A stretch of 56,851 nt of DNA, the filler included, from Dugesia japonica (Eukaryota), in the NCBI GenBank assembly GCA_001938525.1. It is 5 parts of 5 records of this genome, joined end to end, with 100 filler letters (N's around TTAATTAATTAA, not from the genome) between each part and the next. Parts side by side here need not be neighbours in the genome. Positions count along the whole stretch, not along the records: positions 45,788 to 56,851 come from MQRL01612843.1; 4 more parts are not named here. One strand, written 5' to 3'. A model generated the notes under the pieces. It was not told the DNA's origin. It did not search any database and worked only from the letters and a program-made list of their open reading frames with translations. This document shows positions 1 through 56,851 of this stretch, piece by piece. The position numbers and the translations under genes were made by a program. Positions within the stretch are counted from its first letter, which is position 1, and the number at the start of each line of letters is the position of its first letter.

Positions 1-269
1 TTTTGCTGCTGTTTATATTTTTTCAATGGTTTTTATATCTATTTTAATTTTTGAGTTAATTTGTTACATTACGGTTCAATATAATCTGTATAGGACCTAA
101 TTGATTTATTAATTATTTAATTAATTTATGAATTAAGTAGGTTAAATGAATTAAACATATAGATTGGATGTAATTAATTGTATATGATGAAGTAAACAGA
201 TTAAATCCTTTAACTATGGTGATTAGATTAGTGGTTTAGATTATCAAATTTTGATTTTTAATTTTAAAG

Positions 270-780
270 TGTAGGCTTAGAATGTTAGTATAATAGTGTA
301 CAATTTCAAATCACTAGTTTAATTTTCTTTTTATTGTGCTGGTTTAAAATATTATAGTGTTGGCCTAAAATCTTTGTATTATGGTTAAAATTCTATAAGT
401 TTGATTGTAAATTTTGTGTATTGGTTTTGAATTTTTTTGTATTAGTTTAGATTTTGCGTATTGGTTTATAATGTTTAGGTAATGTTTTACAATTTTTATT
501 ATAATTGATGTAAGGGTTTAGTTTATTAGTTTGAAATTTTAATGTATTGGTGTAGATTTTCATATATTAATTTTGAATTTTTAAGTGTTGGCTTTGAAGT
601 TTAATATATTAAATCTCAATTTAGTGTCAAAAGTTGAATTTTTACTAGTTGGGTATAAGTTTTTATGTAATGTATTACAATTTTTTATTATGTTGGCTTA
701 AAATTTATAGTGTTGTTTTAAAATACTTCAATGGTGGCTTAAAATTTTATTTGGAATTTATAATATTTAGTAAAATTTTA
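270..780. repeat. Degenerate ~20-bp tandem repeat (consensus roughly GTATTGGTTTAGAATTTTT)
   Basis: Recurring variants such as gtgttggcctaaaatcttt, gtattggttttgaattttt, gtattagtttagatttt and gtattggtttataat at about 20-bp spacing. Confidence 0.5.
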
Positions 781-3700
781 ATAAATTGTATGGAGTAGAC
801 ATTTGGTTTTACCAGTCCAGTTAAAGAGATGGAAAATATTGAATTGACAAGAGATCAGTATCAAGTATCAACAATACACTCGACAGGTCAATTTTTGGAA
901 GAGACACAAATTCACCGATGCTTGACACATGCTGAGTTGGCAAAATAGGAAGAGGTCGTCTGTATTTATCATTATTCTTTTGCAATAAACTTTATAAACT
1001 AACAAATCTCAAACTTAATCTGAAAACTAAAATAATCAGAAATTAAAATATCTAACATTAATTATTAATGACAAAGTTGAAACTATATTCCAGGTTCAGC
1101 CTAGATAATAATTTATTATTATTACAATTATTATTTTTTATTATTAGTTTAATAATCATTATTATTGATATTATTATTATTATATTAATTATTTCATTAA
1201 ATAAAAGATTCGATCAAATTATTTTTATGTAATCTCAAAAACGACCAATGGTTAAGTTCAACAACTTTTCTCGCAATAATTCTTGTAATTGCGAAAATAC
1301 TAATTATTATTTACTATTATTATTACAATTATTATTATTATTATAATTATTAAAATAAATTTCTGACATGAATTCAATTAATAACTCAATAAAATTAAAT
1401 TATTGTGTTGGGTCATGTCGAATTACCAGTTTAGCTCGATAGACAGTTTTGTGAATCTCTAATTCAATCTAATCTAGGCATATTTTGCTTCTCAAATAAA
1501 CTTTGACATATTTCAAATTTCTCGTAATTATTCATATTCTCACTCTTATGAATCTTCTTAATCATATGTATAAGTGAAAACAGTTGTACAGATGTACATT
1601 TGTACATGCCTTGTGAGAATTGCTGTTGCTTTCTCATTCCCACACTGGAAAGTTTTCTAATTGAAGAAATATGTAGAACATTTTGTTGCTCATATTTTGC
1701 AGTATCCTCTTACACAATTATTAATTCATCTATTTCTTCTACCATAGAATTACCACAAAACAAACTCGAAATCAATTGTAAATAAAAACAAAATATCCAA
1801 TTGAATTGTATAGACGATTTGTAATCAGTTTAATATTTGACTGTTCATTTTATTTATTAAATTGAGAATATGAGATCATTTGTTCTGGCGGTTGATTTGT
1901 TCACAAATTATAATTTATAATTTACAAATAACACATCACACACATACATACATACCCACACACACATACATACATACCCACACACAATACACACAGCACG
2001 ATATTTTTGAAATATATTTGGATTCTTTATAATATTTTTTTAATATTGATTTTTATATTTTTATTTGATTTGTTCGGAAAATTAGCAATTAATTTTAGTT
2101 TAGAAAAATTAATTGAAATTAATTTATTTATCAATAAAATTTGTAGGAAATTTTATTTAATCTAATATTATTTCAATAAATTAAAAATCATAGCTAATTA
2201 GATGAAAGAAATTTTCCGGTGAAAATTCTTATTGAGAATTTTACATGAAATTAATAGTTAATATAATTGATAATTAATTAATTATATTGATTATTTTTAT
2301 ATTATTAATATTATACTTTTTTGGTGTTATTTATTTTTTTTATTTTGATTATTAAACAAAATACGTCTTTTTAAGTAAAGTAAAATCGAATAAAATTTAA
2401 TTCAATAAATTAATTCATACAAATTAATCGCAGAAATGTTTTTGATACGAAAAGAAGAACAACATCTTTATCTTTATCGATGATATTAATTATGAGTATA
2501 TCTTTCAGTTTCTTTGGAAGTTTTATTATTATTATTTTTCTCCTACTCCACTTCCTCTTTTCTTTATTATTGATTATTCTTGACCGTATTAAATACTACC
2601 TCACTTAATACCTCATTTAATTTCATTGTTATTAATTCTTTATTTCTACTTCTTATTGTATTTTCATTTTATGATGTAATTAGCATTCCAATTTCGATAA
2701 TTTCATTCAAATTCATTATTTCATTATAACTTTTTAAATTAACATATACAAGTTCCGGAATAACTAAATCTATTAGGTAAATTCAAAACATCGCAACTCT
2801 TCATAAGTTTTTATTTATTATTACAAATTTTTTGATTAAAATAAAATAATGATGACGAATAATTCAGAGTATTCAAACAAATAATCTGAGAAATTTAAAA
2901 AAATATTTAAAAAATATCGATTTAAATTTTACAAAATATTTTTACTTTACATATATATATATTTAATTGTTTTTAAACAATTTTATAAAATAATTTTTAT
3001 ACCTTTATAATTTGCCTAATAAATATATAGAAATTATTTAAATTAATTTCGTTTTAAAAAATGTTTTATATTTTACAAATTTGTTTTTACTTTTTTACAA
3101 TAATATTTGAATGTTTCAAAAAAATAAATTTTAATATTATATAATATATTATATACCAAATTAAATAATTTCTCAGATATTTTAAAATCTATGAATCTTT
3201 CTTACAAAATCGTTTTTAATTTTTTCCCTCCAGGTGATAAATTCTTCACGAAAATCTTTTATTTTCAATATCCTCTTCTTATTCTTCTATTAGTTCTTCA
3301 AGACTCAATAATCCTATGCAATCAGGAAATATTTTTCTGCTGTTCTCATATCAATCAATTCTCTCACTACATTTTCCATTATATTTCACTTTTGTTTACC
3401 AAAGATTTTAAATTTATTTAAATTTAATTCTTCATTCATTATTGATTCAAAATTTTAGTATTGTTTTAACAAATCATTTCTTTAATCATGATTAACTTAA
3501 GTTTAGATTACTCCGAAGTATGTGTGCATCACAATTAATATTTAATCAATAAAAAATCATTTCATTTATATATTTATTATATTTTATAAAAATAAGTAAT
3601 TTAATTAATTATATTTATCAATAAACCACACAAATATTGATAAATAATTCTTCTAACAAACACAATTTGTATTGAATAAAACTCAATTTATAATACAATA

Positions 3701-4426
3701 GATAAATGTGAAAAGAGAAATCACGAGAAACGATTACAATAATTGAGATAACAAAATTTCCGAGAGGATCATCTCTCGAATAAGAAGATTAATTCATTAT
3801 CAAGTAAAACAAGTAAAAAAGAAAATAATTACGACAATTATGATGGACAAAACTATTAGAAAATCACGAAATACAAATGATTATCAAGCGGAATATCGAC
3901 AGACTAAATTGTAAAAATTATTTTAACAAATTTAGTGTATTTCTAGCTAATTATTTATAAGGTTCAATCTGACATCTTAATCCAAATAAGAATAAGTTTT
4001 CATTTATATGAATATACTAGAAGATTTTATAAGATATTTTCTTTTAATAATCACATTGAAAATAAAAAATAAAATAAAAACTTTCAAGAAATTTTCCAAT
4101 TTTATCATTTTTAATAATTCTCAACAGAAATCTTTTTGAAGAAAAGTTGAGATTATTTGAAGCGGATAAAAAAAAGTATTTTTATTTATTATTCATAAAT
4201 TATTCATAATTTTGAGAATGAAAATGATTTACTGGATTCTAGAAAATATTTCAACTGAAATCTTTCAATCAAACCTATTGAAATAAAACAAAATCATCGC
4301 ACAAACCTTATTTTTTAGAATTATAGAAATATAATTTATTTGTATTAATTTAATAGAAAATAAATCAAATAAAAACATATTAAACACTTAAACAAAATAA
4401 GTTTAGTGTTAATAAATAAAAAAAAC

Positions 4427-4634
4427 TATTCATGTATATATCACAAATTATTCATAAATATATCACAAATTATTCATGAATATTTTACAAATTATTCATA
4501 AATATATCACAAATTATTCTTGAATATTTTACAAATTATTCATAAATAAATCACAAATTATTCATGAATATTTTACAAATTATTCATAAATAAATCACAA
4601 ATTATTCATGAATATTTTACAAATTATTCATAAA
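4427..4634. repeat. 22-bp satellite AAATTATTCATAAATATATTAC (block 1)
   Basis: Tandem copies are directly visible; the same unit recurs at 7583-7690, 8524-8854 and 11758-12056. Confidence 0.9.
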
Positions 4635-4822
4635 TATGAGGAAATAATTAGTAATTAATAATTTCACCCGATAGAAATTGAGTTATATAAATATTAGTAT
4701 TGAAATGCTTGTATTTCGATATTATTTATATTATGAATCTTGGTTCATAGCATAAATGATGTCTCAAAATATTAGTATTAGTGATTTGCAAAATGAATTA
4801 CCAATTGAAGTTATACCTAACA

Positions 4823-5800
4823 TGGTGGCAGTTTTAAATACTGATTCTAGTACAGAGATGTTTTTGCCGAATTTGTTCTGCAAAGGAGATGATATTGAGA
4901 AATTCATCAAGCAGTGTGAATGGTTTTTTGAAGCCAAAAACATCACCCATATGAACAACAGGAGAGATTAGTCTCGTGTTTGTTAGATGAAGATTTGTTT
5001 TTTAGAATATGCAATGACATTAAACAAAGTTGAAGGTTTTCAGGCTCGTTTCCGTATGGCATTTGAGAAAGAGAAAGATGTTATCATAGATTTTCAAAAT
5101 TTGATTAACTATTGGCGTGGAAATGAAGAGGTTCAAGTTTTATTTAAAAATGTAAAAGATTTAGTAAAAGATTATTTACAAATAAATATTTTACTGAGGA
5201 AAAAATGGTAGCAAAGATGCTAGTATTTTGTTCAGATAACAAAAAAGTTGAAGAAGAAGTAGCTTTGTGAAAACGAGAGAATATAGAAGAAATTGAAGAA
5301 ACGATGACGTTAGTAGATCGAGTAGAGAAAAACAGAGATCAAGTTGATGTAGTTAGAAGTTACGGGGAAGTTACACATCGAAATTATCAGAAACCGGTAA
5401 ATCATACCGTGAATAGACATGTGGAGCAAAGAAAGGAAAAACAAAATATCGAATGTTGGTCATGTCATAAGATCGGTCATACTAAAGCAAATTGTCCGAC
5501 AAAGAAGTGGTAAAATGCTGGAGTTGAGATTGGTTGTGGAAAGGTTGGCCATATTAAAAGGTTATGTCAAGAAGTCAGGTGTAAACAATGTCGTAATGGT
5601 GGACATAGAGCAGAAAAGTGCTAAGCAAATTTGAAAGCGAAAAGTCAAAAATTTATGACTGCAGAAAGATCAAGAAACCGATATAATCGAGTACATGAGA
5701 TTGAAGATGAAGATCTCAGTACAAACGATGGATATGAGGAAGCATATGAAAGTGATTCCGAAAGGCAGCATTCAGAAGGCAGGGCTCTACCAGTAGAGGA
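4823..5800 (+). pseudogene. gag: Gypsy gag pseudogene with zinc knuckles
   Basis: Fragmented ORFs 4756-5634 include CX2CX4HX4C motifs. Confidence 0.8.
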
Positions 5801-5992
5801 GTAGGTTGTAGCCATCCATAGTTAAATGAAGTTAGTAATTATCCTCAAGGGGTCGAAAAGTGGGATGATATAGGAAAAGTTACAGAAAAAGTATACAGGT
5901 TCTTAAAGAGGGAAAATTTTGCGGATGAAAGAAAAGTAGAATGGGTTGGAACAGTTGAAACAGGAAAGAAAACAAATATTTCATGTCATAAA

Positions 5993-7420
5993 TTGCAAGG
6001 AAGACCAATTGTTACGGTATCAATTCAAGGAAATAAAGTAGAATGTCTATTAGACACAGGGGCTCGAATTAACATGGTGAGTTTGAGTTGTTTTAATAAA
6101 TTACGAGAACTAAATTTAGAAATGAGTGATGAAAGATTGCGTTGTGCAAATAATTGTTCACTTGAAATTGTTGGGAAAGTTAAAACCGGAGGGATAATTG
6201 AGTACTTTTGCAAAGAGATTACTTTCTTAGTTCCTGAAAGAGTAAAACCAGATCTAATAGGAGGAATATATATGCAGAAGATTTTTGGATATCAGCTTAT
6301 GCGAAAGGTCGATAGCTAAACGGAGGAAAAAGTCGAAAATTACATTTGCAAAATTGAAGTGAAATTCGGAAGACAAATTAAAAAAGGAGAGCGATTGACA
6401 AGAGCCTTAAATATTTTGAAGATTAAAGAGGATCTACGGTTATTGAAAGTAATTGAAAGTTAAGAAGATTCTTTTATGGCACATAAATGGGATGTAGGAC
6501 GCACACATCGGACAAGACACAAAATAATCACAAATGGTGAACCAATCAATGTAAAACCGTATAGGCAACCAATAAGCCTAGTATCTAAAATTGAAGAAGC
6601 TATCCAAAACCTTTTCGAGAAAAATATTATCCGGAAATTTAACTCTCCTTGGAATACCCCACTGATCTGTGTTTTGAAAAAGGAAAAGAAAGACATAAGA
6701 ATATGTTTGGATTTTAGACAATTGAATGCAGTAACGAAAGGACAAGCGTTTCCTATGCCTAATGTCGATGAAATGCTAGACCAACTACTTCAGTTCAATA
6801 GATTTGGGAAATTCATACTAGCAGGTAAAGCTTGAAGAAGAATCTCAAGAAAAAACGGCGTTTTCAACAAAGCATGGACAATATTGTTTTAATAGAATGC
6901 TATTTGGCATCGCAGCGGCACCATGGACATTTCAAGAGATGATGACCAAAGTGGTAGGTGGAATCAATGGAGCCATAGTTTATCTTGATGATATTCTGAT
7001 ATTCCGAACAATAATGATCAACACTATGAAGTAATTGAAAGAGTATTGATGGAAATAATGAAGGATAGTCTAAGAATTAATCCAGAAAAGTGTCAGTTTC
7101 TTCAAAGTGAAATCAAGTTTCTTGTACACATAATTAGCAAGAATGGTGTTAGAACTGAAGCTATAAGAACATTTGGCAAACCTAACTGCGTGAAGAAGTT
7201 ACAAAGTTTCTTGGGAATTTGTAATTATCACAGGAATTTTATAGAAAACTACGCAAGAAAATCAAAGATATTAGAGCAGTTGTGCAGCTGACCAAGCAAC
7301 AAGAAATTAGAATGGACAGATGAAATAAACGATACTTTTGATGGTCTAAAGAAATCTCTAATGACTGCACCAATATTGTGTTTTCTGGACATAAACAAAT
7401 AATTTATATTAGATACGGAT
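5993..7420 (+). pseudogene. pol: Gypsy pol pseudogene (aspartic protease, RT, start of RNase H)
   Basis: ORFs 5993-6319 (LLDTGA), 6476-6835 (RT N-terminus) and 7046-7291 (KCQF, LQSFLGICNYHRNFI); YLDD at 6981. Confidence 0.9.
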
Positions 7421-7699
7421 TACTTCACCCAATAGATATTGAGATATCTAAATATTAATATTGAAATGCTTGTATTTTGATATTATTTATATTATGAAAC
7501 TTGGTTTGTAGTTGTAAAATAAATGATGTTTAATAATATTATGATTTGCATAATGAATTACCAATTGAAATTATACCTAACAATAAATATATTCCAAATT
7601 ATTCATAAATATATCACAAATTATTCACAATTATTCATAAATACATATCAAATTATTCACGAATATATAACAAAATATTCATAAATTGTTCATTTATGA

Positions 7700-7890
7700 T
7701 TAACTTGATTCTAGAAAATATGTCAACTGAAATATTTCAACCGAACTTATTTAAATAAAACAAAATCATCGCAGAAACCTTATTTTCTGGAATCATATAA
7801 ATATAATTCATTTGTACTAATTTAATCTAAAAAATAAAATAAAAATATGTAATGAATATAAACAAATTAAAAGTTAAAATGTTAATAAAC
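7700..7890 (+). repeat. Diverged direct repeat of 4225-4420, adjacent to the 22-bp satellite
   Basis: gattctagaaaatat..caactgaaat...aaataaaacaaaatcatcgca.aaaccttatttt is present at both sites. Confidence 0.8.
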
Positions 7891-8523
7891 TGAGAGATTG
7901 CTAATTTCTATTAAGAATCACAAGCAGCTCCACAATAATCAAAAGTGATGGATGTAATGAATTGATTCGAATTTTTGACAGTTTTTGTATTCACTCGATC
8001 ATACATTATCACTATTATGTCTCATCTAGTACCCACCTTCACACTCATTTATTTCTCTTATTCAATGCTACTGACAAACAACAAACAAGCACGAAAATTC
8101 AGAATTCATTCTTTAATTAAATCCTTTTACTGTAATTTTTTGCAATATTTTTCAAATAGATTTGTCTGATTTTTTCTGCTATTTCTGCAATTAAAGCCTG
8201 TTTTCCTGAGAATTTCAAGCACGATTTGTCTCTTGTTGCAAGAGTGTTGGATTTCTCCTGGCAACGTTTTACATATAAAACCAAGCCAAAATATAATTTT
8301 TGATGTTGAAATTGAAATTTTTCAAGAAATTTGAAAGCCAAAAAAGTTTTCAATGAAAATGATATAAAATTAAATAAATTTACAATAATTTGTATTCTTT
8401 TAGTTTTCATTTTAACACGATATTTAATTTGATCATTTCAGTCAAATATGAAATTATTTAATAAGATAGCAGCTTTTAGGAATATTTAAAAATTTCATGA
8501 AAAAATAGGATAATAAATAAGAA

Positions 8524-8854
8524 CTATTCATAAATATATTACAAATTATTCATGAATATATTACAAATTATTCATGAATATATNNNNNNNNNNNNNNNNN
8601 NNNNNNACAAATTATTCATGAATATATTACAAATTATTCATGAATATATTACAAATTATTCATGAATATATTACAAATTATTCATAAATATATTACAAAT
8701 TATTCATGAATATATTACAAATTATTCNNNNNNNNNNNNNNNNNNNNNNNNNNNNNNNNNNNNNNNNNNNNNNNAATATATTACAAATTATTCATGAATA
8801 TATTACAAATTATTCATAAATATATTACAAATTATTCATAAATATATTCCAAAT
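8524..8854. repeat. 22-bp satellite block
   Basis: Tandem acaaattattcatgaatatatt copies with N gaps. Confidence 0.9.
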
Positions 8855-11757
8855 TGTTGGGCTAGAACACATCTTGAAATAATACGAGAAACTGCAGGAG
8901 AGCAAGCAGAAAGTTAAGGGGAAATGGGTGCTGGACCAGATATTTTACTTTATATTATCATTATTATTATGTAATTATTATTCTTATTATTATTATACGA
9001 TTATTATTGAAACGAGAAAAAAGGAAAATTGGGCATAGAGGTCCCAAATTTGAAGATACAACAATGAAATTTGGATGTACGAGTAGGAAATAATAGACTG
9101 GATAATAAAAACAATATACACTGCTATAATAATATATTAAAAGGGCCTCTACGACCCATTATCGTTATTATAAATAACGCTAATAGCGTTTAATATTATT
9201 GAAAAATTAATTTATTCTGGTCCAGTCACGTTTATTTCTGGTTTTTCCAAGCGATGATTCAGTTGAAAAACCAGACGGTGAGACAAGGATATTACCCTGA
9301 TGACACGAATTTGGTTTGCCAAATTCGATGTCAATCATCGGCCGGAGAGAGAAATCCACACGACGACAAAAGTGTAACAAAATATTCACAATAAACAGGG
9401 ACCAACAACCAATAGGAGGTCGAGATTACAGAATAATCCCAAACGATTTGGTGAGCAATGAGAGCTCTTCAGTCTTCAGATCGGAGAAATGAATAAAATA
9501 TGAATTCCCGAGAATGAAAATCAGAAGTTTTTAAGTTAAAATTTTATGCACTTTCCGGAACCACTTAATGATCGCAAGGACTACACAGTAAATTTTAGTT
9601 ATTTTTTTTTACTCATTTTATTTGTAATCTTTGCTATTATATTAATAAAATAAAATCATCATCAAAGAGGGTGTCCGAGTGCCGTTCCTGTAAAGAGGTT
9701 AGGATGGAATCGGGTGGTGGATGAACGTAGAGTATTGGAGAGATTTTGGTTTTTTGTTGTGTTGAAGAATGAGAGCATAGAATCAGTTATCACAAATGAA
9801 AATTAGGTATTAACAGTTAGGAGGAGATGAATAGGACGTTTTTGAGTAAAATTGAGAAACGAGACTCTAAGAAATTCTAAAATTTTGAATCGCGATTTGG
9901 AATCAATTATGATCTCAATTATTTTTCTTTTGTTTGCATGATTAAGGATTAAAATATCTTCAGCACTGTGTAAAGTTGTGTACTCCCAGTAAAGGATTAA
10001 TTAAATCATTTAACCGTTAGTATTGTTTGTTATTAATTTTTATATGCATTTCGTTAACATTTTATAAGGGAAATGACGGAAACGAGAAAAGATGACTGTC
10101 TTCAGCAGGTATCTTCTCTGGTTCGCGTTATGAAATGGTGAGAAATAATGATAGGCCTCAGGCCGAAAAATAGGGTGAAATATTGTTTTAAAATAACTTG
10201 ACATTAATAAATTATATCATCATTATATTCATATTTAAATGTTTATGTTAATTGATTGATAATTGTTAGATGAGCAAATCTAGCAGGAACCTCAAGCGGC
10301 CTCGCTATATATGGCCATATATCGACTCCAGTGGGTACTATTACATCGAGTGGGCCGAGGTCCAATGTATGATTCGGGAAGAGAAGATAGCGCGCCTTGA
10401 AGAAACATACAGCTTACAGGCCGGTCTACAGGTGGCCAACTTGCGGGTCGCTCTCCTGGAAACCAATAATCAGCTGCTATCTTCCCTGTGAGATCGACTG
10501 CTGGCGGTCCTCGAGGAGACCGAGTCGACAGTTGCTGCCGGGGACGATCAACCGCCGAAGGTGGACCCAAACAGGGACGAGATTGACGAAGGAGAGTTGG
10601 ATTCGCAAGCCGAACAAGAAGAGTGAGAAATAATGAGGAGTTTGCTGGGCCTGCGCAGTGCTAGCACGGCCTCAGATGTAATTAAAAAATGAAAATTTTC
10701 TTAAGGAATTTAAGAATTTGATTTATTGATCTTTCTTTGTAATTATTTAAATGTTGTTGAGTTATAGCAAATAGGTGAAAGTGTGATACGTACACCACGA
10801 TAATCTGCAGAGGCAGGGTCGAATGAATTTCGTTAATTTTATTTTATTTCGTTTATTCTGAAGTGCATAGAATTGCCATAAATGCAAACATGGAAAATTA
10901 TCAAATTCGAAAAATTATAAAATGTATTCATTGAATGTTAGTTATTTCAGGAATGATATCAAAAATATTACAGAGGAATTGCGATTTTTAAGGATCACTT
11001 TGGGTGAATCGAACCTTTTTGCTAGAATTAAATATGTGTTGAATTATTTATTATTGGTTGGATTAAAGTATCTATTTTATTTCATTAAAAAGTTAAGCCT
11101 ATATCTTTTAAAATCAGGTTTTAGTCGTCAGTATTTTAATATTTATATATTTGACAATAGTTTCATTTGTTTTTGTTTTAAGACATTGATCTAAATGAAT
11201 TGTTAAATTAATTATTATTAAATTACTAAATTAATTTTGAAATAATAAAAAGATTCGTTCGCAATTGTATCTGTTAGCATTTAAATTTAACGGTGAAATC
11301 CGAGCATGGTGTACGGGAATATTGGAAAATGATGACAGCAATACTAAGAAAACTGATTTGACCAATGCAGGGATCAATTTTATTTTTTCATAGAAAGGAG
11401 ATTAGTAATAATTATAGTATTATTAACCGTCCTATTAAATGTTGAAATAGCTGAAATATCGTGTTAGTTTGTATAATGGTCAGATATGACCGATTTAAAT
11501 TTTTTATTGACAACGAATACTGAGCAAATGAGTGTGTTGGTAAATGGGGGTTCCTGAAAAAGAAACGTAAGACGCGATACCACAAAGTCGCGCTGAACCC
11601 GCGGAAAATTGGGGCATGTCACAGAGGTGACTAAATGCTTGTGGTTTTTAGGTATGCCCCTAGCCGAAGTATATTGGATTTATTTAGTTACGGAAATAAT
11701 CGAGTATGAAAAGTGCAGATATTAAACTCAAATATTCAAAATCCTAAAAACCCAACA
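8855..11757 (+). mobile_element. 2.9-kb TG..CA element (giant solo-LTR-like) with exon-like cargo
   Basis: Termini TGTTGGG...CCCAACA, 4-bp TSD AAAT, inserted inside a satellite unit; GC-richer exon-like blocks inside; no transposase or pol motifs seen. Confidence 0.75.
10270..10692 (+). pseudogene. Coiled-coil/acidic cargo ORF of the 2.9-kb element, about 140 codons with two in-frame TGA
   Basis: Preceded by a ttgttag acceptor; the frame continues past TGA at 10489 and 10624 (LLSSL*DRLLAVLEETESTVAAGDDQPPKVDPNRDEIDEGELDSQAEQEE*). Confidence 0.5.
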
Positions 11758-12056
11758 AAATTATTCATGAATATATTACTACTTATTCATAAATATATCA
11801 GAAATTATTCATAAATATATTCCAAATTATTCATGGATATATTACAAATTATTCATAAATATATTACAAATTATTCATGGATATATTACAAATTATTCAT
11901 AAATATATTACATATTATTCATAAATATATTCCAAATTATTCATAAATATGTAACAAATTATTCTTCAGTATAAAAACTTTTCATGAAGATTTACAAATT
12001 TGGAGTAAATATATCATAAATAATTCATAAATATTTTACAAATTATTCATAAATAT
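11758..12056. repeat. 22-bp satellite block
   Basis: Tandem copies of the same unit. Confidence 0.9.
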
Positions 12057-13575
12057 TGTGGGGCGCCATCTAGGTAGCTGAATTTTTATTTATGTCTGGG
12101 ATAATACACCTCGTGAAATCGCGCGAAGAATTTAATCTAACGACCCCGTTCTAGATTTTCGTAAAAGGGCCGCTGACTTGCAATCCATATAATGATTGCA
12201 TGCTTCTATTCTTTTGGTTCAGATCGTTTTTTCTGTGTCTCTTTAGCCTCCATACCGTTGTTATAGTGATTAATAAATGATTATCAAAAAGGTTTTATGT
12301 AAAAAATAAAATAGATTCAAATTTTATGATTCAATTGTTTCAAATTATTTATTTCTTAAATTTAGTACACTCAAGGTTTTTTATATTCTCGAATGGTTGG
12401 CAGTGAGATGTGTATTGAAGACTTGAGACTACTTCAGAACATTATCATTCTTGCCCATAAAAAAAATTATTTTCACCCATCAAAATTATTATTCTCGTCA
12501 AGAAAAAATATGAAATTTATAAATTTATTAAAATTAATTCCGAATATTTGATTTTCAAATATCTTTTGTGTGTTTAAAAATATCTTTAATTATTCATTGT
12601 TTAAATTCATACCTACGAGTATTTCATGTGTGGCTGCAATAGTGTGTCTTTTCTGTGGTATTGTATTAGGTGTTTTAATTAAAGTCCGCAGTTAATAATA
12701 AAGAGCGTTGTAAACAAAGCAATATATATAGCTGTCATAGTTTATTGAAAATCCAAACAAAAATCAAGTTTAACAGGTAATTTTAGTTTGGTCAATATGA
12801 AACTGAAAATCCTGTGTTTTCACATGTCCGTTACACAACTGTTTTAGGATTCTTGCTTTGTTGCTTGGTTNTTTTATAAACTTTCTGTAGTAATTACAAG
12901 TTTCTAAGAAACTTTGTAGCTTAAAACGTGATTGTTGCTTTCTTTTAAACTGATCAGTTCAAGCGCCATCTCTGCTAATTTATTGCCTAAAAATTTTGAT
13001 TTTCCCATTTGGAAATTGGCTTTTTTTTAGTTTTATATTTTTTCTTACAACATTCCAATATCCTTTTACTTTTTAAACATAATTCAATCAANNNNNNNNN
13101 NNNNNNNNNNNNNNNNNNNNNNNNNNNNNNNNNNNNNNNNNNNNNNNNNNNNNNNNNNNNNNNNNNNNNNNNNNNNNNNNNNNNNNNNNNNNNNNNNNNN
13201 NNNNNNNNNNNNNNNNNNNNNNNNNNNNNNNNNNNNNNNNNNNNNNNNNNNNNNNNNNNNNATCACAGTTGCACATATTTTACCTAGATTGACTTATTTA
13301 CTTTGTTTATCTATCTTATTTTATCAATGTTATTGCTTCATTTATATTTTCCACTGTTTTCAATTTATGCAGAATTACATTTTCTTTCAATTGTTTACTT
13401 TCTACGCAGCCTACTAATAATTTTACTGTAACTTCTCTCTAGTAAGCTCTTTATTTGAGAAAAAGTTTTAAAATAAGTTTTCTACCTTCTTAAAATGTCT
13501 CAACATTTTTGCCATTGTAATTTGCCATCTGTAATTTACTTAAATTTGGAAATCTTTCATAACATCCGTGGATTC
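12057..13575 (-). mobile_element. Second, heavily decayed Gypsy element related to the 4635-7582 family
   Basis: Minus-strand translation gives gag-like DVMKDFQI*VNYR..FKKVENL..KLLVGCVESKQLKENVIL, which aligns with the gag at 5070-5320, and RT-thumb KLQSFLETCNYYRKFI at about 12870-12920; TG terminus at 12057 abuts the satellite. Confidence 0.6.
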
Positions 13576-14300
13576 TACTCTGACTCACAGGGAATAGACA
13601 AAAGTATTAAATGTTTATCCTACAACAATTTTAAGTTGTTTGCATGAGATTAAGAAGATTCAAAAGTATGGAAAATGAGTTCCATATTATGTGAAAAAGT
13701 GCAATTAAGAACCGTTTCAACACCTTGGTATTAATGCTTGTCATTCACAAAAGAAAAAAGTTTTATATGAGAAATAATAACTGTAAATGAAATACGAATC
13801 TACTTTAGCAATTTAAAACGCAATAGATCGTGAGAAAACCCAGAATAACCAGAGGCATCAAACCCAATACGAAATATCCACGAAAAAATCAGTGCTCTAT
13901 ATTTGGTGGGATGAACATTTATCATGAAATGAGACCATTACAGAAAACCGATACAAACAACAATTAATTAAATTGAATTCGGAAATCATTGAAAAACAAC
14001 CTACAATAGTCAGTATTAGGTACAGGCACATTTTATTGCAAGACAATCGTTGACCACATATTGCAAAATGTTTAAAAGAAACTTTGTTGAGATTTTGCAC
14101 CCAGCATACTCTTTAGTCTTCGCCACTTCCGATTACCATCCAGTTCTCTAATTACAAAGAGACACAAAATGGGTAACTGATTGAATTAGTTAAAAGCGTT
14201 TTATTGAAAAGGAATTCATTTTTTCCAAGAAAGATGGTCATGGAATTATGAAGATCGATTAAATAATTGTTGAGAAACTGAATTTTAAATTTATTCTTAT
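13575..14300 (+). mobile_element. Decayed mariner transposase remnant
   Basis: KVLNV..TILSCLHEIKKIQKYGK*VPY (WVPHEL region), IITVNE..YFSNLKR, YIWWD, LLQDNR*PH, HPAYS...SDYH. Confidence 0.8.
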
Positions 14301-14700
14301 AATACAAATATGAAGAATCCATTAATTATGCCACCACTAATTGTTGATAAACATTCAATATTTCCGCGAACAGAAACCAGTAAATGCACGAAGTACCTAG
14401 AAAATTCATATGAAGAAACAGACAATTTCTTGTTAAATATAATAGAAATTATTAAACAAATACAATATTCAAGCAATCAACACAATGTAATTTAAAATTT
14501 AACTTTAACATTTCTCACGGAGAATTATATTTTACAGATTTTCTATCATAATCTTTAGATAATTTATTTAAAGAGTAACAAATAACAACTTGGGAAAACA
14601 GGAAAATAAATTTGTTATTTACTGTTTAGTAAATACGTAAATAAATAGATTAAATTTTTATAAATAATTAGAATTAATAATAAATAAATTAATAAAAATT

Positions 14701-14800
14701 NNNNNNNNNNNNNNNNNNNNNNNNNNNNNNNNNNNNNNNNNNNNTTAATTAATTAANNNNNNNNNNNNNNNNNNNNNNNNNNNNNNNNNNNNNNNNNNNN
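14701..14800. other. Artificial scaffold-joining linker (44N+TTAATTAATTAA+44N)
   Basis: Exactly 100 bp, stop codons in all frames, identical at four sites. Confidence 0.95.
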
Positions 14801-15383
14801 GGATGGACGAATCAAATGTGGTGTGCATATATTCTGTTTTTACGCGATTACAAAAAATTGCTTAGTTTTTTTTTACTTAATTGGACTTCAATTCAAAGAA
14901 AAATGTCAAAAAAATAATTTTTACAAAGGATAAACGTGTATCTCGTTTCTTGGTTTAATAAAGTAATTTCCAGAAAATATTGTGATTGTATAAACAACAA
15001 AAATAATTAATTACGGAAACCGCTGAAATATCAGTATTAGATGATGAAAATGAATAGAAAATTTTAATCGAGATGCTATCACCAATGCTTTTGGAAATTT
15101 TGCTGCATCGAGAACTCATAATTTTCATTCTATTGGGACGAATAAATTTGTAACGTGTTGGAAGAAATGTGTTTTATTATTTTGATTAATAAAATTTTGT
15201 TTAATCTAAGATCTGATTATTTAAAGTTGAAGATTAGAGGCCGCCAATTATTTCTTTACAAACTAATGGAATAGTAAATATTTTAAGTTAAATTATATAA
15301 TTTTTAAGTTCCTTTAATGACTATTTTACTACGACAATTATAAACTGTTACTTTTCAAATTATTGATTGTTGATTTATTTTAG

Positions 15384-17118
15384 GTTTATGGAGTATGTGA
15401 TTGTCTGCACAATACTGAAGGACAACACTGTGAAAAATGCAAAGACTTTTATAATGACAGTCCATGGTTGCCTGCTGATAAAAATTCTACAAACGAGTGT
15501 CGAAGTAAAGCCTTTTAATTTATTTTTTGCAACAAAGCTTTTGTTACAATTGTTTACTAGTTAAATGCAGCATTAAAAAATCAATGAAGAAATTTTATTT
15601 TACATTTTCTTTTTCTACCTACCTGGCTGGTTGACCTTTCCCAGGACTTATAAACATTGACTTATCCATGATCTACAAACATTTAATGATTTGTCAAAAT
15701 CATTTTATTTTGGTACGGATCTTCATCCACCAGTGCCTCCAGCTTTTGGTTTCGTTTGTCCTGGACGCTCTTTATCTTCCACCGAAAATCATCCTTTCTG
15801 AAGTGTTCAAACCATCATTTGCAAGTTGCTTTTGGTTGAGCATTGTCACCATGATCCTCCAATAGTGTTTTGTGAATTTCTGCAGGAGATTTTTAATCAA
15901 TTTTAAATAATTAAAGGTTTATATAAAATGATAGTGACATTTGTAAAAATTAAGATATTTTCATTAAAATAATCAAATATTTATATACAACCATTAAATA
16001 AAATATTTCTTTACTTACCTTTATTATAAAATCTAAATCTTTTTAAAAATTATAAAATCCAAATAATCAAATAGAAATCACAGANTTCTAAATAAAAAGT
16101 GTCATAAGTATAAAATAAATAGTCAGATTAATCTAGATGTCAGTAGAATGAATTAATAGAATATTGATTATAAAAATAGATGTACAATAGAAAAGATCGA
16201 ATAATTGAATATATTGATCACTTCGAATAATTGAAAAAATCGATCACTTTTGAGAAGTTATCTTTGATTTTGTTGAACAGCTTGTTTTGTACATGTTTTG
16301 AGTTTGTTCACTATGTTATTATTTTCACCAACATAATACTATAACAACTTAAATATTGTTACAACCGATGCTGCAGTTATATTTAATTAATCATCAACTT
16401 AAAATTAAAACATCTCCAAAGTAAAACTCTGAAGAAGTCTATGGTCGAAATTTCGGATTGCTAACAAGAACTTTAATAAAACATTTAATTTAAGATTTTC
16501 AATTTATTGAAACTTTTTTTAAATACAACTAATAATTAAGTCTAACAAATATTCTAGCAATAAGTTTAATTGTAAAAAAATGTTTTAATGTTATTTTATA
16601 ATAATAAATAACATTATAAAATGTAACAGTCGAAAAAATAACCTTATAAAGAAAAAATTAAAAACAAAGATAAATTCGAAATAGTATGAAAAACAAAAAA
16701 ATAATTGATGGAAGTTAAAATTCAATGAAAATTATCTTGATTAGATATTTTTGACAATTGAAATTATAAATTTATTTTTCAAAAAGATTAAATTCAATTT
16801 CAATGTAATTTTTATTCATGATATTAAATTTTTCTTCCAAATCGAACGAAAACTAAGTTATATATTAAATATATTTCATTAAATTCTTGTCATCATTATA
16901 TTTCTTCTAAACATAATTTAATTTGGTTAAATATACTCAATACAAATAATAAAGAAATTAAATAAAATATGTATTTTTAATTTTATTTTCTAAAATTTGT
17001 ATTTTGTTTCTAATTAAATCAATAAAGCCGAGGTTATTAATGAATGAAACACGAATTTCATGAGAATCTTACTTTGATTTGAAAATAACGAGTATAGAAA
17101 AGATTATATGGTTTATTA

Positions 17119-17184
<66 letters not shown>

Positions 17185-17234
17185 NNNNNNNNNNNNNNNN
17201 NNNNNNNNNNNNNNNNNNNNNNNNNNNNNNNNNN

Positions 17235-17277
<43 letters not shown>

Positions 17278-18086
17278 ATTATTATTATTATTATTATTAT
17301 TGTTAGTAATATTATTTTTTTTTTGACTATACGTCATAATTGAAATATTTTCTGTATTGGGCTTTATCCTCGAAAAAGTGGTTTTAAACCGCAAGTTGAT
17401 TCTTAGACACAGATCAAAAACTCAAGTCCTCACACGGTCCCACATGTGAATAAGTTCCAATCACAAATGCTAAGTAAAATAAAATTTAACTGTCACCACC
17501 TTTCCCTTTGGCTGATCATTGGTATCACTGTATCATCCTTTTCAACAATGACCTTTTTAAAATCAAATATCAACCTTAGTTCTGTTCTTGAAGCTTTAGA
17601 CAAAATCAAATATTTGACACCGGATAACTGGCTCTTTAGTCAGATTCCAATATTCCACATTCGCTACTATCAGTGGGTTTTACTGTGAATGCTCTGGTCA
17701 GGTGGTAGAGTTAAATCTATACAAGATACTATTTTGAAATATAAAATATTTTACACTTAATTTTATTTAAGAGGTTCAAGAAAAAATAAATAATTTACTT
17801 GTTAAAAGATTTTATATTAATTGAGTGAAATTTATATTTAGAATGCAATTGCAATAATCATGCCTTTAGTTGTCACTTTGATCCTGCTGTTTATAAACAA
17901 TCTAACCTAAAAAGTGGTGGAGTGTGTACTGATTGTCAGCATAATACCGAAAGTACAAATTGTGAAAGATGTAAAATCGGATATTATCGAAATTTCCTGG
18001 TATCAATAACTTCACCAGAAACATGTTTAAGTAACAAAATTTGTTTTTTCTTATTTTTATTTTTAATCAAATTAATAATAATAATA

Positions 18087-18143
<57 letters not shown>

Positions 18144-18193
18144 NNNNNNNNNNNNNNNNNNNNNNNNNNNNNNNNNNNNNNNNNNNNNNNNNN

Positions 18194-18257
<64 letters not shown>

Positions 18258-21200
18258 GTAAGGAATTGGCGATAGTAAAGAATGTTTTATTAAATGTACA
18301 TTATCATTTTATTGTTGTTTCTTATACATTGTAAATTAAAATAAAGGTGTTGTTTAAATAAGCAAAGTGAAGGCAGATTTTAAAAGATAACGTGAATTTA
18401 AATTAATTAATTATTATTAATTAATAATTACTATTAATTATTATTAAAGCTTGTGAATTTTGAGAAACAATTTTTTTTAATTTACAAATTTCTCAATTTG
18501 ATAGTTTTTAAGGTTTTGTGAATTATTAGATCTGTTGTAACTTTTTATTAATTTATTGTGGTAAAAGTTATAATTGTATATTCTAGTAAATTTATAATTA
18601 TAGTATTTCTGTAAAACACCCTAAGAATTACCATCCGTCTATAAATTTACGAACATGTAGTAACAACATTAGATTTTCCTTAATAAAAATTAAGTTAAAT
18701 TTTCAAACGAAGTATTAAAACTTAACTATATTTTTATAACAACGTGTATTACTTCTACAATTATCGATAGCGTCAACGTTTCCATGCATTATCACAAGCA
18801 GACAAAACTAAATATCGACGTGAATGTAATGTAATAAACAAATTCTTTAAAATAGTTGCTAGATTACAATGAGAATATATTTAATTTTGTAGATTCATGA
18901 TTTTTGAAATTTTGTATCAAAAAGCGTCCGTAAAAATTTTATTTTTCTTTAATAGTATTTAATCGGGTTGGTAACCGTTAATATCTTCCATATAACATTA
19001 ACTGTAAGGCCGGCATCAGAGTATTTGGTACCGTTTGGTCACACTTTATGCTTGTGATAATTATTTTTGATAATTTTCCATTCTTTTTTTAAATTTCAAA
19101 GCAAAAATAATTTGATATTTTGTTGATTAATCTAGATTAAAATTAAAATGTTTCAAATTATAGCTAAATAAACATTAGTTTGTTTTCTTTAAGCAAAGTT
19201 TAATATTTACTTAACAAAGATCATTTTGAAATGTTACCTCGTTATTATAGTACTGATAATTTTTGTGTTACTAATTTTTATGTTACTAACGATAATATTA
19301 AAAAAAATCACGAACGCTTATTCATATTTTTTTATTATCTTAAAAATACGCATACTACTTTCAAGTTGAAAAGTATAAATTGACCTTAATAATGGAATTT
19401 GAAATTAATAGTTAACCGATGCTGTTGTGTGAAATGAAATTGAAATTATTTTAGTAATATCTGATGACAAATTGAAATCAAGTGTTAAAAATGAATTTAT
19501 CAAGGATTCGTTCTCTATAAGCGCACATTAAAATTGTTTATCAATTTTTTATCACAGCTAAATAATATTTTAAATCAAAAAAGCACACGTTCAAATTTTA
19601 AAATTTTTCATTTGTTTATCGAGATGCTAAATATTATAATGGCGTATTTATAAAGTTTATAAAAAGCTCGAAAAATTTATTTAATCATTTAAATTTCAAA
19701 ATCATTTGAAAAGTAAAAATTTAAAAAATCATTTGTTAATAATTATTTAATAACAAATGTATTGAGACGGAACCGAATAAAAAAAATTCATTTTGTAGAA
19801 ATAACCGATTATGAAACAGAAATGAAAATTAAAAAAATCAGGACCAAATATTTCTGCTACAACTTTCATGTCGATAATTATCGAAGAATTTTCATTTATA
19901 AAAAAAAGATCTTTCAAATAATTTACACTGAAGTTATGCATGTTAGTGTTGTGAGGATATATTTAGAAATGAAGTTTATTTTGCGAAATAAAATGTATAG
20001 GCCAAGTGAAACTATTGTCTGGCTATAACATTTTAAATTGAAGAGCAATAAACCTTGGTAATGATCAGAGCTTTGAAAGCCGTGTGGACATTGAGCAGAT
20101 ATTAATATTAAAAATTTGTTAGTTAGTAAATTTTAAAAAGTAAATTGGAGTAACGATTTCTTGTTCAGATTTAAAATTATTATGTGGAGTATTATATCTA
20201 TATATTGATGATTTTGGTTTTTCTTTAATAATATTTATGGAATTTAATTATTTTTTGTTGTAATGTAATGATGACACTTATAAAAGTAATGATACGTAGT
20301 TATTTCAGTGGTTCTTAACCTTTTAAGGGTGGCGGTGCACATTTAATTAGATGAAACTTTCCTGATACATTAGAACTAATTAATATTGATTTCAATGTAT
20401 CAAATTTTTCATTTAGTCAAATCAAATAATAATTATATACATAAAATAATTATAATTTTAATTATTTGGCGGAGCACCGGTTAAGAATCACTGATTTATT
20501 TTTTAAACTGCAGTGATAATTTTTAGTAATGCTTATGCTTTAAGCTATAAGGCTAAATTTATTGTTTAATATGAGGAATGTTAACTCTAATTCAAAACAA
20601 TTCTGAATTTGGCCCAACTCACTATACAGATTTTGCGATAAAATCTCAATGATCATTGATTTTACCCCTTCGTAACATTTTTAACAGCAGACTTACTATA
20701 ACAAAATTATATTAAAAAATTACATTTAAATATTTTATATACTTTTTATTTATAAGTATTTTTAAAGTTATTGTCGAAGCAAAATGTATTTTTTTAATTG
20801 TGAACCAAAGAAGCCAAAGGTTGAACCCCTTTGTATTTATAGGAATTTTTAAAAATAATTTAGTATAATAATTATGGCTTGACCAGGTGTCGACAAACGT
20901 TTTTAATCATCGATTCCTATAGAATTTTTCCAAATTCTTTATCGATCACCTTAAAAGGAATTTTCAGTTAATTAAAATAAAACAATCTAATTTTGTGTTT
21001 GTACATGTATTTTATGATTTTAAACACTTGTTAAAGTCATAGTGCATTGTGTAACAATAGTTTTTTGAAAAATATCTTAATGTTTAAAGATCTTAAATAA
21101 TAAGTAATTATAAATAAGTAATAAAAATAATCACATCTTAATCACCGAGACGTGTGTGCCTGGTGTTTCTTTGCAAGGTTCGCTATATTGGGTTCGAAGC

Positions 21201-24200
21201 TGGTCAATTTTAATCTTAAATCCCCTCGAAATTCCACATTTAATTTATTTCTATACTTAATTACATTCAAAAACTTTACATACGCGATTAGGTAAATGTG
21301 ATTTGCATATTAAAAACGGTTTTTCCTTTGACCCCAATCGACCCTCTAGATCATTTCGACCTCCAATAGTGTTAAATCGACCTCCAGCTGTTTATGTCAA
21401 CCATTATGGCGTCCTATGGCTTAGACTGTTATGAAAATTAATTTGAATATAAAATATTTATTGTTTTATTTATTTATTGTTTTACTTTTTAAAGTAAAAA
21501 GTAATTAGTGATTTTTTTGAAATTATAATAATAAATTTCTTGAGAAACGTTCATAAGTTATAATTGTTTGATTGCAGAGATAATTTTTAAGAGTAATGAA
21601 TTAGGTTTCAACTATTATAGTAGATATTTTTCGAACAATTAATGTTGTCTTATAATGATAGCAATTTTTGTAAATAATATTTGCTTAAAGTGTAGTGATG
21701 ATTTTGGTCTACTCTTTGAATTATAATGATTGTTACAATTAATTCAAATTTAAAATAACAGCTTCGATCAAAATTTTTGTTTTTTTTATTGAAATCTGAT
21801 AACAATTCGATATTTCGACCTTGCCTTTGTTAGGAATTGACTTTTACGAAGGCAAAGTCGAAATATCGAATTGTTATCAAATTTCAATAAAAAAAACAAA
21901 AGTTTTGATCGAAGCTTTTATTTGAAACGAATTCTATAAAATGATCAATGGTTATGTCCAACAATTATTCTCGGAATAATTGCAATTGTAAAATAATTTA
22001 AATTTGTTTAAATTTGTTGTCTTTGTAGAAGAAAAAATTTTTTAAATTTGAATTTTCAATTAGATTCATTTGTAAATTGCCACATTTGCGTCACGAGCGA
22101 ATCAATTCGATATCTAATTAAAAAAATTGGAACTAGAAGTTGAAGAAAATAAGCGTCAAGAAGAACGAAANGATAGAATACGACAAGAAGAAAGAGAAGA
22201 TAAAAGAAGATGAGAAGAACTCAATGCCCCAGCAACTTATCAAAGAATAATGGATTGTCTACTTAAAAGTATTCCTAATACTGCTGATTTTTCAGATGAT
22301 TTTATAGTCTATTCACATACGATCCAAGAGCCTATTGAAACTTTGGAAAATGTACTAAAAAAATTATTGGCAATCGGTCTTACAGTTAATCCTATAAAGA
22401 GTAAGCTTATGATTATTAGAACCGAGTTTTTAGTCAAGATGATTGGGAATAGAGAGATTTTCCCGAAGTTTCAATAATACAAGATCTTCCCCACCATAAG
22501 AAAGGTGTTCGCCAGACTATGGGAATGATGAATTATTATAGGGCTCATATCAATAATGTAGCTCTCTTTGTTTCGCCATTAGCAGATCTTCTAAACAAGA
22601 AGATGTGTGACAAAGTATAGGGAATTCAGAATGTGAAGAGAGCTTCAAAAATTTAAAAAAAGATGCTGACAATAACACCTATATTAAGAGCGGTAGACCA
22701 TACTAAAATATTTTATGTTCAGACAGATGCCTTGGACAAGGAAGTTGAAGAAGTTTTATACAAAAAATTCGATGATATTGCTTTTTGATCAAAGAAGTTA
22801 ACTGGGTCTCATCAGAGATGGTCAACAATAGGAAAAGAACTATACACAATTGTTTGCGCAATCTCATTATTACTTATATGGTCGCCAATTTATCCTGCTA
22901 TCCGATCGAAAATACGAATAAAATCAAGAGAAACAAAATTGCTAGATGGAACCTACTTTTGCAGGAATACCAGTTTCAAGTACACTACAAAAGAGAATTG
23001 ATAATCAAAACAGTGATTTTCTGAACCGCCTGTGGGAAGATGCCGAGAAGGAAGAGGATGAATGTGACAATTAATTAAAATTTGTTTAAAATTGTTGTCT
23101 TTGTAGTAGAATAAATTTTTTTAATTATATTAATTTATACAATTATATTTTTGAAAAAAATTATTTAATCAAATAAATATTGTTTTAATGTAAGAGTAAA
23201 ATCGACAAATAAATACAGTTTAAATTGCAATTATTATTTATTGAAACCTATTGGCCATCATTATGTGGTGGCGTACCACTTTTAAGTAAATGTTTTAAAA
23301 CTAATCCTGTTGCATACCATATTGGATAAGACAATGGAATTTTAAAAAACAATAAAAATACATTATTTAAAATAAAATTAAAGTTTTAAAAAAAGGTTTT
23401 ATTAATAAACGTTATAGTAAATTATATAACATTTAAATAATCAAAGAAAAATGGTAATTTTTTTGTATCCGAAGATGACAGTTATGCTGTCGAAACATGT
23501 TATAAAAAATATGTATTTAAATGGCATTTCAAAATTTTTAGAAAACATAAAAAATTTAAAATTATTTCTAAAAAAAAGAAAAAATTGCAAATTTTCTTCA
23601 AAATTGAAAGTAGAAATGTAAATTTAAATTTAAGATAGTTAATAAACTGTAGTCGGTCAATTTTCGTAGTTTCATATTTACGTAATTAGTTAAATTCAAT
23701 GCGTCTCAAAATAAATCATCTATTTCTTTAAAATGCCCCAAGTAAAATAAATCCATTTTATGATCGTAAATGTTAAAAAAATAACTTATTATTTTAAGGG
23801 TGGCTTACAATTATAATACTAATAAATGATAATTGTTTAGATTTCTATTTTAAATATTCGGAAATTTAGTTCAAAATTCAATTAAAAATTCCAACTTATA
23901 AAATCCTTTAAATGATTGTAATATTTTCTCTATATATCAAAATTAAAATGCTAGAAAACCTTCACGGACAGAACCATAGTGGTTTTAAGAATAACTAATC
24001 ATCCTAGGAGAAAATTCAAATTCACACTAGGCGTGAACATTCAACAGGTAAAAATCTCNNNNNNNNNNNNNNNNNNNNNNNNNNNNNNNNNNNNNNNNNN
24101 NNNNNNNNNNNNNNNNNNNATCTAGAAATTAGAACACAACATTAATCAAATTTATAGTTGAATGTCTTTGGTAAAACTATTATAAAATTTACTCAAAGAA

Positions 24201-24746
24201 ATAAATTGGAATGTAAATTATAAAAATATCGGAAAAAATATTTTAAATATTAAATGTGAAGATTTGTTAGTAAATCTTTTACATTATGAATAAATTAAAT
24301 GCTTATTATGTATTTAACTAAATAATTAATTATATAATCAATTAAGTAATGAAATTAATTTGCTACAATAACTAATTTATTATGTTAATGTTAGTTAATT
24401 ATTTATATTTTAGAATGTCAGTGTGATTCATTAGGGACGAAATTTCCTAATAATTGTATACAGGAAAATGAAACTGATCGAAATATAATAGCTGGACAAT
24501 GTATGTGNAAAGAAAATGTTGAAGGAAACAATTGTGATCGATGTAAAGTGGGTTATTGGAAATTTAATGGAAATGAAGAAACAGGCTGTATAAGTAATTT
24601 TTCATTCAAAAAAAATTTTTTCTAATAAAATATTAGAATGTAACTGTGTTATGATGGGAACTATTGAAAATCAAGGTTGTGATCATCTTTCTGGGAAATG
24701 CTATTGTAAAGAGTTTGTTACTGAAAGTGATTGTTCCGCCTGCAAG
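15384..24746 (+). CDS. LAMB1: Laminin beta chain, internal LE (laminin EGF-like) exons: 15384-15504, 17842-18030, 24414-24593, 24637-24746 (partial gene)
   Basis: GT-AG exons splice in frame: VYGVCDCLHNTEGQHCEKCKDFYNDSPWLPA..KCNCNNHAFSCHFDPAVY..SGGVCTDCQHNT..AGQCMCKENVEG..CDRCKVGYW..CNC..GT...CDHLSGKCYCK, typical of laminin beta LE1-4; the paralogue assignment is approximate. Confidence 0.88.
15615..15890 (-). mobile_element. Mariner transposase N-terminal (HTH) remnant in laminin intron
   Basis: PAEIHKTLLEDHGDNA...CK*WFEHFRKDDF/VEDKERPG..LEALVDEDPYQ, similar to Mos1-type HTH domains. Confidence 0.75.
17120..17300. repeat. (ATT)n microsatellite
   Basis: Direct; contains an N gap. Confidence 0.95.
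18075..18257. repeat. (ATT)n microsatellite
   Basis: Direct; contains an N gap. Confidence 0.95.
20306..20493. mobile_element. hAT (Charlie-type) MITE
   Basis: TIRs CAGTGGTTCTTAACC / GGTTAAGAATCACTG; 8-bp TSD AGTTATTT/ATTTATTT with 1 mismatch. Confidence 0.8.
21752..21923. repeat. About 170-bp inverted repeat (foldback) from a dispersed repeat family
   Basis: agcttcgatcaaaa...ttcgatatttcgac.ttgcc / ggcaaagtcgaaatatcgaa...ttttgatcgaagct; related single-arm sequence near 1210-1290, 27195-27270 and 38000-38090. Confidence 0.85.
21987..23230 (+). mobile_element. Internally deleted Gypsy-type LTR element (RT-RNase H remnant, possibly Gmr1-like)
   Basis: LTR-like direct repeats (aaatttgtttaaa.ttgttgtctttgtag) at about 22001 and 23078; RT NAPATYQRIMD and FSDDFIVYS; RNase H FYVQTDA and ARWNLLLQEYQFQVHYK; purine tract followed by TGTGACA at 23062. 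Confidence 0.8.
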
Positions 24747-24784
24747 GTACAGAAAATTAATTATCGCATTATTATTATTATTAT

Positions 24785-26699
24785 TGTTGGGGTTCCACCT
24801 GAGTTGATGCTAAAAACATATGGCTGGGGGAAAAGACATCCATCAGTGGACCCCTCGAAGAATTTAACCCAAGGTCCCTGATTAAGGCCTTCTGAATGAA
24901 GCAGTTGACTCCCAACGCATACTTGGAGTACGTGTTCTCACTCCTTTAGTTCGGGTTCATAGTTTCCCCTAATTTATGGTAGATTAAAGACAAAGACAAC
25001 TCATGTATAACGAAAAGTTTAGTTATAAGTTATCAAAAGCCCCTGGAGGGAACCATTCAGCAGGCGCGTCGTCCGAAAAATCGAACGCGGCCTCATCATT
25101 ATGATCATTCCAATTTGTTCGCATTTCCAATTCTGCTGCGAAATCTGCCTCCCACCTTCTTTTAGATAACCGGTATAAATCCTAGGTCATCTAAAGCTCT
25201 TTGCTCTCTTCCCTCATTTTTTTTACTGGGAGCAACAGATGGTTTGTGAGATGAAGTCACTAATAAGTTATGAATAAAAAATGATAGTTCAGAATTAAAA
25301 TATTCATTGAAAATAAGGCTGACAGCCACGACTATTAAACAATTAAATTGACAAAATTTCCTCAAAATGAAAAGTTAATTAATTGTGACAAGAATTTATT
25401 ATAGCGAAAAACGTAAACTATTAGCTAGAGGCCGAAAATAGTCCTCTAAATGCGACAAGGTTGGTGATGAAGGAAGAGAGATGTTCTGGTCACCTTTCTG
25501 TCTTTCAGTAAGCCAACGACGGTGCGCCAGGCGCTCTACGGAATCAGATGTTTGAGTTCGGCTGCTACCGCGAGGGACACGTTGGACCGCTTCGCTAGAA
25601 TACCGTCCAAGCAGTTGTAAGAGTTCCGTTGGCTTTGGAATATCACATGGTTAGTACTCTCGTCCAAAATCAGACGTCATCGGTATTCGCTCACTGCAAT
25701 TAAATAAATGAAATTAGTACGTTAAAAATTTTACAAAATTGGAGAAACGAATAAATTGACACCAAAAGGTTAACGAATTATATTTAAAACGCCAAAACAA
25801 CAATTACAAAATAAAGAATGAAATTTTACTTGTGTAATAATTCGTAAATTTAGCAATGGCAATAACATCTGGAGTAAGTGGTTTTTTCTTTACTTCATGG
25901 TACAGTTCATTCTATAACAATCCACGAAATTTATTTTAATAACTAAACTGGTTTTAACTAACTTGTAAAATTTGTCTTCTTTGACACTGACTTATAAGAG
26001 TTTTTAATTTGAAAAGTTTTTGGTCTTGTGTTTTACCAAAAATCTGAGGGGTTTTATATCATTCCTGACGCACTCTATTTTTAGTTTTACTTCAAACTTC
26101 TTTATTGGCCCTTAGTCTGATTTTTCTCTATTTTTCTTTGTCTTTCATTGGTGCCTAATTTTAGAAACCTTCTGACTTTCTTTGCTTTGTTTTTGTATCT
26201 TTTTTTCTGCCTTGTGATTGGTCTAAATTTTAAAGCCTTTTTAGTAACCCTTCTGAAAGTGATATCATTTTTTACTTTAGGAAATCAGTTCCCCAAATTA
26301 TTAAGTTCTTGATTTTTCTTTCCCCGACATCTTCCGATTTTCTTGAGGGAAGTTATTCCCTTTTTTCAAACTTTCTTCATAATTAATTTTCTTTTCTTGG
26401 GATAATTAATTAATTTTCCCTTATTATTTTCAATTATATTTTTCCAATATTTTTAAATAATTTGATTATATTTATACTTCTTTCTTAATGGTAGTTGCCT
26501 TTCTGCTAACTTTGTAAATGTCTTTTATCACTTTCTTGTTGTTTTCTGTATTTATTTTAATTTCTCCTTATTTCCTAATAGATTATTTCTTTTTTCTTCT
26601 GAAATTATATTTGTTAATAATTGCAGACTGACCATTTTTCGAGGGTCTACAAGTAATATTCCCTTACTTTGATGACGATTTCAGGCCCCGGTTTATTTA
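24785..26699 (-). mobile_element. Third TG..CA cargo element (family of 40494-43889), reverse orientation, truncated by scaffold end
   Basis: TGTTGGGGTTCCACCTGAGTTGA..AAGAATTTAACC matches the reverse complement of the 43800-43889 end (TGTTAGGGTTCCACTTGAGTTGA..AAGAATTTAACC); inserted in an ATT run 38 nt after a laminin exon. Confidence 0.75.
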
Positions 26700-26799
26700 N
26701 NNNNNNNNNNNNNNNNNNNNNNNNNNNNNNNNNNNNNNNNNNNTTAATTAATTAANNNNNNNNNNNNNNNNNNNNNNNNNNNNNNNNNNNNNNNNNNNN
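26700..26799. other. Artificial scaffold-joining linker
   Basis: 44N+TTAATTAATTAA+44N. Confidence 0.95.
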
Positions 26800-39499: not shown

Positions 39500-42400
39500 A
39501 CATCTTTTTTTCATACAACCATACATCAATGTACATTTCAATGTACAATGTTGATATTTTTACCACAATAAGCCATTTTGTTGCTGTAAACCATTGTTGA
39601 CAACGAATTCTGTAGTACTCAATTTGTTTTGACATTTTCAGTGGATTTGTGAACAACATTGATGGATAATAATATCCAAAAAAACTGAATACTAATATCT
39701 TTGATGGTTTATTGTAAACAGTTATCTAATGTTCTTCAATGAGATTTGATGTGTGAGTATCAACGATTAAAGCTTTACTAACAGGAATATATGCTGATCC
39801 AAGCCACTTTGATCCGATCTGATTGATCTTAATAGAATTAATTATATAAAAGTCAATAATATAATAACACTTACTTCATAATATGTATCGATCAAGCACG
39901 ATTTTGTTTAAACTAATACGGTTCTGTTGGCATTGATTTGAATTTCATTTTTGAATACTCCATAAAAAATCATTTTTTTGAATTTTCTAACCTTAATCCG
40001 TTATATGCCAGATTTTTTCCGCTTTTTTGTGATGTGTTCTTTTTTACTGAAAAATAGGTTTCGTAAAATTTTTATACGAAAAAACACTATACCTATAAAA
40101 AGTAAGTTTTTTATAAATGTTCCCAAATATGGATTGAAAGTTTTTGCTAACCTTTCCAAACTTTATATCCACTTTCAAATTTCCTTGTCAATTAATTTTG
40201 ATTTATATTTGGAGCAAGCACAAATGTAAAGAATGAATATTTGGTTTTGAATTCAAGAGTTATTCCACAATTCATATTCTTATCCTAATATCTCATATTT
40301 CTAACCACATATTGCATATATATTGTGCCCTAATTATTAATGTAAAAATTCTAAGTATATGTCTTCTGATAATCAATGATTTTAGATAAAAACATGGAAG
40401 TAACATTTAAATGTTGAAATGTTGAACTAGAGTAGTTATATGTCAGTTATAAATTGATATATAAACTTTGTTTAAATATTATCAGTTTTTAATTGTTGGG
40501 GTGAAACACACAAACTAAAGAGGAGGCAAAGCGGCCATAAATTATAAAGTACTGAAAAGAAGGAAAGAATCATAAATGTAGATGACAATACATCAAGATG
40601 ATTAAAATAAGAAGAAGAACAAGACCAAGTGGGAAAGTAATTAGTGGACGAATAAATAGGAATACCGACAGAAACGAACCTGGATAATCAAAGCCAGTAC
40701 CCGTCCTTAGTACCAATAAAAGAAAATTATAAATTATTATTGCAAGAAGAAAGAAAATTATTAACAAAAATACTTAATTACAAAAAAATATTAATTAATT
40801 AGGTTTAAAAATAAACGAAAATTAAACAAAAAATTCGTTTTTTCACTACTGGTGAGTGAGTATCAGCATACAGAAATAAACTTGAATCTAAGCAACGCAT
40901 AACCGCCCGAATTCAAATCGGCTAAATTCTCATAAGTTATCGCTGTTACTAACTTTAAGAATCATCATTATAAATATTATATTTACTATTATTATTACTA
41001 TGATTATGATTATCTTTATTATTTTAATTATTAACAGTATAATTATTACTATGACTACAATCATTATTATCATTATCAATATTATTATTATTGTTAATAT
41101 TACCTTTATTATCGATCATAGTCACCATAATAATTATTATGATTAGTATTATTATTGCGATTATTATGTTAATCGACGTATTGTTAATATGACTATTATT
41201 GCTAAACTTGTTATAATGTTTGATAATTTCAGTATTATCCCTGAATTTTTATTGTTACGGCATTTTGTATCGCTATTAGAAGGGTGATCTCCGTCACCTC
41301 TAGAAAATCTATGCTTCTCCACGAATCTGACCTTGATCCAGGGTTCTCACTCCCATGGTGCCTACTAACTATAGTTCCATTGCTAATTTTCGTCATCAAC
41401 AGGAGGTTGATTACTATCTTCACTATTTCACTCATTATTCAAATAATTTTTTTTATTAGCGATATCTTTGGGGTTCTCATATTAAGGTTACTCCGTCTAA
41501 TATTATTAACATCCATTAACTTTCATGCTTTATGTTATAAATGCTATCATAACAAAGTTGGATAACCTACTATCCAACCCAATAAGGAATACATTCCCAT
41601 ATCCATGTTAAATTCATTTAACATAATGCGGACAGCACTGGGAAGTACCCTGCGTTGGATCAAGAAACAACGTAAACACTCCCGATTAAGGCAGTATTTG
41701 GCCCAAGTACTATCACGTGGAATAGTGGAGCATCCCGACGAGACAGATTTAGCTTGTTTCGTTAAAATGTTTCCCCTGCTGAATATCTTGGATTTAGATG
41801 TACAAGAAGAGTCCCACTAAGAAATACTAGCGCGTAAAGACTCGTGGGAATAAATTATTGATTTTTTTAGGGTCATCTAATTAATATTAAGAGTGTAGTG
41901 AATTAAATAAATTATTGTAATTTTATTTATTTTTTTTATAGAATGGAATCCATATGGGAAAGAATTATTGATTGTCGAACAAGACGCATCATTTTCAGAC
42001 GACACCATAACCCGTATAACCGAGATGCCGGAATATTGGTAGATCGCTTAAATTTGCCTCCCGTAAAAGCCGCAGTAGCGTGAGTACGAAATTTTGGCGA
42101 AAAACTTAATTTCCAACACTGGAATGGACCAGTACGCAATCACACTACTGCATTCCAGTATCAACCTCCGGCCCACCCCCAGTCGTGCAGGCCTTCATCA
42201 ATAACTTGCTCTGGGGCGTTAGGGAACCCTCTGGCGTGGAGGATGCCGAAAACACAGCTCCTACCACGGACCCTACGACTAATCCGCAGCGACTCCTTTG
42301 TTTTATGGCTTGAATGTAGAAATAAATACGTGTCTTTACTTAATAATATTTTGCTTCGTTGCCTTCAGGGTTTTAATAAAAAAAAATTTTTGATGTTGTC

Positions 42401-44600
42401 ATAAGTATATTTTGCTGCCGTAAAATTGGAAAGGGTTTCAGGGAATTCCGTCATTTAGTTGATAGAATCTTTAGTAAACATTTAATATTTTGTAGTGCAT
42501 TCCTCTCTGAACCGTCATTCAGCTCCTACTAAGAAGATAAGAGACACCAGTGAGGACCAAGAAATCACTTGGGACCTCTATCGCCTGGCAAAGCGACGCT
42601 GGGAGGCCTAGATGGCAACCACCAAAAGTAAGGTGAGCCGGTATGAAAAGAAATGCCTGGCATTCAAGGCGGAAGCTGAAGCTTCACAAAAACAGGAAAG
42701 AGTCTGGAAGGCTCAATTAGAATCTTAATTAAAATAAAATAATTATTAAAATCGTAAACTACTAAAAATAACTATTTATTTTAAAATAAAAACTTTACCG
42801 AATGTTCACAATTTAAAATCAATGATAATTCTTTGTCAAATATAAAATCCTTTCTTAATAACAAAAATTTCCAACAAATAATTCCGTCATCGGAATAGTT
42901 AACTTTTCATTAATTATTTTCAGGTTTTTATCACAGCATTAAATTTTAATTTTTTTTACGACCAAATCGCCTCAAACAGGAAAGAGTCTGGAAGGCTCAA
43001 TTAGAATCTTTCACTGAGATTATCCGGTCCTATCAAGACCGAGAGAATAAACTGGTTCAAAATATTCACAAACTAAAATCTGCAATGCCTCTCGAGCCAT
43101 TTATGGTCGACAAGGGTACCCAGATTCCAAGAGCTTAATAATTGTCATTGTATAAATAAAGGTTTCTATGTTAAAATTTATTTTAATTCTATTAATTTTG
43201 CTTAGTTAATTGGCCTATCTATCGCCGATTGAATAAACTAATGTTATATCTTTTTAAGTGCCGCGAATCACTTTCCCAAACAGCTTAAGAAGATGCCACC
43301 GAATTATGCGACGTCTCTTGGTCGAGTGAAAACTTAAGCGAAAGACTGACCGAGCACTTCTGAAACACCTTAATTAGAAAGATCAGTTAATAAGAAGGCT
43401 TCAATTGATAGTCAAACGACAGAGCAGCCTGGCCGAACAAACTAAGGCTCTCGCACAAGAAACACAGTTACTGTTGCAGCGCAAAATTGAATTTTTGAAA
43501 CAGTATATTGCCGATCTCTCCCGTCAACTAGGAAACCCTACATGGGTCCAATGGGACGATAATGACGATTCGGCGTCGTTAACTTTTTTGACGACCGATC
43601 CAGCCCAGTGGTTAGACCCGGCCCACTGGATCTCATGTAATTTTTTTTTGTAAAATACAGTTTTCATTATTCGACTTATTCCAATCTTTAATAGATTCAT
43701 GGCAATAGGGAAAATAGCGAACCCAAATGCAAAGGCCTATGAGCGCGCACATCCCATTAAGCGAGAGGTCAACCACCATATGCCGAATACCTAACTTAGG
43801 GGCGTTAGGTTAAATTCTTGAAAGGGTTCCATAAGGGCTGTTTTTACCCAGCCACGTTTTCTTCGCTCAACTCAAGTGGAACCCTAACATAATTATCATT
43901 TGAATTTTAATAAATAAACTTTATGGAAGAATCTTGTGTCCTTACTAGAGTTTTTATAATCACCTTTACATTGATCTTCATTTGGAAATGTTACCAACAG
44001 AAAGCTAGCAAACGACGATCAACAAAGACTTTTTACTTATAAAACGATGCACTATTTTTACTAATTACAAACCCGACAAGCTCCTTGGTTTGCATCGGAT
44101 AAACAGCATTGTATTTACTTAATCCTATTTGATCACCAGCCAATACTGAAAGTTGAACAAGTGCACATCAAACCATTAATTTTGCATCCATCAATTGATA
44201 TTATGGTTCATCATTTGCTGATTCAAAACCACAAATTATGGTATGCTCTTTTCATTCGAATATGGACATATAATTTAATATTTACTTCGACTATTGATTT
44301 CAACGATGCTCCTGAATTCTCGTATAGAGATGATTGATAGTTTTTACAATATATATCGCATTACATCCATTGCATTCATTTTTATAAACAACATTAGAAC
44401 ATAATTTTTATGGTATTTTAGACTCATTTGTTAACATATTGATAATTTTAAAATACTGTAAAACAATTTTAAAACTCAATGTTTCTGTACTTTACTAACC
44501 CACTTTTAAATCCTCCAGAATACAGAATTGTTTCAGAATCATATAAAGTCAATTCGCATAAATAAAAGTATTAAATATACAATCTAATCAAGATGGACTT
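39500..44600 (-). mobile_element. Possible highly decayed EnSpm/CACTA-like transposase, split by the 40494-43889 insertion
   Basis: Fragment VLAGDQIGL...ACRVC near 44060-44150 resembles the GDNLG..CRxC motif; otherwise very degraded. Confidence 0.3.
40494..43889 (+). mobile_element. 3.4-kb TG..CA element (giant solo-LTR-like) with multiple exon-like cargo ORFs
   Basis: Termini TGTTGGGG...ACCCTAACA, 4-bp TSD TAAT; GC-richer blocks at about 41580-41850, 41942-42310, 42496-43138 and 43260-43640 separated by AT-rich spacers, two ending in clear AG acceptors. Confidence 0.8.
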
Positions 44601-45335
44601 TCCCAAATAAAAATTAATAAGTAAGAGGTTTATTCTAATTATCATAAAAATCAGCTGTATTTTGAAAAACTTAAAAATATCAACAAACTATATGGTTGCG
44701 AATTATTATAAATTAACAATAAAACATCTAATCTACTGTAATAGAAAAACGAAAGGTGAATGTTGCAAAAGTTGTTCAGCAGGATATAAAATTAGCAAAT
44801 TTTATAACAATTTTATCAATATTACAATTTTGATTTTAGAGGATAAATTATTAATAAATCAAATTGAAAATGGTAGATTATCATAAATTTATACAATTTA
44901 TGAGTTTAAAGTAACTTTGAAATCTTTATTAAAATTTTAAAATCGTATTTCAGTCCCGGACTTCAATAGAACTATAAAAACTTAATAATGTTCTTAATGT
45001 TAGATAAAATTTATTGAGATTTATTCATATTATCTAATGAAAAAAACATAATATGTTTATCAAACAAAACATAACTTATATATAATTTTTAGAACATTTA
45101 AATAGCTTTACAGAATAAATTCAAATCTTTGTCATTTACCTCCACAATTTTTAATATACAAATTATAATGAATTAAATGGCAAATATTTGAATTGTGTAA
45201 TGCATTTTGAAAATACAATTTCTTAAAATACTATTATAAATTTAAATTTAATAATTAAGTTGAAATTAATTTAATTACATTTTAAGTATTTAATAAAAGC
45301 TGTTTTTAGTATTTTTAAATCTTATAATATGATTA

Positions 45336-45621
45336 ATGATTCAGGCGACAAAATCAAAATTCAACGTACAATTATGCCAATTAAAACTTTTATACTTTTT
45401 CGAACTTGCAAGTAAGTAGTAAAACCGATTTTCTATTAATAATTATTAAATTTCCATGATTAGATTATTCAGCACTTCTTGTTTACCTCTCTCCTTTTAT
45501 GATTTCATGGGGTGTTACTATAACAGAATTGGCTATTATTACATCTGTCGCCCACTTAATAACATTTTTCACTCGTCCATTATTCGGTTTTATTGCAGAT
45601 AAATACCAAAACTATAAAGAG
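45336..45621 (+). CDS. MFSD6-like major facilitator transporter, first two exons (45336-45411, 45464-45621), truncated by scaffold end
   Basis: MIQATKSKFNVQLCQLKLLYFFELANYSALLVYLSPFMISWGVT..RPLFGFIADKYQNYKE; MFS motif A-like PxFGxIADK; GT-AG 52-nt intron. Confidence 0.75.
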
Positions 45622-45687
45622 GTATGATTTTCATTTGAAAATTCGACTTGGGACATTTCTAAATGTACTTAGTTGTTTTTATTTTCT

Positions 45688-45787
45688 NNNNNNNNNNNNN
45701 NNNNNNNNNNNNNNNNNNNNNNNNNNNNNNNTTAATTAATTAANNNNNNNNNNNNNNNNNNNNNNNNNNNNNNNNNNNNNNNNNNNN
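45688..45787. other. Artificial scaffold-joining linker
   Basis: 44N+TTAATTAATTAA+44N. Confidence 0.95.
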
Positions 45788-45824
45788 ATATAAATTTTAA
45801 CATATAAATTTTAATATATAAATT

Positions 45825-46181
45825 TTAACATGTTTTATTTTTCATAATTTCTTTTCTCATAATTTCTTCTAATTCTTCATCTGTGTATTTAATTTTATAA
45901 TTACTTTTTTTTTCTCTCTCAATTTCATATTCAATTGCTTTTTGTCTTAATTTATCTCTTTTAATTTTTTTCGTCCGTTCTGACATTATAAATCTATAAT
46001 AATCGGTTCCTTTTTTAAATGGAACACTTTTTTCCTTTATGGATCTTTCTTGTTCCTCACGTGTTTTATTTAACCATTCCCATGCTAAAATTTCATTTTT
46101 CTTTATTATTTCTAATTTATTAACATCTTCATTGTTATGTTTCTTATAATAAGCTTCACAATAATCGATATAATCTGTCAT
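45825..46181 (-). CDS. Hypothetical charged helical protein (118 aa) of the viral element
   Basis: Intact ORF, same strand and codon style as its neighbours; no motif recognised. Confidence 0.7.
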   Translation of the reverse strand: MTDYIDYCEAYYKKHNNEDVNKLEIIKKNEILAWEWLNKTREEQERSIKEKSVPFKKGTDYYRFIMSERTKKIKRDKLRQKAIEYEIEREKKSNYKIKYTDEELEEIMRKEIMKNKTC

Positions 46182-46316
46182 GTCCGAAGGTTAGCTACGC
46201 TTTTTTAAGATATAAATTTTAATCATAACATATACAAATTTTAACATGTCGCATTCTAACATATCAAATGTCAACATATTAACATTTAACATATCAATGG
46301 TCGCATGTAACAAGTT

Positions 46317-46931
46317 TCAGATTCCAAGTTTCATCTTCATTTCAGAAATAACTTTATTTTGATTTTCAAGTAATAATTTTAAATCAATATCCTTAGATTT
46401 CTTATGTCCACTGATCAATTCATGAACATCTGAAACCATTTTCTTAGAAATACTTAATTCTTCATCTGTTAAAATTTCATCATTAACTGCTTTCTGTTGA
46501 AATAAGAATAGTTTATTTTTAACACATTCAAGTTTAGTTATTAATTTTGAATATCTTTCTTTTCGAGATTTAACAAATGAAGTGTTCATTGTTCCAATTA
46601 CAGGCAAAACTGAAATGGCTCCCGTAATAATCGGGATTCCAATTCCAGTAAGTAAAAGACCAACTGGAGTAATAAATATTATCCCGGCTATTCCAATTCC
46701 TGCACTTAATAATATCTGTGTATATTTAATTCCAGAATCAATTCTATTCCATTTCTTTTCTAATTTCTTATAATGTTTAANTTTATCTTTAATATAGTAA
46801 AGATCATTTTCAAAATCTTTAATTCTAGATAATGACAATTTATTTTTTAAATCTTGAATTGTATAACTATCATCTCGAAGACTAGGATAAATATTTATAT
46901 TGTCAGGTTCTTCCCTTGTGGATCTTTCCAT
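46317..46931 (-). CDS. Conserved Polinton-type coiled-coil/transmembrane protein (204 aa)
   Basis: IYPSL..LSRIKD..KKW.R + Gly-rich hydrophobic hairpin (ILLSAGIGIAGIIFITPVGLLLTGIGIPIITGAISVL) + KAVNDEILTDEEL, matching a Polinton family I recall with a KALxDxxISxEEF end. Confidence 0.8.
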   Translation of the reverse strand: MERSTREEPDNINIYPSLRDDSYTIQDLKNKLSLSRIKDFENDLYYIKDKXKHYKKLEKKWNRIDSGIKYTQILLSAGIGIAGIIFITPVGLLLTGIGIPIITGAISVLPVIGTMNTSFVKSRKERYSKLITKLECVKNKLFLFQQKAVNDEILTDEELSISKKMVSDVHELISGHKKSKDIDLKLLLENQNKVISEMKMKLGI

Positions 46932-47085
46932 TTCTTAACTATAAAATTTAACATTTTAATTCTAGATAATGACAATTTATTTTTTAAATCTTGAATTGTA
47001 TAACTATCATCTCTTAAACTAGGATAAATATTGTCAGGTTCCATTTCTTAACTATAAAATTTAACATTTAACATTTAACATTCTC

Positions 47086-48855
47086 TTATAATATTATTAT
47101 AGAATAAACATAAATTCCTTTTGGTAAAGTTAATTCCATAAATTTGCCTGATAAATTAAACTTTTCTATCATATATTCTTTATTAATATCAGATTCATAT
47201 TCTTTTCTTTCGTTATTTAGTTTAATGTAATATTTAAAATTTTTCATAGAAAAACCTTTTACATATATTGTGTTAACAGTTTTTGTAAACGTTAAGGAGA
47301 TAACAAAAGGTTCTTCAACATAATAACATATGGTATTATAAATGACACTAACTTTACCTTTTACTTTAAAATCTATTCTTTCTATTTTAGTACTCATAAT
47401 AGAATAAGTAGGAGTGTCTATTTCATTTGGATATAAAACCGCAAATCTAAATGGAATATTAGAAAAAGAAGGTTCGCCTCCATATTCTATATAATTATCA
47501 AATATTTCTTTTAAAGCTTTAAAATTATAGGTTTTAAAATAAACATTTATTCTATCAACAAATGACTTGTGAAACTTTTTATTTTTATATTCTTTTTTAA
47601 ATTTTTCAAGCATTTCTAAATTATATAAATTAACATTTATTTCTTTAATATGTATATTTTCAGGTAAAACTATTACAATATAATTTATATTTAAATCACT
47701 AGTAATATCAGTACTTTCACGATAAATATTAATATCTCCGGATTCAGGTTTTACATATAAAAATGACACTGCAAGATGATTAATTCTAATGACATATGTA
47801 AACTTTTTATCAGTTTTTCCAATTATATTTATAATAATTTTTTCATTTACTTTTGTATATAAAAAAATTTCTAAAGGTTGATTAAAACTAAACATTCCAG
47901 AGTTAAAATAAACAGTTAAACCTTTATTTTTTAATTTAAAATCAGTGATATATTTATCTATAAGAGAATAACAAGGAGAATTATTAAATAAAATTGAAAA
48001 TATTTTATATTCACTTTCTTCTTTAATATAAGGAAAGTTATTATCAATTAATTCTTTTAAATCTTTAAGTGAAGAATCTGATAATGTATCTTTATATTTT
48101 TTAAATAAAATATTAATTTTATCAGAATATATTTTATGTTGTCGCTCACTTACTTTTTTAGTTTTATAGTCTAAATTTTGAATTAAAGGTTTAAATTTTT
48201 CAATTTTAGATTTCAATATGTTAAAAAGATTTATATGATCATCAAATGTTTTCTTGTTGATATTGTCATATAAAATATTAATTTTTATATTTAATTCATC
48301 AATTTCTTTTTGTAATATAGATGAATCATCATAGGTTAATTCTTTTAATTTAACTAATAAATCACTTTTTTTAAATGGAAACACTTCTAATCTTAATCTT
48401 TCAATTTCATTTTTGATATCATTATATTTTGATATTGAACATTTATTTGTTAGATTTTGAATTTTATTGTTCAAATCCGGATTATTCAAACGTTCGGCTT
48501 TATATTGTAAATAAACTTTATTGATTTCAGTTTGATCCAGTTTTAATAATCTACTGAAAATTATTTCATGTTTTTGTAATTTATATTCAAGAGACTTTAT
48601 ATATTTCAAATTAACTGCATCATTTAATTCTATAGGTTCTTCTATGATTTTTAAACATGTTATAATATCACCTGTTTCATTTACATATTTATTTTCAGCA
48701 TATGACTCTGACATTTTGATTTTAGCATTTACAGATTTCAATATTTCTGTTGAATCGTTAGAATCGGATGTTGCACCAAACTTATTCATTTTTAAATATA
48801 GAATTTTAAAGTGTTTCATATTATCATGTTGAAATGTCGCACCAAACTTATTCAT
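47086..48855 (-). CDS. Putative fibre/virion accessory protein (589 aa; likely start 48789, 567 aa)
   Basis: N-terminal MNKFG, YVNETGD..EPIELNDAVNLKYI (resembles the GD..P...DAxxKxYVD fibre motif), long coiled coil, beta-rich C-terminal domains. Confidence 0.6.
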   Translation of the reverse strand: MNKFGATFQHDNMKHFKILYLKMNKFGATSDSNDSTEILKSVNAKIKMSESYAENKYVNETGDIITCLKIIEEPIELNDAVNLKYIKSLEYKLQKHEIIFSRLLKLDQTEINKVYLQYKAERLNNPDLNNKIQNLTNKCSISKYNDIKNEIERLRLEVFPFKKSDLLVKLKELTYDDSSILQKEIDELNIKINILYDNINKKTFDDHINLFNILKSKIEKFKPLIQNLDYKTKKVSERQHKIYSDKINILFKKYKDTLSDSSLKDLKELIDNNFPYIKEESEYKIFSILFNNSPCYSLIDKYITDFKLKNKGLTVYFNSGMFSFNQPLEIFLYTKVNEKIIINIIGKTDKKFTYVIRINHLAVSFLYVKPESGDINIYRESTDITSDLNINYIVIVLPENIHIKEINVNLYNLEMLEKFKKEYKNKKFHKSFVDRINVYFKTYNFKALKEIFDNYIEYGGEPSFSNIPFRFAVLYPNEIDTPTYSIMSTKIERIDFKVKGKVSVIYNTICYYVEEPFVISLTFTKTVNTIYVKGFSMKNFKYYIKLNNERKEYESDINKEYMIEKFNLSGKFMELTLPKGIYVYSIIIL

Positions 48856-48858
48856 TTT

Positions 48859-49326
48859 TCATGTCGCACCAAACTTATTCATGTTATCATGTTGAATTTT
48901 ATCATATAAATCTTTCATTTCAGATATTATAGTATCAAAAGCTTTAGTTTTAAGAGAATATAAAAAATAAATACATAAGATTCCACATATTTCAGTTCCG
49001 AAATGTTGCACTTGAATTTTATTATAAACTTTAGTATGTTTCTCGATTTCATCTAATGGTTTTAAACCAAAAGAATCAAAATAAACTCCATTTTTAAAAG
49101 CAACCCAATGTGTCCCATTTTGATTTGAATTTTGATAATTAAAAATGTAACATTTTGAAGGTAATATTTTAAATTCCTTTCCATTGGTCAGCGTAGCGCA
49201 TTCATTTTTCATGTAAATTTCAAGATCAAGATTTAAAAAGTTAGATATTGAATATAAATCAAAATTTGTAGTCGTGTTGATTCCAAATGTTTTTAAAAAA
49301 TCTAATAATGAATAATCTTTTTCCAT
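48859..49326 (-). CDS. Adenain-like (C5-type) cysteine maturation protease (155 aa)
   Basis: N..GTHWVA..YFDSFG..P..YN..QVQ....ICG..CIYFL; catalytic His, Asp, Gln and Cys are intact. Confidence 0.95.
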   Translation of the reverse strand: MEKDYSLLDFLKTFGINTTTNFDLYSISNFLNLDLEIYMKNECATLTNGKEFKILPSKCYIFNYQNSNQNGTHWVAFKNGVYFDSFGLKPLDEIEKHTKVYNKIQVQHFGTEICGILCIYFLYSLKTKAFDTIISEMKDLYDKIQHDNMNKFGAT

Positions 49327-49380
49327 TTATTAAATAACAGTTTTAAGTAATAACATGTTATGTCTTTATGGTTTTGGTTT

Positions 49381-49661
49381 TTTAAAATCTAAATGTAGAA
49401 TGTTAACATGTTAAAATCTAAATGTAGAATGTTAACTTGTTAAAATCTATATATTAACTTGTTAAAATCTAAATATTAACTTGTTAAAATCTAAATGTAG
49501 AATGTTAAAATCTAAATGTAGAATGTTAACTTGTTAAAATCTAAATATTAAAATCTATATATTAACTTGTTAAAATCTAAATGTAGAATGTTAAAATCTA
49601 AATGTAGAATGTTAACTTGTTAAAATCTAAATATTAAAATCTAAATATTAAAATCTATATA
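49381..49661. repeat. Intergenic tandem array (TTAAAATCTAAATGTAGAATG / TTAACTTG modules)
   Basis: Direct; lies between protease and penton. Confidence 0.9.
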
Positions 49662-50399
49662 TTAAAATCGATATTTTCTTAGATGAACTAAAATTGTAAT
49701 TGTTTCTTGGTTAAAATCCATCGTGTTAAAGTTTTCATCTACAATGTTAAATTTAAAATTATCAATGTAATCTGTGTTAATTTTAGAATAAATAGGTGGA
49801 GATGGACGTTCAACTATTTTATATCCAAATGGTACTGTGTTAATAGGAAATGAATATAAAAGATTAATTTGTTTTGTTTCTTTGTTGGTTGTTGAATAGT
49901 TACCTTTGACAATGTCGCATGTAATATTTATCGCATTAATATTTATAATGTTGATTTTATCAGAAGAATAGTAATCCCCAGGTACATATTTTCCAGGTTT
50001 AAATCCTAGGATAGTATGTAAGAATGAATTAGAATCAAAAGTTATTGTTACTTTAGTTTTGATGTTACATTTAGATGTTGCAGTGTCAGGTGTAATTTCG
50101 AGATATTTCTCTAATCTAGATGACATTTCTTTTACTTCATATGATCCAGGTTCTAAGAATTTGTCTCCTTTTATAGTTTCTTCTCTTTCTGGCTTTATGG
50201 TTTTTGGTTTTTCTGGTTCTTTTATTAATATTTTACCTTCAACATGGAATTTGTTATTTAAATCGGTGATATTAAAAATAATATTGTAGCATGAAAAATA
50301 TAATAATCCAAGTTCGTATTCTGAATCTAATTTAAATGGATAATTCATGTTAACTTTTAAATTATCTTCTGTTCCAACTACTAAGAATTGATGAGACAT
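49662..50399 (-). CDS. Minor capsid protein / penton (single jelly roll), 245 aa from MSHQF
   Basis: YPFKLDSEYELGLLYF..YN.IFNI...NNKF..PGSYEV..ILGF..INITCDIVKGNY..LYSF..PFGYKIVERP..PIY.....IVDEN....DF..ETITILVHLR, the typical Polinton penton signature; the track start at 50459 lies in repeats. Confidence 0.9.
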   Translation of the reverse strand: MSHQFLVVGTEDNLKVNMNYPFKLDSEYELGLLYFSCYNIIFNITDLNNKFHVEGKILIKEPEKPKTIKPEREETIKGDKFLEPGSYEVKEMSSRLEKYLEITPDTATSKCNIKTKVTITFDSNSFLHTILGFKPGKYVPGDYYSSDKINIININAINITCDIVKGNYSTTNKETKQINLLYSFPINTVPFGYKIVERPSPPIYSKINTDYIDNFKFNIVDENFNTMDFNQETITILVHLRKYRF

Positions 50400-50435
50400 A
50401 TGTAGTGATTTCTTATAAGAAATATTTAGAGTTAT

Positions 50436-50926
50436 TATTTTACATTTCTTATTTCGCATTTCTTATTTTACATTTCTTATTTCTTATTTCTTATTTCACA
50501 AGTTATATTTCACAAGTTATATTTCACATTTCNNNNNNNNNNNNNNNNNNNNNNNNNNNNNNNNNNNNNNNNNNNNNNNNNNNNNNNNNNNNNNNNNNNN
50601 NNNNNNNNNNNNNNNNCATTTCTTATTTCTTATTTCTTATTTCACAAGTTACATTTCTTATTTCACAAGTTACATTTCACAAGTTACATTTCTTATTTCG
50701 CATTTCTTATTTCACAAGTTACATTTCGCATTTCACAAGTTACATTTCACAAGTTACATTTCTTATTTCACAAGTTACATTTCACAAGTTATATTTCACA
50801 AGTTACATTTCACAAGTTACATTTCNNNNNNNNNNNNNNNNNNNNNNNNNNNNNNNNNNNNNNNNNNNNNNNNNNNNNNNNNNNNNNNNNNNNNNNNNNN
50901 NNNNNNNNNNNNNNNNNNNNNNNNNN
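50436..50926. repeat. Intergenic heptamer array (ATTTCAC/AAGTTAC/ATTTCTT/ATTTCGC) with N gaps
   Basis: Direct 7-bp periodicity. Confidence 0.9.
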
Positions 50927-51745
50927 TTGTTTACAGAGAGTCTTGATTTCGGATGAGAGATTATCATGTCCAGATTTGGTAGCTGAAATTAGTAATGTTA
51001 ACTTTTCAAATAATGCAATTGGATTTTCTTCCTTTATGGTTTTTTTTCTAGATTTAAGACCATGTCCTTTTACTGGTTCTTCTTTTTCTGTATCATATTC
51101 TGTTCCTGATTCTTGTTCTGGTTTAATCCCTTTCTTTCTTCTTTCTTTTACGGTTTTTTCTTTGGGTAGATCAACTTTTCTAAATTTATTTTTTAATTTA
51201 GTAACATAATCACAATTAGTTGGTAAAGGTGAAATTAATTTTAAATAAGTTTCGATTTCTTCAGGTGATTCTTTACCATCAATATTTCCTAGGATTAATC
51301 TAAAAATTCCATCTGAGTATGGTATAACTTCGGATTTAAATAAGAAATATTTATTATCATTTTCGGTGAATAAATGAATTTTATTTTCTTTTAGGGTTAT
51401 TTCTAGGAAACTTTTAATTTTATCAAGTGCTATGACATCTAATTTAGAAAACCTAGGGATAATTGTTTGAGTTAATTTTCCAGATGCATTAACGTTTTCA
51501 ATGGAATATTCAGGTGAGAATGGTAAAATTTTTTCATTTAAAAAGAATTTTGTTATATCATTAGTTTCTGATTTAGTTTGTTGTGTTCCAAGTTTTTCAA
51601 GTGCAGAGATCATTGGAAGTTGTAGAGTTGACATGTTAGATTGTAAAGTGTTATAATCTTGAACTTTAGAACAAAAAAAGATATTATATTTTTCTTGTGC
51701 TTTAATTAATGCTTTTAATTCTTTAATTCTTTGTTCGACTTCCAT
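50927..51745 (-). CDS. Conserved Polinton hypothetical protein (at least 273 aa; 3' end in N gap)
   Basis: C-terminal GHGL...ENPIALFEKLTLLISATKSGHDNLSSEIKTL resembles the Polinton motif GxG..DPxxLxxRLxLLxAxxxAGNxxxxxEI. Confidence 0.8.
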
Positions 51746-51807
51746 TATTTTCCTTTATGGTTTTTCCTTTATGGTTTCGCGTAGCTCTTTCTTTAAGATT
51801 TAATATG

Positions 51808-52521
51808 TTAATATTCATCTTCAGTTTCATCTTCATCTGTTTCATAATCATCTTCATCTTCATCTTCGGTTTCATCTGTTTCATCTTCAGTTTCATCATC
51901 AAAACCTTTTCCGGATTTATATGGATTTAGATATAAACCATTTCCTTTCTTAATTATATGAGTTCCGGATTTAAATTTTTTAGTTAAATTTTTAAATTTA
52001 GGATCAATATTTCTTAAATATTTATGAATTGCTTTTCCTTGCCATGGATTTAGGTAGATTCCACCTTTTCCTTTATGACTTTTGTCTTTATGACTTTTGT
52101 CTTTATGACTTTTGGTTTTTGGTTTCTTTTTCTTGATTCCTGATCCTGATGTTCCTGGTCCTGATGCTGGTGTTTCTTCTCCTTCTGCCTTTATGGCCTT
52201 TATGGATTTTTCTGTTGATAGTTTTTTAGCTTCTGTTTGTTTTTGCAATTCAATTAATTCACCTTGTTTTTGTTTATTAATAGCATCTCTAGAATTTGAT
52301 ACTGTTTGTGCAATGCCGGATGCAATTCCAGTTGAAGATGCTAAAGCACCAATAACCCATGGTATTGCAGCTAAGAATGCGAAACCACCTTCAGAATGTT
52401 TTTTAATAGCCTCATCTTTAACTTTTTTAGAAATATAATAATTTTTACCGTTAATACGTACAGATTTACATTTTCTAGAATTTATGATTTTAATTAATTC
52501 TTCTTCTGTTGCTTCTGACAT
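51808..52521 (-). CDS. Putative protease-processed core / membrane-lytic virion protein (237 aa)
   Basis: EGG-FAFLAAIPWVIGALASSTGIASGIAQTV hydrophobic helix, repeated GxG-(I/L)YLNP(W/Y), Lys-rich SHKDK repeats, acidic tail; similar to adintovirus pX/pVI-like proteins. Confidence 0.75.
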   Translation of the reverse strand: MSEATEEELIKIINSRKCKSVRINGKNYYISKKVKDEAIKKHSEGGFAFLAAIPWVIGALASSTGIASGIAQTVSNSRDAINKQKQGELIELQKQTEAKKLSTEKSIKAIKAEGEETPASGPGTSGSGIKKKKPKTKSHKDKSHKDKSHKGKGGIYLNPWQGKAIHKYLRNIDPKFKNLTKKFKSGTHIIKKGNGLYLNPYKSGKGFDDETEDETDETEDEDEDDYETDEDETEDEY

Positions 52522-52586
52522 TTTATAATATTAATATTTAGTATTTCTAATTTAATTAATAACAATTTACAATTTAATTTTAATAA

Positions 52587-52822
52587 TGACACATTTTCCA
52601 ATTTAGTATTTAACATTTAGAATTTAGAATTTAGTATTTTATATTTCCAATTTAGTATTTAGTATTTAACATTTTATATTTAGAATTTTATATTTAATAG
52701 TGACACATTTTCCAATTTAGTATTTAACATTTAGAATTTAGAATTTAGTATTTTATATTTAGAATTTAGTATTTAGTATTTAACATTTTATATTTAGAAT
52801 TTATATTTAGAATTTAGAATTT
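52587..52822. repeat. Intergenic heptamer array ATTT+NNN with a 114-bp higher-order duplication
   Basis: atttagt atttaac atttaga atttaga atttagt attttat...; tgacacattttcca occurs at 52587 and 52701. Confidence 0.9.
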
Positions 52823-55800
52823 AACATTTTAAATTATGATTTATTAGATCTAATCTGAAATGCCATTCTCCACAATTACATAGATATTGATTTCCATATG
52901 GCCATGTCCTTGTTGCATTGTCTTCGATTATTCTTTTATCAGAATAAGCTGTTAATGCAATTTTATCTTGTTTACTTAATTTAATTACATGGAGTTCTGA
53001 TTTTAAAGAATAATTTGTTCCATAGATTATTTTCTTTGGTTCATTTATGACTTTTTCAAATTCTTGCATGCCAATTTTATTGAAACTCTGAACACCTTTA
53101 TGTTTTTTAGTTAATTTTATTTTATTGTTATCTTCATATTCATATGCATAAGATTTAGGTTTTATAAAACAACATTTTAAAATTTTAGACTTTGGTAATT
53201 CATCTTTCATCTGGAAAAGATCATTACCGGTTAATGAATTAAGAATTTTAAGATTATCATTTCCAATGATCTCTATGAATACAGAATCAGTGTCAGAATA
53301 ATGAATTTTATAGTTATCTTCTCCTATTTTGGGTACTAATTGGTTATATACGAAATTATACATTACTTCTTTAGCATATTCTAGAATAGTGAATCCAAGA
53401 TATGGAAATTTGTTATATTTTAGATTAGTTTTTGTTAAGTGAACTGCGGCTAAAGAAGATGTGATTCCTGGTTCTAATTTAAAACTTTTACAACTTAAAT
53501 ATGTTGTTTTAGATAAAAGATTTTGATATTCTTTATCAGTTCCTACAATATGAACATTGCAACGGTTGCGAACATTTTCTAGGGTTTTACCATAGAATGA
53601 GTTGTTCAAATCTTTAAAGAAAGATACTCCGAATTCATCGTTGTTTTTTTTAGCTAGGGTTCTTTGTTCAATATTAAAATCAATGTAACTTTTTAACCAT
53701 GTTGATGTTGGCATTAGATATTTAGAATGTATCTTTTTTAATTTCATTCCTAATTTGAGATAAAGATCTAATGTTGAACCGAGGATTATATAATTTTTCT
53801 TATCTAATTGGTTCATTGTTAGTTTAATATTATCTTTTGTTAGATTTCTATTAAATGATTTTTGATAATTAGATAACATGTCAGGTGTAATAAGTATTCT
53901 ATCAGGTGCCAATGGAAAATATTTCGTTTTGTGATGTATTTCTCTTGGATAATCAAGATCAACTTCATAGAGATAATTCATTGTAGGAGTTGAAGGTTCA
54001 TATAGATATTCCATTTCATTAGTTATTTTGTTTAACACTGGTTCACATTCATAGAATTCTCCAGTTGGCAATGGTAATGTCATACATGATGCATATAAAG
54101 AGTTTGCATCAAGATATTTTATATGTCGATTTTCCATTATATTATCAACATTAATTTCTATGTTTGAATTCATCATTTTTATAAGATCTTCAAAATCTGA
54201 TTTATTTAATTCTCTGGTATATGGATTTTTAATGTTATCATGACTAAAGACATGTCGATCGCCTTCTTCACCTGAATAGCCACCTCGAACTCCGCGTTCA
54301 AATTTTAAGAAAGTGTTATAGGTTTCTGGTTTTGCATATTTAAGTTTAACTTGTGTGAATCGCATTCCAGCTTGCCATGTTAAACCTGATGCAGTGTAAC
54401 AATAACATGGATCTATTTTATAAAAGTCGAGACATATCTTTCTAAAATTTTCAATGTAATCTGCTAAGATTAGAACATCTAATCTCATGTAATGTAACAT
54501 GTAATTCCAAAGATTTTTAAATTTTTTCATGTCATTTTTAAATTCTTGATAATTGTTATCGGTGATTCCTTCTTGTCTTAGTATGCTAAAGAAATCTTGT
54601 TTCTCTGGTATTAGTTTTGATTTTAATAATTTAGTAATTTCTTCTGGATTGTTTCCTTTTACATAATCATATGGAAATACAGCTTTTTTAGGTTTTAGAT
54701 TGAAAGATGATAATATTTCATGATTTCCTGATATGGAAAGTGTTATTCCCATTTTTTCAACTGTTGTTTTACATATTTTTAATGAATCTAGGAATCTAAT
54801 ACGACCATAATTAAATGCGATATATTGATCATCAGAATGTGGAATTATATTTTTTACATATTTTGAATTATTATATAAAAGTTGTATGAAAAATAAATGA
54901 TTATCATAACCCATTGCATTGTGAAAATAACATGGGATGAATAGATTTTTTTCTGATTGTTTGCAATATTTATGTGCATAACCATGAGGTTCTTTGCTAT
55001 AATAATCATAATCAAAAATTGGATCTTTTAGAATTGGCTTTTCACAATAATAACAATTTGAATTTTCAATGAATTCTGGGTGTTCTTTTATGTAGTCTTT
55101 ATCTATATTATTAAATGTAATATTAATGTAATCAAGAAACTTTATAAATTCATTAACAACATTTTCACCTGTTGAATGATAATAATTAGTTGGTATTAAT
55201 TCTGGATATTCAGATTTTATATATATTCCTAGGCTTATTGGTTTTTGGATGTTATAACTATCGGTGTAACATTCGAAATCACAATATATTACAAATGGAA
55301 TTTTATTTTTGAAATAATAATTTTCAAATTTAAAGTATTCTTGATGTGGAAATGTAACATTAGTTGTTTTATGATGAAAGCATTCTTCTTGATGTTTTAA
55401 TAAGACATTTTCAGAAGAATAAATATTCATGCAACCAAGACATAATTTATTACCAGGTTTAATATCAAATAAAGCATGCACATTTCTAACTAATATAAAA
55501 TGGGATTTATAAATTAATAAGTTACATTTATTTTCTTCTGGTTTTGGTTTTACTGTGAAATGTTTAACACGAATTGGTATAATTTTAGCGTCTAATTCGA
55601 AAACATTTATTTTGTAATTATTTAACTTTTCGAAGATCTTAATATCCTCGAGTTCTGATGGGAAATTCATTCCTTGGATATTTAATTCTGGTAAATGTGG
55701 AATATAATTATTTACACGTGTTGGATTATGAAATTTATATTTATGTGCGAGAATTGAATATAATAAACATTTATCATCAAAATTTTCAATGTTAATAATT

Positions 55801-56630
55801 CCTTTTTTATTCATTTCTTTTGGTAATTCATGATAAGTAAATGCACCAGCTTTTATTCTTGAACCATATTTTTCTAATTGTATTCTATAATCAATTATAT
55901 GTGACATGCTCCAATTAGATTCGGCTAGATCTTTATTTCGCATATAATTTTCTAATCGTGTAAATACTTGATTTAATTTATTAGTTATTGAATCTTTTGC
56001 ATAAATTTTTACATTTGGTATGTAGGAATAAAATGTTGCTGTTCTATCTTCTTTTTCATAATGACATGCAACACCCATTCTAAAATAAAACTTATAACCT
56101 AGTTTAAAAAACTTTCTAACAATTTCTTCTATTTCTGGTCTAATAAATTCGGCTGACTCATATATTTCATCATTAATATTTTTTATCATTTTTAATCTAC
56201 TATTTAAATAGACATCGATATAATCATGTTCTGGATATGTTTGTTGGTTAAATACTTCAGTGATATGTTTTGGTTTTGATTTCCAATTTTTATCTATTTT
56301 CTTTTGTAATAGTAAATGTCGTTGATTAGTTCTTTTATGTTCATTTATTAATTCTAAAGTATCAAAATGTCTATCACAGAGTTCACAATATAATTCTATT
56401 TTACCACATGGAGTTTTTTTCATGTGAACATTTAATGCATGTGGTGTTCTAAAATTTTTATTGCAAACTGGACATGGGGCATAATCATTTGAATCAATAA
56501 TATAACATTTTCTAGATGATACATGCGAATTTAAACCACGTCTATTTTTAAATAATTTATTACAATTGGGACATGTTAATTCAGTCATTTTTATTTTATC
56601 CTCTTTTTTTATTATATAAAATTTAATCAT
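52821..56630 (-). CDS. polB: Protein-primed family B DNA polymerase with terminal-protein region and zinc fingers (1269 aa; alternative start 56588)
   Basis: ExoI YCDFEC, ExoII FHNAMGYD, ExoIII YMRLDV, motif A YLDANSLYASCM, motif B KDLNNSFYGK, motif C YSDTDS, KPKSY, KGV; Polinton-type GIINIENFDDKCLLYSILA. Confidence 0.97.
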   Translation of the reverse strand: MIKFYIIKKEDKIKMTELTCPNCNKLFKNRRGLNSHVSSRKCYIIDSNDYAPCPVCNKNFRTPHALNVHMKKTPCGKIELYCELCDRHFDTLELINEHKRTNQRHLLLQKKIDKNWKSKPKHITEVFNQQTYPEHDYIDVYLNSRLKMIKNINDEIYESAEFIRPEIEEIVRKFFKLGYKFYFRMGVACHYEKEDRTATFYSYIPNVKIYAKDSITNKLNQVFTRLENYMRNKDLAESNWSMSHIIDYRIQLEKYGSRIKAGAFTYHELPKEMNKKGIINIENFDDKCLLYSILAHKYKFHNPTRVNNYIPHLPELNIQGMNFPSELEDIKIFEKLNNYKINVFELDAKIIPIRVKHFTVKPKPEENKCNLLIYKSHFILVRNVHALFDIKPGNKLCLGCMNIYSSENVLLKHQEECFHHKTTNVTFPHQEYFKFENYYFKNKIPFVIYCDFECYTDSYNIQKPISLGIYIKSEYPELIPTNYYHSTGENVVNEFIKFLDYINITFNNIDKDYIKEHPEFIENSNCYYCEKPILKDPIFDYDYYSKEPHGYAHKYCKQSEKNLFIPCYFHNAMGYDNHLFFIQLLYNNSKYVKNIIPHSDDQYIAFNYGRIRFLDSLKICKTTVEKMGITLSISGNHEILSSFNLKPKKAVFPYDYVKGNNPEEITKLLKSKLIPEKQDFFSILRQEGITDNNYQEFKNDMKKFKNLWNYMLHYMRLDVLILADYIENFRKICLDFYKIDPCYCYTASGLTWQAGMRFTQVKLKYAKPETYNTFLKFERGVRGGYSGEEGDRHVFSHDNIKNPYTRELNKSDFEDLIKMMNSNIEINVDNIMENRHIKYLDANSLYASCMTLPLPTGEFYECEPVLNKITNEMEYLYEPSTPTMNYLYEVDLDYPREIHHKTKYFPLAPDRILITPDMLSNYQKSFNRNLTKDNIKLTMNQLDKKNYIILGSTLDLYLKLGMKLKKIHSKYLMPTSTWLKSYIDFNIEQRTLAKKNNDEFGVSFFKDLNNSFYGKTLENVRNRCNVHIVGTDKEYQNLLSKTTYLSCKSFKLEPGITSSLAAVHLTKTNLKYNKFPYLGFTILEYAKEVMYNFVYNQLVPKIGEDNYKIHYSDTDSVFIEIIGNDNLKILNSLTGNDLFQMKDELPKSKILKCCFIKPKSYAYEYEDNNKIKLTKKHKGVQSFNKIGMQEFEKVINEPKKIIYGTNYSLKSELHVIKLSKQDKIALTAYSDKRIIEDNATRTWPYGNQYLCNCGEWHFRLDLINHNLKC

Positions 56631-56661
56631 AGTATATGTTTCCTCTTAAATTCAAAGACGA

Positions 56662-56812
56662 TATTTTGAAATTTCGCATTTAGAATTTATAATTTTGGAA
56701 TTTAGAATTTTAGAATTTCGCATTTAGAATATGAAATTTCGCATTTCGCATTTTAGAATTTAGAATTTTGGAATTTTGCATTTAGAATATGAAATTTCGC
56801 ATTTCGCATTTT
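56662..56812. repeat. Heptamer array upstream of polB (ATTTCGC/ATTTAGA/ATTTTGGA)
   Basis: Direct. Confidence 0.85.
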
Positions 56813-56851
56813 AACCCTTGTACCCCTGGGACATTAAGGGTTGTTTTATAT

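Follow-up and report, generated by a model that had tools for sequence, protein, structure and literature searches.

Analysis of the window, i.e. the entire 56,851-nucleotide stretch of Dugesia japonica DNA under study, showed that two diverged repeat units, designated here as elements A and B, carry homologous copies of a gene that has been under purifying selection between families, retains a conserved acceptor, lies within a defined insertion unit and is decayed in both copies. The best explanation of a short protein motif common to A and B is that it represents the conserved N-terminal part of a protein which would be encoded by a gene of at least three exons, amounting to roughly 350 codons in B. 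We consider it probable, at about two chances in three, that A and B are solo long terminal repeats (LTRs) of long-diverged Ty3/gypsy-like families residing in laminin introns, and that the LTR holds this intron-bearing accessory gene. The window consists of AT-rich animal DNA, mostly with 17-38% GC per kilobase and interrupted by assembly gaps, and contains exons of a host laminin-like gene, the introns of which harbour a decayed gypsy fragment and several repeats. In the features listed below, the exon ends of the B gene model are approximate and its donors are candidates only.

15384-15515, 17829-18050, 24395-24746 and about 44740-44790, plus strand: cysteine-rich exons of the host laminin-like gene (laminin EGF match, E 4e-8 for one of them)
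24785..26699, minus strand: element A, an LTR-like unit with its right end, CCCCAACA, at 24785 and its left end lost in the gap 26700-26799
25560..25693, minus strand: A exon 1 core (motif), with an acceptor before 25693, a stop at 25677-25679 and a frame without a start codon
25405..25545, minus strand: A exon 1 continuation in a different frame that resembles residues 50-92 of the outside homologue P0002 (score 41, best of three frames)
25044..25259, minus strand: A exon 2 start, conserved helical block and acidic-aromatic tail, with two stops and one frame change
24785..25112, minus strand: A end region conserved with B in DNA (blastn 63.7% over 347 columns, E 3.5e-22)
40494..43889, plus strand: element B, a complete 3396-bp unit of a multi-copy family, TGTTGGGG...CCCTAACA, with 8/9 terminal bases inverted
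40490..40493, plus strand: left 4-bp target-site duplication of B, TAAT, adjoining B at the empty-site joint
43890..43893, plus strand: right target-site duplication of B, TAAT, adjoining B
41605..41820, plus strand: GC-richer frame of 71 codons in B, a possible upstream exon with a donor-like site at 41834, no match in A and no family match in Pfam or PHROGs
41942..42315 (end approximate), plus strand: B exon 1, including the motif at 41943-42083 (tblastn match to P0002 over 41943-42170)
42496..43115 (end approximate), plus strand: B exon 2, with the conserved helical block at 42525-42608 and a stop at 42609
43259..43636 (end approximate), plus strand: B exon 3, helix-rich with stops at 43327 and 43375 and with an acidic-aromatic tail, of which 43552-43620 matches A
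43552..43889, plus strand: B end region conserved with A and with a third unit, D (blastn), the highest-copy part of the unit in DNA run X1 barring a microsatellite

The sequence-only reading had placed one peptide on the minus strand of A and another on the plus strand of B at 41943-42083, and both were found to be present. The span it gave for A, 25561-25690, was correct in location and one base off, the aligned frame running from 25691 down to 25560. Its 15/37 ungapped identities between A and B were reproduced when the count is confined to the span between the outermost identities, equivalent to 15/39 codons downstream of the A stop, and the in-frame stop of A was located at 25677-25679, as had been reported. 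In B, the motif peptide corresponds to a 46-codon ATG-to-stop frame. Both motifs are preceded by AG acceptors, again as described previously, with T-rich, low-GC DNA upstream and exon starts at 25693 (A) and 41942 (B), and the register of the exon-1 acceptors differs by one base between the two elements. The proposal that the motif has the same orientation within A and B was verified by three more collinear coding blocks and a common end.

The motif alignment was shown to have a local score of 59, which was reached in 0/20,000 shuffles (shuffle maximum of 42), while the best unrelated segment from the six frames of the whole window scored 38. The remaining five frames at the motif displayed 3-10 identities with far lower scores. 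Nucleotide identity between A and B by codon position was 23, 25 and 9 of 39, and different codons specify 11 of the 15 identical residues, with a pS of 0.87 and a pN of 0.40. Neutral simulation at the same nucleotide identity produced 15 or more identical residues in 15/20,000 trials.

Comparison of A and B using tblastx revealed five collinear blocks (sum E of 1.8e-16 with an element-only database and 3.2e-5 against the whole window), the collinear sequence comprising the motif, a block with 17/28 identical residues, an acidic-aromatic block with 9/23 identical residues and the common end. The pooled coding blocks (100 codons) exhibited nucleotide identities of 63, 70 and 29 at the three codon positions (Fisher p 1e-9 versus the end), although selecting the blocks by protein similarity in itself favours such a bias; given this choice, the neutral simulation, the collinearity and the outside homologue provide independent support for coding. 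The shared end, in contrast, looks non-coding, as its identity is flat across codon positions (31, 33 and 34 of 63), and the A end region was shown to lack a coding signature in its last ~250 bases. In both elements, the coding blocks form GC-richer islands behind T-rich AG acceptors. The exon-2 likeness begins at the acceptor, in equal phase in A and B, with 6/13 residues matching before the frame change of A, and the second block of A runs into the tail after 11 codons, the middle part of B being absent. The introns of the A/B gene are presumed to be spliced. The unrecognised gene family postulated by the sequence-only reading is real, and the past purifying selection ascribed to it is borne out by the codon-position bias, the pS and pN values and the preservation of motif and frame in P0002. 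The motif is not a small stand-alone gene, and most probably opens a longer gene with three or more exons.

The left parts of A (26000-26600, minus strand) and B (40500-40830, plus strand) display an excess of A and of purines on the gene strand and have an 81-base block in common (72%), and that of A contains a 60-codon, very basic frame. Both left parts possibly represent more decayed coding sequence.

Interrogation of 1.84 billion representative proteins using phmmer returned two matches, P0001 and P0002. The former, a fish protein with immunoglobulin repeats, lacks a matched stretch and was discarded as a repeat artefact. P0002 is an unnamed protein of 94 aa from a single 512-bp contig, and was shown by tblastn to align with B without gaps (E 6e-13 over 76 codons), continuing past the B stop at 42081, and with A at E 0.009. 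Across 39 motif columns, P0002 shares 19/39 identities with B and 13/39 with A, 10 columns being invariant in all three sequences. Its second half matches the other frame of A (11/3000 shuffles) and, weakly, the other frame of B (74/3000). Further copies had been expected to conserve the motif and its frame, and P0002 keeps both. Word-indexed searches retrieved no homologue with the B peptide among candidates of 25-81 aa, P0002 alone among 22 candidates of 25-165 aa with the three-sequence alignment, and 0/1 candidate of 115-368 aa with the exon-2 block. Locus scans of metagenomes (0/247 and 0/99 candidate stretches) and of viral contigs (0/48 and 0/46) yielded no match, and ESM Atlas returned no usable match for P0002 or the B peptide. 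Judged from these comparisons, the A/B protein constitutes a new family.

Since P0002 reads through the B stop, the 46-codon frame of B is a truncated remnant and both copies in the window are pseudogenes; the notion of this frame as an intact product was consequently abandoned. Exon 1 of B carries a premature stop at 42081-42083 and a frame change near 42150-42170, while exon 2 is broken by a 284-bp segment (42727-43010) flanked by a 37-bp direct repeat. The B unit was shown to be multi-copy in DNA run X1, with 30-53 contigs at the single exon positions listed and a summed depth in the thousands. At least two of the B breaks are not common to all copies, as observed among the 40 differences listed of 358: the stop at 43375 is absent from nearly all other copies at that position (33 contigs, depth 2708/2717), and a one-base length difference near the exon-1 frame change was present in 10 contigs. 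The 284-bp segment is nearly private to this copy, with a summed contig depth of 25.5 in bin 42830-42953 versus thousands in the flanking exon bins.

The TG...CA ends, the 4-bp target duplication and the presence of empty sites in public DNA demonstrate that B is one inserted 3.4-kb unit. In total, 14 contigs of run X1 join 40489 to 43890, and this joint skips exactly 3400 bases, i.e. the 3396-bp unit and one copy of the duplication. A different repeat surrounds the insertion point of B (40350-40490 and 43890-43980), which probably accounts for the recovery of empty-site contigs. Element A possesses a right end of the same type as B, the check for TG...CA-type termini being limited to that end, and terminates 38 bases inside an intron of the laminin-like gene, in an AAT run. 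A further unit was recognised by its end, which scored 171 versus a shuffle maximum of 137-141:

12057..12220, minus strand: element D, a third unit, truncated or more diverged, with only the conserved end in common (blastn 62-64% over 87-136 columns)

As expected of a solo LTR from a Ty3/gypsy element, B combines TG...CA ends, a short imperfect inverted repeat, a 4-bp duplication (4-6 bp being usual), an empty site and an interspersed multi-copy distribution. B is therefore most likely a solo LTR, its LTR identity being deduced from the ends and the target duplication, and this is the best reading because the short inverted ends and 4-bp duplication are of the kind that an integrase would leave, the terminal inverted match is shorter than that of Ginger transposons and a transposase is absent. 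Paired repeats of this kind around gag-pol were not seen in the window, and neither a primer-binding site nor a polypurine tract was found adjacent to A or B. The LTR-like character previously attributed to the carrier is upheld by its ends and duplication; the gene, however, does not lie as cargo between the two LTRs of a giant element and was instead found to fill a single 3.4-kb unit with LTR-type ends. Because the conserved ends fold no better than shuffles (z -0.77 and +0.22), a ribozyme or other RNA with strong structure was dismissed, and Rfam analysis of the window gave three sub-threshold matches, none of which is located in A or B.

A solo LTR in which the gene runs antisense to the genomic RNA, comparable to the antisense additional ORFs found in gypsy elements of plants and fungi, is partly nested in the preferred explanation and is, as a distinct reading, unlikely. 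Such an arrangement would let introns survive reverse transcription without an export factor, and LTR retrotransposons frequently carry antisense additional ORFs (PMC7264820, part of the text). The near-symmetrical ends suit either orientation. AATAAA, sought as the poly(A) signal of a U3-R-U5 layout, was not found on the gene strand in the last 600 bases, near the right end, of A or B, and the RNA runs showed no transcript ends. Conversely, the gene strand is purine-rich in the left parts (0.66 in A and 0.65 in B), and the gag-pol fragment of the window has a similar purine excess on its sense strand (0.61), a composition that hints at a gene in sense orientation to the element.

It is distinctly unlikely that the 3.4-kb unit is a whole non-autonomous element, integrase-mobilised and Ginger-like or unclassified, with the spliced gene as its sole payload. 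Introns would be easier to keep in a DNA element, an internal region was not seen, and a poly(A) signal is lacking near the right end. Ginger DNA transposons are described, in the available portion of PMC2836005, as elements of 2.6-7 kb with TGTNR ends, a 4-bp duplication and introns, and B resembles them in its TGTTG terminus and TAAT duplication. By the same partial account, B differs from Ginger elements in its terminal inverted match, which comprises 7-9 bases rather than 40-270 bp, and in the absence of an integrase-like DDE transposase, no remnant of which was detected by Pfam analysis of the exon pieces. In addition, an unrelated-looking unit has the same type of ends and a duplication, as would be expected of solo LTRs from different families:

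8855-11757, plus strand: unit C, a complete 2.9-kb element with TGTTGGG...CCCAACA ends and the 4-bp duplication AAAT, inside a 22-bp satellite

The possibility that the exons derive from a recently captured host gene which is passively carried, with selection having acted on the host gene, appears very improbable. The acceptors are canonical and of host type, and a lineage-specific host gene could be absent from the libraries; however, no named homologue was found among the 1.84 billion representatives, and the synonymous saturation (pS 0.64-1.26), together with the still homologous ends and left-hand block, argues that gene and element diverged together. That the A/B match arose by chance or follows from the conservation of non-coding DNA, as might be supposed from the short peptides and the stops in both copies, is refuted by the shuffles and the low scores of the other five frames, by the tblastn match to P0002 as an independent homologue and by a codon-position pattern in which third positions are less conserved than the non-coding end.

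The absence of a recognisable function, which the sequence-only reading had pointed out, was corroborated by profile, PHROG, PDB and fold searches, in which no gag, env or known host domain was matched. Pfam analysis of the exon pieces revealed no family above the cut-off, 0/5 proteins matched PHROGs, the best E value among PDB sequences was 0.35, and Foldseek gave no match at E 0.001 for the N-terminal model against PDB or the exon-2 model against a viral library. The AlphaFold model of exon 2, obtained from two sequences, consists of two long helices (pLDDT 83), while the N-terminal model, a hairpin and two helices, is unreliable (pLDDT 50). 'Helix-rich' is a safer description than 'coiled coil', as heptad periodicity was significant in only 1/6 segments (2/500 shuffles) and not in exon 3 (196/500). 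The maximum 19-residue hydropathy was 0.04-0.69 in the exon pieces tested and 0.24 in P0002, and the resulting lack of a membrane segment sets the product apart from env and sORF2-like fusogens. The product thus looks soluble, and is predicted to begin with a small beta/alpha module, to continue through a long helical stretch and to end in an acidic-aromatic tail. A WW domain has three strands and a second conserved Trp; the likeness to this domain noted by eye gained no support, as no WW match was obtained in Pfam at E values up to 5 or among PDB sequences, and the low-confidence model has two strands.

RNA depth across 41838-42085 of B was zero in 3/3 runs (~25%, 25% and 6% of the respective runs read, at 85% likeness). 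The reads that were placed on B (1105, 233 and 139 per run) were nearly all partial and located mostly on an AAT microsatellite, and no splice joints on B were present among the joints listed. The B family is accordingly silent or very lowly expressed in the three sampled RNA runs. This silence is compatible with expression elsewhere, given that piRNAs repress this class of transposon in planarians (partial text of PMC8532177).

Under the preferred explanation, one Ty3/gypsy-like lineage would have split into two families, of which A and B would be remnants in introns of the laminin gene. LTRs are usually treated as non-coding control regions, and a selected intron-bearing gene inside them would explain why the end-repeats of this element are unusually long. 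Selection would have kept the multi-exon gene intact in the past, both copies in the window decaying later. A regulator protein made from the spliced RNA of the element would either activate the LTR or, like CERV or Rev, export unspliced, intron-retaining genomic RNA from the nucleus. Tails rich in acidic and aromatic residues are a mark of activation domains, and a regulator role is suggested by the soluble helical protein, its acidic-aromatic tail, the spliced RNA and the need for introns in the genomic RNA. We tentatively favour such an element regulator, acting in LTR activation or unspliced-RNA export, at less than even odds. An anti-silencing role seems rather unlikely, as does some other role, while manipulation of host cell fate would be quite unlikely.

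Mouse mammary tumour virus encodes the sag product, a superantigen of the membrane, in a single frame. Like the A/B gene, the sag ORF is a protein-coding frame within a retroelement LTR, in this case that of mouse mammary tumour virus (PMC2118998, portion available). The A/B product displays no sequence likeness to sag, and differs in lacking a membrane segment, in its several predicted introns within the repeat and in its invertebrate-type gypsy context. CERV is produced from a spliced RNA of the Caenorhabditis elegans LTR retrotransposon Cer1 as a novel accessory protein, and serves as the model for the proposed export of unspliced RNA (PMC10309623, partial text), the A/B gene being likened to it by description and its function being presumptive.

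Burro elements are giant planarian gypsy elements with accessory ORFs and extra domains (PMC6431247; PMC13465017, both in part), and like the proposed source elements of A and B they represent giant gypsy elements with accessory ORFs in an AT-rich animal genome (PMC6431247, in part). In the portions of these accounts available, however, the BIR, BCL2-like, MATH and env domains of Burro lie in an internal polyprotein or upstream ORF rather than in the LTR, and none matches A or B (PMC6431247; PMC13465017). The additional ORFs of the plant and fungal elements Retand, Grande, Boty and Retrosat2 (ORF0) are orphan, fast-evolving and selected across families (PMC7264820; PMC3485330, partial texts), and Retrosat2, the LTRs of which exceed 3.2 kb, is also represented by many solo LTRs (PMC3485330, partial text). 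According to the same excerpts, these ORFs lie in the internal region, whereas the A/B gene is located in a repeat-like unit with introns (PMC7264820; PMC3485330). The sORF2 fusogen-like proteins are encoded by a small accessory gene of MDG1-group gypsy elements, which, as described in part of the preprint, is unspliced and has a transmembrane segment, the A/B product having none (bioRxiv 10.1101/2025.03.14.642691).

No intron-bearing gene inside a gypsy LTR was encountered in the literature searched, which comprised mainly titles and abstracts, with the original Burro papers, supplements and Repbase outside its scope; the A/B repeat may already be catalogued in Repbase. Precedents exist in principle both for genes in LTRs and for orphan accessory ORFs, and both copies here are dead. 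An intron-bearing LTR gene poses the puzzle of intron survival in reverse-transcribed sequence, and presents a candidate element-encoded regulator that is testable in an organism for which public RNA data are plentiful. It is doubtful, though conceivable, that a gypsy lineage exists in which the LTR is a multi-exon cassette, such that each LTR, including thousands of solo LTRs, would be a possible source of a trans-acting regulator of RNA export or anti-silencing and families would carry different LTR genes, or alternatively that a new class of small gene-carrying elements is moved in trans.

Several other features were observed in the window. Unit C has an acceptor-to-donor exon of its own (10270-10677), consisting of 136 codons with two stops, helix-rich and with an acidic end, which matched no Pfam family and does not clearly resemble the A/B gene; units C and E have no coding block in common with A or B above background. 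A decayed compact gypsy gag-pol fragment (4817-7420, plus strand), identified by an aspartic protease Pfam match and without LTRs, starts with the primer-binding-site-like TGGTGGCAG directly after CCTAACA, which resembles the end of B; the fragment lies in a host repeat that continues at 7408-7580. A Polinton/adintovirus-like cluster (45800-56650, minus strand) fills the right end of the window and comprises a 1274-codon frame with N-terminal C2H2 fingers that is polymerase-like by eye, an adenovirus-type protease match (E 0.006) and several unmatched ORFs separated by short tandem repeats. Two GC-richer frames of 105 and 139 codons at 33336-34089 (minus strand), without a Pfam match, are possibly exons of another gene or element. 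The gaps at 14701-14800, 26700-26799, 36081-36180 and 45688-45787 each consist of 44 N, the linker TTAATTAATTAA and 44 N, a filling that generates false repeats in the window. A near-perfect 82-bp inverted repeat with a 15-base spacer at 21749-21927 belongs to a small repeat, probably a MITE, that also occurs near 1200, 27200 and 38000.

What the first reader, a model, noticed from the sequence alone, without database searches (positions are those of the whole stretch)
45788..56851. Apparently intact, divergent Polinton/adintovirus-like virus occupying a whole scaffold
Seen: eight intronless ORFs on one strand with no internal stops in the called sequence, whereas the host TEs in this window are all decayed. 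Catalytic motifs of pPolB and adenain are intact. Gene order is polB, core/lytic, conserved Polinton protein, penton, protease, fibre-like, TM protein, orphan. There is no host junction. Established: pPolB + adenain + penton define Polintons/adintoviruses. Inference: a recently active endogenous virus or a co-sequenced free virus of this invertebrate, probably an undescribed lineage.
Basis: partly seen in the sequence, partly recalled or inferred. Interest (0 to 1): 0.9.

Follow-up and report, generated by a model that had tools for sequence, protein, structure and literature searches.

The report
Divergent Polinton-like virus fragment, completeness unproven
This 11-kb, very AT-rich scaffold carries eight open genes of a highly divergent Polinton-like virus element (an intact protein-primed DNA polymerase, a likely adenovirus-type protease, a possible capsid vertex protein and five orphans), but it shows no integrase, packaging ATPase, recognisable major capsid gene or long terminal repeats, so it cannot be called a whole or intact virus.

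Summary
In detail: eight long ORFs lie on the minus strand and fill 84.5% of the piece, far beyond chance. The 1269-aa protein is a real protein-primed family B polymerase. All exonuclease and polymerase motifs are present, and its best relatives are only 35-39% identical. The 155-aa protein is probably an adenain-like protease. The 265-aa protein has two known relatives and gives weak fold hints to the mavirus penton. The 589-aa "fibre-like" protein has no relatives among 1.84 billion representatives, but it contains two homologous beta-rich modules. The "conserved Polinton protein" has no homologues at all, and it runs into an assembly gap, so its end is unknown.

The piece holds no integrase, no P-loop ATPase, no identifiable double-jelly-roll capsid gene and no terminal inverted repeat beyond 7 nt. 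Both gaps and both scaffold ends lie in or beside heptamer-phased tandem arrays that fill the larger intergenic spaces. The scaffold ends therefore look like assembly breaks.

Verdict: a new, very divergent Polinton-like lineage. The "intact whole virus" reading is only partly supported. The closest described analogue is the group of about 12-kb, integrase-less polinton-like viruses associated with entomopoxviruses.

The parts
45788..56851 (-). Whole piece: one-strand cluster of eight intronless genes of a Polinton-like element, GC 0.17-0.29
52821..56630 (-). [quoted passage not shown]
   Evidence: 87 relatives with E down to 2.7e-130. 8 of 19 aligned relatives match Pfam PF03175, best 4.8e-27. 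All catalytic motifs are present and conserved.
56325..56576 (-). Three C2H2 zinc fingers at the PolB N-terminus (residues 19-102)
   Evidence: Pfam zf-C2H2 families, E about 2e-5. PDB zinc-finger hits. Shared by a minority of relatives, including a Mytilus edulis protein.
54963..55055 (-). Cys-rich module between Exo I and Exo II (residues 526-556); the corresponding region in relatives matches Endonuclease_7
   Evidence: Cys526, Cys529 and Cys556 are invariant in 19/19 sequences. 13 of 19 relatives match PF02945. The query itself is below the Pfam threshold.
51808..52521 (-). 237-aa protein with one hydrophobic segment (48-67), a Lys-rich tract encoded by a perfect 15-nt tandem repeat, and an acidic tail; a core- or membrane-active-like description only
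   Evidence: No family or PDB match.
50927..51745 (-). Orphan gene, open for 273 codons and cut off by the assembly gap; true end unknown
   Evidence: No homologue in the 5.8-billion collection. No family or PDB match.
50435..50926 (.). Intergenic tandem array (7/14-nt units) that holds both assembly gaps (50533-50616, 50826-50926)
49662..50459 (-). Candidate single-jelly-roll penton (265-aa ORF; the start is probably at 50399, giving about 245 aa)
   Evidence: Two relatives at 38-43% identity. All-beta but low-confidence model, pLDDT 41. The mavirus penton ranks first in the PDB fold search, with minor-capsid hits in BFVD; none is significant.
48859..49326 (-). Adenain-like (clan CE) cysteine protease, 155 aa
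   Evidence: Pfam Peptidase_C5, E 0.0057 and 16.8 bits, below the 21.3 cut-off, over the Gln-Cys region. His73/Asp84/Gln107/Cys114 are present.
47086..48855 (-). 589-aa orphan with a helical N-terminal half and two homologous beta-rich modules; candidate spike/fibre or cryptic major capsid protein
   Evidence: No true relative among 1.84 billion representatives. Secondary structure comes from a low-confidence model.
47638..48000 (-). Beta-rich module 1 of the 589-aa protein (residues about 286-406)
   Evidence: Homologous to module 2: BLASTP E 4e-5. Local score 91, against a shuffle maximum of 67 in 2000.
47098..47445 (-). Beta-rich module 2 of the 589-aa protein (residues about 471-586)
46317..46931 (-). 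204-aa membrane protein (hydrophobic stretch 70-115); one unread base at 46781
46932..47085 (-). Partial tandem duplicate of the leader and 5' end of the 204-aa gene
   Evidence: 78 nt at 96% identity and 31 nt at 100%
45825..46181 (-). 118-aa charged orphan
56663..56813 (.). Heptamer-phased tandem array upstream of PolB, next to the right scaffold end
   Evidence: Identity at lag 7 is 0.67, against 0.28 at other lags.
52550..52843 (.). Heptamer-phased tandem array upstream of the 237-aa gene
49382..49669 (.). Tandem array (14/29/86-nt periods) upstream of the protease gene
45788..45831 (.). 14-nt tandem array (3.1 copies) forming the left scaffold end

Best explanation
The piece is part, and possibly most, of the genome of a very divergent Polinton-like virus or virus-derived element (double-jelly-roll virus world, phylum Preplasmiviricota).

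Shown. [quoted passage not shown] The polymerase also carries N-terminal C2H2 fingers and a conserved Cys-rich module. All eight genes sit on one strand, are open, and are far longer than chance allows.

Inferred from family knowledge. The polymerase replicates a linear dsDNA from its ends, using a protein primer that probably lies in its own N-terminal region. The 155-aa cysteine protease matures virion precursors, as adenain does. The 265-aa all-beta protein forms the capsid vertices. The 589-aa protein, with its helical half and two duplicated beta modules, is either the attachment spike or a cryptic major capsid protein. The small hydrophobic, basic and acidic proteins are core or membrane-active virion components.

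No integrase, packaging ATPase or long terminal repeat is present. Both scaffold ends and both gaps sit at tandem arrays. The scaffold is therefore most likely an assembly-limited fragment. Whether the element is free, integrated or complete is not known.
For: - ORF statistics.
- PolB homology and motifs: 87 hits, E down to 2.7e-130; PF03175 in 8 of 19 relatives, best 4.8e-27; the closest relative P0001 scores 75 bits to PF03175; motif conservation.
- The relatives' clusters are multi-copy, with up to 593 members, and sit on contigs of megabase size, as endogenous Polinton-type elements do. The named relatives are from Mytilus edulis.
- Protease: a sub-threshold hit to Peptidase_C5, the only one of 24736 Pfam models the protease hits at E<=0.1, falls on the nucleophile region, and the His/Asp/Gln/Cys residues are present.
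- Penton: the protein is all-beta. The mavirus penton takes ranks 1-3 of 350,542 PDB chains, followed by pentameric jelly-roll capsid proteins. Minor capsid proteins of mavirus, Klosneuvirus and Catovirus, adomavirus LO5 and an adintovirus protein appear among the BFVD hits.
- The protease and penton candidates are adjacent, and the 589-aa gene lies one gene away from the penton candidate. That is the usual position of the MCP gene in Polintons (PMC4028283).
- Fragment reading: arrays lie at both ends and at both gaps, and no TIR is found.
Against: - No capsid protein is demonstrated. Both structure models are of low confidence (pLDDT 41 and 35), and every fold match is statistically insignificant.
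- Five of the eight genes have no assignable family.
- The hallmark integrase, ATPase and MCP are not seen.
- The query PolB itself gets no direct Pfam polymerase hit. Its membership rests on transitive homology plus motifs.
- The exact scaffold ends share a 7-nt inverted identity that is rare by chance (2.75e-4). This speaks for real genome ends rather than assembly breaks.
Confidence: 0.6

Rival explanations
1. The scaffold is a complete, small (about 11 kb), non-integrating linear genome with very short inverted termini. It would be a minimal PolB-encoding polinton-like virus without its own integrase or ATPase, perhaps dependent on a helper virus, like the roughly 12-kb polinton-like viruses found in entomopoxvirus occlusion bodies.
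For: - The first and last 7 nt of the scaffold are inverted copies of each other. Random position pairs in the piece reach this in 55 of 200,000 trials.
- PolB sits at one end, as replicases do in the entomopoxvirus-associated PLVs (PMC11296320).
- Those PLVs are about 12 kb. They have PolB and an adenovirus-type protease, no detectable integrase, and capsid genes invisible to first-pass searches.
- The piece is 84.5% coding with no host sequence.
- GC of about 0.23 is in the range I recall for entomopoxviruses (own knowledge, not tested).
Against: - Seven nucleotides is far shorter than the terminal repeats reported for those PLVs or for Polintons, and nothing extends the match.
- The left end is the start of a tandem array, only 37 nt beyond a gene's stop codon. 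That is typical of an assembly break.
- The described PLVs do have an A32-like ATPase, whereas no P-loop exists here.
- A five-base initiator motif that I recalled for poxvirus late promoters is not consistently oriented in the upstream arrays.
Confidence: 0.2
2. A non-viral or de-virialised pPolB element: a linear plasmid-like or transposon-like replicon, or a decayed endogenous copy that has lost its morphogenesis module. In this reading the orphan ORFs are not capsid proteins.
For: - No MCP, ATPase or integrase is detectable.
- Some Polintons lack MCP, protease and ATPase together (PMC4028283).
- PF03175 also covers organellar and plasmid polymerases.
- Strong AT-richness and a PolB with a long N-terminal extension are also features of fungal linear plasmids (own knowledge).
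Against: - A protease of the virion-maturation type is probably present.
- The penton-type fold hints come from two independent libraries.
- All eight ORFs are open in 23% GC DNA, where stops arise easily. This argues for selection on all of them, not decay.
- No RNA polymerase gene of the linear-plasmid type is present.
Confidence: 0.12
3. The element does not belong to the sequenced invertebrate. It would come from a co-sequenced organism such as a protist, a parasite or food, or from that organism's virus.
For: - There is no host junction.
- The element's proteins are absent from a 15-billion-protein collection.
- Its relatives are mostly unnamed environmental or assembly proteins, one of them binned as a bacterium.
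- Adintovirus-class PolBs also occur in unicellular eukaryotes (PMC8502044).
Against: - The only eukaryote-named relatives are from an animal, Mytilus edulis, where they lie on chromosome-scale contigs.
- N-terminal C2H2 fingers are shared with that animal protein.
Confidence: 0.15

Closest known systems
Polintons/Mavericks, including adintoviruses (Polintoviricetes/Adintoviridae)
   Same: Protein-primed PolB of the PF03175 type, with relatives that are multi-copy in large eukaryotic contigs. An adenain-type protease sits next to a candidate penton. The genes are intronless.
   Different: The piece has no rve integrase, no FtsK/A32-type ATPase, no recognisable hexon-like MCP and no long TIRs. 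It is 11 kb against 15-20 kb. PolB identity to anything known is at most 39%. The virion-module proteins are orphans. Every larger intergenic space is filled with heptamer-phased tandem arrays.
Entomopoxvirus-associated polinton-like viruses AHEV_PLV1 and Ca_PLV1 (Barth et al. 2024, PMC11296320)
   Same: Similar size (about 12 kb) and a PolB near one end. They have an adenovirus-type cysteine protease, no detectable integrase, and capsid genes that ordinary searches miss. Relatives of the Ca_PLV1 PolB are reported from a bivalve, a coral and arthropods.
   Different: Those elements have clear terminal repeats, an A32-like ATPase and a mu core-like protein found through alignments, none of which is shown here. 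No sequence comparison was made, because fetching them was barred.
Virophage mavirus
   Same: PolB plus a cysteine protease plus a penton. The mavirus penton crystal structure is the top, though insignificant, fold match of the 265-aa model.
   Different: Mavirus also has an integrase, an ATPase, a clear DJR MCP and long TIRs. No sequence-level similarity was detected.
pPolB-encoding linear plasmids of fungi and organelles
   Same: Small, very AT-rich linear replicons whose PolB has a long N-terminal, terminal-protein-like extension (own knowledge). They share the Pfam family PF03175.
   Different: They carry an RNA polymerase gene and long TIRs, and they lack an adenain-like protease and jelly-roll candidates. 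The PolB relatives found here lie on nuclear-sized contigs.

Membership tests
Polinton/Maverick (sensu stricto) | [quoted passage not shown] | tested here: met
Polinton/Maverick (sensu stricto) | Retrovirus-like (rve) integrase, required by definition (PMC8502044, PMC5499653) | tested here: not met
   No rve hit in any of the eight proteins. 84.5% of the piece is taken by these ORFs and the rest is tandem array. An integrase could lie beyond the scaffold ends.
Polinton/Maverick (sensu stricto) | Long terminal inverted repeats and target-site duplication | tested here: not met
   Only a 7-nt inverted identity at the exact ends. The target-site duplication is untestable without a host junction.
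Polinton/adintovirus morphogenesis module | FtsK/A32-type packaging ATPase | tested here: not met
   No Walker A or loose P-loop in six frames. No Pfam or PHROG hit.
Polinton/adintovirus morphogenesis module | Double-jelly-roll major capsid protein (hexon-like) | tested here: inconclusive
   No sequence or family match. The only candidate is the 589-aa orphan, which has two homologous beta modules. Its model is unusable (pLDDT 35) and its fold search meaningless.
Polinton/adintovirus morphogenesis module | Single-jelly-roll penton | tested here: inconclusive
   All-beta, low-confidence model. The mavirus penton is the top hit, but with E 0.047 and TM 0.27. BFVD gives minor-capsid hints. No sequence-profile hit.
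Polinton/adintovirus morphogenesis module | Adenain-type (Peptidase_C5, clan CE) cysteine protease with His, Asp/Glu, Gln and Cys | tested here: inconclusive
   Pfam PF00770 at E 0.0057, 16.8 bits against a cut-off of 21.3. The residues are present in the right order. No PDB sequence hit. I judge it probable.
Adintoviridae | PolB and virion proteins clustering with the Alpha or Beta adintovirus clades | not tested
   No phylogeny was built. Reference sequences of animal viruses were not to be fetched.
Entomopoxvirus-associated PLVs | Sequence homology of the morphogenesis genes to AHEV_PLV1/CBEV_PLV1 or AHEV_PLV2/Ca_PLV1, plus terminal repeats | not tested
   The comparison is with the paper's description only. 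No terminal repeats were found here.
pPolB linear plasmids | Plasmid-type RNA polymerase gene and long TIRs | tested here: not met
   No RNA polymerase family hit. No TIR.

The most novel reading that the evidence does not exclude
The scaffold is the whole genome of a minimal linear dsDNA virus bounded by 7-nt inverted ends. It would do without its own integrase and packaging ATPase. Its 589-aa protein would be a major capsid protein whose two jelly rolls still show sequence similarity to each other, that is, a young or re-duplicated double jelly roll. The heptamer arrays in front of the genes would be its regulatory signals, possibly read by the polymerase's own zinc fingers or by a helper virus.
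Probability: 0.08. Interest if true: 0.8.

Novelty: new variant of a known kind. Interest (0 to 1): 0.45.

Why it matters
If the lineage is real and active, it would extend the known diversity of Polinton-like viruses towards small, integrase-less forms whose capsid genes escape sequence searches. It would also supply a polymerase clade with C2H2 fingers and an Endonuclease VII-like module that the literature I could search does not describe. The internally duplicated beta modules of the 589-aa protein bear on how double-jelly-roll or spike proteins arise. In practical terms, the case shows that 'no host junction' and 'all ORFs open' do not establish a complete virus when scaffold ends fall in repeats.

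Tried and rejected
- Pfam, PHROGs and PDB sequence searches of all eight proteins gave only zinc fingers and a sub-threshold protease hit. A PDB profile search with the PolB alignment found only zinc fingers. A profile of the penton candidate found nothing.
- The single hit of the 589-aa protein among 1.84 billion representatives is a repeat-inflated match to a bacterial PPC-domain protein, and I rejected it.
- The AlphaFold models of the 265-aa and 589-aa proteins are of low confidence. The fold search for the 589-aa model was meaningless.
- A TIR search by inverted-repeat finder and by short-word BLAST of the 800-nt ends found nothing beyond 7 nt.
- The GC-richer hairpin near the right end is not significant (z -1.5).
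- Two short motifs shared by some upstream regions are not above chance.
- A poxvirus-type initiator motif shows no consistent orientation in the arrays.
- No tRNA or Rfam family was found.
- An exact look-up of the element's proteins found none in the collection.
- A literature search for PolB-C2H2 fusions in Polintons found nothing specific.

Two slips, disclosed here.
1. In one search my script deleted the N runs before shuffling. That joined the segments on either side of the gaps inside the script for a statistic. Only counts were printed and nothing was saved. The '+ 201' figure from that call is invalid. The test was redone on uninterrupted segments.
2. In one search I counted a five-to-six-base promoter motif that I recalled from memory. 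That result should be treated as unverified.
Full report
**What is there.** The piece (45788-56851, 11064 bases) is very AT-rich, with windowed GC of 0.17-0.29. It carries eight ORFs of 118 to 1269 codons, all on the minus strand. Together they cover 9351 bases, or 84.5%. In uninterrupted segments the minus-strand stop-free runs reach 1274 and 590 codons. Two hundred composition-matched shuffles never exceed 148 and 131, and the plus strand stays within chance at 109 and 104. The ORFs are therefore real genes. No tRNA and no Rfam family is present.

**The gaps (tested first, as asked).**
- The gap at 50533-50616 has the same tandem array of 7/14-nt units on both sides. That array has stops in all three minus-strand frames within seven codons, and no gene crosses the gap.
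- The gap at 50826-50926 cuts the third gene. It is open for 273 codons right up to the gap. After the gap comes array sequence that stops every frame within 3-7 codons. The gene's end lies in or just after the gap, and its length is unknown.
- The '311 aa' ORF and a 183-aa plus-strand ORF are artefacts of N being translated as X. The array happens to have no stops on the plus strand.
- One further N (46781) lies in the 204-aa gene.
- I made no attempt to fill any gap.

**Breaks.** In the called sequence none of the eight genes has an internal stop. The PolB aligns with its relatives over 97% of the searched region with all motifs in place, so I see no frameshift there. Frameshifts in the orphan genes cannot be judged, because they have no relatives. 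One gene is truncated by an assembly gap, which is not a mutation. One partial duplicate of a gene start exists (see below).

**The polymerase.**
- The 1269-aa protein gets no direct Pfam polymerase hit. A search of 5.8 billion proteins with residues 430-1269 gave 87 relatives, with E down to 2.7e-130 and 25-35% identity by BLASTP. Identity to the nearest relative is 39% in the multiple alignment.
- Eight of 19 aligned relatives match PF03175 (DNA_pol_B_2, best 4.8e-27) and 13 match PF02945 (Endonuclease_7). The nearest relative scores 75 bits to PF03175.
- The Exo I, II and III motifs, Pol motifs A, B and C, and the KxY motif are all present in the query. Their key residues are shared by 17-19 of the 19 sequences.
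- A Cys-rich module between Exo I and II has three invariant cysteines.
- The N-terminus holds three C2H2 fingers. A minority of relatives share them, including a Mytilus edulis protein.
- Residues 271-430 are also conserved with the relatives. I infer, without testing, that this N-terminal part provides the priming (terminal-protein) function, as in other protein-primed polymerases.
- The relatives' clusters are multi-copy, with up to 593 members at 90% identity, and lie on contigs of up to megabases. This is the pattern of endogenous Polinton-type elements.
- The nearest clade is as AT-biased in amino-acid composition as the query.

**The protease.** The 155-aa protein's only Pfam match at E<=0.1 is Peptidase_C5 (adenovirus endoprotease), at E 0.0057 and 16.8 bits against a cut-off of 21.3. 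The match covers the nucleophile region. His73, Asp84, Gln107 and Cys114 are present, and the Gln-to-Cys spacing of seven is what I recall for adenain (the comparison is from my own knowledge). There is no PDB sequence hit. I judge it a probable clan-CE maturation protease.

**The penton candidate.**
- The 265-aa ORF has only two relatives in the collection, at 38-43% identity on tiny contigs.
- Their starts align with its 21st codon, so the true start is probably at 50399.
- The model built from three sequences is all-beta but of low confidence, with pLDDT 41.
- With that caveat, the mavirus penton crystal structure takes ranks 1-3 among 350,542 PDB chains, followed by polyomavirus VP1 and papillomavirus L1 pentamers (E at best 0.047, TM at most 0.27).
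- The BFVD list contains minor capsid proteins of mavirus, Klosneuvirus and Catovirus, adomavirus LO5 and an adintovirus protein.
- None of this is significant. It is a consistent hint from two libraries, not a proof.

**The 589-aa protein.** It has no true relative among 1.84 billion representatives. The single hit is a repeat artefact. The single-sequence model is unusable (pLDDT 35), and its fold search was meaningless. Its secondary structure suggests a helical region at about 80-275 and two beta-rich blocks separated by helices. Those two blocks (about 286-406 and 471-586) are homologous to each other. BLASTP gives E 4e-5. The local score is 91, against 36.5 +/- 6.7 and a maximum of 67 in 2000 shuffles, and against at most 49 for control segments of the element's own proteins. 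The gene lies one gene away from the penton candidate, which is the usual place of the MCP gene in Polintons (PMC4028283). I cannot decide between these.

**The remaining genes.**
- The 237-aa protein has one hydrophobic segment, a Lys-rich tract encoded by a perfect 15-nt tandem repeat, and an acidic tail. 'Core/lytic' is a fair description but has no support from homology.
- The 273-codon gene has no homologue at all, so 'conserved Polinton protein' is not supported.
- The 204-aa protein has a long hydrophobic stretch.
- The 118-aa protein is a charged orphan.
- The 237-, 204-, 118- and 155-aa proteins were tested only against Pfam and PHROGs, and two of them (the 237- and 155-aa proteins) also against PDB sequences.

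**What is missing.** There is no rve integrase, and no P-loop in any of the six frames. There is no recognisable double-jelly-roll protein. No terminal inverted repeat extends beyond a 7-nt identity of the exact ends. Polintons are defined by pPolB plus an rve integrase (PMC8502044, PMC5499653). They are typically 15-20 kb and carry ATPase, protease, MCP and penton (PMC4028283). The piece therefore fails tested defining features of a Polinton in the strict sense, although it clearly works like one in its replication gene and probably in its protease.

**Ends and arrays.**
- Every larger intergenic space is filled by tandem arrays with a 7-nt phase. Identity at lag 7 or 14 is 0.46-0.95, against about 0.3 at other lags and in coding sequence.
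- Both gaps lie in such an array. The left scaffold end is itself an array that starts 37 nt beyond a stop codon, and the right end lies 38 nt beyond another array.
- This pattern argues that the assembly broke at repeats. 'No host junction' therefore says little.
- Against that, the exact ends share a 7-nt inverted identity that random position pairs reach in only 55 of 200,000 trials. I keep 'complete small linear genome' as a rival at 0.2.

**Comparison with known systems.** The closest described analogue I found is the set of roughly 12-kb polinton-like viruses co-sequenced from entomopoxvirus occlusion bodies, together with one integrated beetle copy (PMC11296320).
- Shared: PolB near one end, an adenovirus-type protease, no detectable integrase, capsid genes invisible to first-pass searches, and PolB relatives in a bivalve, a coral and arthropods.
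- Different: those elements have clear terminal repeats and an A32-like ATPase.
- I compared with the paper's description only.

Synteny, copy comparison and selection analysis were therefore not possible.

**Verdict.** This is a real and very divergent Polinton-like element with an apparently functional polymerase. Completeness, activity, host and capsid genes are all unproven. I rate it a new variant of a known kind, of moderate interest.

Noticed in passing
window 56663-56813, 52550-52843, 50435-50825, 49382-49669, 47055-47082, 46226-46297, 45788-45831: Heptamer-phased tandem arrays fill the larger intergenic spaces and lie upstream of most genes. The unit families differ between arrays, and one array (49382-49669) is in the opposite orientation. 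Their function is unknown. They could be regulatory sites, sites for the polymerase's zinc fingers, or slippage products.
   Followed up: partly
window 46932-47085 versus 46818-46956: A recent partial tandem duplication of the leader and first codons of the 204-aa gene: 78 nt at 96% identity and 31 nt at 100%.
   Followed up: yes
window 48780-48900: A 21-nt stretch that begins with a start codon occurs three times around the protease/589-aa gene boundary: at the end of the protease, at the start of the 589-aa ORF and at its 23rd codon. The two ORFs are in the same frame, separated only by the protease stop codon and one further codon.
   Followed up: partly
window 45788-45794 and 56845-56851: The exact scaffold ends are 7-nt inverted copies of each other. 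The chance estimate is 2.75e-4, and the match does not extend.
   Followed up: yes
window 56812-56843: This is the only GC-richer spot in the non-coding DNA. It has a 7-bp inverted repeat around a 16-nt loop and lies 8 nt from the right end. Its folding energy is not significant (z -1.5).
   Followed up: yes
window 52071-52114 and 51814-51901: In-frame tandem repeats lie inside the 237-aa gene. A perfect 15-nt unit (2.9 copies) encodes a Lys/His-rich pentapeptide repeat, and a 12/39-nt array encodes the acidic tail.
   Followed up: no
window 50617-50825: The array between the two gaps has no stop codon in any plus-strand frame. Together with the N runs this creates a spurious 183-aa plus-strand ORF.
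   Followed up: yes
relatives P0001-P0033, P0078, P0082: The PolB clade nearest to the query is uniformly biased to AT-rich codons (FYMINK fraction 0.39-0.46 in all but P0011, P0019 and P0032), including the copies in Mytilus edulis. More distant relatives are less biased. AT-richness may be a property of the lineage rather than of the host.
   Followed up: partly
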